DNA of 50,627 nucleotides from Nitrospirota bacterium (GTDB lineage: Bacteria; JACPQY01), in NCBI GenBank assembly GCA_016180645.1, contig JACPAV010000002.1, forward strand, positions 124,001 through 174,627, in the 5' to 3' direction. This document shows positions 1-50,627 of the stretch, piece after piece. How positions within the stretch are numbered: position 1 is the first letter of the stretch; each line of letters begins with the position of its first letter. A program made the position numbers and the translations under genes. The notes beneath the pieces were generated by a model. The model searched no databases and was not told the DNA's origin. It worked only from the letters and a program-made list of their open reading frames with translations.

Positions 1-425
1 CCGGGCTTGCCCTCGCCCCGCTCCTTGCGTCCCAACACTTTCGTAAGGGAACGGATAGTGTCCCCGGCGTAGGCCGGACGCAGGAACAGAACATCGTAAT
101 ACCCGAGATGCGCAATCGCCTTTTCAGAATCGTTCTGCACGCCCTGGCTAAGCGCAAGATTGAGAAGCATAAGGGGCGAAGCAGGGCGTCGCTCGAAGCC
201 GTGTGCTTTGGCGAACTCCTCATTGAGATAGAGCGGATTGGCCTCCATGAACGACGTGGCGAAATCGAGCATGAAGGCCTCCGAGAGGGTAAATCCCCTC
301 GGGTGTTCGAACACTTCGCCCGCCACAAACTCCTCCAAGTAGCGACCGTACTGCGGCACCTTCACATTCGCCCCAAGTTGGACCGGCAGCGATGGCGCCT
401 TCTCCGCCTGCTTTTCGCAGGCCAC
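1..425 (-). CDS. MaoC-family (hot-dog) dehydratase, mesaconyl-CoA hydratase-like; 5' part only, runs off the window edge
   Basis: Not in the ORF track. Manual minus-strand translation gives ...VPQYGRYLEEFVAGEVFEHPRGFTLSEAFMLDFATSFMEANPLYLNEEFAKAHGF...AIAHLGYYDVLFLRPAYAGDTIRSLTKVL..., which has the MaoC-type GRYLEEF, NPLY and P.Y.GDT motifs. Probable GTG start at 425, 19 bp after the acyl-CoA dehydrogenase stop. Confidence 0.8.
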   Translation of the reverse strand, partial: MACEKQAEKAPSLPVQLGANVKVPQYGRYLEEFVAGEVFEHPRGFTLSEAFMLDFATSFMEANPLYLNEEFAKAHGFERRPASPLMLLNLALSQGVQNDSEKAIAHLGYYDVLFLRPAYAGDTIRSLTKVLGRKERGEGKP

Positions 426-444
426 TTCGATACTCTTTCCCAAG

Positions 445-2109
445 TTACTTCCCCTTCAACTGCTGTTCGACGAGCGACCGCGCAATAACGCGCAGGGCCA
501 ATACTTCCTCCGCGCCCTCGAAAATCGAAAACACCCGTGAGTCCACATAATACCTCGATACATCATACTCCTCCGCGTAGCCCATGCCACCGTGGATCTG
601 CAAGGCCTCCCGGGTCACCCACTCGGAAATCTTTCCCGCGAAGAACTTGACCATCGATCCTTCCATCTGGCCCTTCCCCTCATCGAACATCCGGGCCACG
701 GCGTACGTGAACTGCCGTGACGCCTGAATCAGCATGGCCATCCGAGCCAGTTTGTACTGGGTGAGTTGATAATCAAAGATCGGCAGTCCGAAGACCTTTC
801 GCTCCTGCGAATAGCTGAGCGCCTTCTCGAAGGCGGCCTGCATCACGCCGTTCGCCCGCGCAGCCGTCTGCAACCGGCCGCCGGAGAACCCCTCCATCTG
901 GAGATAGAAACCTTTTCCGAGTCCGTCTTTCTCCCCGATCAGGTTTTCGTTCGGCACGAAGTAGTTATCGAAGTGGAGCTCATAGGAGTGCATGCCGCGA
1001 TAGCCGATCGTCCCGATGGCGCGGCCGGCCACTTTACCGCCGCCCTCCTGCTTGTACTCAAAGTTGTGACCGCTGAACGCCGGTTTTTCCGCCATCAGAA
1101 TGGAAAGCCCGCGATGCTTCTTGGACATGTCCGGATCCGTCCTCGCAAGAATCATCATGATTTCCGCTCGACCGGCAAACGTACACCACATCTTGGCGCC
1201 GTTGATGAGCCAGCCGCCCTTCGTCTGGGTCGCGGCGCATTTCATCGCGGCGACGTCCGATCCGTAGTCGGGCTCCGTCGCCCCGACCGCCACCATCTTC
1301 TCGCCCGAGGCCATCAGGGGCAGCCATTTCTTCTTCTGCGCTTCCGTGCCGCCCTTCAGGAGCGCTTTCGCCAGAATCTCCGGTCGCGTTATGAGACTTC
1401 CAGAGACGCCGAGCGAGCCGCGCGAGAGCTCTTCGGTTACAATCACCATCCCCATGTTGTCCGGTTTATCATCGCTCTGGAAGCCGCCGTACTTTTGCGG
1501 GATGGAGAGGCCGAAACATCCCATTTCAGCCAGCTCCTTGATGATCGGTTCCGGCGTCAATTCATCATGACGGTGCACCTTCTCGGCCACCGCACGAACC
1601 TTGGTATCGGCAAACTTCTTGAAGGCGTCCCGCATGAGCTGCTGCTCTTCCGAGAGACCGTAGCTTCCCCCGCCCCCCCTTTTCCGCAGTTCCTGGGAAA
1701 TCTCCTCATACCTCGACGGCGACTGGGCGGCTTGAAGCTCTTCCGACCTCGGACTCTGAAGGAGGGCGGAGCGTATTTGCGAGTCCGACAAACCAAATTC
1801 GGTGGGGCGCCGGGAAAGCGTCTGCCCGACATCGTGTACTACCTCGGCCGCGAACGTTTCGGCCAACAAGCCTTCGAGACGCCCATCCTCGGAACTCCTC
1901 TGAACGCGGTCGGCGTGTGTAAGGGTGTGCCGCGCGGCCTGAATCTCTGCGCACAGATAGGCAAGGTCGTAGGCGGTCACCTGGTGACGATCGAGCTTGG
2001 GAACGGAGATATCTTTTCCGTCCCTGGCTTCCGCTGCGAGGTGTTTCAAGCCCAGCGTGCAGAGATCTTCAGCGGATTGGACGAGACTCGAAATCGCTTC
2101 CCTGTTCAT
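445..2109 (-). CDS. Acyl-CoA dehydrogenase, (2S)-methylsuccinyl-CoA dehydrogenase (Mcd)-like
   Basis: 554 aa with ACAD motifs (TEPDYGSD, INGAKMWCT, GYRGM, ALQIHGGMGYAEEY, IFEGAEE). The ~150 aa N-terminal extension and GSLITRPEI segment are typical of Mcd. It is adjacent to an Mch-like gene. Confidence 0.8.
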   Translation of the reverse strand: MNREAISSLVQSAEDLCTLGLKHLAAEARDGKDISVPKLDRHQVTAYDLAYLCAEIQAARHTLTHADRVQRSSEDGRLEGLLAETFAAEVVHDVGQTLSRRPTEFGLSDSQIRSALLQSPRSEELQAAQSPSRYEEISQELRKRGGGGSYGLSEEQQLMRDAFKKFADTKVRAVAEKVHRHDELTPEPIIKELAEMGCFGLSIPQKYGGFQSDDKPDNMGMVIVTEELSRGSLGVSGSLITRPEILAKALLKGGTEAQKKKWLPLMASGEKMVAVGATEPDYGSDVAAMKCAATQTKGGWLINGAKMWCTFAGRAEIMMILARTDPDMSKKHRGLSILMAEKPAFSGHNFEYKQEGGGKVAGRAIGTIGYRGMHSYELHFDNYFVPNENLIGEKDGLGKGFYLQMEGFSGGRLQTAARANGVMQAAFEKALSYSQERKVFGLPIFDYQLTQYKLARMAMLIQASRQFTYAVARMFDEGKGQMEGSMVKFFAGKISEWVTREALQIHGGMGYAEEYDVSRYYVDSRVFSIFEGAEEVLALRVIARSLVEQQLKGK

Positions 2110-2170
2110 GATCCAGCCGATCCCTCAATTAGCGAAACGGGCGGGCTAAGTCAACCCGTACCGAAAGTGA

Positions 2171-2200
2171 TTGCCTTGGTCCGAGGGGTCTGCATATAAT
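2171..2200 (+). promoter_or_regulatory. Putative sigma70 promoter for trpD
   Basis: TTGCCT (2171-2176), 18 bp spacer, perfect TATAAT (2195-2200). The ATG is at 2210. Confidence 0.55.
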
Positions 2201-2209
2201 CCCCCGATC

Positions 2210-3346
2210 ATGTTGCCCCGCGAGAAGGCGCTCCAGTCGTTACCGGCAAACTCCGATTTCCTCACCGCCGTTCGAGGCTTCCTGAGCCGGGAGGATACTT
2301 CCCCGCTTGGGAAGCTTCTCTGGAAGGTGGGCGAAGGACAAGACCTATTGCTCGATGAGGCGCAGAACGCCGTGCAAGCCATTGTATCCGATGAAGCCAC
2401 CGACCCCCTTCGCGCGGCGTTTCTGGCTGCACTCCAAGCCAAAGGCGAAACCGAGGATGAAATCGCCGCGTTCGCAATGACCATGCGCAATCTTGCATCC
2501 CCTCTGGGGATCGAGCCGTCTGACCGGCTATCCGACACGTGCGGAACCGGGGCGGACGGGGCTTCCACCTTCAACGTGTCGACCGGCATCGTCTTCATCC
2601 TCGCCGCGTGCGGTCTCAAGATTGCGAAGCACGGCAATCGGGCCATCACGTCCAAGTGCGGCAGCGCGGACCTTCTGGAGGCCCTCGGCGCCAAAATCGA
2701 TCTCGAACCAAGCCAAGTCAGGACGTGCCTCGAACAGACGGGTGTAGGGTTTCTTTTCGCTCCCAAATTCCACACCGCCACTCGGAAGGTCATGACCGCC
2801 CGGAAGGAGCTCGCTTCGGCGGGCTGGAAGACCGTCTTCAACATCCTGGGTCCCCTCACCAACCCCGCCCGGCCAGGATGTCAGCTCCTCGGCGTCTTCA
2901 AGCCCGAACTCGTACGTAAGATGGCGGGCGTACTGGCCAGGATGGGCACCCGGAGGGCGGTCGTGGTCTGGGGCGAAGTGGGAGGGGGCAAGGGCATCGA
3001 TGAAGTTTCGATCGTTGGGGCCACGCGTTGCGCGGAGTTGAACGAGAGTCACGAGATTTCGGATTTCAGCGTTGAGCCTCATGCGCTTGGCCTCAACTCG
3101 GCCACGCTTGATCAAATCAAAGGGGGCACACCTCAGGAGAACAAGGACCGGTTGCTCCAGGTTCTTGGCTCAGGCGATCCCCGTCCCATCAAGAATTTTC
3201 TTACCATCAATGCGGCCGCGGGACTCTACGCCTCCGGCAAGGTGAAGTCGCTTCCTGACGGCGCCAAGCTGGCCATGTCCAAGATCGAGGACGGCTCGGC
3301 TCTCAAGAAAGTTCACGAATTTGTGGAGGCCACGCATGCGGCTTGA
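2210..3346 (+). CDS. trpD: Anthranilate phosphoribosyltransferase
   Basis: DTCGTGADG, TFNVST, KHGNRAITSKCGSADLLEALG, FNILGPLTNP and DEVS motifs. The ATG at 2210 is preferred over the TTG at 2171. Confidence 0.93.
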   Translation: MLPREKALQSLPANSDFLTAVRGFLSREDTSPLGKLLWKVGEGQDLLLDEAQNAVQAIVSDEATDPLRAAFLAALQAKGETEDEIAAFAMTMRNLASPLGIEPSDRLSDTCGTGADGASTFNVSTGIVFILAACGLKIAKHGNRAITSKCGSADLLEALGAKIDLEPSQVRTCLEQTGVGFLFAPKFHTATRKVMTARKELASAGWKTVFNILGPLTNPARPGCQLLGVFKPELVRKMAGVLARMGTRRAVVVWGEVGGGKGIDEVSIVGATRCAELNESHEISDFSVEPHALGLNSATLDQIKGGTPQENKDRLLQVLGSGDPRPIKNFLTINAAAGLYASGKVKSLPDGAKLAMSKIEDGSALKKVHEFVEATHAA

Positions 3347-4970
3347 TCGAACGTGTTTCGCGATCCTCATCGCGGCTCTCGCGATGCGGGCGGCTTCTCC
3401 GGTCCAAGCCTACGAACTCGAAGTGCACGGCAGTTACCGGCTGCGCATGCTTGATGCGGATCGCTACCAGCTGGCCGACGACGGCGCCCGCGCCCAGCAG
3501 GCAGGCTGGCGCGAACATCGACTGCGGCTCACGCCTTCCGCAAAAACAGATAAGCTCAAGTTCTTCGGCCAAATCGATCTCTTTTCCGGACAACTCCTCT
3601 TCGGGAGCCACAACAGCCGCGTGGGTGAAGAGTTCGTCCTCGATCCGGATCGGGCCGGAACCAAGGAAATCCGAGTTTCCAAGAATCCCGATGGCACGCT
3701 CACCGATTCGGGCAAGACGGAGTGGATACCCGATGTGATCGACCCCCGCCACTTGTATGTGGAGTACACAAACCCGAGCGTCGGGCTTGTCCGCGTGGGA
3801 CAGATGCCTTCCGACTGGGGCATGGGAATTCTGGCGAACGGGGGCGACCGCGAGCCGCTCTTCGGCACGAACCGATACGGGGACATCAACGACCGAATCC
3901 TTCTCGCCACCAAGCCGCTGAGCAAGATGGGAGGGGGAAAATTCCACCAGAACTTTTACACCGTGGCCGCGTTGGACAGCGTCTATCGCGACGAAAACGC
4001 ATCCGTCAGGGACGGCGATCTCGCGTTCCAGGGCGTCCTCGCGGGTTTCTACCGCGAATACGAAAACATGAGCGGCTTGTACCTCGCAGGGCGCACTCAG
4101 AAGGACGACTGCCCCGATGCCCGCACCCGCCCCTGTGCCAAGTTGAACGTGGTTGCGATCGACACCTATCAGAACTGGATGCAAGAGGGCGACGTTTCAA
4201 GGCAGCAGGTATCCTTCGAAGGCGTGGTCCTCCTCGGCCGGACGACTCGCGTACTTTCCGATCTCGCGAAATCCGGGGCCGATGTCCGTGCCGCGGGATA
4301 TGCCGCCGGCGGATCGTATGAGTATCTCCCGCTCCGACTCACGGCCGCCGTTGAACACGGCTATGCGTCGGGAGACAACAATCCACAGGACGATACCGTC
4401 ACTCGACTCTCCTTCGACCCCGATCACAAAGTCGGCATGATCTTGTACGACGAGGTTCTGTACAACGTCACCGCCCACATGGCCGACAGGGTGGCCGACG
4501 AACTCGGAGCAACCGGTGAAACGGCGGAGACGGCATCCTTGCTGGGCGTGCTCCCGGACTCGATCGCCAATCTCCCCACGAACGGCGGCGTGTCAGGATC
4601 GACCTACGTCTACCCCTCGGTAAAGTACGACTACAAGGTCTGGAGCGGCCATTTTACCCTCAAGGCCGCCTACTTGGCGGCTTGGTTGACGTCAAACTTT
4701 TTCGATCCTCTAAACACGAACCAGCACGGCGGGGTACTCACCAGCCCTTATGGGATCGAGCGCGCGCACAGCTCGCTTGGGCAGGAAATCAACTTAGGCG
4801 CCGAATACGATTTTCATCTTCTCGGGGACATTGGTTTCCGTTTCACCCTCCAGTATGGAACTTACTTCCCCGGCGATGCCTTTCGACAGCCGGACGGTTC
4901 AAACAAGATCCAGAAAGCCGAAGACAGCAAGATCGACAAGGTCGAAGGCCGGTTCACCTTGAAGTGGTGA
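3336..4970 (+). CDS. Putative outer-membrane beta-barrel protein
   Basis: Signal peptide (MRLDRTCFAILIAALAMRAASPVQA), alternating amphipathic strands, G(Y)ASGD and FDPD motifs like alginate-export-type barrels, and C-terminal aromatic ...GRFTLKW. It overlaps the trpD stop. Confidence 0.65.
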   Translation: MRLDRTCFAILIAALAMRAASPVQAYELEVHGSYRLRMLDADRYQLADDGARAQQAGWREHRLRLTPSAKTDKLKFFGQIDLFSGQLLFGSHNSRVGEEFVLDPDRAGTKEIRVSKNPDGTLTDSGKTEWIPDVIDPRHLYVEYTNPSVGLVRVGQMPSDWGMGILANGGDREPLFGTNRYGDINDRILLATKPLSKMGGGKFHQNFYTVAALDSVYRDENASVRDGDLAFQGVLAGFYREYENMSGLYLAGRTQKDDCPDARTRPCAKLNVVAIDTYQNWMQEGDVSRQQVSFEGVVLLGRTTRVLSDLAKSGADVRAAGYAAGGSYEYLPLRLTAAVEHGYASGDNNPQDDTVTRLSFDPDHKVGMILYDEVLYNVTAHMADRVADELGATGETAETASLLGVLPDSIANLPTNGGVSGSTYVYPSVKYDYKVWSGHFTLKAAYLAAWLTSNFFDPLNTNQHGGVLTSPYGIERAHSSLGQEINLGAEYDFHLLGDIGFRFTLQYGTYFPGDAFRQPDGSNKIQKAEDSKIDKVEGRFTLKW

Positions 4971-4983
4971 GCGGTTCTGCTAA

Positions 4984-5070
4984 GCTCTCACCGTCAGCTT
5001 TCAGCCGTCTGGCGCGCGGAATTCTGTTTTTCCGATCCGCTGAATGCTGACCGCTGATTGCTGAAAGCTG
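4984..5070. repeat. Inverted arrays of degenerate heptamer repeats (TCAGC / GCTGA) forming a hairpin
   Basis: gctctca-ccgtca-gctttca-gccgtct on the left and cgctgaa-tgctgac-cgctgat-tgctgaa-agctg on the right. Confidence 0.55.
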
Positions 5071-5074
5071 TTTA

Positions 5075-5149
<75 letters not shown>

Positions 5150-5245
5150 TTCGTGAGTCCGCGAAACGAAGCGGGGCAATCTTCATGGAGGGCAGGAGCC
5201 CGACTTCAGAGGGATTGAAGGAAATTGCAGGAAAGCCATGCCTTG

Positions 5246-5263
5246 AATCCACTCGCCCCGATT
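5246..5263 (+). repeat. 18-bp direct repeat of the tRNA-Pro 3' end (att-like)
   Basis: AATCCACTCGCCCCGATT occurs at both 5134-5151 and 5246-5263. Confidence 0.85.
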
Positions 5264-5284
5264 TCTCACCCCTGACCGTGTCGG

Positions 5285-6442
5285 ATGATGACGCCTGATG
5301 AGCGATCTCAGCTCTTCACGCAAGTGGAAGAGCAACTCCGAAAAAATGAGGGCGAGCGCGCATTGGAGGGGTTGGACCGGCTGATCTCAGTCCACCCGGA
5401 AGACCTCTCCCTGCTCTATCTCGCCACCCGCGTCTGCAACGTTCTGGGATGCGAAACCGACTACCGGGACCGCCTCTTCCGGAATGCCGACTGGCCGGAA
5501 ACGGCTCCACCGGTCCCACCTCTCCAATTCCTGGCGCCCGCGACACGCGAGCCGATCCTCTCCCTGGTTACGTCGACCTGGAATAGAGCAAACTCTCTGT
5601 CACGGCTCCTCGACAGCCTCGGTCGGCATACAGGAGCGCCTTTCGAACTCATCGTGTCCGACAACAACAGTGCGGATGGGACCCTTGAAATGCTCGCCCA
5701 ACGGCGCACCACCTTTCCCTGGCTTGGCGCGGTCCTGTTTTCAGGCCATTCCTCCACGCTCGATGCGTATCGCACGGGCACGGAGCGGGCACGGGGGCGG
5801 ATGATCGGATATCTCGCCGATGACCTTGAGGTTGAGCCACACTGGGACCGGCAGATCACGGAAACACTGATTTCAAGATCGGAGGTCGGCATTGCCACGC
5901 CCGTTGTCCTGGATCCCGGCCGTCAGACCGGTTTCCTCGGCTCGTGCGTTCCCTATGTCAGCCGCAGACACCCATGGCTCAATCGCCACGGTACATCGGT
6001 CGCCGCGGACGATTCCACACCCATGTCCGTCACCCTTCCCGATCGTCCGATGGAGGTGGAGGGCGCGGCCTATCCATTCCTCAGGAGGGATCTCCTCACG
6101 AAGGTGCCCATTTTCGACCCCCGCTTTATCCATGTGTGGGACAACGACCTGGCGCTTGAAATGCGCTCCCGTGGATACAGAATCCAAGTCTGCCCGCAAA
6201 GCCGCGTCATCGACCACGATGCTTCGCGCTCCGAAAGCGATGAGCGCCAGGTCGTCCACAGTGAGACGTTCTTCGAAGAACTCTATGCGAATCCGGACCG
6301 GGCGCTATCGCGATTGGCATCGCCGGACAGCCGTCCCATGCGATATCTCCACGACGATTTTCTACTGGAGTGCAAATGGACGGCGTTTAGGGTGGCTCCC
6401 TGTTCCCGTGGCCGACGGAGGGCGTTTCGGGCTACGGGATGA
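5285..6442 (+). CDS. Glycosyltransferase family 2 with an N-terminal TPR-like helical segment
   Basis: LSLVTSTWNR, ELIVSDNNSADGT, ARGRMIGYLADD and FDPRF..WDNDL GT-A motifs. It overlaps the convergent qor by 11 bp. Confidence 0.8.
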   Translation: MMTPDERSQLFTQVEEQLRKNEGERALEGLDRLISVHPEDLSLLYLATRVCNVLGCETDYRDRLFRNADWPETAPPVPPLQFLAPATREPILSLVTSTWNRANSLSRLLDSLGRHTGAPFELIVSDNNSADGTLEMLAQRRTTFPWLGAVLFSGHSSTLDAYRTGTERARGRMIGYLADDLEVEPHWDRQITETLISRSEVGIATPVVLDPGRQTGFLGSCVPYVSRRHPWLNRHGTSVAADDSTPMSVTLPDRPMEVEGAAYPFLRRDLLTKVPIFDPRFIHVWDNDLALEMRSRGYRIQVCPQSRVIDHDASRSESDERQVVHSETFFEELYANPDRALSRLASPDSRPMRYLHDDFLLECKWTAFRVAPCSRGRRRAFRATG

Positions 6443-7406
6443 GGAGGATCTTGCCGGTCGTCTGACGGCCTTCCAAGGCACGGTGGGCCTCGGCCGCCGC
6501 TTTGAGAGGAAACTCCCGGGTCACGGTGAACTTCACCCGCCCGGTCTGCATCCAGTCGAAGACCGCCGAAGAGCGCTCCACCAACTCCTCGCGCTTCGCG
6601 ATGTACCATCCGAGCCCGGGGCGCGTCAGGAACAGGCCCCCGCGGATGCTCAGGATGCTTGGGTCGAACGATTCGACGGGCCCGCTCGACTGGCCGAACA
6701 GGACCATCATGCCCCTGGGTCGGAGGCAGTAGATCCCCTTCGCGAAGGTCGATTGGCCCACTCCGTCGTAAACAACGTGGACACCTTTCCGCTCGGTGAT
6801 ACGTCGAACCTCCTCCTCGAAATCCTGTCGGGTGTAGAGAATAACGTGATCCGCGCCGGCGGCTCTGGCCAACTTTTCTTTCTCCTCGGTGGAGACCGTT
6901 CCAATGACGGTGGCCCCGAGCATCTTTGCCACCTGGCACAGAATCAGACCCATTCCACCTGCGGCGGCATGGACCAGGCATAGCTCGCCCTTCTTCAACG
7001 TGTACGTGGTGTGCGTGAGATAGTGCGCCGTCATGCCTTGAAGCATGGCAGCGGCGCCGAGATTCGAATCGATTCCGGCAGGCCTTCGCACCAAGCGGTC
7101 GGCCTTGACCACTTGATACTCCGCGTAGGCCCCCATCACATTGGTGTAGGCGACGGGGTCGCCTTCGGACCAATCCATCACATCGGGCCCGATTTTCTCC
7201 ACGATCCCCGCCGCCTCCTGGCCCGACGTAAAAGGCAGGTCGGTCTTGTAGAACCCGGTTCGGTAGTAGGTGTCGATGTAGTTGACCCCGATCGCCTCGA
7301 TCTTGACGAGGACCTGGCCGGGTCCCGGCTCGGGCACCGGGATGTCCTCATACGAGAGGACTTCCGGCCCGCCGGTGCGAGCAACACGGATGGCCTTCAT
7401 GGTCAT
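6432..7406 (-). CDS. qor: NADPH:quinone oxidoreductase (zeta-crystallin/MDR family)
   Basis: MKAIRV..GGPEVL, IGVNYIDTYYRTG, LVHAAAGGMG, VVYDGVG, AHRALEGRQTTGKILL. Confidence 0.9.
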   Translation of the reverse strand: MTMKAIRVARTGGPEVLSYEDIPVPEPGPGQVLVKIEAIGVNYIDTYYRTGFYKTDLPFTSGQEAAGIVEKIGPDVMDWSEGDPVAYTNVMGAYAEYQVVKADRLVRRPAGIDSNLGAAAMLQGMTAHYLTHTTYTLKKGELCLVHAAAGGMGLILCQVAKMLGATVIGTVSTEEKEKLARAAGADHVILYTRQDFEEEVRRITERKGVHVVYDGVGQSTFAKGIYCLRPRGMMVLFGQSSGPVESFDPSILSIRGGLFLTRPGLGWYIAKREELVERSSAVFDWMQTGRVKFTVTREFPLKAAAEAHRALEGRQTTGKILLIP

Positions 7407-7423
7407 CCCTTTCTAGCCCAGCT

Positions 7424-7831
7424 CTACTTGCCGTTCAAGGCGGGAGAAAAAGCCACCCTCAGATCTCGATAGAAAAGAACCCAGCCGACCAAGGCGCCAA
7501 CAACATAGGGCCAGAAGATCAACTGAGTGGCGATATCGTGTGGCAGGGCGCCCGTCCACATCGCCGTTGCGCCATGGATACCGATATAGAGGATGGCGCC
7601 ACAGACGATCAGTCCGCTCGCATACGCCCAAGGGCGCTTCTGCCGGATGCCCGCAAGCAACGCCACCAGATTGGCGGTCAGGAACAGGTCCGCCGGAAGG
7701 AACGTCTTGGCATTCCGTACCATCTCAGGCGTCATCTTGTCATCGTAGTAGCCGGTGAAAGTTAGCCACCACCAGATGGGTACATAAACGGCCAATCCCG
7801 CAACACCGATTCCAATGGCCCATTTTTTCAT
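7424..7831 (-). CDS. Small membrane protein (about 4 TM), unknown function
   Basis: ATG at 7831 (MKKWAIGIGVAGLAVYVPIWWW...) follows an AAAGGGG RBS. It has four hydrophobic segments and starts 13 bp after the GRE stop. Confidence 0.7.
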   Translation of the reverse strand: MKKWAIGIGVAGLAVYVPIWWWLTFTGYYDDKMTPEMVRNAKTFLPADLFLTANLVALLAGIRQKRPWAYASGLIVCGAILYIGIHGATAMWTGALPHDIATQLIFWPYVVGALVGWVLFYRDLRVAFSPALNGK

Positions 7832-7844
7832 CGCAAACCCCCTT

Positions 7845-10262
7845 TCATGAGGCTGTGATCCCTTCCGGTTCCCCCTGGCGCCTTCCGTGCACCATTCGGT
7901 CGATGATCTCCTGCTGTATCTCCGGCGCAAGATCGTCGAAGTACGCCGAGTAGCCCGAGACCCGCACCAACAGACCGGGAAACCGGTCCGGGTGATCGCG
8001 CGCTTCCATCAGGACTTTCGGATCGAGCACGTTCACCTGCATCTGCATGCCGCCTGACTTGAAACAACCGTCGATGAGCGCGCCCAACCGTCGGGATCCG
8101 GAATCACCTTCAACCGACCAGGGATCCAATTGCAGATTGAAATTGATCCCATTCCGCGCGACGTGGAGCGGCAACGCGGCCTGAGAGCGTAGGAGGGCTG
8201 TCGGGCCCCGGCGATCTCTCCCGTTCCCGGCCGAAAGGCCGGAGGAGAAAGGATCCCCCGTGCACCGGCCGCTGGGCAGCGCACCCACCTTCCTACCGAA
8301 GGCCACATGCGAAGTTACAGAGTAGAAGCCGGCCACATATTCGCCACCCCGCGTGTTGACCCTGTCCCGAAGGGTGGAATCGAACATTTCCATGACCCGT
8401 CCAACATAGCCATCCGGGAGGGGATCGTCGTTTCCATACTTGGGCGCATTCCGCAGCCGCGCCCGCAGTTCTTCGTAACCGATGAAATTCTTCCGACAGG
8501 CCCGAATCACCTGCCCCAGAGTCGCCTTTTTCTTTTGGAAGACGATCCAATCGATGGCCGCCAGACAGTCTCCCACCTCCACCGCACCGACCCCTTGGAT
8601 GCCGCTTCCATTGTAGGCGGCGCCTCCCTCGGTGGAATCTTTTCCCTTCGCCATGCAGCCGTCGAGCAGCATGGACGTGAGCGGTGTCGGATGCAGGCGC
8701 GCATTGGCTCTCTCGACAGCCTCCAGATCCGCCAGCAGCCGCGCGACTCCCGCGCGGATCTGGGTCTCCAGCAGCCCAAGGAGCGCCTGCATGGATGGAC
8801 AGTTCGCCGCGTCCTGCGTTCTTGCGCCCATCCGACGGAGCCGGCCAAAACGCCTACCGCCATTCAGAGCCAGCTCCATGCACAAAGGCAGATTGAAGAG
8901 TGCCGCATCGGTCGAGAAAAAACTCCTGCCTGCCGCCACCGGCTCCACGCATCCTACATTTGCGTAGTCGCGCGCGTCTTCCACGGCCACTCCTCTCGAC
9001 TTCAAAATCGGAACGATCACTTCGTCGTTGTAGACAGCGGGCGAAACCGCTCCTCCGGCCAGGGCCGAGGCAATTCTCGACCGATACGCTGCCGGACTGC
9101 CCGCGTGGATGCGTGCATGGTAGTTGGGTTGCCGAGTCCGCAGCGCATCCATCAGCTCCAGGAAAAGGAAGGTGACTTCATTCGTCGCATCCCCGCCTTC
9201 CCGATCCGTTCCTCCGACCACCACCACCTGGCCGTTGAACATTCCACCGTGGAAGCGCGTCCCGCGCCGCGAGAAAGCCGGCACGATCTCGCACAGTTTC
9301 ACCGCGAAGCACCCCAAAAGCTCGAAGGCGCCCTCGCGATCCAAGCGGCCTGCTTTCAAGTCGGCCTCGTAGAATGGATGGAGGATCTGATCCAATCGGC
9401 CGGGGCATACGGAGTTGTCCAGCGATTCCAAGTTGAGCGCGATCTGCGCGAAGAGGATCGATTGGAGCGCCTCGTGGAAAGTCGTCGCCGGCCCTCGAGG
9501 TACTTTCCTGCATATCTCTGCAATCCCGTTGATCTCAGCCCGTCGGGTCGGGTTCGATTCATGTTGCGCCTGCGCGAAAGCTGCGGAACGATAACGCTCC
9601 GCGAAGCCGTCCAAGGCGTCACACACCCCCACCACCGCCCGCCAGAAATACTCTTCGCGGGGGCCGATCCCGGCGGCCGCCCGCCGCTTCTCGGCCTCCT
9701 CCCGGTAACCCGCGGTTCCCCGATTCACCAGACCTGCGTAGTCCGGGACGAAGTGCGATATTCCCGCCACCTCGTTGATGAGGTACGATGTCGGATCTCC
9801 CATCTCGGCAAGAAACGGCAGCGACCGCGGGAACGGATGCGCCTTCGTCATCATGATGCGCGAAATCCAGTAGGGCAGCACTTCCGTGAGAAGCCGACGA
9901 CGGGCGGCCCGTGAGATCTGGAGGGGATTCACCTTTCTTTTCGGAAATCGGAACAGATCCTCCATCATCGCCACCCCGTGCAGTTCGGGAAAGAGCTGCC
10001 CCCCGACTCGAAACGAAGTGAAATTCCCCACCAACAGCTCCTGGGGATAAATATGAATCGCTTTGTGCCCCAGGATGTATTCCAGCGCCCCGGCCTTCTG
10101 CAAAATCACGGGATCTTTCGGATCGGCCAAGGTGCGAAAATACCGGGTGACGAGAAACGCACGTTCACCACAGAGTGCGGGAGAGCTTCCCCGAACTTCT
10201 TCGTGGAGACGGCGGACGCGCTGGGTCAGGTTCACACCGACGACGGGTCTCGCGGCGCTCAT
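7845..10262 (-). CDS. Glycyl radical enzyme (PFL2/eliminase-type, substrate unknown)
   Basis: About 805 aa. Cys loop NVGCVEP has a single Cys, unlike the CC pair of true PFL. It also has the Gly loop LVRVSGYSAYF, PKYGND and MQMQVNV. The ATG at 10262 overlaps the activase stop (ATGA). Confidence 0.92.
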   Translation of the reverse strand: MSAARPVVGVNLTQRVRRLHEEVRGSSPALCGERAFLVTRYFRTLADPKDPVILQKAGALEYILGHKAIHIYPQELLVGNFTSFRVGGQLFPELHGVAMMEDLFRFPKRKVNPLQISRAARRRLLTEVLPYWISRIMMTKAHPFPRSLPFLAEMGDPTSYLINEVAGISHFVPDYAGLVNRGTAGYREEAEKRRAAAGIGPREEYFWRAVVGVCDALDGFAERYRSAAFAQAQHESNPTRRAEINGIAEICRKVPRGPATTFHEALQSILFAQIALNLESLDNSVCPGRLDQILHPFYEADLKAGRLDREGAFELLGCFAVKLCEIVPAFSRRGTRFHGGMFNGQVVVVGGTDREGGDATNEVTFLFLELMDALRTRQPNYHARIHAGSPAAYRSRIASALAGGAVSPAVYNDEVIVPILKSRGVAVEDARDYANVGCVEPVAAGRSFFSTDAALFNLPLCMELALNGGRRFGRLRRMGARTQDAANCPSMQALLGLLETQIRAGVARLLADLEAVERANARLHPTPLTSMLLDGCMAKGKDSTEGGAAYNGSGIQGVGAVEVGDCLAAIDWIVFQKKKATLGQVIRACRKNFIGYEELRARLRNAPKYGNDDPLPDGYVGRVMEMFDSTLRDRVNTRGGEYVAGFYSVTSHVAFGRKVGALPSGRCTGDPFSSGLSAGNGRDRRGPTALLRSQAALPLHVARNGINFNLQLDPWSVEGDSGSRRLGALIDGCFKSGGMQMQVNVLDPKVLMEARDHPDRFPGLLVRVSGYSAYFDDLAPEIQQEIIDRMVHGRRQGEPEGITAS

Positions 10263-11185
10263 TCCCACGTGGTGACTTCCAATCCTTTCGATCGGAGATA
10301 CCCAGCCGCCTGCTCCAATGGCCCGGAGCCCCGCGCTTCAGGCGCGAGTGAAAGCGGCTCGATGGGGAATCCCACGCGGGCCAGCTTCGCCTCGCCCATG
10401 GCGTGGTAGCGAAGGAGATGGATACCGACCACGCCGTTCCCACGGAGAAAGGCGGCGATCTCCAATAGGTTCGTCGGATCATCGGTGTATCCGGGCACCA
10501 CCGGCACTCGGAACTGCGTGGAAACTCCCGATTCGATCAGACGCCGGGCATTGGAAAGAATGGCTGCATTGTCGGCCCCGATCACTTCCCGATGCATTTC
10601 AGGGGACATGATCTTCAAGTCGAACTGAATGAATTCAAGGAGGGGAAGATACGGCTGGAAGGCCTCCCATCGGAAGAGTCCGCAGGTTTGGAGCCCGACG
10701 CCGACCCCCACCTCGGCGCAGCGCCGCGCGAAAGCGCCGGCGAATTCCATCTGCAGCGTCGGCTCACCACCGGAAAGCGTAATCCCCCCCCCCGACGAAG
10801 CAAAGAAGGGCCTGTCCCTCGCTACCTCTTCAACCAACTCCTCGATGCCGTACCGCCTGCCAACCACTTCCAGCGCCCCGTGCGGGCAGGCATCTACACA
10901 TACCCCACAGGCATCACACAGTTCCCTCCGGATTCGCGCTTCCATCCGCGTCATCGCGCCTGCCGTGCAGGCGGGAATGCAGTGTGAGGCCTTCCTGCAA
11001 CGGTCTTCCCGAAAAGCCGGCTCAGGGTGGGGACGCAGGGACTCGGGATTCTGACACCAAGGGCACCTTAGCGGGCACCCCTTGAAGAAGACGGTCGTTC
11101 TGATGCCGGGGCCGTCATGAATCGAAAACCGCTGGATGTCGAAGACCACTCCGGTCGCGGTCCCGGCCGTTGAGCCGACCATCAT
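10259..11185 (-). CDS. Glycyl-radical enzyme activating protein (radical SAM with ferredoxin-like insert)
   Basis: IQRFSIHDGPGIRTTVFFKGCPLRCPWCQNPES, a Cys-rich insert (CRKASHCIPAC ... CDACGVCVDACP) and GGITLSGGEP. Confidence 0.93.
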   Translation of the reverse strand: MMVGSTAGTATGVVFDIQRFSIHDGPGIRTTVFFKGCPLRCPWCQNPESLRPHPEPAFREDRCRKASHCIPACTAGAMTRMEARIRRELCDACGVCVDACPHGALEVVGRRYGIEELVEEVARDRPFFASSGGGITLSGGEPTLQMEFAGAFARRCAEVGVGVGLQTCGLFRWEAFQPYLPLLEFIQFDLKIMSPEMHREVIGADNAAILSNARRLIESGVSTQFRVPVVPGYTDDPTNLLEIAAFLRGNGVVGIHLLRYHAMGEAKLARVGFPIEPLSLAPEARGSGPLEQAAGYLRSKGLEVTTWE

Positions 11186-11233
11186 GACCGGCTTCCGGCC
11201 TGGACCGGGAACCGATTCGGTTCGAAAGGGATT

Positions 11234-11268
11234 GCGGGGAGGCTTGGTGGTGAGCCCAAGCCCCCCGC
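11234..11268. terminator. GC-rich hairpin between the phasin-like gene and the GRE activase (weak terminator or mRNA-stabilising stem)
   Basis: GCGGGGAGGCTTGG-8 nt-CCAAGCCCCCCGC, with no clear U-tract on the minus strand. Confidence 0.4.
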
Positions 11269-11281
11269 TCCTTCCGACATG

Positions 11282-11602
11282 TTACTTGCCGACGTTTGAA
11301 ACGATTTCGGAAACGCTGCTGATCAGTTTCTTGGCCTGCTGCTTCGCCGTGGCAATGCCGCGGTTGCGCGCATCGGAAATCGTCTGATAGACCTTGCGGG
11401 CCGATTTGCCCTCGATGCCCGTGATGTCTTCAGCCGTGGAGATGACGCGGTCGGCCGTCTTGTCCACCGTTTCGGACACTTTCTCGGCCAGGTCGAACGC
11501 GCGGTCCGCCACCGTTCTCACGACGTTTTCCGCCTTCTCGACCTGCCCGGAGACTTTTGTTTCGGCCGTTTTCGGCCGGCTGATGCGCTTTCGTGATGCC
11601 AT
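11282..11602 (-). CDS. Phasin-like / PHA-granule-associated amphipathic helical protein (putative)
   Basis: 106 aa, K/A/E/V-rich, Cys- and Trp-free, predicted helical. It has a strong AAGGAGG RBS and is divergent from the phaR-like gene. Confidence 0.55.
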   Translation of the reverse strand: MASRKRISRPKTAETKVSGQVEKAENVVRTVADRAFDLAEKVSETVDKTADRVISTAEDITGIEGKSARKVYQTISDARNRGIATAKQQAKKLISSVSEIVSNVGK

Positions 11603-11725
11603 GTTGAACCTCCTTCGGTTCCCGTCCAATTCGCCTCCAGGGGAAAAAGACTCCTCCACGTCCCCGGAAGGCGGGCTTCCACCCCGGCCATCCTGCCGGC
11701 CTGGGTCCCTTTTGATTCTGCTTTA

Positions 11726-11812
11726 TGTTGCATTGCGACAATTCTGCCATACCCCGGTTTTCTTGTCAAGCCCCCCTTGTTGCAGAGCAACATCCCCTCT
11801 TGCAACGCACCA
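11726..11812. promoter_or_regulatory. Three palindromic TGC-N3-GC(A) operator boxes (putative PhaR sites)
   Basis: TGTTGC-att-GCGACA (11726-11740), TGTTGC-aga-GCAACA (11778-11792, perfect) and TCTTGC-aac-GCACCA (11798-11812). Confidence 0.65.
11741..11769 (-). promoter_or_regulatory. Putative sigma70 promoter for the phasin/GRE unit
   Basis: Minus strand TTGACA (11769-11764), 17 bp spacer, CAGAAT (11746-11741) preceded by an extended -10 TG. Confidence 0.6.
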
Positions 11813-11818
11813 TGCCGC

Positions 11819-11847
11819 TTGCCATTCCCTCGGGAAACCGGTACATT
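11819..11847 (+). promoter_or_regulatory. Putative sigma70 promoter for phaR (likely leaderless transcript)
   Basis: TTGCCA (11819-11824), 17 bp spacer, TACATT (11842-11847). The ATG is at 11854 with no SD sequence. Confidence 0.55.
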
Positions 11848-11853
11848 CTCTTC

Positions 11854-12348
11854 ATGGATGCCATCGTCTTCAAGAAGTACAAGAACAACCGCCGGCTGTA
11901 CGACACGTCGCACAACCGCTACGTCAACCTGGACGAAATCGAGGGCATGGTGCGTCGCAAGAAGGCCGTGCGGGTGGTGGACGCGCAAACCGGAAGGGAC
12001 CTGACGAACTCCGTCCTCCTCCAGATCATCCTGAACCGCGCCAAAGGCAATCCGGCCTCGTTCCTTCCGACCGATTTCCTGAGCCAGCTCATACAATATC
12101 AGGGGAAATCGGTCTTCGATTTTTATCGCAATTTCACGAAAGTGGCCTCCGGCTATCTCTCACGGTTCCACAAGGGTTTTGGGGGGACGAAGAAGATCGT
12201 GGAGGAGGCCCTGGATGAAATCGGGCGGAAGGCGGGTCCCGAGGCTCAGGCGCGATTGGAGCGAATCGCCCTCCAGGAGATCCGTTTCCTGAAGTCGAAG
12301 ATTGCGGGGCTGGAAACCCGGCTGTCGAAGAAGGGGTCGCGGCGTTGA
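11854..12348 (+). CDS. phaR: Polyhydroxyalkanoate synthesis regulator (PHB_acc_N DNA-binding domain)
   Basis: FKKYKNNRRLYDTSHNRYVNLDEI...VVDAQTGRDLTNSVLLQII...LPTDFLSQLI matches the PhaR N-terminal signature. It has a C-terminal coiled coil. Confidence 0.85.
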   Translation: MDAIVFKKYKNNRRLYDTSHNRYVNLDEIEGMVRRKKAVRVVDAQTGRDLTNSVLLQIILNRAKGNPASFLPTDFLSQLIQYQGKSVFDFYRNFTKVASGYLSRFHKGFGGTKKIVEEALDEIGRKAGPEAQARLERIALQEIRFLKSKIAGLETRLSKKGSRR

Positions 12349-12419
12349 CTCAATCTGTTTCTATCGAGCCTAAGCTCGACTTTTGCCATTTTTTGAAAGG
12401 TTTATGTTGGTCCTTATGC

Positions 12420-12478
12420 GTAGGGGAGGGTCTTCAGACCCTCCCGACAAGAGGGAGCATCTGAAGATGCTCCCCTAC
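12420..12478. repeat. GTAG-type REP doublet
   Basis: GTAG-GGGAGGGTC-ttca-GACCCTCCC followed by inverted GGGAGCATC-tgaa-GATGCTCCC-CTAC. Confidence 0.75.
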
Positions 12479-12496
12479 GAATCGGCATTCTGTCAG

Positions 12497-12695
12497 AGGC
12501 TCTGAGCTCGACTTTTGCCATTTTTCCATGCCGTGTGAACATCACTTCACGAGGGAAGGCCATTTCCACGCCGTGAATTTTTAGACAGGAGCCGTTTTCC
12601 GGTCTCGTTTCAAAATTCATCGCTCAGAATCTCGCTCGGATGGGAAGGCATCTTCAGACACCGCTCAAGAATGGCAAAAGTCGAGCTAAGAGCCT
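12497..12695. mobile_element. Putative MITE (about 199 bp) with 26-bp terminal inverted repeats
   Basis: AGGCTCTGAGCTCGACTTTTGCCATT (12497-12522) versus AATGGCAAAAGTCGAGCTAAGAGCCT (12670-12695), one mismatch. A third partial copy of the end is at 12373-12392. There is no transposase. Confidence 0.6.
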
Positions 12696-12707
12696 TTGAG
12701 GTAATGA

Positions 12708-12772
12708 CGCGGGCTGAAGCCCGCGGCTACCGGGAATGTGCGTCCCTGGTAGGCGCAGGCCTTATGCCTGCG
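12708..12772. repeat. GTAG-type REP doublet
   Basis: CGCGGGC-tgaa-GCCCGCG-GCTAC followed by GTAGG-CGCAGGC-cttat-GCCTGCG. Confidence 0.7.
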
Positions 12773-12827
12773 GAAGACGACCACCGGTTCGCCATTCTGT
12801 CAGAGGCTCCAAGCCTCGATTGGGGAC

Positions 12828-14645
12828 TCACATTTCCAAAATTCGGAAGATCTCTCCCCGGTCTACGTATGACCGGGCCTCCATGAAGACCTCCGGCGGC
12901 ATGGCGCTGTAGTTCAGCGGCCGGCCGTCCCGGTTGAAGAGGACTTTCGTCGCATCGTCCAATTGGAGAACGTATTCGTGCAGGGATTCATTGGGCACGG
13001 GTCGACCGGATTCCGGATCGAACTGGACACCAAACTCTTCCTGGAGCACCCGCTTCACATCGGGATCGCCGAACATCTCCGTTCCCGGATAGGCCGTCGC
13101 CGTAAACATGGATTTGTTGACCGCGCGCCGTGCCGCGTAGTGTTCCGGTGAGTCTGTCGCCGCGCCGGCCGTGTAGAACTCTTCCTGCCACTGGATGAAC
13201 GCCACGGTGTTCTTCAGGTCTTCCAAGGTTTCGCCGGGATAGCCCATGATCCACGTGCAATTTCCGTGGATGCCGGCCTCCCGCGTGCGTTTCACCCCCT
13301 CCATCATCGTCACGGGGAACTCGTGGCCCTGCCACCGCTGGGTGCCGTTTGAAAGGATGAACCCACCCTTCCCCATCGCCTCCAGGATCCGTGGGCTGGC
13401 GCTCTCCGCTCCAAAACCGATGTAGGCGCAGCCGGCCTTCGCCATGAGATCGACACGACTGATGGCGTTGCGAACATAGACGGGCCCACCGTGACCGTTT
13501 CGAGCCGGGTTGGGTCGGATATCGGCGGCTTCATCCAAGCGGCCGTGGGTTCCCCAACGCACCCCGGTTCGTTCCAACACGTCCTGCATGGCAGGGACCA
13601 GGTTTTGAATCCGCCGCGGGACGACCATGAAATTGTCATCCGTGATTCCCATGAAATCCAACTTGTATTTCTCCGAAAAGAGGGCGATTTCCTGCGCCAG
13701 GTTTTCCGCCGAACGGACGCCGTAGTTCCGCTCCCCCTGTGCGCCTCGGAAACAGAATTTGCAATCGAACGGGCAGCCGCGGCTGCTCACGGTGGAGAGA
13801 CTCCTGGCCATGGAGAAGGGCGCCGCGGAGCTGTTGCGGGAGCCCCCGCCCCAGATCGGATTGCGGAGGTACGTTTCAAGGACCCGCACGCCGTCGACGT
13901 CCTCCTCCATGAGGTCCCACGCAGGAAATGGGAGTGAATCCAGATCGTCCGGCCGGCCACCGTGATAGGCGAACCGAGGCTGACCATCCGCCGTGCACTC
14001 CATGAAGTACGGCTCAAGCTTCCCGCTCAATACGGCCGCTTTCACTCCCACGGCGCGGATCAACTTCGCGTCGTAGGCCATTTTGAGAATGGCGTCGTCC
14101 CCTTCCGAATGGCATACGGCATTCAGTTCCGGGATCCATCGAAACAAATCCTCGCGGAATTCCGTGGCGAGGCCGTTACCGGTGGCCAGGATCGCGCGCG
14201 GTTGAATGCTTCGGATCACCCGGGCCAGATTCTCCTGCCAGCGGAGGGTGGTGATGAGTCCAGAGAAGGCGATGAGGTCCTGATCGCCATGCCTGTCGAG
14301 GTACTTCGCAATCAGCGCCTCGGCTTCCGCAAGCGACAGATGGCGGCCCGCGCCGGGCGACTTCGCGTAGGCGAGAGGTTGGCCCACGGGATCGAACTGT
14401 TCGTGAGTCGTAAGTCGTAAGTCGGAAGTCGGAAGACGATACGCGTTGAGATCCACGATGACGGGGATTGCGCCGAACTGACGGAGCCGTGCCGCGAGGA
14501 GGGCGGGACCGAGCGGGGCGACGTTCGGCGGGGCGCTTTCCCGCAGGGGCATGTTGATGAGCATGACCCTCGCGCCCTCCACGTCACCGGGGGAGAGCTG
14601 ACTTACGACGGCCCCAGGGTGAGTGTACGAGCCCCGGGTGTGCAT
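12828..14645 (-). CDS. Cobalamin-binding radical SAM protein (class B methyltransferase-like)
   Basis: N-terminal APLGPALLAARL B12-domain-type motif, LDSLPFPAWDL, SRGCPFDCKFC (CxxxCxxC), DDNF, IGFGAES and IMGYPGET. Confidence 0.85.
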   Translation of the reverse strand: MHTRGSYTHPGAVVSQLSPGDVEGARVMLINMPLRESAPPNVAPLGPALLAARLRQFGAIPVIVDLNAYRLPTSDLRLTTHEQFDPVGQPLAYAKSPGAGRHLSLAEAEALIAKYLDRHGDQDLIAFSGLITTLRWQENLARVIRSIQPRAILATGNGLATEFREDLFRWIPELNAVCHSEGDDAILKMAYDAKLIRAVGVKAAVLSGKLEPYFMECTADGQPRFAYHGGRPDDLDSLPFPAWDLMEEDVDGVRVLETYLRNPIWGGGSRNSSAAPFSMARSLSTVSSRGCPFDCKFCFRGAQGERNYGVRSAENLAQEIALFSEKYKLDFMGITDDNFMVVPRRIQNLVPAMQDVLERTGVRWGTHGRLDEAADIRPNPARNGHGGPVYVRNAISRVDLMAKAGCAYIGFGAESASPRILEAMGKGGFILSNGTQRWQGHEFPVTMMEGVKRTREAGIHGNCTWIMGYPGETLEDLKNTVAFIQWQEEFYTAGAATDSPEHYAARRAVNKSMFTATAYPGTEMFGDPDVKRVLQEEFGVQFDPESGRPVPNESLHEYVLQLDDATKVLFNRDGRPLNYSAMPPEVFMEARSYVDRGEIFRILEM

Positions 14646-14856
14646 GGCCTAGCCTAGAAAAAGTCGCGGAGGCATCCTTGCCTCCGCATTATTTGGCGTC
14701 ACCACCAAGCGCAACATCCCTGTTACTGTCCAACTACAATAGGTTGTATTTCTTGTCAACTGAAAACATTGGCTTGTATGCTGCGTTCATTTTGTCCCCA
14801 GAAGGGAATTCGGCAGCGAATTGGTGAACTTGAAGTATCCCTAGAGGATCAGGCCG

Positions 14857-16335
14857 TTAGTGGGCTGAATCTGCGCGATAGTGGGGGCCTTTCGACTCGG
14901 CTCGATCGAGCGCTGCCTGCGCGATCAGGGTACCCGCCTTCGCCGCGAGTTCCGAGATCGACCCCGATTCGGAGAAGTCGATTCGGTCTCGCTCGCAAGA
15001 AATTTCATCAAGAATGGAATTCAGCGAATGAATGCCCTGCTCCAGTCCCTCTTGGGTACGGACCACCCCAACTGCACGGGACATGACATCCCGGATGACG
15101 GCCAACCGCCGGCGCTCTACCTCGCGCCGACCAGAGAGTGACACAATGTCACGCTGCGGCCTCACGCGACGTGCTGTGGCGCCTGATGCGCGCCGAATTT
15201 CGGTCCAACGCGCCGCGCTCTCGCCGGCACGCCGACCGAATACGAGACAGGCCGGAATCATCGTGCCTCCCAAGCGATCGGCCCCGTGGATGCCGCCCGC
15301 GGCTTCCCCAACCGCGTACAGGCCTTCCACCGTGGTGCGGCCCCATTCATCCGTCTCGATGCCGCCGTTGAACGCATGCGCGGCGTGGAAGACATCCAGG
15401 ATTGCGTTTCGCCCGTGGGTCAGCCTCATCCGTGGCCGCGGGGATTCAGCCACGGCCGCATCGAAAGGGTAGGACGCGTCGCGCGTGCTGAAGGGAAAGT
15501 GCCCCGAGCGATCACGGTAGATCCGATCCACGTCCCCGCCAGGCGGAAGCGAGCGTCGAATCGCCTCGGCGAGCGGCGGTTCGGGAACGGCCCATCCGGA
15601 GGCCAGCTCATTGCACGAAAAGAACTCCGGGTATTTCTTCCCGGGTCGAGCGAGCATGAACTGGATGAATTCCAGCCCTCTGAGTTTCGCGCCTGCCTGG
15701 GAGGCCAGGGCGTACCCGAGTCCCCAGTTGCCGGGGTCGCCCAGGAAATGGCGGTACAGCCCCGCGGCGCCGCCGGTCGCCAGAATCACGGCGCGGGCGA
15801 AAACGACTTCGGATTCACCCTTCCGATTCACGCCCCGGACTCCCACCACTCTTCCGGCTTCCAGAAGAAGACCGAGGGCGGTCCAGCGATTCATGGCTGT
15901 GATGGATCGCGCCAGTTTCCGGAATGCGCGGCGGTGTTCGTCGATGCACACGGCGTGTTCGCGCCGGCCGAAGCATCCGCGTACGCGAACAGATCCACCG
16001 CCCGCCGTTCGCAGCCGAGCGCCCCAACGAAGGAGCTCTTCAAGTTGCGTCCACGATTCATCCACCAGAATTTCAGCACGGCGGGAATCGATCTCGTCGC
16101 CCCCCGCATCCAGAATTTCACGGACGATTTCGTTCCGGGTTTCCGCCGGATCGGAGGGAAGTACCGTTTGATACCCCCAACTCCGGTTCAAGAAGTAGAA
16201 GCTGGAACCGGAGTAGCCGGCATGCCCTTTGTCGAGAAGCATCACCCGTGCCCCGGCCCGTAGTGCCGCGGCGGCAGCCCAGATTCCCGCGGCGCCACCA
16301 CCGACGACGGCGACTTCGGTGGAATGGACGTTCAC
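14857..16335 (-). CDS. FAD-dependent oxidoreductase of the NadB/SdhA/FrdA flavoprotein family (divergent)
   Basis: VVGGGAAG, VILATGG, LEFIQF, TTVEGLYAVGEAAGGIHGADRLGG and RAESKGPHYRAD. Confidence 0.8.
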   Translation of the reverse strand: MNVHSTEVAVVGGGAAGIWAAAAALRAGARVMLLDKGHAGYSGSSFYFLNRSWGYQTVLPSDPAETRNEIVREILDAGGDEIDSRRAEILVDESWTQLEELLRWGARLRTAGGGSVRVRGCFGRREHAVCIDEHRRAFRKLARSITAMNRWTALGLLLEAGRVVGVRGVNRKGESEVVFARAVILATGGAAGLYRHFLGDPGNWGLGYALASQAGAKLRGLEFIQFMLARPGKKYPEFFSCNELASGWAVPEPPLAEAIRRSLPPGGDVDRIYRDRSGHFPFSTRDASYPFDAAVAESPRPRMRLTHGRNAILDVFHAAHAFNGGIETDEWGRTTVEGLYAVGEAAGGIHGADRLGGTMIPACLVFGRRAGESAARWTEIRRASGATARRVRPQRDIVSLSGRREVERRRLAVIRDVMSRAVGVVRTQEGLEQGIHSLNSILDEISCERDRIDFSESGSISELAAKAGTLIAQAALDRAESKGPHYRADSAH

Positions 16336-16545
16336 ACGGAAATAATCGTTCGAAACCGAAAAAGGTGAAGGCCGTTCTTGACTTCGGTGGCAGGCGGCAG
16401 CAGGAAGAAGGAAGAAAACCAGCCCCTCCCCCCTTGTGCTTCAAGTTCCGACAGATTACGGACGAATACATGATCGTTCGGGAACCGAACAAACTTGACA
16501 GATACAAGTTAATGATTTACGGATAGATCAACTACAGGATGTAGT

Positions 16546-17616
16546 ATGCCAATCGGGGTCGGAAAAGAAATCAGGATCGGTTCGAGGGTCGTCGGTGATC
16601 GGCATCCCTGCTTCATCATTGCGGAGGCCGGCAGCAACCACAACGGAAACCTGGAGCAGGCGTATCGACTGATCGACGTTGCCGCGGAGGCGGGAGCGGA
16701 TGCCGTGAAGTTCCAGAATTTTCGAGCTGAGAAACTCTATCCGCCCACGGCGGGGGAATCCGACTACCTGAAACGAGAGAAGGGGATCTTCGACATCATC
16801 CGCGAGATGGAGATGCCGGATGGGTGGGTGGCACGGCTGGCGGATTACTGCGGAGAGAAGAAGATCTTTTTCCTCTCCACCCCGTTCGATGAAGAGTCGG
16901 TCGATCTGATTGATCCTTTCGTGCCCGCATACAAGGTTGCTTCGTGCGAGATGACGCACTATCCCCTGCTTTCGCACATGGTCTCGAAGAAGAAGCCGAT
17001 CATCATGTCCACGGCCTGCTCCACTTTGGAGGAAGTGGTGGACGCCGTCGGTTTCATTCGAAGCCTCGGGCACGAGGACCTGATCCTGCTCCAGTGCACG
17101 GGCAAGTACCCCGCGCCCATGGAGGGGCTGAATCTCCGGTCACTCCCGGCGATGCGCGAAGCCACGGGGTGCTTGGTGGGCTTGTCTGACCATTCGAGAG
17201 ATCCCCTCGTCGGGCCCGTGGCCGCTGTGGCCCTCGGCGCGTGCGCCGTGGAGAAACATTTCACCCTGAGCAACCGACTCCCCGGTCCCGACCACGGCTT
17301 TGCACTCACGCCGGAGGGAGTGGCTGCGATGGTAAAGGCCATTCGGCAGGCCGAGGCGGCGCTGGGCGACGGCCGCAAGATTCACAACGAACTTGAGGAG
17401 GAAATCCGACTCTTCGCCCGACGCAGCGTTTTCACGATTCGCGCCATCCGCAAAGGAGAACGGTTCACCCGCGAGAATACGGCCGTCCTCCGAAACGGAA
17501 AACACCCCGCGGGACTCCATCCCCGGCAGTACCCCCACCTTCTGGGAAGCACGGCGGCATATCCGCTGAAAGCCTTCGAACCGATTCCGCCGGAGAGCGT
17601 CCACAAGGCCGGATGA
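16546..17616 (+). CDS. neuB: Nonulosonic acid synthase (NeuB/LegI/PseI family) with C-terminal SAF domain
   Basis: FIIAEAGSNHNG, ADAVKFQ, STPFD, YKVAS, GLSDHS, EKHFTL and RRSVF. Confidence 0.9.
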   Translation: MPIGVGKEIRIGSRVVGDRHPCFIIAEAGSNHNGNLEQAYRLIDVAAEAGADAVKFQNFRAEKLYPPTAGESDYLKREKGIFDIIREMEMPDGWVARLADYCGEKKIFFLSTPFDEESVDLIDPFVPAYKVASCEMTHYPLLSHMVSKKKPIIMSTACSTLEEVVDAVGFIRSLGHEDLILLQCTGKYPAPMEGLNLRSLPAMREATGCLVGLSDHSRDPLVGPVAAVALGACAVEKHFTLSNRLPGPDHGFALTPEGVAAMVKAIRQAEAALGDGRKIHNELEEEIRLFARRSVFTIRAIRKGERFTRENTAVLRNGKHPAGLHPRQYPHLLGSTAAYPLKAFEPIPPESVHKAG

Positions 17617-17630
17617 GAGGCATGTAGTCG

Positions 17631-18614
17631 ATGAATCGCCCACTCGGCGGGGATCCCGGAACCGAGCGGCCTCCGAGGCATAGAGTCTTGGTTTCGGCTC
17701 CTCCGCTCATTCAATCGTTGGACGCCTTCAGGGAAGTCTTCGTCCGGCACGGGATCGAGATCGTCGTAGCCCAGGCGCAGCAACGGCTTGGCGAGGCGGA
17801 GTTGATTCCACTCGTTCGTGATATTGACGGGACGATCTGTTCCGACGACGAGTACAACGATCGAGTCCTCGAAGCGGCGCCGCGTCTCAAGGTGATATCC
17901 AGGTGGGGAACCGGGATGGACTCCATCGACCTGACGAGCGCGGAGCGCCGAGGCATCCGGGTGACGAACGTGCCCGGCGCCTTCACGGAACCGGTCGCCG
18001 ATACCGTCCTGGCCTTCATGCTCGCCTTCTCCCGACGGATCGTGGAGAGCGACCGCATCGTGCGAAGCGGCTCATGGGAGAAGACTGCATCCCGTTCGCT
18101 GGGTGAATGCGCGCTGGGGGTCATCGGGGTCGGCGAGATAGGGAAAGCCGTCATCCGGCGAGCCTCCGCCTTCGGCATGCGTGTGCTGGGCCACGATCCG
18201 GTCAGCCCCCCCGCGGACTTTCTCCAGGCCCATCGCGTGAGCATGGTTCCTCTCCAAGATCTTCTCCGGACGGCCGATTTCGCAAGCCTCAACTGTTCTC
18301 TGAATCCCACGTCCCACCATCTCATCGGGGACGCCGAACTCCGTCTCATGAAACCGTCGGCCTACCTGATCAACACCTCCCGCGGGCCCGTGGTGGACGA
18401 GAACGCCCTGGCCCGCGCCCTCGCCGAAGGAAGGATTGCCGGCGCCGCTCTCGATGTCTTCGAAAACGAGCCCCTGCCCGCCCACAGCCCGCTCCGAAAG
18501 TACGACCACTGCTTCCTCGCGCCTCACAATGCCAACGCCAGTCCGGCGGCTTGGCGCATGACGCACGAGCGAGCCATCCTCAACCTCCTCAGCGCACTGG
18601 AAGGTGACGCATGA
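17631..18614 (+). CDS. D-isomer-specific 2-hydroxyacid dehydrogenase (phosphoglycerate dehydrogenase-like)
   Basis: LKVISRWGTGMDSID, GVIGVGEIG, LINTSRGPVVDE, ALDVFENEPL and APHNA. Confidence 0.88.
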   Translation: MNRPLGGDPGTERPPRHRVLVSAPPLIQSLDAFREVFVRHGIEIVVAQAQQRLGEAELIPLVRDIDGTICSDDEYNDRVLEAAPRLKVISRWGTGMDSIDLTSAERRGIRVTNVPGAFTEPVADTVLAFMLAFSRRIVESDRIVRSGSWEKTASRSLGECALGVIGVGEIGKAVIRRASAFGMRVLGHDPVSPPADFLQAHRVSMVPLQDLLRTADFASLNCSLNPTSHHLIGDAELRLMKPSAYLINTSRGPVVDENALARALAEGRIAGAALDVFENEPLPAHSPLRKYDHCFLAPHNANASPAAWRMTHERAILNLLSALEGDA

Positions 18615-19510
18615 AAGGCGGGAGGGCGCCTGAAGTCACGGTCATCATTCCGGGATACAACTGCGCTCGCTACGTGCGAGAGTGCATCGAAACCATACTG
18701 GCCCAAAGCTACAAGAACCTGGAAATCGTATTTGTAGACGACGGCTCGACCGACGACACGCCGAAGGTGGTCCAGTCCTTCAAGGACGCGGTTCGATATT
18801 TTCGGAGGGACAGGCCGAGCGGTGGACCTTTCATCCCCCGCAATGTCGCCATTCGCGCGTCCAGAGGTCGGTACATCGCTCTGATCGACGCGGACGACCG
18901 CTGGCTCCCTGAGAAGCTGGACCGCCAGATGGAAGTCTTCGGCCAAAACCCGGATCTCGGGCTGGTGTACTCGGACTCGTACTGCTACCGTGAAGGCCGT
19001 CGCATCTCTCGATGCTTCGACGTGGCCCCGCCCCACCGAGGCCATGTCTTCCCCGATCTCCTGGTCCGCAACTTTATTCCAGGGCTGACGCCTGTGATTC
19101 CCCGATCGGTCTTCGATGCCATCGGACTATTCGATGAACGATTCCGCACCGCGGGTGACTACGAGTATTGGATCCGCGTGTCACGGCACTACCCGGTCGA
19201 TTTCGTCGGGGCGCCCTTGGCCGAATACAGACTTCATGCCGACAACCTCAGTTGGGTCTACGTGGAACTCCAATACCAGGAAGTGATGACCATCTTTCAG
19301 GATCTTCTGCGCGAGCATCCCCGGAGGATCGCGCCCCACAAGGCCGTGATCTTGGAACACTGGCCGAAGTGGCACCGCGCGATGGCGCGTCATCATTTCC
19401 GGAAAAGAAAAATGGGCCTTGCCGTTTTATTCTACTCGAAATATGTGTTGAAGATCCTTCCCGGCGGGTCGCCCTCCAATAACATCCGGAGCGCCGCATC
19501 GGCAAACTGA
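18611..19510 (+). CDS. Glycosyltransferase family 2
   Basis: VTVIIPGYN, VDDGSTD, YIALIDADD and FDERFRTAGDYEYW. Confidence 0.9.
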   Translation: MKGGRAPEVTVIIPGYNCARYVRECIETILAQSYKNLEIVFVDDGSTDDTPKVVQSFKDAVRYFRRDRPSGGPFIPRNVAIRASRGRYIALIDADDRWLPEKLDRQMEVFGQNPDLGLVYSDSYCYREGRRISRCFDVAPPHRGHVFPDLLVRNFIPGLTPVIPRSVFDAIGLFDERFRTAGDYEYWIRVSRHYPVDFVGAPLAEYRLHADNLSWVYVELQYQEVMTIFQDLLREHPRRIAPHKAVILEHWPKWHRAMARHHFRKRKMGLAVLFYSKYVLKILPGGSPSNNIRSAASAN

Positions 19511-19568
19511 AAGTAAGGCGAAAAGAAAGCGGCAGCCCTCAGATTTCCGAACCCCCACACCAAGGTAC

Positions 19569-20561
19569 TCAGGTCGCGCGCAGGGAGTCGAACCAGGATC
19601 GGGTCGCTTCCTGGATCTTCTCCGCTGTCCAAACGGGTGCGTCCCGCCAGTCTTCAATTCGTTCCAAGACTCTCCTCACCCCTTCCGCAAAGCTCACCAG
19701 CGGTTCCCAACCCAACAACTCTCGAACCCGAGCAATATCCGCATGCGTACAGTCCGGCTCCCCGGGTCTTCGGGGCAGACGGACCTTCGGCCCTCCTCCC
19801 AGCAGACCAACCAATTCATTGACACTGTGGCATTGCCCGGTTCCAATATTCAGGGGCACCCCCGAGAGATCCGATTCCGCGGCTTGCAGAAACGCCCGAG
19901 CGACATCCGTCACATAGGTGAAATCGCGCGTTTGGGTCCCGTCTCCCACCACTGTGAAGGGCTTGCCGTTCAGCTTCTGGGCCAGGAATACGCCGAAGAC
20001 CGCGCCATAGGCGCCGGTGGTTCGCGATCTCGGTCCGAAAACGTTAAACAGCCTCAAGGACACGGCCGGCATCTTGTAGACTTCCGCCCAATGGAGAACA
20101 ATCTCCTCGCCCAGCCACTTGGTCAGGGCGTAGGGGTATCGGGGACGGATGGGCGCCGTTTCCGGCGTAGGGTATGCGTCCGGGATCCCGTAGCACGAGG
20201 AGGAAGCCGCGTACAGGAATCGCTTCACCCGCGCAGCCCTCGCCGCCTCCATCACGGCCAGAGTCCCATCCACGTTGGAGTGAAAGTAGGCCGATGGGTT
20301 CTCCACCGAGGGCACAATGTCCGCCAATCCCGCCAAATGGAACACCCAATCGACCCCCTTGAAGAGCGGCAGGATCTCGACCGCGGCCGCAATGTCCTTT
20401 TCCCACACCCGGACCTTCCCGGCCATTGGATTCTTCCCCAGATTGTCCCGACGACCGGTGCAGAAGTTGTCAAGGACATCGACCTCGTGTCCTGCGGCCA
20501 GCAGAGAGTCAACCAAATGGCTCCCGATGAAGCCCCCGCCCCCGGTCACCAGTGTCCGCAT
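19569..20561 (-). CDS. NAD-dependent nucleotide-sugar epimerase/dehydratase
   Basis: [26 protein letters not shown] (YxxxK) and FNVFGPR. Confidence 0.9.
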
Positions 20562-20659
20562 GTTAGCCCTATCGATTCGGCTTCCAGTTCAGAGCTTCCC
20601 AAGGCTAAAGCGACCTTCGAAAACGTCCGAATACTTGTTTGTTAAGCGCATGAACATTG

Positions 20660-20688
20660 TTGACAAATACAACATTTTGGACTAACCT
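20660..20688 (+). promoter_or_regulatory. Putative sigma70 promoter for the 20845-27399 unit
   Basis: TTGACA (20660-20665), 17 bp spacer, TAACCT (20683-20688), in an AT-rich divergent intergenic region. Confidence 0.5.
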
Positions 20689-20844
20689 TCCATAGGGTAC
20701 CATATCATGTGTTCTTGTACAGGGACGTACATGTGGAAGTCTTCGCAGGCCCGCCCTCTCTCCCCTGCCGGTCATATCGAGAAAATTGAAGCCCTTTGGG
20801 AAGTTCCATGAAGTTTCTTTCATGACCCCCGGTTTCGAGGTGGC

Positions 20845-21831
20845 GTGACCACATCCGCCCGGCCGTACTCCATCGGAACCGCCTTGGTAACGGGCGCGGC
20901 CGGTTTTATCGGCTCGAACCTGGTCCGTCTCCTGTCCCAACATGCCGAGAGGATCATAGCCCTTGACAATCTGTCCACTGGGTACCTGGACAACCTCGAT
21001 GGAATTCCTCGTGTCAAGTTTGTCCAAGGCGATGTCCGTCATCCGATGACCGTACAGCGGGCTGCGGAGGGAGCCGAAGTGATCTTCCATTTGGCGGCGC
21101 AGGTTGGAAATCTCCGTTCTCTGGAGGACCCGGTTGCGGATCTCGACGTGAACGTGATGGGCACGGTCCGTCTGCTGGAAGCGGCCAGGAAGATGAAGAT
21201 ACCGAAATTCATCTACTCCTCCTCAGCGGCGATCTTCGGCGAGCCGGTCCGTTTGCCCATTTCCGAATCCCACCCGCTCGCCCCTCCGACTCCCTATGCG
21301 GCATCGAAATTGGCGGGTGAGCAGTACGCCCTGTGCTATTCGCAACTGCATGGAATCGGGGTCGTCTGCCTCCGCTATTTCAACGTCTACGGGCCCCACC
21401 AGCGATACGATGCCTACGGAAATGTCATTCCGATCTTCGCGAGACGGATGCACGAAGGTGGGCCGCTGAGGGTGTATGGGAGCGGGAAACAAACCCGTGA
21501 TTTCGTTCACGTGGCGGACGTAGCTCGGGCCAATCTCCTGGCCGCCGTCACCCCGGGCACCCAGGGTGTTTTCAACATCGGAAGCGGAATTCCCACCACC
21601 GTGAACGACCTCGTTCACCTCATCCGATCCCTCTCGGGGTCGGGCTGCGAAGTAGAGTACCATCCCGCCAGGCCGGGGGAAGTCCTGCACAGCGTGAGTG
21701 ACATTTCCGCCGCGAGGTCGGTCCTCGGCTACAGGCCCCACCTTCCTCTTCGGGAGGGTCTGGCGGACTACTTGGCCTGGTCTGCGCGATGCCAGGAGGG
21801 GCAGGACCCGGTGAAGGCGGTCACCGCATGA
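20845..21831 (+). CDS. NAD-dependent epimerase/dehydratase (UDP-hexose 4-epimerase-like)
   Basis: TGAAGFIGS, SSSAAIFG, YAASK and YFNVYGP. Confidence 0.9.
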   Translation: MTTSARPYSIGTALVTGAAGFIGSNLVRLLSQHAERIIALDNLSTGYLDNLDGIPRVKFVQGDVRHPMTVQRAAEGAEVIFHLAAQVGNLRSLEDPVADLDVNVMGTVRLLEAARKMKIPKFIYSSSAAIFGEPVRLPISESHPLAPPTPYAASKLAGEQYALCYSQLHGIGVVCLRYFNVYGPHQRYDAYGNVIPIFARRMHEGGPLRVYGSGKQTRDFVHVADVARANLLAAVTPGTQGVFNIGSGIPTTVNDLVHLIRSLSGSGCEVEYHPARPGEVLHSVSDISAARSVLGYRPHLPLREGLADYLAWSARCQEGQDPVKAVTA

Positions 21832-22718
21832 AAGTGCTGATCCTCGGTGGAGGGGGCATGTTGGGTCACAAGCTCTGGCAGCTTTCCCGGAGCCGGTTCG
21901 ACACCTATGTGACCGTCCGCCAGAGCTTCGAGGTTTACGCTCCCTACCATCTCCTCGAACCTTCCAAAACGAGGACCCACGTGGACGTGGGCCGGATCGA
22001 AACCGTTGCGAAAACGTTGGAGGCCGTCGCACCGGATGTGGTGGTCAACTGCGTGGGGGTGCTCAAGCAACTCCCGGAAGCGCGGGACCCGATCCTCAGC
22101 ATTCATATTAACGCACTCTTTCCCCATCAACTCGCGGCCCTCTGTTCGAGAGTGGACGCCCGCCTGATCCATGTCAGCACCGATTGTATTTTCTCGGGAT
22201 CCAGAGGGAACTATTCGGAAGACGATCCCGCCGACCCGGGCGACTTGTACGCCAAAACGAAACACCTCGGCGAGGTGGCGGGACCTTCCGTCCTGACGCT
22301 CCGCGCATCCTTCATCGGCCGTCAACTCCACCAGAGCCACGGCCTCGTCGAATGGTTCCTGAGCCACCGCGGGGGCAAGGTCCAGGGATATACGAACGTC
22401 ATCTTCAACGGCCTGACCACCTTGAGCTTGGGCCGATGCATCGCAGATCTGATCGAGCATCATCCGCGCCTGTCCGGGGTCTACCACGTTTCGTCCGATC
22501 CCATTAGCAAGCACGACCTCCTGTGCCTCTTGCGCCGGGCCTACGACCTTCCCATACAGATCGAGCCCGCTCACGATATCCGCGTCAACCGGAGCCTCGA
22601 CTCCCATCGATTCCAATCCGCCACCGGCTTCTCCTCCCCTTCTTGGGCGGAGATGGTTGAAACGATGGCGTCCGACTCCACGCCCTATGACCTGTGGAGG
22701 CAGAGCCTTGCTGCTTGA
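21828..22718 (+). CDS. RmlD-like nucleotide-sugar 4-reductase (WbvR-type)
   Basis: ILGGGGMLGH, HVSTDCIFSG and YAKTK. The ATG at 21828 overlaps the upstream stop (ATGA). Confidence 0.85.
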   Translation: MKVLILGGGGMLGHKLWQLSRSRFDTYVTVRQSFEVYAPYHLLEPSKTRTHVDVGRIETVAKTLEAVAPDVVVNCVGVLKQLPEARDPILSIHINALFPHQLAALCSRVDARLIHVSTDCIFSGSRGNYSEDDPADPGDLYAKTKHLGEVAGPSVLTLRASFIGRQLHQSHGLVEWFLSHRGGKVQGYTNVIFNGLTTLSLGRCIADLIEHHPRLSGVYHVSSDPISKHDLLCLLRRAYDLPIQIEPAHDIRVNRSLDSHRFQSATGFSSPSWAEMVETMASDSTPYDLWRQSLAA

Positions 22719-23754
22719 CGAAAAACGCATTCTCGTCACGGGGGGGACCGGTTCATTAGGCCAAGCCCTGGTCCGCCGACTGCTGAGCGGCGAAGTCGGC
22801 ACTCCGGCGCGTATTACCGTCTTCTCCCGGGACGAAGCCAAACAGCACACCATGCGTTTGGAGTACTTCAGGCGGCAAGCAGCCACGGATGAAATTATTT
22901 ACGAGAAGGCCCGAGAACTCTTGAGGTTCCATGTGGGCGACGTTCGCGACTACTCGGCCGTGCTGGACGCCGTTCGAGAGTCTGAAGTCATCGTACACGC
23001 GGCCGCCATGAAACAAGTTCCAACCTGCGAGTACTTCCCGAACGAAGTCATTCGGACGAACGTGCAAGGCGCCCAAAATGTGGTCCGTTCCATCAAGGAA
23101 AACCACACTTCCGTGGAAACGGTCGTCGGCGTTTCAACCGACAAGGCCTGCAAGCCGGTCAATATTATGGGAATGACCAAGGCGCTCCAGGAACGGATCT
23201 TGATCCAGGCCAATCTCGATGGTCCCCACACGCGATTCGTCTGTGTGCGCTACGGCAATGTGGTCGGCTCCCGGGGATCCGTGGTGCCCCTTTTCCTCGA
23301 TCAAATCGAACGAGGGGGACCCGTCTCCATCACCGTCCCGGAGATGACCCGATTCCTTCTCAGCCTGGATCGCGCGGTGACCACGGTTTTCGACGCGTTG
23401 CGCTACAGCGAGCCCGGTGACACGCTGATTCCCAAGCTCCCAGCGGCCCGGGTCACACAGATAGCCGAGACCCTGATCGACGGAAGGGACATCCCCGTGG
23501 TCCATATGGGCATCCGTCCGGGTGAAAAGGTGCACGAGATCCTCATCTCCGAGGAGGAGCGCCACCGAGCAAGCGATCGGAACGAATACTACGTCATCGA
23601 GCCCGTTCTGCCTGAACTCCGTCCGAAGTCCGTCCGACCCCCCGCCCTGCGCGCCGAATATTCCTCCCAAGACGTGACTCTGGACGGGAACGGGCTGCGC
23701 GCGCTTCTGGCCCCTTACCTGCCGCCCCGAAAGGCCTTCGGCCTGGTCGCATGA
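22708..23754 (+). CDS. UDP-GlcNAc 4,6-dehydratase/epimerase (WbjB/FnlA/CapE-like)
   Basis: TGGTGSLG, FSRDEAKQ, HAAAMKQVPTCE, STDKACKPVNIMGMTK, RYGNVVGSRGSV and GIRPGEKVHE. TTG start at 22708. Confidence 0.88.
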   Translation: MLLDEKRILVTGGTGSLGQALVRRLLSGEVGTPARITVFSRDEAKQHTMRLEYFRRQAATDEIIYEKARELLRFHVGDVRDYSAVLDAVRESEVIVHAAAMKQVPTCEYFPNEVIRTNVQGAQNVVRSIKENHTSVETVVGVSTDKACKPVNIMGMTKALQERILIQANLDGPHTRFVCVRYGNVVGSRGSVVPLFLDQIERGGPVSITVPEMTRFLLSLDRAVTTVFDALRYSEPGDTLIPKLPAARVTQIAETLIDGRDIPVVHMGIRPGEKVHEILISEEERHRASDRNEYYVIEPVLPELRPKSVRPPALRAEYSSQDVTLDGNGLRALLAPYLPPRKAFGLVA

Positions 23755-24914
23755 GAATCATGACCGTTTTCGGGACGCGTCCCGAAATCATCCGTCTAAG
23801 TCTCATTATCCAACGCCTGGACGCTCTGTGCGAGCAAACCCTGGTGCACACCGGGCAGAACTTCGATCCGAACCTGAGCGACGTCTTTTTCCGCGAGCTC
23901 GGCCTGCGGCAGCCCGACGTCCATCTCGACGTGCAGACCGGTGATTTCGCCGATCAAGTCGGCCAGATCCTCAGTCGAGTGGGGAAGAGCATGACGCAGG
24001 TCAATCCGGATCGCGTGCTGATACTCGGCGACACGAACAGCGGTCTTGCAGCCATCGTCGCCGCCCGGCTAGGAATTCCCGTCTTTCACTTGGAAGCCGG
24101 CAACCGATGCTACGACGACCGGGTGCCCGAGGAAATCAATCGTCGCATCATCGACCACTCGAGCAGCATCCTCATGCCCTACACCCATCGCAGCAAGGAA
24201 AATCTCCTGCGGGAGGGCATCGATCGCGACCGCATTTTCGTGGTCGGCAACCCCATCTATGAGGTGCTCCAGACCTACGGAGACAGGGCTCAGCCTGACA
24301 TCGTCCTCAAGCGGCTCGGATTGAACCGGGGCGGCTACTTCTTGGTCACGCTCCACCGCGCGGAGAACGTGAATGACGCGTCCCGCCTGGCGAACATGCT
24401 CGACGGGCTGCGCCGGCTTCATGAAAGTTGGGAGGCACCGATCGTCGTCAGCTTGCATCCTCATACGGCCGACCGAATGAGTCGGTACGGATTGCAAACG
24501 GATTCGAACGGCATCCGACTGCTCAAGCCGCTCGGCTTCCTCGATTTCGTCGGACTGGAACGCAACAGCAGGTGCGTGCTCACCGACAGCGGCACCGTAC
24601 AGGAAGAATGCTGCATCCTCGGAATACCCAACGTCACCCTCCGGGACGTCACCGAGAGGCCGGAAACCATCGAGTGTGGGAGCAACATTCTGACCGGCTC
24701 AGACCCGGACGCCATCGTCCGAGCGACGTCGGTGGCGCTCCGCTCGCCGGCCGCTTGGCCCGTTCCGTCCGAATATACCACCCCCCAAGCCTCATTCACC
24801 GTTGCCAAGATTGTTCTGGGCTACCACCGGGCGGCGCAGGTCTCCGGCGCCCCGGCCTCGTTCGAGCCTCCGAGCAGTGAAGCGTTCGGCTCATGCGCAT
24901 CGTCTTCCTCCTAG
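23751..24914 (+). CDS. Non-hydrolysing UDP-HexNAc 2-epimerase (WbjD/FnlC/WecB family)
   Basis: GTRPEIIRL, HTGQNFD, LGDTNS, HLEAGNRCYD..PEEINR, TDSGTVQEE and TERPE. Confidence 0.9.
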   Translation: MRIMTVFGTRPEIIRLSLIIQRLDALCEQTLVHTGQNFDPNLSDVFFRELGLRQPDVHLDVQTGDFADQVGQILSRVGKSMTQVNPDRVLILGDTNSGLAAIVAARLGIPVFHLEAGNRCYDDRVPEEINRRIIDHSSSILMPYTHRSKENLLREGIDRDRIFVVGNPIYEVLQTYGDRAQPDIVLKRLGLNRGGYFLVTLHRAENVNDASRLANMLDGLRRLHESWEAPIVVSLHPHTADRMSRYGLQTDSNGIRLLKPLGFLDFVGLERNSRCVLTDSGTVQEECCILGIPNVTLRDVTERPETIECGSNILTGSDPDAIVRATSVALRSPAAWPVPSEYTTPQASFTVAKIVLGYHRAAQVSGAPASFEPPSSEAFGSCASSSS

Positions 24915-25897
24915 CCGACAGCTCCGGTCCTTTCTCGGAGACGATGCTGGGGTCCGCCCAGATCCTGACCGAGGCGGGCCTGGCGGAGGCCGTCGAAATC
25001 GGATATGAGTCCAGCTTCAAGCATCCCTACTATCGCAGCCTTGAAGATCCCGAGGAGTACCGGGATGCCCTTCGGAGACTCGAGGAGGCGGACGTCCTGC
25101 TCTGTTCACCCACCCTTCCCGAGAACCTCCCTCCTTTCGGCCCGAGGAAGTGGTCGGAACTCCTGGTCGGGAAGCGCCTGGGTCTCTGCGTTATCGACTA
25201 CTTTGATCTGACCGCACAACTCATCTCGAAGGAGCAGGCCAAAGAATTTGTCGGAAGGGGCGGTTTCGTCTGCCAAATTCATTCCTCTACGCCCGGCATC
25301 GATCTCATCGACCCCGCGCGTCGCCTCACGTACCCGATCCTTTGGCCGGACCCTCTCCGAGGGCGTCCGGATCTCCAGTCGCTGTTGGACCGTTCCCCAA
25401 ACGAGGGCCCCGTCGTCATCGCCACCATCGGGTTGGATCCCCTCCGGCGCGGACACTGGACATTGGACGGGCCCATCCAGAGAATCCAGGCCGACGGCAT
25501 CGCCGTGGACCGGACTCGGCTGTTCGGCGTTCCCATATCCAAGATCTTCCCCCAACTCCTGCAGTGCGATCTTCTCTTCGACCGACTGACCGCGAACCAC
25601 TACCTACCGACTTCGACCGTCTATCTGACCGCCTTCGGCAGGCCCATGCTCATGTCCCACCCGAGCGAGAACCTCATAAACATCATGAAGACCCAGAGTG
25701 CGGATTGGCACCCGTGGATCGCCTTTGAACCAGGCGGCCTTGAGAGTGTCCTTCGTGACCTGGTCCGGGATGCGCGGAAACGGGAAGAGATTGGCCGACG
25801 CACTCGGAAGTGGTTTCAGGATTTTGTGTGCGGAGGCGCGGGGATGCACGCCTTTGTGGCCGGCTTGGGAAGAATGCCCGTCTACGAACCGCGATGA
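24893..25897 (+). CDS. Hypothetical protein, possible divergent GT-B glycosyltransferase
   Basis: Co-oriented and overlapping its neighbours. The C-terminal LRDLVRDARKREEIGRRTRKW helix resembles GT4 ends. Confidence 0.5.
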   Translation: MRIVFLLADSSGPFSETMLGSAQILTEAGLAEAVEIGYESSFKHPYYRSLEDPEEYRDALRRLEEADVLLCSPTLPENLPPFGPRKWSELLVGKRLGLCVIDYFDLTAQLISKEQAKEFVGRGGFVCQIHSSTPGIDLIDPARRLTYPILWPDPLRGRPDLQSLLDRSPNEGPVVIATIGLDPLRRGHWTLDGPIQRIQADGIAVDRTRLFGVPISKIFPQLLQCDLLFDRLTANHYLPTSTVYLTAFGRPMLMSHPSENLINIMKTQSADWHPWIAFEPGGLESVLRDLVRDARKREEIGRRTRKWFQDFVCGGAGMHAFVAGLGRMPVYEPR

Positions 25898-27399
25898 ATC
25901 TGGCCGTTCTTCTGACCGCTCCACCCCCAGGCAAGGGCAGCAAAGAAGTTGCAGCCTCCCTGCGGTCGCTGACCCTCGGCTCGGAAAACGGCGCATCCAT
26001 CCGAGTGAGAAAGATCCTGTTCGCCGCTGGAAACGCCCTCCGACCGAAGCCGTCCGACGCCGTGGCGGTGGAGTGCGACTCCCTGCTTCAAGATTTCGAA
26101 CTGCCCGCATCGTGCAGCCGCCTGTGGGAGAACCTATCTGCCGTGCCGGACATCGATCTCTTCCTGGTCCTCCAAGCGGGCCAGACCCTCGTCCCGTACT
26201 GGCGGGACCAACTTCCAGCCTCGTCAGGCCGACTCCCCGAGGCGGACGCCCTGACCGGCGTCTATTTCGTTCGACACCCAGGACTCGGACAGAGAGTCGT
26301 GGGTCAACGGCCCGCTACGCTGCCCTTCCCTCCAATCACAGAGAAAGGGGAATGTCTCCCCTTCTTCCTGACCCGAAAAGGCCTCCGGCGCCTTCAGACG
26401 ACACCGCACCCCTCCGATCATCATCCTCTGTTCGCCCCCTGCTATCACAGGCGCATCCTCTGGGGCCGGATGGGAACCCTGCCCATCGGATTCGTTTTCT
26501 GGAACGGGCCTCTCGAGGTTTTCGGCCGGCTTTCGGCGGGGAGGTCCGCCGACGACCAGCTCAATCGAATCATCCGATCGGGCGTCCGACACTTCATCGG
26601 CAAGAATCCCGCACGGGCTCACAAGACCTTCCTGCAAACCAACGGGGTGTTCAAGTACGGCCGGCGGGAGAAATTGCACCCCTACGGATGGATCTTCGAG
26701 AAGTTTCACCACAATCTCCATCGAGCGCACACTGAGATGGACTTGGGAAATTGGGAGGAAGCGCACCATCTGTTTTCATCGGGACTGGTCACGTGCGGCA
26801 TGCTTCAGCATTGCGTGGAGGTGGTTGAGACATTCGATCTCTGCTTGCGCGTCCGCGGTTGGACCGATATGGCCATAGCCTTTCGTGAGGAATATTTCTT
26901 TCGGCTCCCGCTCGTTGTCCGCCGGTATCCGATCGACCACTTCCCACGGCTGAGCGTGACATCCCTTCCACACCCGTTCGTCCTCCAGGGCCAGATCCGT
27001 GACATGCTGAGGCATGCGGGAAGCCTGGCGGCCCTTACGAAACACCTTGTCAGAACGGTCCATCGGTTGCCGGAGCCGCGGAGGCATCAGATTGCATTTC
27101 GTTGCGCCGGATCCGAAGCCAAGCGACTGCTGGAATCCACGGGGAACGTCATCCCGGCGGACGTTCCCATCGGGGATTCAAATGAGGCAAAACGGTCGGA
27201 CACGATTTGCGGGCATCCCGTCCTTTCCCCCGAAGAAGCCCTGGCCCACAATCCGAGTCTGATCGTCTACCTTACCCCCGGGCTGCCGAACGATTTGGCG
27301 GCAGAAATCGTCCGAAATCTGAAGGCCGGAAGACAGGTCTGGCACCCCCTGCTCGTCGACTGTTCCGAGGCCCTTCGCCCCCGAAAGCCGCTCCGCTAA
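25894..27399 (+). CDS. Hypothetical protein (degenerate GT-like N-terminus, TPR-like middle, C-terminal ICGHPVLSPEE Rossmann-like segment)
   Basis: The ATG at 25894 overlaps the upstream TGA. It is a long ORF at the end of the operon. Confidence 0.5.
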   Translation: MNLAVLLTAPPPGKGSKEVAASLRSLTLGSENGASIRVRKILFAAGNALRPKPSDAVAVECDSLLQDFELPASCSRLWENLSAVPDIDLFLVLQAGQTLVPYWRDQLPASSGRLPEADALTGVYFVRHPGLGQRVVGQRPATLPFPPITEKGECLPFFLTRKGLRRLQTTPHPSDHHPLFAPCYHRRILWGRMGTLPIGFVFWNGPLEVFGRLSAGRSADDQLNRIIRSGVRHFIGKNPARAHKTFLQTNGVFKYGRREKLHPYGWIFEKFHHNLHRAHTEMDLGNWEEAHHLFSSGLVTCGMLQHCVEVVETFDLCLRVRGWTDMAIAFREEYFFRLPLVVRRYPIDHFPRLSVTSLPHPFVLQGQIRDMLRHAGSLAALTKHLVRTVHRLPEPRRHQIAFRCAGSEAKRLLESTGNVIPADVPIGDSNEAKRSDTICGHPVLSPEEALAHNPSLIVYLTPGLPNDLAAEIVRNLKAGRQVWHPLLVDCSEALRPRKPLR

Positions 27400-27438
27400 G
27401 TACCCGAACGGAAGTCTTTGGAGATGCTCACCCCGTTC

Positions 27439-27498
27439 GCGGAGCCTGAAGGCTCCGCTTCGGATAGGACGATTTGTAGCAGAGCCTTTAGGCTCTGC
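27439..27498. repeat. GTAG-type REP doublet between convergent genes
   Basis: GCGGAGCC-tgaa-GGCTCCGC(TTC) followed by GTA-GCAGAGCC-ttta-GGCTCTGC. Confidence 0.7.
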
Positions 27499-27537
27499 AA
27501 GTGGATGTGCACAAAGGATCCGCCGCCGTTCCGAGAC

Positions 27538-28830
27538 TCACCGAAGCAACTCCGCATTTTCTCTGAGAAAGGTCGTGCCGATTCGCGCGGGGTGATCCCG
27601 ACAGGGATGACCGGCCGGGAAGATCGCGCGGAAGGACCTGCGGAGATCTTCCTCCTGTTCGGTGGTTCTCCAGGCGCCGTCCAGTCGGTCGATCATCTCT
27701 TGAACCACGGCCAAGATCTCCTCCGGGGTATTCTGGACCACCTCGACCCCTGCCTTGACGTAGTCTTGGGTGTACTGCCAGTTATCGGCGCCCAGACGCA
27801 CCATCTCTCGAAAGGTCAGAAACCGCTTTTCCATGATGGACCAAAGTTTCTTCGGAACGAACAGGTCCTTCGAACCCACCGGTACGAATCGCAAGGGAAC
27901 CACGTTCGTCTTGACGGTGGGCACATTGAAAATGTAGGAGATGCAGATGATACCCGACTCACTGCCCAGGAAAAACCGGCATTTGGCGGCGAGGTAGATA
28001 TCTCCGAAATCGGTCCGCCCGCGGTTGGCGTAGTCGAAAACATGCTCTTGGCCCGGCGGCAGGGAACCTTCGACCACGTAGCCGACCCGAATCGCCTGAT
28101 GCCCTTTCCCCGTCAGAAACTTCGCCGCAGGAAAGAAGTGGCTCAAGTCACAGTCTCGGTAGTCGTGGTAGCTCCACTCCGCGCGAGACTTGTACGGATG
28201 GATCTTGTCCAGGTACGCCTTGTCGCGAGCGTGGACACAGACAAAGGGGACATCGGGAGCCGCTCCCATGTTCGCCAGCGTCTCTCTCCCTCGTCTTTCT
28301 TCCTCCGCGGTGAACGAAAGCTGGGGGACGGACCCGTGGAACTCGTGCAACCAACTGTCAAAAGGCCTGAAATGATCAACCCAGCCGTTCCATGATCGGA
28401 ACGGGGAAAGCAGCGGATCGTGTCGCATCGCCTCGTACACTTGAACGAGGAAGGGGCTCTCCACGACAGGCAGCTTTCGCTTGATCATGGCCAACAACTG
28501 GCGGTTGGAAGGCTCACGGGTCACGAAGACGTAGCGGCCCCTGTTCCATTCCTTTCCCGAAGCTTTCCTTCTTAGGAAGAGCTCCGTCACCGTTGCGAAG
28601 GGGCCGATCCTGCCCGAAGGGATTTTGCCGATTCTCAAGTCCACGAACCATCGTACCGCGCTGAACCCCAGTCGGCCCACCAGGCCCACCGCCAAGTACA
28701 GCGGGCGCATGGGGGGCCAGAGGCCACAGCGCCAGCAAGCCCTGCGAATCCTCCACAGAAGGGACGGCGGTTGAGCCGCCTTGAACGCCTGATATCCCCT
28801 GCGGATGCTCCCGAGCGGAAATCGGCTCAT
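27538..28830 (-). CDS. Putative glycosyltransferase, TIGR04372-like
   Basis: GRIG, VCVHARDKAYL, HDYRDCD, DIYLAAKCRFFLGSESG and NTPEEILAVVQEM, recognised from memory of this family. Confidence 0.75.
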   Translation of the reverse strand: MSRFPLGSIRRGYQAFKAAQPPSLLWRIRRACWRCGLWPPMRPLYLAVGLVGRLGFSAVRWFVDLRIGKIPSGRIGPFATVTELFLRRKASGKEWNRGRYVFVTREPSNRQLLAMIKRKLPVVESPFLVQVYEAMRHDPLLSPFRSWNGWVDHFRPFDSWLHEFHGSVPQLSFTAEEERRGRETLANMGAAPDVPFVCVHARDKAYLDKIHPYKSRAEWSYHDYRDCDLSHFFPAAKFLTGKGHQAIRVGYVVEGSLPPGQEHVFDYANRGRTDFGDIYLAAKCRFFLGSESGIICISYIFNVPTVKTNVVPLRFVPVGSKDLFVPKKLWSIMEKRFLTFREMVRLGADNWQYTQDYVKAGVEVVQNTPEEILAVVQEMIDRLDGAWRTTEQEEDLRRSFRAIFPAGHPCRDHPARIGTTFLRENAELLR

Positions 28831-29432
28831 GGTGTGCTCTCGGATCGAGAGGGAAACGGGACTCCCGCCGCAGGGCGGCCACCCGCTCCTGCTTTCACCG
28901 GGGGCGACAAGTCGGCTACTCTCAAGATGTGGTCGACCGCCGCGGAGAGGTCCGGAACATGACGATCCGCCCCAAGGGCGCCGCTATAGTCCCGCTCGAT
29001 GAGAACTGTAGTGCAACCGGCCGAACGCCCCGCGCCGATATCTCTCCATCGATCGCCGATGAGGAAAGACCGGCGGCAATCAAGATCCCAGCAGCGCGCA
29101 GCCTGATGGAGAAGACCCGGTCGGGGCTTGTGACAGACACATCCCTGCGACGGTTCATGCGGGCACACATAGATACCGTCAACGGACAACTCCTTTTCCA
29201 GTCGGCGGTGCATCTGATGGAGAATTTCCGGGTCCAGCTCGCCTCTTGCGAGTTCCGGCTGGTTCGTGACCACCAGGGCGAGAAATCCCGCTCGCCGGAT
29301 TCGGGCCACTTCTTCCTTCGCGCCGGCCACCAGAACAAACTCTTCCAGCGTCAACGGGGCGGAAGGCCGGCCCCGCCGAAAAACGGGCTCAATCAGCACC
29401 CCGTCCCGGTCAAAGAACACCGCTCTTTTCAT
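28827..29432 (-). CDS. gmhB: HAD-IIIA phosphatase, D,D-heptose-1,7-bisphosphate phosphatase-like
   Basis: AVFFDRDGVL, VVTNQP, CPH...CVCHKPRPG and IGDRWRDI. Confidence 0.85.
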   Translation of the reverse strand: MKRAVFFDRDGVLIEPVFRRGRPSAPLTLEEFVLVAGAKEEVARIRRAGFLALVVTNQPELARGELDPEILHQMHRRLEKELSVDGIYVCPHEPSQGCVCHKPRPGLLHQAARCWDLDCRRSFLIGDRWRDIGAGRSAGCTTVLIERDYSGALGADRHVPDLSAAVDHILRVADLSPPVKAGAGGRPAAGVPFPSRSESTP

Positions 29433-29516
29433 GATATTCGATGAAAGGGGGCCGTCATGCCTCATTCGCGGCCGGCGGTCGGACGTTCCCTCGTGTTCGG
29501 ACCATCGTGGCCGCGC

Positions 29517-30392
29517 TCAGGAACGACCGTTCAGGAGGTTGAGCCGCCGGCGCACATTCTCATCAGGCAGGCTGGAGAGATCGAGTCGTCGCATGGAGTA
29601 GATCTCCGACTTGTTGATTTCCGGAATCAGAGTCGAAAACTCCGGACTGGCCCAGGGGTCATGACGCGCGCTGATGGTTTTTCCCGTCAATCCCCGCGCC
29701 TGTTCCGATAGAAGGTACCGGACGCATTCAACCGGAACCTGCATCGGAACCGACCCCTCACGCAGTTTCTTTTCCGTTTCGTCGTACTGCGGGCCGGCCC
29801 GCTCCCGCCCTGCCCGCAAAGTGCGTTCGTGAATTTCCGTGGCCACGAATCCCGGGGCCACGGCATTGACGGCGATGCCCCTGGGCGCCAGCTCCGCCGC
29901 CACGTTCTCCGTCAGGCGGATGACGGCCGCTTTCGAGGCCGCGTAGGCGCTGTAGTTGGGGAAGGGATGGAAGGCCCCCCCCCCGGAGAAGTTGATGATC
30001 CGCGGCGATCTCTCCCGAACCATGAGAGGAACCGTGTGTTTGATCATGAAGAAGGTCCCGAAGAGATTGACTTCAAATGTTCTCGTCCACTCCTCCGATT
30101 CCACCGAAATCGCCGGGCCGATGGCCCCGAACCCGCCCGCGCAATTGATCAGCGCGTCCACCCAGGCCGTGTGTTTTCGGATCTCCTCCGCGAGGGTCTT
30201 GACCTGCGGCTCGCGCGAGACGTCACAGACAAAAGCCGTGGTACCGGGGAGGCCCCGGACGACCTCCTCCAACCGATTCACCCGCCGCGCGCACAGGTAG
30301 AGGACGTGGCCGTCGGCGGCCAGCGACCGGGCAAGCGCCGCGCCAATTCCGGAACTTGCGCCGGCGATCACGATGTGACGGCGATCAGACAC
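29517..30392 (-). CDS. Short-chain dehydrogenase/reductase
   Basis: AGASSGIG, INCAG, FSGGGA, YAASK and VAPGFV. GTG start at 30392. Confidence 0.88.
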   Translation of the reverse strand: MSDRRHIVIAGASSGIGAALARSLAADGHVLYLCARRVNRLEEVVRGLPGTTAFVCDVSREPQVKTLAEEIRKHTAWVDALINCAGGFGAIGPAISVESEEWTRTFEVNLFGTFFMIKHTVPLMVRERSPRIINFSGGGAFHPFPNYSAYAASKAAVIRLTENVAAELAPRGIAVNAVAPGFVATEIHERTLRAGRERAGPQYDETEKKLREGSVPMQVPVECVRYLLSEQARGLTGKTISARHDPWASPEFSTLIPEINKSEIYSMRRLDLSSLPDENVRRRLNLLNGRS

Positions 30393-31695
30393 GCCCCTCA
30401 CCCATCGCAATCAACTCAAATCCGTTCCGCCGCGCCTCGGCCCGCTTGAGAATCCCCACGCAGTCGATGATGAGCCGGCGTCGCATCCTCCGGCCGACGG
30501 CGGCATAGTCGGTGGCGACAAACTCATCCCAATCACAGGTCACCAGCAGGCAGTCCGCTCCTTCAACAACACCCAAAGCATCACGCTCAACCGCCAGGCC
30601 TTCGAAACCGCCGGGAAGGCCCGCCACCGGATCGTATACTCGAAGTTCCGCCCGGCCTTGTAAATCATGGAGAACCCGGACGGCAAAAGAATTCCGCGTC
30701 GATTGGGTATTCTTCTTGTAAGCCAAACCCCATACGCCGATCTTGGGAGGGGAGGCGTGCGGAAAGACGCGCGCGCTCAATTGCCTGTGTACCCACCGAT
30801 ATCGATCCCGATTGTGGTCCAGGATGCAGCGAACCAGGCCCGTTTCGACTCCGTTCTCCCGGCTCGCGGTTTCCAGTCGGGACAGATCCCGTTCGATATT
30901 CCCTCCGGCAATGCCGAGACTCGGTCGAAGGTAGGCGTGGGGGCCGATCCGACGGTCGGATCTGAGAACCGCGATGACGTCCTGCATGCTGGCTCCCGTC
31001 GCCTCGCAAAGGTCTGCCATGTGATTGGAAAAAGTGACCGAAAGGGCGAGGAAGTAGTTGACGGCCGCCTTCGACAACTCGGCGCTTTCGTAGGACATGA
31101 CTTGGACCGGGCAAGCGAAGTGCGACACAATGGATTGCAACCGCTGAGGCAACGCCTCATCGGGGTGCTCACAACCCAAGAGGACCCGTTCCGGACGGAG
31201 ACTCCGTTCCACAGCTTGTCCGATTACCAAAGTCTCCACCCAATTGAACAGTTCAAAGGTGAGACCGGGTCTGGACGCGCAAATGGTATCCTTGAGTTCA
31301 CGCGTGTAGCCCGTGGGAACCTGACTCATCAGAAGAAGCAGGGTTCCGTCGGCAAGTTGAGGGATGACCTTGACCACCAGTTCATCAAGTTTGGAGAGGG
31401 CCGAATGGGAATCGGGGCCGCTCCCGGTGTCCAGGGAGAGAACGACCGTCCCGCAACTCTGGATGGACTCGAAGGCGGAGAGAAGGGGAAACCTCTCCCG
31501 GCTCTTGTCCCACAATTCCTGAAGGCCCGGTTCATGAATCGGGAATCGCCCCGCCTTGAGATCCGAGATGAGGTCCGCGTCTGAATCGACGGCCACGATG
31601 CTCATTTCCAAAGACGACCAGCAGACAGACGAGACCAGGCCCAAATGAGAAAGCCCCACGAAGGCAATCCGCTCTTCTGCGCGAGCTCGCGTCAT
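30385..31695 (-). CDS. UDP-glucose/GDP-mannose dehydrogenase homologue lacking the catalytic Cys
   Basis: PIHEPGL, SAELSKAAVN, DRRIG, WGLAYKKNT...RNS and YDP. The GGxC loop reads GIAGGNIERD. The ATG at 31695 overlaps the upstream stop. Confidence 0.85.
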   Translation of the reverse strand: MTRARAEERIAFVGLSHLGLVSSVCWSSLEMSIVAVDSDADLISDLKAGRFPIHEPGLQELWDKSRERFPLLSAFESIQSCGTVVLSLDTGSGPDSHSALSKLDELVVKVIPQLADGTLLLLMSQVPTGYTRELKDTICASRPGLTFELFNWVETLVIGQAVERSLRPERVLLGCEHPDEALPQRLQSIVSHFACPVQVMSYESAELSKAAVNYFLALSVTFSNHMADLCEATGASMQDVIAVLRSDRRIGPHAYLRPSLGIAGGNIERDLSRLETASRENGVETGLVRCILDHNRDRYRWVHRQLSARVFPHASPPKIGVWGLAYKKNTQSTRNSFAVRVLHDLQGRAELRVYDPVAGLPGGFEGLAVERDALGVVEGADCLLVTCDWDEFVATDYAAVGRRMRRRLIIDCVGILKRAEARRNGFELIAMGEGRV

Positions 31696-32738
31696 TCGGT
31701 CTCCCGGCATTCTGCGAAGCGCGCAGCCTGCTCGGCCAGACGATGGAGGCTCGACGAGATGCGCCAGTCGCCGTCCAGGCTGGTGTGGCCCTCCTGCACG
31801 CGCCGCTCGAACTCCTTGATATCCAGTTCCCAAGTCGGATCCTCCATTTCGATCCTGTCCGTCGTCTCGACCGGCCTGCCGCTGGGGAGGACCCGACGGT
31901 GAAGCTCGAACGTCGCGGCCCCCCATTTGGTCAACCCCGCCGCATGGAGGGAACCCTTTTCCCCGTAGACGTCCACGCGGAATGTGTTTTTCCACATGAT
32001 GTTCGCGCATTCGAAGAAAAATCTCCGGTCCGGCGTCGCAAAGAGACAGTAGTCGTATGCCTTGGATTCCAACCTGCGGGCGTCCACCAAGCGGAACCGT
32101 GTGTCCTGGATTCCGAACAAATAGCCGGCCAGATCGATCAGATGAGACCCGAGGTCTTCGATCACTCCGTAGCCCGACTCCCGCCAGGTGCCCAACCAGT
32201 TCCGAACCGTCCCGTTCCCGTACTGTATCCGCGCGTGGTAGATCTCTCCCAACGTGGATTCGTCCAACTTTCGTTTGAGCAGCCGGATGTGCGGCTCAAA
32301 GCGATGGTTGTAGGAGGTGTACCATACGCAGCCGGACTGGGAGGCCAGGGCCGCTGTGGAGCGTGCGATTTCCAAATCCGGAAACACCAGCGGTTTTTCC
32401 ACAAGCACATGCTTCCTCCTCGCCAGGCATTCCCGAAGAAGCTTCAGCTTCTCTCCGTTCGGAACGCAGAGGATCACCGCATCGTATCCGGCGTCCGGCG
32501 CCTGCTCGATTCCTCGGTGGTCCGCCTCCCGATTTTCCGGGTCCACGGTCGCCACGCATGCGCGGCCGAGAATTCGACGCCGCTTCCCGCCCAAATGGCC
32601 CAACCCAACCAGAAGATATCTCAGCCGGAACGGGTTCAGATGGACCTCCGCCGGACCGGCGCGATTCCCCAACCGGTTCGCTCCCGTACGGGGTTCCCCT
32701 GGGGCGGAATTCACAAGGCTCCTCTGCTCCCCGACCAC
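31692..32738 (-). CDS. Gfo/Idh/MocA family oxidoreductase (true start probably further downstream)
   Basis: LVGLGHLG, HVLVEKP, YNHRFEP and GVIEDLGSHLID. Confidence 0.85.
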   Translation of the reverse strand: MVGEQRSLVNSAPGEPRTGANRLGNRAGPAEVHLNPFRLRYLLVGLGHLGGKRRRILGRACVATVDPENREADHRGIEQAPDAGYDAVILCVPNGEKLKLLRECLARRKHVLVEKPLVFPDLEIARSTAALASQSGCVWYTSYNHRFEPHIRLLKRKLDESTLGEIYHARIQYGNGTVRNWLGTWRESGYGVIEDLGSHLIDLAGYLFGIQDTRFRLVDARRLESKAYDYCLFATPDRRFFFECANIMWKNTFRVDVYGEKGSLHAAGLTKWGAATFELHRRVLPSGRPVETTDRIEMEDPTWELDIKEFERRVQEGHTSLDGDWRISSSLHRLAEQAARFAECRETE

Positions 32739-32749
32739 CCCTGAGCGGG

Positions 32750-34378
32750 CTACAGCGGCTGGGCCGCGCGGGGCTTGGGCATGCCCGCTTCAAGGCTGCC
32801 CGGTGGCGCCAAGGGCGCCGGTTTTCGCCGCGCGCTCCTGCGCGCCCCCCAGCCGGCCATCTCCTGGGCCGATTGGAGCCTGGCCATGACGCCGGGCGTA
32901 TCGATCGGAATATTGCCTTCCTGTTCACAAGCCACCGCGGCCGCCAAGCTCCCCAGGATGGCGGCCTGAACGATATCGCCCGTTCGCGCCAACACCAGGC
33001 TGGCCGTGGCGAGCAGGGCATCGCCCGCGCCCACGGCGTCCACCAAGCGCTCCACAAAGGTGTCAAGGTGAAAGAAACTGCGTGGACTGCTTTTCGGGCT
33101 GCGATAGGCCAGGATTCCACGCGCCCCCAATTTCAGAAGTACGAATCGGGCCCGGGCGGCCGTCATGAGTCGCTGGGCGAGGGATCGCACACCCGAATCT
33201 TGGTCGCCCAGGGCGAACCGGGCCTCGTGCTCATTGGGCGTGATGAGGTCGAACCCCTTGAAGTCGAGGATGTTTCCCCATCGGCTGCTCACTTGGCTGT
33301 CTGCCACTTTCAACGATCCGGGCGGAATGGCCTCCGTGAGTATCTTCACCGAGTCGCTGTGGAAGAGGCCGTGTCGGAAATCGCTGAACACAACCAAGTC
33401 CGAGGGAAGATTCCGAATGAAACCCTGGATGACCTCGATTTGTCTGGCGGCCAACGGGCTGTTGTCCAGGGTATCCACCTGAAGCAGTTTGTAGTTTCCC
33501 GCCCAAAAACGCTCTTTCAGGATGGTCGGCCGATGGGACTCTCGAACCGCGTTGACGTGGACGCCCGAGGATTTCAGGTCTTCCATCGCCATTTCGGCGA
33601 GCGAATCCTCCCCCAGAACGGTCGTAAGCGTCACCTCCGCTCCCAAGCTCCGGAGGTGCTTCGCGACAATACCCGCCCCCCCGACGAACGTCTTGGATTG
33701 CTCCAATCGAACGCTGAAGGTCGGAGTCTTCGTGGCAGGGCCAAGGAGAGCGCAGTAAGAGTACTTGTCCACGATGGTGTCCCCTACGACGTGAACGTTC
33801 ACGCCGGCCAAACTTTCCAGAGTCTTGCGGAGCCGCCCAAACGCGACCCCCTCGGCCTCCATGAGGGTGCCCAGCTTCTCCAATGTCAGGCGGGGCTTGT
33901 GTTGCGCCAGAATTTTTGTCGATGAATAGACGACGTCTCCCGGGGAGAAGATGAACTTCCCCCCATAGCTCGATACCACCTCGATCTCCTTTTGGGTCTT
34001 GGGATGCACGCCGGCCGCGGAGTATTCGTACCCCTTGACAAAACAATCGGGCTGGAGACTCCTGATGTTTTCCAGCGGCTCCGGACGAAAATCCACGATC
34101 ACATAATCGACAACCTCCAACGCAGCGAGATTGGCGGCGCGCAACTCGTGCGGAACGTAGGGCCGGCCTTCACCTTTGTCGATGAATTCGTCCGAAGTCA
34201 CGCTTGCAACCAAAATATCCCCGTGGGTCTTGGCGTAGAGCAGGTGACGGATATGTCCGGGGTGAACGATGTCGAAGGCGCCGTGACACATCACCACCGT
34301 CTGCGTCCGAGGACGGGGACCGATGACGGCACGCAGTTCCTCGACGGTCTTGATCTTGTGCTTGTATGGGTCGAACAT
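32750..34378 (-). CDS. Bifunctional nucleotidyltransferase / PfkB sugar kinase (HldE/RfaE-like, reversed domain order)
   Basis: N-terminal CHGAFDIVHPGH (HxGH) and YSST. C-terminal VGGAG, TPNEHEAR and DAVGAGD. Confidence 0.88.
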   Translation of the reverse strand: MFDPYKHKIKTVEELRAVIGPRPRTQTVVMCHGAFDIVHPGHIRHLLYAKTHGDILVASVTSDEFIDKGEGRPYVPHELRAANLAALEVVDYVIVDFRPEPLENIRSLQPDCFVKGYEYSAAGVHPKTQKEIEVVSSYGGKFIFSPGDVVYSSTKILAQHKPRLTLEKLGTLMEAEGVAFGRLRKTLESLAGVNVHVVGDTIVDKYSYCALLGPATKTPTFSVRLEQSKTFVGGAGIVAKHLRSLGAEVTLTTVLGEDSLAEMAMEDLKSSGVHVNAVRESHRPTILKERFWAGNYKLLQVDTLDNSPLAARQIEVIQGFIRNLPSDLVVFSDFRHGLFHSDSVKILTEAIPPGSLKVADSQVSSRWGNILDFKGFDLITPNEHEARFALGDQDSGVRSLAQRLMTAARARFVLLKLGARGILAYRSPKSSPRSFFHLDTFVERLVDAVGAGDALLATASLVLARTGDIVQAAILGSLAAAVACEQEGNIPIDTPGVMARLQSAQEMAGWGARRSARRKPAPLAPPGSLEAGMPKPRAAQPL

Positions 34379-34390
34379 GATGGCCTCCTC

Positions 34391-35596
34391 TCAACGGGGC
34401 GGTTGTTCCGGCTGACGGCCGCTTGCGTCCACCGCTCGGGACCGGGCCTTTCGGCCCGGCATCCCAACGGCGGAACGCGATCCACGGTAGAATCGACGAA
34501 TTCGGGCGACCACGGTTTCTCTCTCTTCCATGGTCAGTTCCGGGAAGATGGGGAGACTCAGGATCCGCCCGGACAACGCCTCCGTCAGGGGCAGATCCCC
34601 GGGACGGTAGCCGAGTTCACGGGCAGCTTCTTGCAGATGAGTGGGAATCGGATAATGGATGCGCGTCTCGACGCCGGTCCGGGAAAGGTGCTCGCGAAGG
34701 GCATCGCGTCGGTCGGCCTGAACCATGAACGTCTGGTAAACGGCGAATTCGTGGTCTCGGTCCGCCGGGACCTTGACGACGTCCGACAGTACTTCCCGGT
34801 AGTAGGATGCCAATCGCCGACGTTCCTCGATCCATCCATCCAGTCGCCGCAACTTGATCCTCAGCCATGCCGCTTGGACCGTATCGAGCCGGCTGTTCAC
34901 GCTCCAGAATTCGCATTCTCCAGGGCTTCGCAGTCCGTGATTTCTCCCCTTCACCAAGAACCGATAGAGGGCCTCGTCATGGGTCGTCACGATCCCCCCG
35001 TCCCCGCAGGCGCCCAGGTTCTTGAGCGGATGCAGGCTGAAACAACCGACCGTTCCGATGGAGCCGACCCGCCTGTCGCCCAGCCGGGCGCCGACGGCCT
35101 GCGCCGCGTCTTCAACCACGAAAAGCCCATACTCCCGGGCCACGGCCATGACGGCGTTCATGTCCACCGGTCGACCGGTGAGGTGCACCGGCAGGATAGC
35201 CCGAGTCCGGGTTGTGATCGCCTTCACAACGGCCTCAGGATCGATGTTGAAGTCGTCCCGGACGTCCACAAAGACCGGCCTGGCGCCGACCCGCACGATG
35301 GCGGCCACGGGCGCCATGAAGGAATTGGCGACCGTGATCACCTCATCCCCCGCACCAATGCCCAGTCCCCGGAGGGCGAGAATGAGGGCGTCCGTCCCGT
35401 TTCCGACGCCGACCGCATAGCGAGTCCCGCAGTAGGCGGCGAACTCCGCCTCGAAAGCGGAGACTTCCTCTCCGAGAATGGAATCGCCGCGTGAAAGAAC
35501 TCCGTCTGCCGCAGCCCATAGCTCGGCCCGCAAGGGACCGTGCTGTCTTGCCAGATCAATGAAAGGGACCCTGCCCCCCATCTTGCTTGAAGCCAT
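34391..35596 (-). CDS. DegT/DnrJ/EryC1/StrS PLP-dependent sugar aminotransferase
   Basis: GNGTDAL, ILPVHLTG, EDAAQA, FSLHPLKNLGACGDGG, NSRLD and LSLPIFP. Confidence 0.92.
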   Translation of the reverse strand: MASSKMGGRVPFIDLARQHGPLRAELWAAADGVLSRGDSILGEEVSAFEAEFAAYCGTRYAVGVGNGTDALILALRGLGIGAGDEVITVANSFMAPVAAIVRVGARPVFVDVRDDFNIDPEAVVKAITTRTRAILPVHLTGRPVDMNAVMAVAREYGLFVVEDAAQAVGARLGDRRVGSIGTVGCFSLHPLKNLGACGDGGIVTTHDEALYRFLVKGRNHGLRSPGECEFWSVNSRLDTVQAAWLRIKLRRLDGWIEERRRLASYYREVLSDVVKVPADRDHEFAVYQTFMVQADRRDALREHLSRTGVETRIHYPIPTHLQEAARELGYRPGDLPLTEALSGRILSLPIFPELTMEERETVVARIRRFYRGSRSAVGMPGRKARSRAVDASGRQPEQPPR

Positions 35597-35598
35597 GC

Positions 35599-36654
35599 TC
35601 AGGACAGGCGGACTTCCTTCATCCGCCGCACGTTGTAGTACCGGCTGTCATCCAGCGATCCGGGGAAAGATCCATGGCTGAAAGCCCGACAGAGGTCCAT
35701 CACGGCGTCTCGAACCGAGCGTTTAGGTCTGAAGCCCAGTTCACGCGCGATCTTCTCGGAAGAGACCTGGTACGACCGGATGTCGTCGGAGGGCACCGTT
35801 TCAACTTGGATGTCCCCCCGTTCCGGGACGACTTCCCGAACGACCGAGCGGACCCTCTCGGCGATCTCCGCGATGGTGTAGACTTCCGTGCCCACATTGA
35901 ACACTTTGCCCGCAATGCGCTCGCCCGGCTCTTCGAGCAGGCGGAGGTACAGATCCACCATGTCCTCCATGTGGATATTCGGTCTCTTCTGCATCCCGCC
36001 AAACACGGTCATCCGTCCTTTTCGAACGGCGTGATTCGTCAGCAGGTTGACGGTCAGGTCGAAACGTTGGCGAGGAGAGCAGCCGCACACCGTTGAAGGC
36101 CGGATGACGACCACGGTGAAGTCCCGCGACTGCTCGTCCAACAGGAGCGGCTCGCACAGTCCCTTGTATCGGTTGTAGTCCGTAACAGGCAGGAGGGGAT
36201 GTTCCTCCGTGACCGCCTCCGCCTCGCTCACCCCGTATACACTCGCGGTGGAGGCGTAGATGAAACGGCGAATTCCGTTCTCCTTGCTGGCCCGAACGAG
36301 CGGCCCGAAGGCATCATAGTTGATGGAGCGGCTGAGCGTCGGATTCAATTCGAAACTCGGATCGTTCGAGATGCAGGCCAGATGAATGACCGCGTCACAT
36401 CCCCGGACCGTTTCCACCAGGAGATCGCGATCTCTTATGTCACCTCGGATTTCAACCAGACGGGGATCGCTCCTCACGCCCTCGAGCGACTCCCTCCCGT
36501 AGAGGTAGAGATCCAGGACTCGGACGCCGTATCCCAGCGCCAAGAGCCTGGCGACCAGCACACTTCCGACGTAGCCCGCTCCCCCCGTAATGAGGACCGT
36601 TTGCCTCCTCCCGGACGGCTGCGGATGTTCTGGATGGCCGGTCGATTGCTCCAC
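35599..36654 (-). CDS. NAD-dependent epimerase/dehydratase
   Basis: ITGGAGYVGS, HLACISNDP, YNRYK and RPNIHMED. GTG at 36654, just after the GNAT stop, is the likely start. Confidence 0.87.
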   Translation of the reverse strand: MEQSTGHPEHPQPSGRRQTVLITGGAGYVGSVLVARLLALGYGVRVLDLYLYGRESLEGVRSDPRLVEIRGDIRDRDLLVETVRGCDAVIHLACISNDPSFELNPTLSRSINYDAFGPLVRASKENGIRRFIYASTASVYGVSEAEAVTEEHPLLPVTDYNRYKGLCEPLLLDEQSRDFTVVVIRPSTVCGCSPRQRFDLTVNLLTNHAVRKGRMTVFGGMQKRPNIHMEDMVDLYLRLLEEPGERIAGKVFNVGTEVYTIAEIAERVRSVVREVVPERGDIQVETVPSDDIRSYQVSSEKIARELGFRPKRSVRDAVMDLCRAFSHGSFPGSLDDSRYYNVRRMKEVRLS

Positions 36655-36658
36655 GAGA

Positions 36659-37759
36659 CTAGGCCCGGTAGGCAGGGAAGAAATCCCCGGTCGGCGCCCC
36701 GACCTTTGGTGGGTGCTCAGCCGCCCACTCCTCTTCAAGTCGCGCGTACGCCACCGGATCATGGATTCTCTCCCCGATGAAGTAGTCCACCCGGGTTCGC
36801 GCAAACTTGCTTTTGAAGCGGAGCAAACCGTCCTGGTCCGCGGCCGCTCCTCCCAGATGAAGCCATTCTTTGCCCGCCTCCGCCATCTCCGACGCCGCCG
36901 TAAACATCAGAAGCTCACCCGGACACAAAGGGTTCACCCCCTCCAGAGTCCCCGCCAAGTGGTAGTGGACATATTTGTCGCCATGGAGGAAGAGCGCGGC
37001 GGACAACACCCTCCCGCCCTCGTCTCTGGCGAAATAGAGAGAGACCCAACGATCATCGAGGCCGCCCAAGCGGGAGAAGTAGTCGGAAGAGAAGTAGTAG
37101 AAGGATTTCGCCCTGCGGCGTTCCATCGTCCCCCAGTAGATGCCGCAGAAAATGGAAAGGTTGGGGCCGGTCATCGGAACGCGTGTCACCTGGATGCCCC
37201 GCCGCTGGGCGATCCTCACGTCCCGCCGCGCCGATTTCGCAAATCCGTTCAGGATCCCGTCCGGTCCTTTCCGAAGATCGATCACAGGATGCGGTGATGG
37301 ACCGCGCAGGTCGAAGTATCCGTTCCAGTCTTCGTGATTGCGGAGCAGCGGATGGAACCGGACGAATTCACTCACGATACCCTCCGCCTCGCAGAACTCC
37401 GAGAAATCGCGCCGAAAATCCGACCGCACATCGCTCACGTCCATCGGAGTTTCAGCGTAGGCCACCGGTCCGCCGTACTCGAAGGGACTCGTGAGATCGA
37501 ACTGGGGCCTGGGAGAGGAGCCGCCCAGCGGCAATCCTTTCAAAGGACGGAGAACAAAAGGGTGGATGACGAGGCCCTGCGCATGCCGGTAGAGACAAAG
37601 CGTGATGCGTCCTCCGTCATGATCCGCCGTTGCAGCCAGGTAAGAGATCTCGTAGTAGACGTCCCCTGCCTTTCGAACGGCGCGCTCCCACTCCTCCTGG
37701 AAGGGAGGACGGCCCGTGCCTCCGTCCAAGAAATGAACTCGAAGAGTAGCGCGGGACAT
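36659..37759 (-). CDS. GNAT/FemAB-like acyl- or aminoacyl-transferase
   Basis: SPFEYGGP, EFVRFHPLL, YYFSSDYF, HYHLAG and HLGG...LLRFKSKF. Confidence 0.8.
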   Translation of the reverse strand: MSRATLRVHFLDGGTGRPPFQEEWERAVRKAGDVYYEISYLAATADHDGGRITLCLYRHAQGLVIHPFVLRPLKGLPLGGSSPRPQFDLTSPFEYGGPVAYAETPMDVSDVRSDFRRDFSEFCEAEGIVSEFVRFHPLLRNHEDWNGYFDLRGPSPHPVIDLRKGPDGILNGFAKSARRDVRIAQRRGIQVTRVPMTGPNLSIFCGIYWGTMERRRAKSFYYFSSDYFSRLGGLDDRWVSLYFARDEGGRVLSAALFLHGDKYVHYHLAGTLEGVNPLCPGELLMFTAASEMAEAGKEWLHLGGAAADQDGLLRFKSKFARTRVDYFIGERIHDPVAYARLEEEWAAEHPPKVGAPTGDFFPAYRA

Positions 37760-38961
37760 CAGATGAGAACGTGGTGTAGGTTGGGATCAGGGTTCGTAAT
37801 CTGGTGAAGGATGACGTTCGTTTCATCCAGGAAACAGCCGGCGGGGCATTTCCGTTTCAGATCGATTTTCCGGGCCACGTCCTGCCGCCGTTTCGACTCC
37901 CAGATCTTGTCCATGGAATCCTCGTAGATGTTGCCGATGACAAACTCGGGATCCCCACCGTGATCGATGCAGAGGTATACGTTGCCGTCCGGTTCCATCA
38001 TCGGCACCAGAGGGTGGGCCCGGCACCGGTCGTAGCGCTCCGCTCCGTTGAATTGCTTCACATACGCCCGACGGATTTGATCTACCTTTACGTGCACTTC
38101 GAACCGCTCGGTTTGGTAGCGAGACTGGATGTCCAGCAGCCGCGACACCATGGCCGCCGCTTGCTCCTCTCGCGCGTCCTCCGTGGAATGAAGGTCCATG
38201 GAAGAAACCGTGATGTGCTCGTTGCTCCGGTTGCGCTGGAGCGATTTGAAGACCACGTAGTCGACACCCACCTCGCCGAACAGGGCGGCGAATCCCTCGA
38301 AATCCTCCTCGGTGAGGGGCGAGCAGATCATCTGGCAGCCGATGTGAGGGTAGAGGCTGCCGCGTCGGCGCTTCTCTTCGACGAGATGGCGGATATTGCG
38401 CAGGACCCGATCGAAATCCGCCCGGCCCCTCCCGTTGGAATTCGCGGCCGCGTGCCAGCGCGAATGCAGGGATTTCGAGGCGGCATCCACGCTGAACCGG
38501 ACGGCCACGGCCCCCGCAAAGAGGGATGGGAAGAACTTGTCCGTGAGATGTTCCCCGTTCGTGAACAACATGTATCGAAGGCCCAGGTCGCTCGCCGCGT
38601 CGAGCATGGTCCTGGCCGAGGGGTGCAGGAGGGGCTCCCCTTGACCTGCGATGGTCAGGCCCTGGGTCCCCCCCGCGGCGAGGATCTTGACGTTTCGGAT
38701 CCAGACGTCAGGCTGGATGATCAGTTCATCCTTCGCCTTGAGGGACGGCGTCTTGCGGGTCGTGTACGCCGAACTGCACCAGGCGCAACTGTGATTGCAG
38801 TAGGTGGTAAAGCCCGTGCTGACGCTGACCGGCCAACAGTCGCCTGTCTTCACAAGGGAGGCCACAGCCTCCGGGTGATAGAAAATCTTTCTTCGGTCAT
38901 ACCTTGACAGGCAGAACGCCGTCGCGTCCTCCGTCGTGGGTCGGCGCATCTCCGCGCTCAT
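37759..38961 (-). CDS. Radical SAM protein with C-terminal SPASM/twitch Cys cluster
   Basis: CNHSCAWC, GQGEPLLHP, FTNG, RFSVDA and C-terminal CRAHP...VYLC...IGNI...CPAGC. Likely ATG at 38961. Confidence 0.87.
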   Translation of the reverse strand: MSAEMRRPTTEDATAFCLSRYDRRKIFYHPEAVASLVKTGDCWPVSVSTGFTTYCNHSCAWCSSAYTTRKTPSLKAKDELIIQPDVWIRNVKILAAGGTQGLTIAGQGEPLLHPSARTMLDAASDLGLRYMLFTNGEHLTDKFFPSLFAGAVAVRFSVDAASKSLHSRWHAAANSNGRGRADFDRVLRNIRHLVEEKRRRGSLYPHIGCQMICSPLTEEDFEGFAALFGEVGVDYVVFKSLQRNRSNEHITVSSMDLHSTEDAREEQAAAMVSRLLDIQSRYQTERFEVHVKVDQIRRAYVKQFNGAERYDRCRAHPLVPMMEPDGNVYLCIDHGGDPEFVIGNIYEDSMDKIWESKRRQDVARKIDLKRKCPAGCFLDETNVILHQITNPDPNLHHVLI

Positions 38962-38971
38962 CACGCCATGT

Positions 38972-39748
38972 TCATGCGGCCGGCGATGGGCCCGCGGCCG
39001 AAGCCGGTTCTTGCGAAAAGGTGAAAGTGGAGAACGAGTAGTCTCCCCCGTACCCGATCCGTTCGAAACATTGATGCCATTCCCCCATGCTCCTGAACAC
39101 CTGGACGGTTGCGCCCCAGTCATGCAATCCTTCCTCCTCTGCGGGGCTGGCGTAGCTGGCTACATTCAGGAAACAAAGTCCACGGCTGACTCTCATCAAC
39201 TCCCGCACGGCCTGATCCGCCCGATCTTCATCAAGGTTGTGAAGGGTGCCGATGGACACGACCAGATCGAAACTGTGATCCGCAAAGCCCAAGGCATGGG
39301 CGCTCATGCGGGAAAACCGACCCCGCACCTCCGCCTTGGCGTGCCGGAGGGCATATGCGCTGATGTCGCATCCAAAGGCGACCGGGGCGCCGTCCGCTCC
39401 CAGTCGGCGCTGGAATTCGTACGCCAGGAATCCTTTGGCGCAGCCCACATCCAGTATTCGCTGCCCCGGCTTTAGATCGTAGTGGCGGATCATGGCCTCG
39501 GCCACCGTGCCCCACCGGCCGTCATAGTAGTAGCCGCCGTATCCCAGATCCGAATCGAAGTAGGCCTGCCCAAACCGCAGCAAGGAGGCCCTCTGTTCTT
39601 CCGTAAGACTCCGCCTGATCCGGAGTCGACGAAGGCGGTCCGCCCTGCCGTGCGCGGAGTCCCCTCCGCCGACCCCTTGCAAGAAGTCGACCCTTCTAGG
39701 AGCGCTCACAGGTTGTGGAAGGATCTGAGGGGTCTTCCCCCGATCCAA
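38972..39748 (-). CDS. Class I SAM-dependent methyltransferase
   Basis: GYGGYYYDGRW, ILDVGCAKGFL and FDLVVSIGTLHNL. Confidence 0.85.
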   Translation of the reverse strand: MDRGKTPQILPQPVSAPRRVDFLQGVGGGDSAHGRADRLRRLRIRRSLTEEQRASLLRFGQAYFDSDLGYGGYYYDGRWGTVAEAMIRHYDLKPGQRILDVGCAKGFLAYEFQRRLGADGAPVAFGCDISAYALRHAKAEVRGRFSRMSAHALGFADHSFDLVVSIGTLHNLDEDRADQAVRELMRVSRGLCFLNVASYASPAEEEGLHDWGATVQVFRSMGEWHQCFERIGYGGDYSFSTFTFSQEPASAAGPSPAA

Positions 39749-39882
39749 GGTCCCGGGCGGACTCGAAACGCTTTCCCCGTCTGCGGCACGTCAACGCCCA
39801 CCTCTTCATGGGCCTACCGGGGCGACGCCGCCGTCACCCGGAAAGACGTGCGGGAAAAATCGGATGAAACGCCTCAAGAACG

Positions 39883-42114
39883 TCATGGCCCCATCATCCC
39901 GATGGCGGAAGGCGCCTCCGGAACGGCAGCCACGCCGCGAACCGGTTCGAAAAGGTCCGGGGGCTGTTTTCGCCATCCTTCAAGCGAGGACCTCGAATTC
40001 ATGTGCCACACTTTGTCCGCCCCCCACTGTTTGACGTACTTTTCCGCCGCCTGCTCCATGGCGGATTCCCGGTTCAGGCCGGCTTTGAAGCCTTCCAACA
40101 ACCAACGGAGACAGGTTCCCATTCGCTCCGCCGCGCATCCGTCCCGGTAGGGATCGAGATCATCCAGAAGGGAGGTCCAATGCCCAAATCCCGGAATCCC
40201 TTTCGGGCGCCGCCAGTGCTCCTGGCACGCCAGCCATAAGGACTCCCAGTCTTGGAAGACCACACGGCCCGGACCCAGTTCGTACAGCGGACTCTCCTTC
40301 CAGCCTTCCCGATCCAGCAGGAGTGTAGGCACGCCGGCCAGCGCCGACTCGCAACCGGCCGTTCCGGACCAGAGATGCCCATGGATGGCGATATCGGACG
40401 CCAAGGCGGCGGCGGCGGGAGGATACGCCCCATGGGGGTTCCCTTCCTCGAAAACGAAGCACCGACCGGTCGCCTCCGCTTCCGCCAATTGCTCGGCCAC
40501 GGGGCCGAGACGCCGTCTGAGGGTGCCGGGGATTTTCGGCTTCAGGACCAGTCCCAGCGTGGGCTCCTCCAGCAGCTTCTCAAGCAGAAAGGAATAGTTC
40601 TCTCTCATTCGTTCATGCCCCAGGGCATGCCATCGACCATCTTCGGCCGAGCCCTCGTCAAAATACGCCAGGATTCGTGATGCGCCGCCGGTCTTGAGCT
40701 TTTCCCTCAACTCCGCCGCCTGTGACCGCAGGAGCGGGAAACGGTGGTCACCCAGGTATCCCGTCACGAAAAAATAACGGAAGGCCGAACCGACCTCGCG
40801 CTCGGCCTTCGCCCTCGACGAGGAAAAGCCGAACAGGAGATCGCTGTAGGAGGAGAGTCCCACCGACAGGTCGTGAGAGCGTTGATAAATCACCGTCACT
40901 CCGCCCAGACTTCTTAACGCATCGACGATGGCGCACTGTCTTGGCTCGGCGTTGAACCAGGACACGTAGATTTTGACGTCCTCCGAATCAAACAGATCGG
41001 TCCAGTAGGCCCTGAGCAATGTGTAGGTAAAGGACATCTCATCCAGCCATTCCCGGGTGCTCCATGCCGGCCCCTCCGTTGCACCGCCTCTGAGCAGGCG
41101 CAGAGGCGCGTAGCGCGGCCGATGGGTGAAAAGCGGTATGGCCGCTCCCCGTCGAGCTCCAGGAGAAAGCGCGATGGCATTCATTCCAGACCGTTGGGTG
41201 AGCCGCAACCTCGGTTCATCGAGCGGGTCGGAGGGCAGTCCGAAGACGAGAAGCAGATCTCGAGCCGGCAAGGACGACTGTTGCCAAAAAAACACATCGG
41301 AGTACCGCTCCGGGTATTCCAGATTGAAATGGCCGTAGGATTCGGCCGCCAGTCGCGGCCCTTGATCCATCCGGGCCGGCTTCCGCGGGTCGGTATTCCA
41401 GGAAGCGGCAGCCGCCCTCAATTTCTTCCGAGACTCCCGTCTGCCGGAGTGGAGGGCCGCGCGCATTCGGTCGAGGGCGTCCGTCAATGGCATCTCGGCC
41501 ACGTCCACCCCGAATCTACGAGCGTACAACCGGACGACATCCATGAAAGGGCGAAACCGCATGAGGAGCAGCACGGCCGCCCATCCACGTTTCTCAACGG
41601 CCGCTTGCCTTGCGCAGATCCGCACAAGCCACAAAGCTCTCCAGAACGACTTGGGCGTCGGGAGTCCCACCTCCGCAAGGAGCGTTTTCATCAGGAAGCG
41701 ACCCAACCCCTCATCTTGAGGCGGCGCCGAATGAACCTCCCTCAAGCCAGGGACGTTGAGGAGCCACTCCCGGATTTCCGGCAGGTCCCGATATCGCATC
41801 GACTGCCAAGTGGAGTTGCCGGATTCATCCCGCAGCTCATCCAAACGAAAATCCAATCGGACCAGCTTGACCCCGACGCTTTTCGCCGTGACGTTCATGA
41901 GCCAGCGGCCAACGGGGCCACCCCCCATGTCCAGATAGTAGCAAATCTCCACCCGTCGGCCCCGTGACCATCCTGTCCAGGCCAGGCGGGGCAGGACATC
42001 GAACAACCAGGACGCGGCATGGATCTCTTCAACGACGACGAGAATCCCCTTGGGGGCGGTGGAGGAGCGATCGCCGGTACCCGTCGCTGCCTTCTTTCCT
42101 CGAGCCGCCTGCAT
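39883..42114 (-). CDS. Large hypothetical glycan-locus protein (possible GT-B-fold transferase)
   Basis: About 743 aa in operon context. It has YFFVTGYLGD, LVLKPK, TAGCESALAGVPTLL and DPYRDGCAAER, a GT-B-like C-terminus. Confidence 0.55.
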   Translation of the reverse strand: MQAARGKKAATGTGDRSSTAPKGILVVVEEIHAASWLFDVLPRLAWTGWSRGRRVEICYYLDMGGGPVGRWLMNVTAKSVGVKLVRLDFRLDELRDESGNSTWQSMRYRDLPEIREWLLNVPGLREVHSAPPQDEGLGRFLMKTLLAEVGLPTPKSFWRALWLVRICARQAAVEKRGWAAVLLLMRFRPFMDVVRLYARRFGVDVAEMPLTDALDRMRAALHSGRRESRKKLRAAAASWNTDPRKPARMDQGPRLAAESYGHFNLEYPERYSDVFFWQQSSLPARDLLLVFGLPSDPLDEPRLRLTQRSGMNAIALSPGARRGAAIPLFTHRPRYAPLRLLRGGATEGPAWSTREWLDEMSFTYTLLRAYWTDLFDSEDVKIYVSWFNAEPRQCAIVDALRSLGGVTVIYQRSHDLSVGLSSYSDLLFGFSSSRAKAEREVGSAFRYFFVTGYLGDHRFPLLRSQAAELREKLKTGGASRILAYFDEGSAEDGRWHALGHERMRENYSFLLEKLLEEPTLGLVLKPKIPGTLRRRLGPVAEQLAEAEATGRCFVFEEGNPHGAYPPAAAALASDIAIHGHLWSGTAGCESALAGVPTLLLDREGWKESPLYELGPGRVVFQDWESLWLACQEHWRRPKGIPGFGHWTSLLDDLDPYRDGCAAERMGTCLRWLLEGFKAGLNRESAMEQAAEKYVKQWGADKVWHMNSRSSLEGWRKQPPDLFEPVRGVAAVPEAPSAIGMMGP

Positions 42115-42129
42115 GCGTGTCCCTCGCAA

Positions 42130-43209
42130 CTAGAGGGCCATGGCCGAGGCGCCCTGGACCTCTCTCTGCACTCTTTCATAATCGTCCGGTTGCCCGACAT
42201 CGGACCAGTATTCATGGATCGGGAAACTCACGACCCTTTTCCGCGCGTTCAAGAGATCGTTGATGACGTCGGTCATGTCCAGGGATTCGCCGACCGGAAT
42301 CCGTTGCAGCACCGAGGGCTCCAAGAGATAGATGCCCGCGTTGATAAAGAACGTCAGGCAAGGTTTCTCCTTCAAGTCCGTTACGCGATGCCCCTCACAT
42401 TCCACCACCCCGTAGGGAACCGCCACGCGGTGTGATCGCACGGCTACGGTCAAGTCGGCCCCGTGCTCTCGATGGAAACTGAGCATGGCCCGGTAGTTCA
42501 CGTGAGAGAGAACGTCGCCGTTGATGACGAGCAGCGTTTCGTCCGTGCGATCCATGATCGCCAAGCCCCCCGCGGTACCCAGCGGGCGATCCTCCACGAC
42601 ATAGCCGATCTCGATGCCGAAATCCCGTCCATCCCCGAGATGCTCGGTGATCTTTTCGGACCGGTAGTGGGTGGTGATATGGACCCTCTTGATCCCCGCG
42701 TCTCGAAGTTGGCCGACGATCCGTTCGATCAACGGCCGATCTCCCACCGGCAACATCGGCTTGGGCAACTCCTCCGTGAGCGGCCGCAATCTCCGCCCTT
42801 CTCCTCCCGCCACGACGACGGCCCTTACCGAACAGATCTCATCGGGCAAGAATTCTTTCTGCGACACCAAGCCCGCCACACGCCCTTCGGAATCAAGGAT
42901 GGGGAGATGGAACATCCGGTGCTTCTGGAAAAGCGCGATGCACCTCTCGGCCGTGGCACCCTCGCGGGCCGTCACGGGTCTTTCGAAACGCGTTCCTTTC
43001 TTGGCTCGGAGAAGGTTTTCGACCGGCGCATCGAGGTTGGTATCCGCAAGAATGGCCCTCCGGACGTCCCCGTCCGTGATCGTCCCGACCAGCCTTCGGC
43101 CCTCATCGACCACCAAGACGATGCTCAGGCCGTTGGCCGTCATCCGAGCCATGGCCTCTCGGACCGTGCTTCGTCCGTCGATACAGAAACGCTCCTGGTC
43201 TGTACGCAT
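42130..43209 (-). CDS. CBS-domain nucleotidyltransferase (PtmE-type, legionaminic acid pathway)
   Basis: N-terminal CBS pair (GTITDGDVRR), then AGGEGRRLRPLTEELPKPML, PLGTAG, INGD and WSDVG. Confidence 0.9.
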   Translation of the reverse strand: MRTDQERFCIDGRSTVREAMARMTANGLSIVLVVDEGRRLVGTITDGDVRRAILADTNLDAPVENLLRAKKGTRFERPVTAREGATAERCIALFQKHRMFHLPILDSEGRVAGLVSQKEFLPDEICSVRAVVVAGGEGRRLRPLTEELPKPMLPVGDRPLIERIVGQLRDAGIKRVHITTHYRSEKITEHLGDGRDFGIEIGYVVEDRPLGTAGGLAIMDRTDETLLVINGDVLSHVNYRAMLSFHREHGADLTVAVRSHRVAVPYGVVECEGHRVTDLKEKPCLTFFINAGIYLLEPSVLQRIPVGESLDMTDVINDLLNARKRVVSFPIHEYWSDVGQPDDYERVQREVQGASAMAL

Positions 43210-43351
43210 CCTTGCTTCCTTTCAAGGGGTTGGCCGGACAGTCTCCGGCCTTCCGCCTAGTTTGCGGCGCCGGCCGCCGCCGGGCCTTCAGGATTCCGGC
43301 CATCCGGGCGCCGGAGGAGCCCGCCAAGCGCCGGTGGGCCTTCCACCCTTT

Positions 43352-44455
43352 TCAGGCTTCCCCCCTGCGGCCGAATCCCGCGGGTTTGCCGGCTAAGCGG
43401 GCGAAGTCGGCCAATTCGGACCATCGAATCGATGGACCGAAGAGGATTCCGCCCCCGGTGCAGTTGTAGGTCTCGCAATCGGCCTGCCCCGCCATTTCGA
43501 GGAAAACGTCCCGATACCAGAGGTAAGCGGGGTCTGTGTAGAATTCCTTGTCTACATGCGGATTGTGAATGCGCACGTACATCTCATCCAGGCGATTGCG
43601 CCCGACCAGATCGACGATTTCATGAAAGTACTGAGTACGCTCGTAGGGCATGTCGGCGTAGTAGCCGAGATCCATGCCGATCAAACCGATCCTTTTCTTT
43701 CGCAGCACGGCATGAGCGATCACCCAACACGCGGCGCCTACGTTTCCGCCGGCGTTGATGCAGGGGAGACCATTCAAATGGTGGAGCCTCCGGGTCAGGC
43801 TTTCTTCGGCCTCGTAGTCATCCAGCATCGGGTTCCACCAGTAAAGATTCATCCCAGCCCCCAGGGCGCGCGCGACCACGGCGCACGAAGAACCCGTGGA
43901 GACGGCGAGCTTGATCCTTGGCCCTGCGCGATCCACCATTTCGGTGAGCTCCCGATTGAATCGGATCTGGTCTTCCCGGAACTTGGGGTCCATGTCCTGT
44001 CTCGAATAGTAATCATCCCGCCAGACGGCTTCCTCGGTGAGATGGGGATCGCCGAACCATCGGACCACCCGTTCGGGATGCGAATCGAGCGTGACCACCA
44101 GATCGGGGGCAATTCCGCTTCTCAGGCACCAAGCCAGGGAAGACTCCGCGGCTATGATGACGCCCTCGAACCCCGATTCCCGAATCAACCTTGCCGTGTC
44201 AAACCGATGGATGGAGGGACCGGCCGCGATGACCAATGCATCTTCCCCCTGCGCCATGCGAGTCTTTGCCAAATCTTCCACACTGCGGCCTGAAGCGATC
44301 GCATCCGTGTTCGACTTCGCATTGGCCAGACAGACATCGCCGACCTTTTCCAGCGTGAGGGAATCGAGCTGTCCGGCGATCCGGCGACCCAGGTCCCCAG
44401 GCCCCGGTGCTTTCGCCCTGGACGCCTCTCCCATCTCGATCCCCGTTCGAATCAT
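43352..44455 (-). CDS. Maf / MptE-like (DUF115) domain protein
   Basis: ALVIAAGPS, PDLVVTLD, GGNVG, IGLIGMDLGY and TYNCTGGG. Confidence 0.75.
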   Translation of the reverse strand: MIRTGIEMGEASRAKAPGPGDLGRRIAGQLDSLTLEKVGDVCLANAKSNTDAIASGRSVEDLAKTRMAQGEDALVIAAGPSIHRFDTARLIRESGFEGVIIAAESSLAWCLRSGIAPDLVVTLDSHPERVVRWFGDPHLTEEAVWRDDYYSRQDMDPKFREDQIRFNRELTEMVDRAGPRIKLAVSTGSSCAVVARALGAGMNLYWWNPMLDDYEAEESLTRRLHHLNGLPCINAGGNVGAACWVIAHAVLRKKRIGLIGMDLGYYADMPYERTQYFHEIVDLVGRNRLDEMYVRIHNPHVDKEFYTDPAYLWYRDVFLEMAGQADCETYNCTGGGILFGPSIRWSELADFARLAGKPAGFGRRGEA

Positions 44456-45745
44456 CTATCGACTTCCGGCTGAGGAACCGGTGGAGTGTGAAACCGGGAG
44501 CCCGGGCCCAACCCTGGCTTGCCCGCGCTGAGTCGACCCCCCTGAGATTCCGCGACCAGCCATGCGACCCAGAACGCGGCGGAAAATCCTACCGCATTCG
44601 CGAACTTCCTCCGGCTCCAACCCCACGCCGGAAGGAAGACTGATCCCTCTTCGGTGCAGGTCCACCGAGTGCTCAATCTCGAGGGTCTGGCAATTCCTGT
44701 ACGGAGGGAGGTTGTGAATCGGATGCCACAACGGCCTTGCCTCCACACCCCACCGGTCCAGTTCCCGGACGATTCGTCGCCGGGCCGGCAGCCCTCCGTG
44801 GTTGACGAGAAGGGTGAACAGCCAGTACGTGGCCCGGGTCCGAGCGGGAGTGGGCATGAGCGCGATCCCCTCCAGACCCCCAAGCACTTCCCGGTAGGCT
44901 TGGGCCACGACGGATTTCCTCGCCACAAACTCCTCCAGGGATTCCACCTGGGCCAAGCCCACGGCAGCGTGGAGGTTCGTCATCCGGTAGTTGTACCCGA
45001 CCTCGTTGTGGACGTACTCCAAGGGGTCGTCCTTCGCCTGTGTGGTCAGGTACCGGACACGGTCGGCCAGAGCCTTGGAGCGGGTCAGCACCATCCCCCC
45101 GCCTCCCGCCGTCACCACCTTGTTCCCATTGAAACTCAGAACACCGGCGTCGCCGAAAGTTCCCGCCTGCCTCCCCTCGTAGAGGACTCCCATGGCTTCG
45201 GCTGCGTCCTCTACCACCCGGAGTCCGTAGTCGCCGGCGAGTTCCATGATGCGATCCATCTCGCAGGCCAGTCCCAGAATATGCACGGGAAGGATCGCTT
45301 GGATCCGACGGCCGGTTGTGCGGTTGAAGCAGACGCCCGCCCGTCTCTCGCACTGCCGGGCCAGGAACCGCTCCAGCTTCCGAACGTCCATCTGCCACGT
45401 TTCCGGGTCCGCGTCGACGAAGATCGGATCGGCCCCGCAGTATCGAACGGCGTTGGCCGGCGCCACAAAGGTCAAGTCCGATACAAACACCTCATCCTCG
45501 GGCTCGACGCCCACGGCGAGGAGCGCGACGTGGAGGGCGGCCGTGCCGTTCATCACCGCGACGGCATAAGGAACATTCACCACCTCGGCGGTCCGGCGTT
45601 CGAACCGTTCGACAAAGGGCCCGGCGGTGGAGATCCAACCTGAATCCAGGCATTCTTTGACGTACCTCGCTTCGTTCCCCGCCCAGTAGGGCTCGCTCAA
45701 CGGAAACACGCGGCGGGACGCGCGACGGCGGCGCTCAGATCGCAT
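44456..45745 (-). CDS. legC: LegC-family sugar aminotransferase
   Basis: PLSEP..GNE..YVKECLDSGWIS, NGTAALH, EDAAEAMG, SFNGNKVVTAGGGG and GYNYRMTN. ATG at 45745. Confidence 0.85.
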   Translation of the reverse strand: MRSERRRRASRRVFPLSEPYWAGNEARYVKECLDSGWISTAGPFVERFERRTAEVVNVPYAVAVMNGTAALHVALLAVGVEPEDEVFVSDLTFVAPANAVRYCGADPIFVDADPETWQMDVRKLERFLARQCERRAGVCFNRTTGRRIQAILPVHILGLACEMDRIMELAGDYGLRVVEDAAEAMGVLYEGRQAGTFGDAGVLSFNGNKVVTAGGGGMVLTRSKALADRVRYLTTQAKDDPLEYVHNEVGYNYRMTNLHAAVGLAQVESLEEFVARKSVVAQAYREVLGGLEGIALMPTPARTRATYWLFTLLVNHGGLPARRRIVRELDRWGVEARPLWHPIHNLPPYRNCQTLEIEHSVDLHRRGISLPSGVGLEPEEVRECGRIFRRVLGRMAGRGISGGSTQRGQARVGPGLPVSHSTGSSAGSR

Positions 45746-46733
45746 ACGTGCCGATTCGATAGCGTGCCATGTTTCTCTCGACCCATTCAATGGTGCAAGC
45801 CAGTCCCGCTTCGAAGGAGAACCGCGGCTCCCAGCCCAGGAGCGACTTTGCTTTCCCGTTCTCGGCGCATAACTGCGCCACCTCGCTGGCCGTCGGTCGA
45901 ACCCGTGCGTTCTCAGAGTTGATCGGAACATCCTTTTTCAAGATTTTCAGGACGGACCCGGCCACTTCCCCAATCGAAATGTCCCGGCCCGAACCGATGT
46001 TGATCACCTCTCCTACCGCCGGGTTGGAATCCGCCATCCGGATGAACCCCTCCACCGTATCCGCAACAAAATTGAAATCGCGCCTCGGGGTGAGACTGCC
46101 GAGACGGATCTCCTTCGCCGCCAACGCCTGAGTGACAATCGTCGGGATGACGGCACGCGCGGACTGGCGCGGTCCGAAGGTATTGAAAGGCCTGATCGTA
46201 GCTACGGGGAGACCGAACGACCGATGAAACGCCTCGGCCAATTTGTCGGCCGCAATCTTGCTGGCCGAGTACGGCGACCAGCCTTGGAGGGGGTGCTCCT
46301 CATCGATCGGACAGTATCGGGCCGTTCCGTAGACCTCGCTGGTGGACGTGTGGACGACGCGCCCCACACCCGAGTCCAGAGCCGTCTGAAAAACGTTCAA
46401 ACTCCCTTCGACGTTGGTATGCAAATAGGAGGCCGGCGCGCGATAAGAGTACGGAATGGCGATGAGAGCGCCCAGATGAAACAGGACATCGACGCCTTTC
46501 ATGGCCGGACGCAGGCTGTCGCGATCGCGAAGATCACCCGGGAATACTTCGACATCGTCCTTTACATCGGACTCGTCCAGACAGCCCCACGAGTTGGCCG
46601 AGTTGTAGCGGATAAAGGCCCGAGTCCGGGCGCCGAGCTCCACCAATCGCTCCACGAGATGGCTCCCGATGAACCCCCCGGCACCCGTGACCAACACCTT
46701 CCGATTCGTCCAATTCGCTGAGCGGACGCTCAT
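45735..46733 (-). CDS. legB: NDP-GlcNAc 4,6-dehydratase, LegB-like
   Basis: [43 protein letters not shown] and RPFNTFGPRQSARAVIPTI. Confidence 0.85.
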   Translation of the reverse strand: MSVRSANWTNRKVLVTGAGGFIGSHLVERLVELGARTRAFIRYNSANSWGCLDESDVKDDVEVFPGDLRDRDSLRPAMKGVDVLFHLGALIAIPYSYRAPASYLHTNVEGSLNVFQTALDSGVGRVVHTSTSEVYGTARYCPIDEEHPLQGWSPYSASKIAADKLAEAFHRSFGLPVATIRPFNTFGPRQSARAVIPTIVTQALAAKEIRLGSLTPRRDFNFVADTVEGFIRMADSNPAVGEVINIGSGRDISIGEVAGSVLKILKKDVPINSENARVRPTASEVAQLCAENGKAKSLLGWEPRFSFEAGLACTIEWVERNMARYRIGTYAI

Positions 46734-47665
46734 GCGATTCGTTTTCTGAAGCAGAAAGCCTTGATGGGTGCGTAGTCCCCCACGGGGGCAGCGAGTGAGG
46801 ATGTCAAGAAACGCACAAAATGGCTGTTGCGGTCAAAGCGGGCCTCCGGGCCAAGGGCCAGGGGGTGCAGGACGCGCGCGATGTAATAGTGGTTGGACAG
46901 AAAATTACTCGGCAGAAAATCCGCGGGCAAAGACGGGTCCAGCCCGGGGCCCGTCAGCGGTTCCAAAGAGTGTTCCCACCGGTAGAAATCCACGGGCAGA
47001 TACCGGTTGTGATGCGGCGGCAGAATAGGCGGCAACCCGAATTCCGAACGGGCCTCGTTCAGATGGACCAAGGCATCCTCGAAGGCTTCGATCCCCAGCA
47101 TGAAGCCACCGGGTTTCAGGGTCCGGGCCAAGCCCTGCAGGGCCTGCCGCTGCTCGGCAGGATCCAGGACGTTGATCAGGACTCGCTGGCCCAGCACAAA
47201 GTCGAACCTACCCTCGCACCCGCTCAAACGCCGCACATCTCCAGCTTCAATGGACACGCGCGAAGAATTTCCGAACCGCGCCCGGGCCACTTCCATCATT
47301 TCCGGCGTGTATTCCAAGCCGACGAACCGGAGTCCGGGGAACTCTTCCGACAGAACGTGCAAGGTCAACCCATTCCCGCATCCCATGTCGCACAGGACCA
47401 GATTCTCTTCTTTCCGGCCGTCGCGGATCAAGCGTGCCAGGACCAATCCGACGAACCGGCAAATCAGCCGCGTTTCCCGTTCGCGCACGGTCGCATCCAT
47501 CATGGTTGAAGTCGGCGCCAATCCATGCTCCTTGGCCTGACGGGCGTAGTGCTCCAAAATGAGCCCGTCTGGATCCTCAGACGTTGGAGAACATCCGGAC
47601 GTGGCTACCATGCGATTCGTTCGACCATGACTTACCCCGCCACCCTTTCGAACGGCAGATCGCAA
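46730..47665 (-). CDS. Class I SAM-dependent methyltransferase (start uncertain)
   Basis: LCDMGCGNG, GLEYTPEM, FDFVLGQRVLIN and LKPGG. Confidence 0.8.
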   Translation of the reverse strand: MRSAVRKGGGVSHGRTNRMVATSGCSPTSEDPDGLILEHYARQAKEHGLAPTSTMMDATVRERETRLICRFVGLVLARLIRDGRKEENLVLCDMGCGNGLTLHVLSEEFPGLRFVGLEYTPEMMEVARARFGNSSRVSIEAGDVRRLSGCEGRFDFVLGQRVLINVLDPAEQRQALQGLARTLKPGGFMLGIEAFEDALVHLNEARSEFGLPPILPPHHNRYLPVDFYRWEHSLEPLTGPGLDPSLPADFLPSNFLSNHYYIARVLHPLALGPEARFDRNSHFVRFLTSSLAAPVGDYAPIKAFCFRKRIA

Positions 47666-48804
47666 AACGTCTTGGTGATCAGGCGGGCGTCCATCGGCAG
47701 TTCTTTCAAGACGCGCACGATTCTCTCGGACGACCGACCATCGCCGAAGGGACTTGCGATCCCCTCGAGTCCCGCGCGAAAAGCAGGTGACATCGCCCTG
47801 CCAATTCCCTCCACAATCTGATCACGAGAATAACCGACGTCGATGACGTTTCTCGCCCGCGTCCTCCCTGTCTGACGAGAGCCGATGTTGACCACCGGAA
47901 GCGCGAACGAGGGCGCTTCGATGATACCGCTCGATGAATTTCCAACCATCGCGCCGGCCGTCGCCATCATACTAAAGTAGGCGTGGTACCCCAGGTTGTC
48001 GACAAAGCAGGCTTGGGGGTGCGCAGCCACGAAGGGCCTGATCCTCTCACGGATGACGCGCCCCCCGGCGTCCGCGTTGGGCATCGTAAACACGAGCGGC
48101 CGATCGATCTCCTTCAAGGCCTGCAACAACTCCCCGACCTGCCACTCGGTCTGCTCACTCTCCAGTGTGACCGGATGGTACGTCACCAACAGGGGCGGCC
48201 TCTCCAATCGCATGGACAACCGGCTCTCCAGTTCCTCGCGAGTGAGCGGCCGGAAGGAGGCGAGATTGTCCAGGCTCAGCGCGCCGGACACCATGACACG
48301 CCAAGGTTCTTCCCCCATCTGGACCAGGCGCCTTCGATAATCTTCCGTGGCGACAAAGTGCAGGTGGCTCAATTTCGTGATGGAGTGGCGGAAGGCGTCG
48401 TCCAGGGCCCCCTGCGTGATTTCACCTCCGTGGATGTGGGCCACCGGAATCTTGAAAGGGGCAGCCGCTATAACCGACGCATGGATCTCAAATCGATCTC
48501 CCAACACCACCAGAAAATCGGGCCGGGCATGGGAGAAAGCTTGAGCCATTCCCAGGATTCCAAGCCCCATCGACTTGGCCATGCCCTCAGGGGTATCGGA
48601 CGAGAGGAGCATCTCGATCCGTTCCGCAATCGGTATCCCATCCGCCTCGATTTCCTTCACGGTCAGTCCAAACTCCGGAGAAAGGTGCGCAGAGGCAACC
48701 ATCAAGCGCAAACTCAGGTCGGGGTCCCCCTCAATTCGATGCAGCAGAGGCCGATAGATCGTGTAGTCGGATCGGCCGACCGTTACGACTCCGATCGTCC
48801 TCAC
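47632..48804 (-). CDS. neuC: Hydrolysing NDP-HexNAc 2-epimerase (NeuC/LegG)
   Basis: VTVGRSDY, LGDRFE, HIHGGEIT.GALDDAFRHSITKLSHLHF, VGNSSSGIIEAP and PFGDGRSS. GTG start at 48804. Confidence 0.9.
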   Translation of the reverse strand: MRTIGVVTVGRSDYTIYRPLLHRIEGDPDLSLRLMVASAHLSPEFGLTVKEIEADGIPIAERIEMLLSSDTPEGMAKSMGLGILGMAQAFSHARPDFLVVLGDRFEIHASVIAAAPFKIPVAHIHGGEITQGALDDAFRHSITKLSHLHFVATEDYRRRLVQMGEEPWRVMVSGALSLDNLASFRPLTREELESRLSMRLERPPLLVTYHPVTLESEQTEWQVGELLQALKEIDRPLVFTMPNADAGGRVIRERIRPFVAAHPQACFVDNLGYHAYFSMMATAGAMVGNSSSGIIEAPSFALPVVNIGSRQTGRTRARNVIDVGYSRDQIVEGIGRAMSPAFRAGLEGIASPFGDGRSSERIVRVLKELPMDARLITKTFCDLPFERVAG

Positions 48805-48853
48805 GCCGGCCCGCCCCCGGCCCACGCCACCGCCCCCGAGGGTCGGAATGAGG

Positions 48854-49657
48854 TCACCACGTGGTCCAGCCTCCGTCCACAACCAAGTTGTGGCCCGTTA
48901 CATACCCGGACAGATCGCTGGCCAAGAAGGCCAAGGCGCCTTTTATGTCTTCGTCCGTCGCCATTCGCGCCAAAGGAGTACGGTCGACATAGCGCCGCTT
49001 GAACTTTCCCAAGCCCTCCCGCTCCAGTCCCCCCGGACTGATGGCATTGACCCGGATTCGCGGCGCCAGAACGGTTGCGAGATACCGAGTCAGTTGGAGG
49101 AGTCCCCCTTTGGATGCCCCGTACGCCGCGGGGTTGGCGAGCGACGTACTCCGGTACAGCCGTGGATCGGGGCCGACCAGACCATACGTTGAGGCAAGGA
49201 AAATCACGGAGGCATGGCCCGACCGCGCCAAGGCCTCTTTTGCCTCCTGGACCATGACGAATGGAGCGGTCATGTTGACCCGCATGGCCGCGTCCCAGGC
49301 GCTCACGGTCTGATTTCTGAACGGAACCGCCCAGCCCTTGGATCGGGTCGTGCCCACCCAGGCCGCGCAGTGGACAACGATGTCCAGCCCGCCGAGTCGG
49401 CGGACCGCGGATCTGACCGCGCCTCTCGTTGCCTTTTCGTTGCTCAGGTCGCAGACCAGGGGAACCACGGTGCGGCCCTTTGAAGAGGGTAATTCTTCAA
49501 GAAGTTTCAGAGTGCCCGCTTTGTTCGCGTCCAACACGCCCAGACTGGCCCCCATCTCCAGCAAGGTTCCACAGACGACCCGTCCGATCCTCCCGGCCCC
49601 ACCCGTGACCAGCGCGATCCGTCCACGAAGGTCCGCTAGTTGCCCGATTGTGCGCAT
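48854..49657 (-). CDS. Short-chain dehydrogenase/reductase (PtmA-like, typical of Leg clusters)
   Basis: VTGGAGRIG, ASTYG, YGASKGG, RVNAISPGG and VDGG. Confidence 0.85.
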   Translation of the reverse strand: MRTIGQLADLRGRIALVTGGAGRIGRVVCGTLLEMGASLGVLDANKAGTLKLLEELPSSKGRTVVPLVCDLSNEKATRGAVRSAVRRLGGLDIVVHCAAWVGTTRSKGWAVPFRNQTVSAWDAAMRVNMTAPFVMVQEAKEALARSGHASVIFLASTYGLVGPDPRLYRSTSLANPAAYGASKGGLLQLTRYLATVLAPRIRVNAISPGGLEREGLGKFKRRYVDRTPLARMATDEDIKGALAFLASDLSGYVTGHNLVVDGGWTTW

Positions 49658-49757
49658 GCGGCAGGCGCCTTTTTCAGCCGGGAAAGCCGCGCCGAACCGC
49701 TCCTCCCGACCGAGGCGAGGGTGATCGGCGGACCATCAGATCTGCCCTGCCGAGGGA

Positions 49758-50627
49758 TCAACGGTGTTTCGCGCTTAGTCGGCCAAATCCTTCAGACGCC
49801 TTCTTGTGATTGGGTTCTACTTTGAGGCAGTGCTCGAAGAATTCCCTTGCTCCTTCAGGATCCGACTGAGAAAGCCGTATGCATCCCATGTGATACCAGG
49901 CGCCGGACACGAGTTGGCGGAGCGGTGCGGCGGCAACGATGGCCCGGAACAGTTCTTCGCTCTCTTGGAGCCTGCCCAACTGTTCCCAGTAAGACGCAAT
50001 CTTGTAGATGGGAGTCCAATCTTCAGGTAGCTTCTGCCGTGAAGAGATCACGGACGCAAGATGCATGGCGGAATCCAGTCGGTCGCGAAAGGCCCCCGAT
50101 GCATGCTCTCCTGGGAACGCCACGAACAGAGCCCTGTGAGGCCTTGCGGTTTCGTAGAAGTGATCGGCCCGAGGATGGACCTCCAGTACGACCGAAAAAC
50201 CGGCGGCGTAGGCCATCATGGCCACGGCTTCCCTGGAAGGAACGATCGTCACGCCAGCGACGTGGGTAAGCCGGGAATGGGTGTCGGGTTCATAGCGGAC
50301 CATCATGGGAGCCAACTGCTTCGCCGCAAGCGGGGCGTATCCGAATGATTTCTCGACGGTGGCGACGCCGCCGTCGAAAGCCTGGGTCTCGATGACGCAT
50401 ACTTTTCGGGTGACCGAGCGGATGTTGCGGAGCGCTCCAACGGGATTGTCCAGATGGTAGATCAAGCCCAGGCACAGGGTGATGTCGAACTCGCCTACCG
50501 AGGCCGGCGAAATATCGAACACGTCCATCTGTTTGAAATCGATGCCGGAAAGTTGCTGATCGGCCGCCAGCGATCGCGCAAATTCGAGGCCTTCGATGCG
50601 AGCATCTGTCCCCAGCACGTTCTGGGC
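49758..50627 (-). CDS. Methyltransferase-domain protein with C-terminal TPR; start lies beyond the window
   Basis: FDITLCLGLIYHLDNP methyltransferase motif and C-terminal TPR (AWYHMG...AREFFEHCLKVEPNH). The frame is open to the window edge. Confidence 0.75.
   Translation of the reverse strand, partial: AQNVLGTDARIEGLEFARSLAADQQLSGIDFKQMDVFDISPASVGEFDITLCLGLIYHLDNPVGALRNIRSVTRKVCVIETQAFDGGVATVEKSFGYAPLAAKQLAPMMVRYEPDTHSRLTHVAGVTIVPSREAVAMMAYAAGFSVVLEVHPRADHFYETARPHRALFVAFPGEHASGAFRDRLDSAMHLASVISSRQKLPEDWTPIYKIASYWEQLGRLQESEELFRAIVAAAPLRQLVSGAWYHMGCIRLSQSDPEGAREFFEHCLKVEPNHKKASEGFGRLSAKHR

Follow-up and report, generated by a model that had tools for sequence, protein, structure and literature searches.

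A predicted PhaR-type switch adjoining a glycyl radical enzyme unit in a groundwater Nitrospirota genome

Genes and features of the locus

The window (the whole stretch of DNA analysed, 50,627 nucleotides) comes from a Nitrospirota genome, G000 (4,716,505 bases, 97% complete). Its source organism is a rare groundwater bacterium, covered by four DNA runs, all of a single groundwater study. We compared it with a related sister genome, G001 (84% complete), the only other genome of the phylum in the comparison, and called domains by profile searches with Pfam (reporting at E ≤ 0.001) and NCBIfam. A row of five minus-strand genes, among them a glycyl radical enzyme (GRE) and its activase, runs divergently from the gene of a PhaR-family regulator:

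6432–7406, minus strand: qor-like medium-chain dehydrogenase/reductase (MDR) with ADH_N and ADH_zinc_N; final gene of the co-oriented row
7424–7831, minus strand: tm4, a 135-aa predicted membrane protein with no assigned family
7845–10262, minus strand: GRE of the CXE (eliminase/isomerase) type, with PFL-like and Gly_radical domains
10259–11185, minus strand: GRE activase (TIGR02494), radical SAM with a ferredoxin-like insert
11187–11216, minus strand: predicted second stem-loop, covering the putative activase ribosome-binding site (MFE fold of 11186–11290)
11234–11268, minus strand: GC-rich hairpin directly 3' of the small gene; terminator, attenuator or mRNA-stabilising element
11282–11602, minus strand: small gene, encoding an orphan 106-aa phasin-like protein
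11603–11734, minus strand: small-gene 5' leader of ~130 nt, kept in the GRE-linked G001 copy
11726–11740: candidate operator O2, TGTCGC-AAT-GCAACA on the small-gene strand, beginning 1 base past the −10 hexamer
11741–11769, minus strand: predicted sigma-70-type small-gene promoter (TTGACA, 17 nt, TG-CAGAAT)
11778–11792: candidate operator O1, perfectly palindromic (TGTTGC-N3-GCAACA), with 8 bp between it and the downstream −35 hexamer
11819–11847, plus strand: promoter-like site for the phaR-like gene, a consensus match (TTGCCA, 17 nt, TACATT)
11854–12348, plus strand: PhaR-family regulator gene with PHB_acc_N; its C-terminal half is divergent

The gene row and its gaps of 96, −4, 13 and 17 bp, as given in the initial annotation, were reproduced from the ORF coordinates, with the activase overlapping the GRE start by 4 bp and 17 bp separating tm4 from the qor-like gene; the hairpin and promoter palindromes described there were also both found in the sequence. 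The small gene starts at an ATG with GGAGG before it, and a longer GTG ORF reaching to 11659 was judged unlikely. The likely start of the phaR-like gene is 11854 (MDAIVFKKYKNNRRLYD), which aligns with the sister-genome orthologue. An acyl-CoA dehydrogenase gene lies at 445–2109 in the window.

The regulator, its candidate operators and the small gene

PhaR-kind repressors normally control the coat proteins of polyhydroxyalkanoate (PHA; bioplastic) granules. Assignment of the divergent gene to this family, made initially, is borne out by a PHB_acc_N (PF07879) match of 82.7 bits against a cut-off of 25. The TIGR01848 equivalog is not reached (75.4 bits, cut-off 109.45), and no PHB_acc C-terminal domain was reported by Pfam at E ≤ 0.001. 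The product is 61% identical to its G001 orthologue on contig C83, and the promoter-like site of the gene agrees with consensus at 9/12 positions and is predicted to yield a nearly leaderless mRNA. G000 also has a second PhaR paralogue, for which no operator was found because the canonical box TGCTGC-N3-GCAGCA has no site in this genome. A metagenome scan with the PhaR alignment returned distant PhaRs (33%–54% identity), and a GRE lies near none of them.

Two palindromes, TGTTGCATTGCGACA (11726–11740) and TGTTGCAGAGCAACA (11778–11792), flank the predicted small-gene promoter, TTGACA-17-(TG)CAGAAT, which matches 10/12 consensus positions and has an extended −10. The sister genome carries two small-gene copies, one linked to a GRE (contig C33) and one to phaR (C83). 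The centres of O1 and O2 are 52 bp apart in all three promoters (3/3), O2 has the same sequence in each, and TTGACA and the spacing are kept in both G001 promoters. The pattern TGTYGCNNNGCRACA has two exact sites in the whole of G000, both at the small-gene promoter, against none in a reversed-sequence control, while one-mismatch sites are not enriched (27 versus 35 in the control). Boxes paired at 52-bp spacing occur in G001 only at its two small-gene promoters; its other four exact sites are single, three being intragenic and one lying between convergent genes.

For R. eutropha phaP1, the portion of PMC12849132 drawn on here describes a TGC-N3-GCA core, with PhaR sites just upstream of the −35 and at the transcription start. 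The palindromes match this core and both positions, and a like architecture is found at 22 of 24 unrelated metagenomic phaR loci, where a TGCTGC-N3-GCAGCA box lies ~80–110 bp upstream of phaR. These comparisons support the initial view of the two boxes as PhaR-type operators over the small-gene promoter; judged by sequence, palindromic TGC-N3-GCA occupies the −35 and predicted start-site positions of a small gene of the putative coat-protein type, the arrangement expected of PhaR operators. The leader gives a two-sequence consensus fold of 24 pairs, two of them compensatory, and belongs to no Rfam family; Rfam over 6000–13000 returned merely a chance-level RNase_MRP fragment (E = 0.32).

The small protein is predicted to have a basic disordered N-terminal tail and a helical hairpin (AlphaFold mean pLDDT 77.9; helices 18–61 and 66–105). 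Its description as phasin-like in the initial annotation stands only in part: it is predicted to be helical and has a weak Phasin_2 signal (PF09361; E = 0.0031), but the 18.1 bits fall short of the cut-off of 24.9. The C33 copy scores 13.4 bits against the same model, and the C83 copy has no match. No Pfam or NCBIfam family scores above cut-off, the small-protein alignment drew no relative from a metagenome scan, and a Foldseek search of PDB with the model had no match at E ≤ 0.001 and turned up just generic helical hairpins. The protein Atlas ranks a Phasin_2 cluster 11th (score 0.83), which serves as a lead. In a profile search of 1.84 billion representatives the family has four credible members, and by these searches the small protein is a member of an orphan family. 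The fourth member, P0004, comes from a Logan contig of 4.6 kb. The window's protein is nearer the GRE-linked G001 copy (54% identical) than the phaR-linked copy (42%).

The 105-nt stretch containing the 11234–11268 hairpin folds at −54.5 kcal/mol (z = −4.8), and 0/200 shuffles were as stable. A hairpin stands at the same position after all three small-gene copies, with differing stem sequences, and a clear U-tract follows only the C83 copy (UUUCUGUU). In a survey of hairpins at 598 gene ends of G000, with a U-tract scored as at least four T within the 8 nt after the hairpin, ~8%–9% of strong post-stop hairpins have one, whether the gene end is convergent or co-directional. Because gene-end hairpins in G000 are generally without U-tracts, their absence here is uninformative, and the idea that a missing U-tract marks a weak terminator was dropped. 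The hairpin, predicted to be very stable, may be a real, even full, terminator. The 96-bp gap between the small gene and the activase contains no predicted sigma-70-like promoter.

The GRE, its partners and its homologues

GREs are oxygen-sensitive radical enzymes. The one encoded here matches PFL-like at 531.8 bits and Gly_radical at 88 bits and has the superfamily features: the barrel, the RVxG[FWY] glycine domain, the Cys loop and a cognate activase. Its motifs RVSGY and GCVEP were read from alignment with its closest solved relatives, A. fulgidus PFL2 (2f3o; E = 1.5e-152) and glycerol dehydratase (GD; 1r8w; E = 2.9e-136). GCVEP places it in the CXE (1,2-eliminase/isomerase) class, whose definition, with the roles of the active-site residues, we take from an excerpt of PMC13450708. 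By motif and alignment, the GRE is intact and of the CXE eliminase/isomerase type. Equivalents of GD His164, Ser282 and Asp447 are present and Glu435 is also conserved; the pocket differs from that of GD, since by hand count on the alignment His281 is matched by Asn and Tyr339 by Gly. Scores fall below the TIGR01774 subfamily cut-off (615.7 versus 678.2) and below every equivalog cut-off, the best being HpsG (464.3/1000), followed by HypD (432.4/1100), CutC (428.4/1050) and PFL (416.7/1109). No characterised function (GD, PD, HypD, CutC, HpsG/HpfG, IslA, PFL, the decarboxylases or the X-succinate synthases) reaches its curated equivalog cut-off. A 2026 review (PMC13450708, same excerpt) still classes PFL2 itself as a GRE whose function is unknown, and a proposed alkylsuccinate-synthase role for it is mentioned second-hand in part of PMC5992423.

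The activase scores 301.6 bits on TIGR02494 (cut-off 174.35), with matches to Radical_SAM, Fer4_12 and Fer4 and a ferredoxin-like insert at residues 55–110. The qor-like protein reaches 321.7 bits on NF008024, NADPH:quinone reductase, short of its cut-off of 348. No Pfam or NCBIfam model matches tm4, in which four transmembrane segments were read by eye from the sequence; a homologue (32% identical) lies upstream of the G001 GRE block (L100:985–1428), a paralogue lies in G000 (C42:23748–24086), and the protein Atlas gives DUF8058-like clusters as a lead.

The promoter with its boxes, the small gene, the hairpin, the activase and the GRE recur as a block on C33 of the sister genome, in another context and far from phaR. 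DNA homology with the window runs from 11809 to 7902, beginning 17 bp before O1 and ending ~60 bp short of the GRE stop (ORF end 7845). The flanks are unrelated: upstream in G001 are an integrase fragment, tm4 and another membrane protein, and downstream a convergent gene, with genes for a histidine kinase and a sigma-54 activator following closely after the GRE. That the small gene, activase and GRE form one unit, as first suggested, gains from this second promoter-to-GRE block at another place, and its recurrence in a different context supports a functional unit under PhaR-like control. This comparative support is not independent, because it rests on two related genomes. The phaR-adjacent C83 copy precedes an unrelated nitroreductase/ferredoxin/amine-oxidase set, so genes that follow the small gene are not necessarily linked to it in function.

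Relatives of the GRE number at least 94, in MAGs labelled Desulfobacterota/'Deltaproteobacteria', Myxococcota, Spirochaetota and Acidobacteriota. We examined the neighbourhoods of 80 homologues (46%–70% identical). The small protein and tm4 are in none of these loci apart from G001, and the initial pairing of qor with the GRE was not sustained: the gene is not adjacent to the GRE in G001, and only weak MDR matches (25%–29% identity) are found, in 4/80 loci. Regulators near the homologues include histidine kinases (12 loci) and GntR/FadR (10 loci), as well as TetR, MerR and LuxR-type proteins. Some homologues lie near acyl-CoA dehydrogenases (six loci), CoA ligases (six loci) or a carboxylase/AtuA set.

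The proposal in the initial annotation that the GRE is tied to PHA metabolism finds no support. The PhaR profile matches at 0/80 homologue loci, and the PHA synthase models PhaC_N (PF07167), TIGR01836 and TIGR01838 match in 0/2 genomes (G000, and G001 at 84% complete). PhaE (PF09712) also gives 0/2, with a model that matched no control genome either, and the window itself is free of PHA genes. By gene content, the organism appears unable to make PHA. Both genomes have WS/DGAT (240.7 and 234.5 bits), so neutral-lipid bodies are conceivable.

Interpretation and comparison with known systems

On balance we lean toward a lineage-specific PhaR/phasin switch in an organism without PHA, with the GRE unit receiving its read-through. 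The sequence architecture and the comparison suggest that the PhaR-family protein most likely represses the strong sigma-70 small-gene promoter via O1 and O2, and probably its own divergent gene as well. The activase, GRE, tm4 and qor-like genes, without a recognisable promoter of their own, would at best guess be served by attenuated read-through past the hairpin, so that the small protein would be abundant and the GRE scarce but co-induced. The GRE probably takes a hydrogen next to a hydroxyl and cleaves C-O or C-N in a hydroxylated substrate larger than glycerol, and the qor-like reductase may reduce its carbonyl product. The inducing signal would not be PHA, given that neither genome has a detectable PHA synthase; the regulator may instead respond to some other hydrophobic body, or its divergent C-terminal half may bind a ligand. 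In a bolder version, which we regard as unlikely and which builds on the presence of a wax-ester/triacylglycerol synthase where PHA synthase is missing, the PhaR-type regulator and phasin-like target would have been re-purposed for a non-PHA hydrophobic body or substrate phase, and hairpin read-through would switch on a GRE eliminase for a lipid-derived hydroxylated compound under anoxia; if true, this would be the first storage-body-gated radical enzyme.

It is possible, though we doubt it, that the genes are juxtaposed without co-regulation, the PhaR-like protein controlling the small gene and itself, the hairpin being a full terminator, and activase-GRE-tm4-qor having their own promoter and an unrelated signal. 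The hairpin is strong and, as G000 gene-end hairpins are usually without a U-tract, resembles an ordinary terminator; the phaR-linked copy in G001 and its hairpin are followed by unrelated genes; and GRE homologues elsewhere adjoin the other regulators listed above, as does the G001 GRE with its histidine kinase and sigma-54 activator. However, the 96-bp gap has no predicted sigma-70-like promoter, the block inherited or moved between genomes runs from the operators to near the GRE stop, and the small gene stays with the activase and GRE in two genomic contexts.

The PhaR-family regulator with its PhaR-like operator architecture, the weak Phasin_2 signal, the acyl-CoA dehydrogenases, CoA ligases and carboxylase/AtuA set near some GRE homologues, and the acyl-CoA dehydrogenase in the window would fit an anaerobic radical step in PHA or hydroxyacyl metabolism, induced when PHA granules titrate PhaR. 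We consider this quite improbable, as neither a class I/II or III/IV PHA synthase nor PhaE was found in G000 or G001, the window has no PHA genes, PhaR is absent from the 80 homologue loci, and a full-text literature search joining PhaR, polyhydroxyalkanoate and glycyl radical enzyme returned nothing relevant. Nor is the small protein at all likely to be a GRE accessory subunit or chaperone, like the small subunits of benzylsuccinate synthase or HPAD, rather than a coat protein. Its gene constantly adjoins the activase and GRE in both genomes and its family is as rare as the arrangement, but it lacks cysteines arranged to bind an Fe-S cluster, a G001 paralogue sits with phaR and the nitroreductase set far from any GRE, and it is in none of the other 79 GRE-homologue loci.

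A PhaR/phasin switch is perhaps not limited to PHA producers, as the locus suggests. The locus gives a fully specified candidate operator-promoter pair, with two boxes unique in G000, and joins it physically to a GRE from a widespread clade without an assigned function, whose nearest solved structure has awaited a functional assignment since 2006. Should the two be truly coupled, knowing what induces the switch would give a lead to what this clade does physiologically; if not, the locus would still exemplify a PhaR-like regulon with two operators of its own, in a phylum of which little has been sampled.

Among known enzymes, the GRE resembles GD (1r8w) and PFL2 (2f3o) in its whole-length fold, glycine motif, CXE Cys loop and equivalents of GD His164/Ser282/Asp447, as well as in an activase with a ferredoxin-like insert; it scores below all equivalog and TIGR01774 cut-offs and has Asn in place of GD His281 and Gly in place of Tyr339. 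The MLDS/MLDSR system of Rhodococcus jostii follows a comparable logic, in which a regulator sits on the operator of a small, abundant coat-protein operon and is titrated by a storage body, the lipid droplet (PMC5504291, in excerpt); the parallel is one of analogy, with no sequence relationship claimed. Compared with PhaR systems, no PHA synthase was found in either genome here, the regulator falls short of the TIGR01848 cut-off and has no reported PHB_acc C-terminal domain, the outer operator bases are TGTYGC whereas they are TGCTGC at 22/24 other phaR loci, and the putative target is outside recognised phasin families, with a GRE unit downstream. Like PhaR-phaP1 of R. eutropha, however, the locus pairs a PHB_acc_N DNA-binding domain with TGC-N3-GCA palindromes directly upstream of the −35 and at the predicted transcription start (PMC12849132, in the portion cited above), and the regulator gene adjoins a putative target that encodes a small protein predicted to be helical.

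The gene row, its regulator and its surroundings

The window (G000:C31:124001-174627, G000 being the genome that carries it and C31 the contig) comes from an assembly of 4.7 Mb with 97% completeness, and the stretch is present in four DNA runs, all from one groundwater-metagenome study. The phylum is represented in our comparison by two genomes, G000 and its sister G001. The initial annotation described five co-oriented minus-strand genes, separated by gaps of 96, -4, 13 and 17 bp, divergent from a phaR-like gene; ORF coordinates and domain matches bear this out.

Features of the row and its promoter region (window coordinates)
6432-7406, minus strand: ORF, qor-like MDR
7424-7831, minus strand: ORF, 135-aa predicted 4-TM membrane protein (tm4), without family match (Pfam/NCBIfam)
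7845-10262, minus strand: ORF, glycyl radical enzyme (GRE); PFL-like 531.8 bits, Gly_radical 88 bits
10259-11185, minus strand: ORF, GRE activase carrying a ferredoxin-like insert; TIGR02494 301.6 bits
11282-11602, minus strand: ORF, small gene, 106 aa; GGAGG before the ATG
11726-11740: candidate operator O2, starting one base past the -10
11778-11792: candidate operator O1, perfect TGTTGC-N3-GCAACA, ending 8 bp upstream of the -35
likely start 11854, plus strand: PhaR-family regulator gene (product 164 aa), opposite to the five-gene row; PHB_acc_N 82.7 bits

The regulator start agrees with that of its orthologue in alignment, and its TIGR01848 score (75.4 bits) is under the 109.45 cut-off. 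Neither the small protein nor the membrane protein belongs to any family in Pfam/NCBIfam profile searches. The small protein, described as phasin-like, is predicted to be helical and matches Phasin_2 over nearly the whole profile, but below threshold. Its structural model, a basic disordered tail and two long helices, has no structural match in the PDB, and four credible family members turned up when 1.84 billion representatives were searched by profile. The GRE carries RVSGY and GCVEP motifs; the CXE motif is a mark of GRE 1,2-eliminases and isomerases, according to PMC13450708. Aligned to the B12-independent glycerol dehydratase (1r8w), it keeps the equivalents of His164, Ser282, Cys433, Glu435 and Asp447 (manual count), with Asn at the His281 position and Gly at that of Tyr339. 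In the dehydratase, Glu435 takes the proton from the C1 hydroxyl, and the leaving hydroxyl receives one from His164 (PMC13450708). The GRE reaches no functional-family cut-off in a curated profile search, and its nearest structure, Archaeoglobus fulgidus PFL2 (2f3o), is still listed there as a function-unknown GRE (PMC13450708).

The right-hand 38 kb of the window (12828-50627) form a large sugar-nucleotide/NeuB glycan biosynthesis island, containing a B12-binding radical SAM protein, NeuB, several epimerases/dehydratases, DegT aminotransferases, glycosyltransferases, methyltransferases, SPASM radical SAM and MptE-like proteins. To the left lie a 554-aa acyl-CoA dehydrogenase with an N-terminal extension of ~150 aa (445-2109, minus strand) and a TIGR04551-family/alginate-export-like protein (3321-4970, plus strand). 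A tm4 paralogue (38% identity; G000:C42:23748-24086, L132:5560-6117) sits among toxin-antitoxin-like genes (HepT-like, BrnT), near a fumarate-reductase-type flavoprotein and its Fe-S subunit.

Paired candidate operators and a conserved block in the sister genome

The predicted small-gene promoter is near-consensus (TTGACA, 17 nt, TG-CAGAAT; 10 of 12 positions matched). Across the whole of G000, TGTYGCNNNGCRACA occurs exactly twice, both times at this promoter, and not at all in the reversed control; with one mismatch allowed there are 27 sites against 35 in the control, that is, no enrichment. At Ralstonia eutropha phaP1, PhaR sites lie directly upstream of the -35 and around the transcription start, and the deduced motif YTKNTGCRNYGCANMAR has a TGC-N3-GCA core (PMC12849132). 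As an independent check we scanned 24 distant metagenomic phaR loci (33-54% identity), 22 of which have TGCTGC-N3-GCAGCA ~80-110 bp upstream of phaR; this canonical box is found nowhere in G000. Because of the R. eutropha site placement and core and of these 22 loci, we read the candidate boxes as having the architecture of a PhaR operator, with the outer bases changed. The palindromic boxes first noted over this promoter are thus present, and in G000 are private to it.

In G001, a regulator orthologue on contig C83 (61% identity) is divergent from a 107-aa small-protein homologue (42% identity), and the regulator-side flank is common to both loci (B12-radical SAM, a 492-aa flavoprotein, NeuB). 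This small gene is followed (L098:4348-8603) by genes for a nitroreductase, a 4Fe-4S ferredoxin, an unknown protein of 263 aa and an amine oxidase of 703 aa; by tblastn, the last three have no G000 match and the nitroreductase only a distant one (33% identity, contig C28). Immediately past this set comes a Phd/PIN toxin-antitoxin pair. In G001 the activase (61% identical to that of the window) and the GRE (70%) are on a separate contig, C33, preceded by a second small-gene copy 54% identical to the window's. All three small-gene promoters share TTGACA, equal spacing and both boxes, with O1 and O2 set 52 bp apart. Paired boxes in G001 are limited to its two small-gene promoters; four further exact sites are all single, three intragenic and one between convergent genes.

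DNA homology between the window and C33 spans window positions 11809-7902, beginning 17 bp before O1 and stopping ~60 bp ahead of the GRE stop codon (ORF end 7845). The flanks differ: upstream, C33 has an integrase fragment with which the contig opens (integrase-core rve_3, L100:1-309), along with a tm4 homologue and a further membrane protein; downstream are a convergent gene and then, within L100:7266-10182, a PAS histidine kinase with a sigma-54 activator of the response-regulator type. Given these limits and flanks, promoter, putative operators, small gene, predicted hairpin, activase and GRE behave as a single block. This block adjoins phaR in G000 and sits elsewhere in G001, where it would be regulated in trans. 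In the two copies that adjoin a GRE, the small-gene 5' leader (~125 nt; window 11603-11734, minus strand; L100:2153-2281) is conserved, with a predicted common fold of 24 pairs, two compensatory, and no Rfam family match.

Possible reach of the promoter and lineage distribution of the predicted wiring

The locus thus reads as a predicted PhaR-like switch with two operators that serves an orphan helical protein. In both genomes of this sparsely sampled phylum it is physically coupled to an uncharacterised GRE of the CXE type. Whether read-through from the PhaR-type promoter also co-regulates the GRE is, on the sequence, about evenly balanced. It is favored by the promoter-to-GRE block structure kept in both genomes, by operon-like spacing farther down the row, and by a 96-bp gap in which no sigma-70-like site is predicted; a very stable hairpin predicted after each of the three small genes (11234-11268 in the window) speaks against it. 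That the GRE-linked copies have a weak U-tract was rejected as an argument for read-through: of the strong hairpins that follow a stop codon in G000, only ~8%-9% carry at least four T within the following 8 nt, whether the gene ends are convergent or co-directional (598 gene ends). With U-tracts this rare, standard intrinsic-terminator scans are uninformative for this lineage.

A pattern scan taking one genome per species gave 94 GRE relatives; the comparison used the top 80 (46-70% identity) together with their flanking sequence. An activase lies just upstream in ~61 of the 80 loci (tblastn); 18 have none, several of these being truncated loci, and one has a distant weak match only. The expected linkage of GRE homologues to phaR did not appear: among 7,873 ORFs the PhaR profile matches at none of the 80 loci, and the small-protein and tm4 profiles match at one locus each, both being G001 itself. 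Because of this distribution, the predicted PhaR wiring of the GRE is confined to the G000/G001 lineage. Neighbors are otherwise heterogeneous: histidine kinases (12 loci), GntR/FadR (10), ABC ATPases (9), acyl-CoA dehydrogenases (6), CoA ligases (6) and an AtuA/biotin-carboxylase set (1). Among GRE homologues in other phyla, acyl-CoA dehydrogenases and AMP-forming CoA ligases recur as neighbors (loci L003, L006, L019, L061, L076, L081, L007, L021, L063, L079, L080), with carboxylase or AtuA genes in L003 and L006, and many of the host MAGs bear the labels Smithella, Syntrophaceae or Desulfobacteraceae. This hints at a role in acid or lipid catabolism for the GRE clade.

Storage metabolism

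Models for PhaC_N, class III PhaC and class I PhaC match nothing in G000 or G001, while each matched a control genome; the PhaE model has no match in either, nor in any control genome. The gene annotation of the window contains no PHA genes. Of the proposal that the GRE unit belongs to a PhaR/phasin regulon, the PhaR-like candidate operators and the physical coupling are present in both genomes; the link to PHA metabolism is not supported. Full-text, whole-word literature searches for PhaR with polyhydroxyalkanoate and glycyl radical enzyme returned nothing related, nor did a search for PhaR, phasin and wax ester.

Each genome has a gene for a WS/DGAT wax-ester/triacylglycerol synthase (G000:C54:91207-92019, 240.7 bits; G001:C59:17751-18560, 234.5 bits). 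Each also carries a second paralogue of PhaR, in which PHB_acc_N is fused to a C-terminal Phasin (PF05597) domain (G000:C57:106019-106669, L097:9017-9670; G001:C30, L099:9295-9912; 80% identical between genomes), adjoining a DctP solute-binding protein and a PlsC/DAGAT-like acyltransferase. For a storage-body switch without PHA, the closest functional analogy is MLDS/MLDSR (PMC5504291).

Follow-up and report, generated by a model that had tools for sequence, protein, structure and literature searches.

One of the closest described systems is the lincomycin and celesticetin route to GDP-D-alpha-D-lincosamide (LmbR, LmbN, LmbP, LmbK, LmbO, LmbM, LmbL, LmbZ/CcbZ and LmbS/CcbS). Two papers (PMC4351081, PMC12945683) assign the transaldolase step to LmbR, isomerisation to LmbN, the kinase step to LmbP, dephosphorylation to LmbK and guanylyl transfer to LmbO, and GDP-octose is converted to GDP-lincosamide by LmbM, LmbL, CcbZ and CcbS; the lincosamine steps had been assigned in the same way in the first-pass annotation of this DNA. 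The tailoring of GDP-heptose for the Campylobacter jejuni capsule (Cj1427 C4-dehydrogenase, epimerases and reductases) resembles our locus in having an NDP-higher sugar oxidised by an extended SDR, epimerised and reduced (PMC10680097), but uses GDP-alpha-heptose made by other enzyme families and has no dehydrogenase-like/Gfo pair. The ADP-L-glycero-beta-D-manno-heptose pathway (GmhA, HldE, GmhB, HldD) has in common with the locus a PfkB kinase, a cytidylyltransferase-like domain, a HAD-IIIA phosphatase and an extended-SDR epimerase, together with the SIS isomerase seen in relatives. Here, however, the domain order is swapped, the scores fall far below the equivalog cutoffs, and dehydrogenase-like, Gfo and DegT enzymes are added, with a transaldolase in relatives. 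A UDP-glucose dehydrogenase family member, a Gfo/Idh/MocA protein and a DegT aminotransferase also make up the family set of the WbpA/WbpB/WbpE pathway to UDP-2,3-diacetamido-2,3-dideoxy-uronic acid, although the companions of these three families in our locus are different and the catalytic Cys is absent.

The window, i.e., the whole 50.6 kb stretch of DNA analysed, carries seven intact genes on the minus strand (28827-36654), transcribed from high to low coordinates in the order extended-SDR epimerase, DegT aminotransferase, fused nucleotidyltransferase and PfkB kinase, Gfo/Idh/MocA oxidoreductase, UDP-glucose dehydrogenase homologue, classical SDR and GmhB-like phosphatase, with spacings of -26 to +104 nt between neighbours. 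Pfam, NCBIfam and PDB matches agree with the first-pass annotation on all seven families, their positions and their order. Every cassette protein misses the NCBIfam equivalog cutoffs, and hence none receives an assigned function. The cassette is enclosed in a 19-gene minus-strand operon that also holds legionaminic-acid genes, and the presence there of LegB, LegC, NeuC, NeuB, a Maf-like protein and glycosyltransferases supports the surface-glycan setting proposed earlier. One of these, a TIGR04372-family glycosyltransferase (27538..28830, minus strand; NCBIfam 200 bits, cutoff 45), overlaps the phosphatase gene by 4 nt and may be the transferase for the cassette sugar. Homologues with 27-39% identity lie near the cassette in loci L001, L051, L055, L056, L058, L070 and L073 (that of L056 was confirmed by a separate check), while a PDB search found no relative of it. 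Directly upstream of the epimerase there is a FemAB/GNAT-like acyltransferase (36659..37759, minus strand; Pfam FemAB 48 bits, Acetyltransf_6 35 bits), which, speculatively, could N-acylate an amino sugar; no homologue was found near the cassette in any of 70 loci. A class I SAM methyltransferase (MT1, 38972..39748, minus strand, by Pfam) is a conserved companion elsewhere, with homologues of at least 33% identity in 24 of the 43 loci that extend at least 6 kb on each side of the anchor (hereafter full-flank loci).

The Asn-type dehydrogenase homologue described below marks a conserved cassette found in 75 loci from many phyla, including many uncultured microbes and one archaeon. Dozens of unrelated genomes have these genes together and all on one strand, so their association is not a matter of chance. 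The first-pass annotation had placed the transaldolase and isomerase steps outside the window, and tblastn indeed found neither gene in the 50.6 kb; a search for these partners in relatives located them beside the syntenic cassettes, with a transaldolase in 35 and a GmhA-like SIS gene in 33 of the 43 full-flank loci (both in 31, at least one in 39), sharing the strand of the anchor in 45/47 and 46/49 loci, respectively. Pfam confirmed TAL_FSA and SIS_2 in L030, L056, L043 and L001. The L056 transaldolase scores above the TIGR02134 cutoff (331 vs 282 bits), whereas its SIS protein reaches only 39 bits against the gmhA model (cutoff 209), which indicates a divergent isomerase. Locus L045 has the dehydrogenase homologue and a SIS gene, but no match for Gfo or transaldolase. 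These partner genes beside syntenic cassettes strengthen an octose reading well past what the window by itself allowed.

The UDP-Glc/GDP-Man dehydrogenase homologue (UGDHn, 30385-31695, minus strand) contains all three UDPG_MGDP_dh domains and, judged from sequence, shares the three-domain fold of UDP-glucose 6-dehydrogenases such as 4a7p (155 bits) and 3gg2. Unlike these enzymes, it has an Asn (Asn266) in place of the nucleophilic Cys, the GYGGSCFPKD of 4a7p aligning with GIAGGNIERD, and a Rossmann motif GLSHLG (GxSxxG) and not GxGxxG, while the catalytic Lys209, Asn213 and Asp270 are kept. The earlier label of a "Cys-less" homologue is thus right for the catalytic residue, but other cysteines are present. 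Judged by conservation, the change from Cys to Asn is a subfamily trait and not decay, because the aligned position is Asn in 71 and His in three of 74 loci, never Cys, and the other three catalytic residues are found in 74/74. Among the best 150 cluster representatives the same position is occupied by 102 Asn, 27 Thr, 15 His and 4 Cys. A two-electron oxidation, and not acid formation, is expected from such an enzyme. Its partner, the Gfo/Idh/MocA NAD(P) oxidoreductase (GFO; Pfam GFO_IDH_MocA; 31692-32738, minus strand, or more likely from a GTG at 32645), has motifs GLGHLG and EKP that look intact in the translation, and GxGxxG, EKP and His168 are invariant in an alignment of 30 sequences (A2). 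Its stop codon and the start codon of the dehydrogenase gene overlap in ATGA, so the two are translationally coupled here, and they adjoin in 41/43 full-flank loci. A natural Gfo-dehydrogenase fusion exists in L033. In two cluster representatives, P0134 with 719 aa and P0276 with 723 aa, the match to the query starts only at residue 297, which suggests that they may be fusions as well.

The activation enzymes lie closest, by model and PDB scores, to those of ADP-heptose synthesis. The fused protein NTK (32750-34378, minus strand) joins an N-terminal cytidylyltransferase-like nucleotidyltransferase (Pfam CTP_transf_like, residues 31-156) to a C-terminal PfkB kinase (196-490), with rfaE domain II matching residues 22-159 and rfaE domain I residues 188-494. 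It had been called HldE-like, and both domains are there, although in the opposite order to HldE. It scores 174.7 bits against the HldE model (cutoff 521), its kinase part gives 76 bits to the heptose-7-P kinase 4e84 in the PDB, and the catalytic motifs HPGH and GAGD look intact in the translation. Orthologues with 47-60% identity were seen across loci, and 42/43 full-flank loci pass a 45% threshold. The HAD-IIIA phosphatase (28827-29465, minus strand; GmhB/HisB-N type) has GmhB as its best NCBIfam model (PRK08942, 108.6 bits, cutoff 178) and a Histidinol-ppas domain at 107 bits (cutoff 84); its motifs DRDG, zinc loop CPH..CVC and GDRWRD also read as intact, and a HAD phosphatase is present in 26/43 full-flank loci.

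The first cassette gene, an extended-SDR NDP-sugar epimerase/dehydrogenase (EPI, 35599-36654, minus strand; Epimerase/GDP_Man_Dehyd, Pfam Epimerase 124 bits), begins with a GTG at 36654, 4 nt past the stop of the FemAB-like gene. Its motifs GGAGYVG and YNRYK look intact in the translation, and its best PDB match is 6vo6/6vo8 (142 bits), which we take to be the GDP-heptose C4 dehydrogenase Cj1427. Orthologues with at least 45% identity occur in 36/43 full-flank loci. A second epimerase, SDR2, stands between EPI and NTK in other loci (37/43 full-flank loci); its probable orthologue here is a GalE-type extended SDR 8 kb away (19569..20561, minus strand; tblastn 57% identity to the L056 SDR2, PDB GalE-like 190 bits). 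The DegT-family PLP aminotransferase (34391-35596, minus strand; Pfam DegT_DnrJ_EryC1 356 bits) has a seemingly intact Schiff-base lysine motif, SLHPLK, and shares 51% identity with one of two or more DegT genes that stand in tandem in L056. In the PDB it matches 7b0d (356 bits), then DesV 2oga, QdtB 3frk and WbpE; DesV, QdtB and WbpE are C3-aminotransferases, and none is a known exocyclic transaminase. A DegT of at least 40% identity is near only 15/43 full-flank relatives, so the conserved core need not yield an amino sugar. The classical SDR (SDRc, 29517-30410, minus strand; Pfam adh_short 170 bits, motifs GASSGIG and Y-AAS-K likewise intact in appearance) is probably a ketoreductase of a tailoring intermediate. 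Its orthologues (48-57% identity) are found in 7/70 loci, 48 others having an extended SDR, SDR3, in that position; SDR3 is present in 30/43 full-flank loci.

The best explanation, which in our judgement has a slight balance of probability on its side, is that the cassette makes an NDP-amino-deoxy-octose destined for the operon's surface glycan or glycoprotein, following the logic of lincosamine synthesis and with activation of the HldE type. We infer the substrates, regiochemistry, nucleotide and acceptor of its enzymes as follows. A transaldolase would build octulose 8-phosphate from a pentose phosphate with a ketose phosphate as the donor, and a GmhA-like SIS protein would isomerise it to the aldose, both enzymes being encoded beside most relatives' cassettes and outside the window here; a C8 precursor in the source organism is therefore presumed. 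The PfkB domain would phosphorylate C1, the GmhB-like phosphatase would take off the distal phosphate, and the N-terminal domain would form the NDP-sugar, by family ADP- or CDP- and not GDP-. After epimerisation by the extended SDR(s), the Asn-type dehydrogenase homologue would oxidise C6, the first exocyclic carbinol, a secondary alcohol for which the thioester cysteine is not needed. With its Gfo/Idh/MocA partner it would give a 6-keto-8-deoxy product to be transaminated by DegT, the classical SDR would reduce another keto group, and the adjacent TIGR04372 glycosyltransferase would transfer the finished sugar.

By the functions listed in PMC4351081 and PMC12945683, the cassette and the lincosamide route are alike in transaldolase, isomerase, kinase, phosphatase, nucleotidyltransferase, epimerase, UDP-Glc-dehydrogenase-like, Gfo-type and DegT enzymes, all nine being found in cassette relatives and seven in the window (in six genes, besides the extra classical SDR). 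They differ in that the cassette kinase and nucleotidyltransferase form one fused HldE-type protein, for which reason the nucleotide is probably not GDP, in the extra SDRs and methyltransferase, in the setting (a glycan operon and not an antibiotic cluster), in the spread over many uncultured phyla and an archaeon, and in the lack of transaldolase and SIS in the window. LmbP and LmbO belong to families other than the HldE type. The family set itself is real, but if that placement holds, the "same family set" claimed earlier is not exact for the kinase and nucleotidyltransferase steps.

The main rival, possible but distinctly less probable, is a modified heptose, in which sedoheptulose 7-phosphate passes through GmhA-like isomerisation and HldE-like/GmhB-like activation to ADP- or CDP-heptose, followed by C6 oxidation by the Asn-type dehydrogenase homologue and amination (e.g., to 6-amino-6-deoxy-heptose), and the relatives' transaldolase merely raises the supply of sedoheptulose 7-phosphate. 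The best-scoring named models (HldE, rfaE domains I/II, GmhB), the kinase match to 4e84 and the epimerase match to the presumed Cj1427 all point this way, yet the models are missed widely, at 174.7 vs 521, 108.6 vs 178 and, for heptose_epim, 62 vs 275 bits. The window has no transaldolase, and plasmids of Azospirillum and Solidesulfovibrio carry distant variants that combine a kinase/transferase paralogue and SIS without one; however, a dedicated same-strand transaldolase in 35/43 loci of many phyla is not easily accounted for if it merely supplies a central metabolite, and GmhA is only a remote match for the cassette SIS. The dehydrogenase itself fits equally, as a heptose likewise has a secondary alcohol at C6, but we know of no described heptose pathway with a UDP-Glc-dehydrogenase-like and Gfo pair. 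This pair does belong to the lincosamine route (PMC4351081, PMC12945683).

It is improbable that the cassette serves the legionaminic (nonulosonic) acid pathway, supplying either a substituent or an uncommon aldose from which, with PEP, a NeuB-type synthase would form a longer ulosonic acid. The operon is shared with LegB, LegC, NeuC, a PtmE-like CBS-nucleotidyltransferase and the Maf-like protein, these neighbours recur in L001, the closest relative, NeuB genes flank the cassette of L030 on either side, and on the Solidesulfovibrio plasmid the kinase/transferase paralogue has a NeuB-family gene next to it, along with pse genes. Nevertheless, NeuB lies within 9 kb in only 2/43 and NeuC in 1/43 full-flank loci, and the cassette's own nucleotide activation and directly downstream glycosyltransferase fit an independent donor sugar. 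A WbpA/WbpB/WbpE-type route to a UDP-2,3-diamino uronic acid (6-dehydrogenase, 3-oxidase, 3-aminotransferase), already disfavoured, is very hard to credit: DegT matches WbpE at 224 bits and the Gfo protein matches WbpB, but the latter at only 28.9 bits, the Cys needed for four-electron oxidation to the acid is missing, and kinase, phosphatase, nucleotidyltransferase, transaldolase and SIS partners would be of no use.

In the literature searched we found neither a description of such a cassette nor an octose of this kind reported from a surface glycan. Taken together, the seven neighbouring genes look suited to activating and tailoring an uncommon amino sugar with seven or eight carbons within a cell-surface sugar operon, much as the sugar of the antibiotic lincomycin is made.

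The seven-gene run that the first-pass annotation had placed at 28827–36654 was recovered in its listed order on the minus strand by Pfam and NCBIfam searches. It comprises an extended-SDR epimerase/dehydratase family protein (35599–36654), a DegT aminotransferase (34391–35596), a fused cytidylyltransferase-like and PfkB kinase protein (32750–34378), a Gfo/Idh/MocA oxidoreductase (31692–32738, probable start 32645), a homologue of UDP-glucose/GDP-mannose dehydrogenases (30385–31695), a classical SDR (29517–30410), and a HAD-IIIA phosphatase for which GmhB is the best-scoring model (28827–29465). Reading of the translations found catalytic and nucleotide-binding motifs intact, and none of the seven proteins reached an NCBIfam equivalog cutoff, so that none can be taken for a recognised, named enzyme. 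The fused protein scored 174.7 bits with the HldE model (cutoff 521), while the NCBIfam models rfaE_dom_I, rfaE_dom_II, GmhB, and heptose_epim gave 146.7, 95.2, 108.6, and 62 against cutoffs of 345, 181.5, 178, and 274.6, respectively. Its description as HldE-like holds as far as family similarity goes, but the two domains stand in reverse order to HldE, where the kinase is N-terminal. By family, the window encodes C1 kinase, distal phosphatase, and nucleotidyltransferase functions, the kinase and the transferase being of HldE type and fused. The closest PDB matches of the DegT protein were 7b0d, DesV, QdtB, and WbpE, and it shares 51% identity with one member of the DegT tandem in L056, a related locus from another genome. 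Our literature search found no paper naming 7B0D, or 6VO6 and 6VO8, the PDB entries that the epimerase matches best.

The cassette lies towards the 3′ end of a 19-gene series on the minus strand (49657 to 27538), in which no gap exceeds 142 nt. Within this run, 5′ of the cassette, there are genes for an SDR, NeuC, a methyltransferase, LegB, LegC, an MptE/Maf-like protein, a CBS-nucleotidyltransferase, a 748-residue protein of no known family, another methyltransferase, a radical-SAM/SPASM protein, and a FemAB/GNAT-like protein. Directly downstream, a TIGR04372-family glycosyltransferase gene overlaps the phosphatase gene by 4 nt, and further along, on the plus strand, are found NeuB and a FnlA/WecB-type set. 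The presence of LegB, LegC, NeuC, the Maf-like protein, and the TIGR04372 glycosyltransferase in the same gene run bears out the earlier assignment to surface glycans: the locus serves surface glycans or protein glycosylation and centres on a legionaminic-acid-type sugar. The legionaminic-acid-type set itself extends over 42130–49657 (minus) and 16546–17616 (plus) and includes LegB (446.7 bits, slightly below the cutoff of 475), LegC (470.8 bits, exceeding 420), NeuC (above its NCBIfam cutoff), a PtmE-like CBS-nucleotidyltransferase, an SDR, NeuB, and the Maf/MptE-like protein. Of the 44 window ORFs scanned, none matched a CMP-sugar synthetase (CTP_transf_3). As listed, the LegC ORF overlaps LegB by 197 nt (44456–46733, minus) and the radical-SAM ORF overlaps that of the methyltransferase by 152 nt; the true starts of these LegC and radical-SAM ORFs are probably further downstream.

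Several other neighbours were observed. Directly upstream of the cassette (36659–39748, minus) lie the FemAB/GNAT-like acyltransferase, the radical-SAM/SPASM enzyme, and a methyltransferase; the FemAB-like and neighbouring upstream enzymes may acylate or otherwise alter the amino sugar, and none of 70 other loci carried a counterpart of the FemAB-like and radical-SAM genes near the cassette. The 748-residue ORF (39883–42129, minus) matches no model of Pfam or NCBIfam and is free of hydrophobic segments. A second sugar set at 21789–24914 (plus), composed of an RmlD-like reductase, a PseB/FnlA-like 4,6-dehydratase, and a WecB-type 2-epimerase, resembles a UDP-6-deoxy-L-hexosamine route. At 7845–11185 and 12828–16335 (both minus) we found a glycyl-radical enzyme (PFL-like, 532 bits) with its activase, a further radical-SAM protein, and a fumarate-reductase-like flavoprotein, genes that point to an anaerobe.

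The dehydrogenase homologue of the cassette marks out a subfamily. GIAGGNIERD of the window protein aligns with the GYGGSCFPKD segment of 4a7p, an enzyme of known structure; Asn266 takes the place of the catalytic Cys, and the hallmark of acid-forming 6-dehydrogenases (Cys in a GGxCxxKD motif) is therefore missing. The protein had been described as Cys-less, which is true of the catalytic residue but not of the whole chain, where other cysteines are present. A word-indexed search gave 885 relatives at E ≤ 1e-10; the closest are 42–55% identical and, among the matches listed, bear generic names throughout. Asn is nearly invariant at this position in an alignment of 23 sequences (one has His), and across 74 related genomic loci there were 71 Asn, 3 His, and no Cys, with the active-site-flanking Lys, Asn, and Asp of UDP-glucose dehydrogenases kept in all 74. 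When 1.84 billion cluster representatives were searched exhaustively, 1410 matched at E ≤ 1e-30, and the best 150 of these have Asn (102), Thr (27), His (15), Cys (4), Gln (1), or Val (1) at the same position. With Cys all but absent across these relatives, its loss is an old and conserved feature. By inference, this loss fits an enzyme that halts after a single hydride transfer, as is required to turn a secondary alcohol into a ketone. His-type and Thr-type cysteine-less relatives exist beside the Asn type (cluster representatives P0128–P0276); many of the Thr type in this range have a Trp in the Rossmann motif (GxWxxG), as did 7 of 7 Thr-type proteins among 15 representatives inspected singly, mostly high-G+C. 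The plasmid collection, queried with the dehydrogenase homologue, yielded only generic relatives at about 31% identity.

The dehydrogenase homologue seems to be tied to the Gfo protein. In the window the stop codon of the Gfo gene and the start of the dehydrogenase gene overlap as ATGA, a 4-nt overlap repeated in many loci, and the two genes adjoin in 41 of the 43 loci that have at least 6 kb on both sides of the dehydrogenase gene (hereafter full-flank loci). Furthermore, locus L033 encodes a natural fusion (9083–11239, plus), one protein of 718 residues with both domain sets; in the representatives P0134 (719 aa) and P0276 (723 aa), the match to the query does not begin until residue 297. 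Overlap and fusion argue, at the level of gene structure, that both proteins would act as a unit. Complex prediction for the Gfo protein and the dehydrogenase homologue (alignments A2 and A3) scored 0.00 in two runs without controls, which speaks neither for nor against binding.

A scan of species-representative genomes with alignment A1 retrieved 75 loci, nearly all from metagenome-assembled genomes. By record title they belong to Methylomirabilota/Rokubacteria, Chloroflexota, Planctomycetota, Acidobacteriota, Nitrospira, Bacillota, Verrucomicrobia, Myxococcota, Bdellovibrionota, Cyanobacteria, Actinomycetota, several candidate phyla, and one Thermoplasmata archaeon. ORFs were labelled by BLAST with the window proteins, and all gene counts rest on these labels; ORF calls were messy in high-G+C loci, and Pfam was consequently run on the clean loci L030, L043, and L056. 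A recurrent same-strand order emerged: epimerase, a second, GalE-like SDR, kinase/transferase, Gfo, dehydrogenase homologue, third SDR, phosphatase, and methyltransferase. In the clean loci, Pfam also revealed a TAL_FSA transaldolase and a GmhA-like SIS gene inside the cassette, both missing from the window. Among the 43 full-flank loci, the kinase/transferase was present in 42, Gfo in 41, the second SDR in 37, the epimerase in 36, the transaldolase in 35, SIS in 33, the third extended SDR in 30, the phosphatase in 26, the methyltransferase in 24, and a DegT gene at ≥40% identity in 15. Either the transaldolase or SIS was found in 39 and both in 31, and they share the strand of the dehydrogenase gene in 45/47 and 46/49 loci, respectively. 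The L056 transaldolase exceeds the TIGR02134 cutoff, while the SIS protein of the same locus reaches only 39 bits on the GmhA model, from which it is divergent. The first-pass annotation had placed the transaldolase and isomerase steps outside the window, and tblastn agrees: neither three cassette transaldolases (E ≤ 1e-3) nor the SIS proteins of related loci found a homologue there. The second SDR has a 57% identical counterpart at 19569–20561 (tblastn), and the conserved type of methyltransferase is found at 38972–39748.

The window represents a minority form, with a classical SDR after the dehydrogenase homologue, seen in 7 of 70 loci, five of which have DegT; an extended SDR occupies that position in 48 loci, 11 of them with DegT. 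More distant variants came from the plasmid collection, where the kinase/transferase query gave two 33% identical paralogues in different cassettes, one in Azospirillum oryzae (L077) and one on pDCAR1 of Solidesulfovibrio carbinolicus (L076). Both have an SIS gene and are devoid of transaldolase, Gfo, and dehydrogenase homologue; the Azospirillum locus adds E1 alpha/beta TPP enzymes, two DegT genes, a radical-SAM gene, and a NUDIX gene, and that of Solidesulfovibrio adjoins a NeuB-family gene and pse genes. After the cassette, L043 has a NUDIX hydrolase and TPP-dependent E1 alpha/beta (12331–15023) and L056 an acetolactate-synthase-like TPP-dependent enzyme (16589–21004), which may point to the addition of a two-carbon branch to a keto sugar in certain lineages. 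The Thermoplasmata cassette (L030, 784–21106) contains a sulfotransferase and is flanked by two NeuB genes, a second SIS gene, a CMP-sugar synthetase-like gene, and a class-III aminotransferase.

As far as the available text of two sources goes (PMC4351081; PMC12945683), lincosamine synthesis proceeds through the transaldolase LmbR, the isomerase LmbN, the kinase LmbP, the phosphatase LmbK, and the guanylyltransferase LmbO, and the resulting GDP-octose is converted to GDP-lincosamide by LmbM, LmbL, CcbZ, and CcbS. All nine functions are matched by the cassette family when the transaldolase and SIS of the relatives are counted. At the family level only, the LmbL and LmbZ/CcbZ pair has its counterpart in adjacent, translationally coupled genes of the window, and LmbM and LmbS/CcbS correspond to the extended SDR and DegT. 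In a 2020 PNAS study, LmbL and CcbZ were reportedly found to carry out a 6,8-dehydration jointly, LmbM two epimerisations, and CcbS the C6 transamination. The activation module is unlike that of lincosamine in being a fused HldE-type protein; LmbP and LmbO belong to other families. This protein suggests, by its family, an ADP- or CDP-sugar as the likely product, probably through a beta-1-phosphate intermediate by analogy with HldE. No Lmb or Ccb name appeared among the 120 matches listed for the dehydrogenase homologue, nor among the 120 listed for alignment A4 (five high-G+C representatives). The lincosamine-like logic proposed earlier is partly supported: LmbL/LmbZ, LmbM, and LmbS have counterparts by family in the window, where no equivalents of LmbR and LmbN were found, and the transaldolase and SIS genes of syntenic cassettes strengthen it. 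On the 6,8-dehydration model, the Asn-type enzyme would oxidise C6 of an NDP-octose, the Gfo partner would complete dehydration and reduction to a 6-keto-8-deoxy sugar, and DegT would aminate it.

The serious alternative is that the cassette makes a modified heptose, as the closest named models are ADP-heptose enzymes (HldE/GmhB/HldD) and there is no transaldolase in the window. However, every heptose cutoff is missed widely, the SIS protein diverges from GmhA, and most relatives have a dedicated transaldolase. A tie to nonulosonic-acid synthesis was suggested by the neighbours in the window, in L030, and in locus L001, but it is not general, NeuB being nearby in only 2 of the 43 full-flank loci. 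The diamino-uronic acid route of WbpA/WbpB/WbpE was rejected, given the missing catalytic Cys and a score of only 28.9 bits for WbpB (3o9z).

A farther-reaching reading, which is less likely than not, is that the window holds one variant of a widespread and so far undescribed pathway to a straight-chain, transaldolase-derived octose for cell-surface glycans, distributed over more than 12 bacterial phyla and a Thermoplasmata archaeon. This would be the glycan counterpart, and perhaps the evolutionary source, of the lincosamide sugar, with the Cys-to-Asn enzyme and Gfo forming a two-protein 6,8-dehydratase that is sometimes fused. In this organism the adjacent FemAB-like enzyme may go on to N-acylate the amino-octose, so that the cell surface would bear a lincosamide-like aminoacyl-amino-octose.

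To our knowledge, straight-chain octoses occur only in lincosamide antibiotics. Our literature search, with subscription journals outside its coverage, found no paper in which an octose that is straight-chain or transaldolase-derived is linked with a surface glycan, and the octoses reported in polysaccharides are, in the available text of PMC4753412, branched at C-4. The finding is of clear interest for glycobiology and for the evolution of antibiotic sugar pathways. If the octose reading is true, a class of sugars regarded as peculiar to a handful of Streptomyces antibiotics would turn out to be in common use on microbial surfaces, for the most part in uncultured lineages; it would become possible to test where the lincosamine pathway came from; and a large cysteine-less subfamily of “UDP-glucose dehydrogenases”, now annotated as acid-forming, would gain a different function. 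Even if the product is a heptose, the Asn-type dehydrogenase and its Gfo partner constitute an uncharacterised enzyme pair represented in at least 100 clusters at 50% identity.
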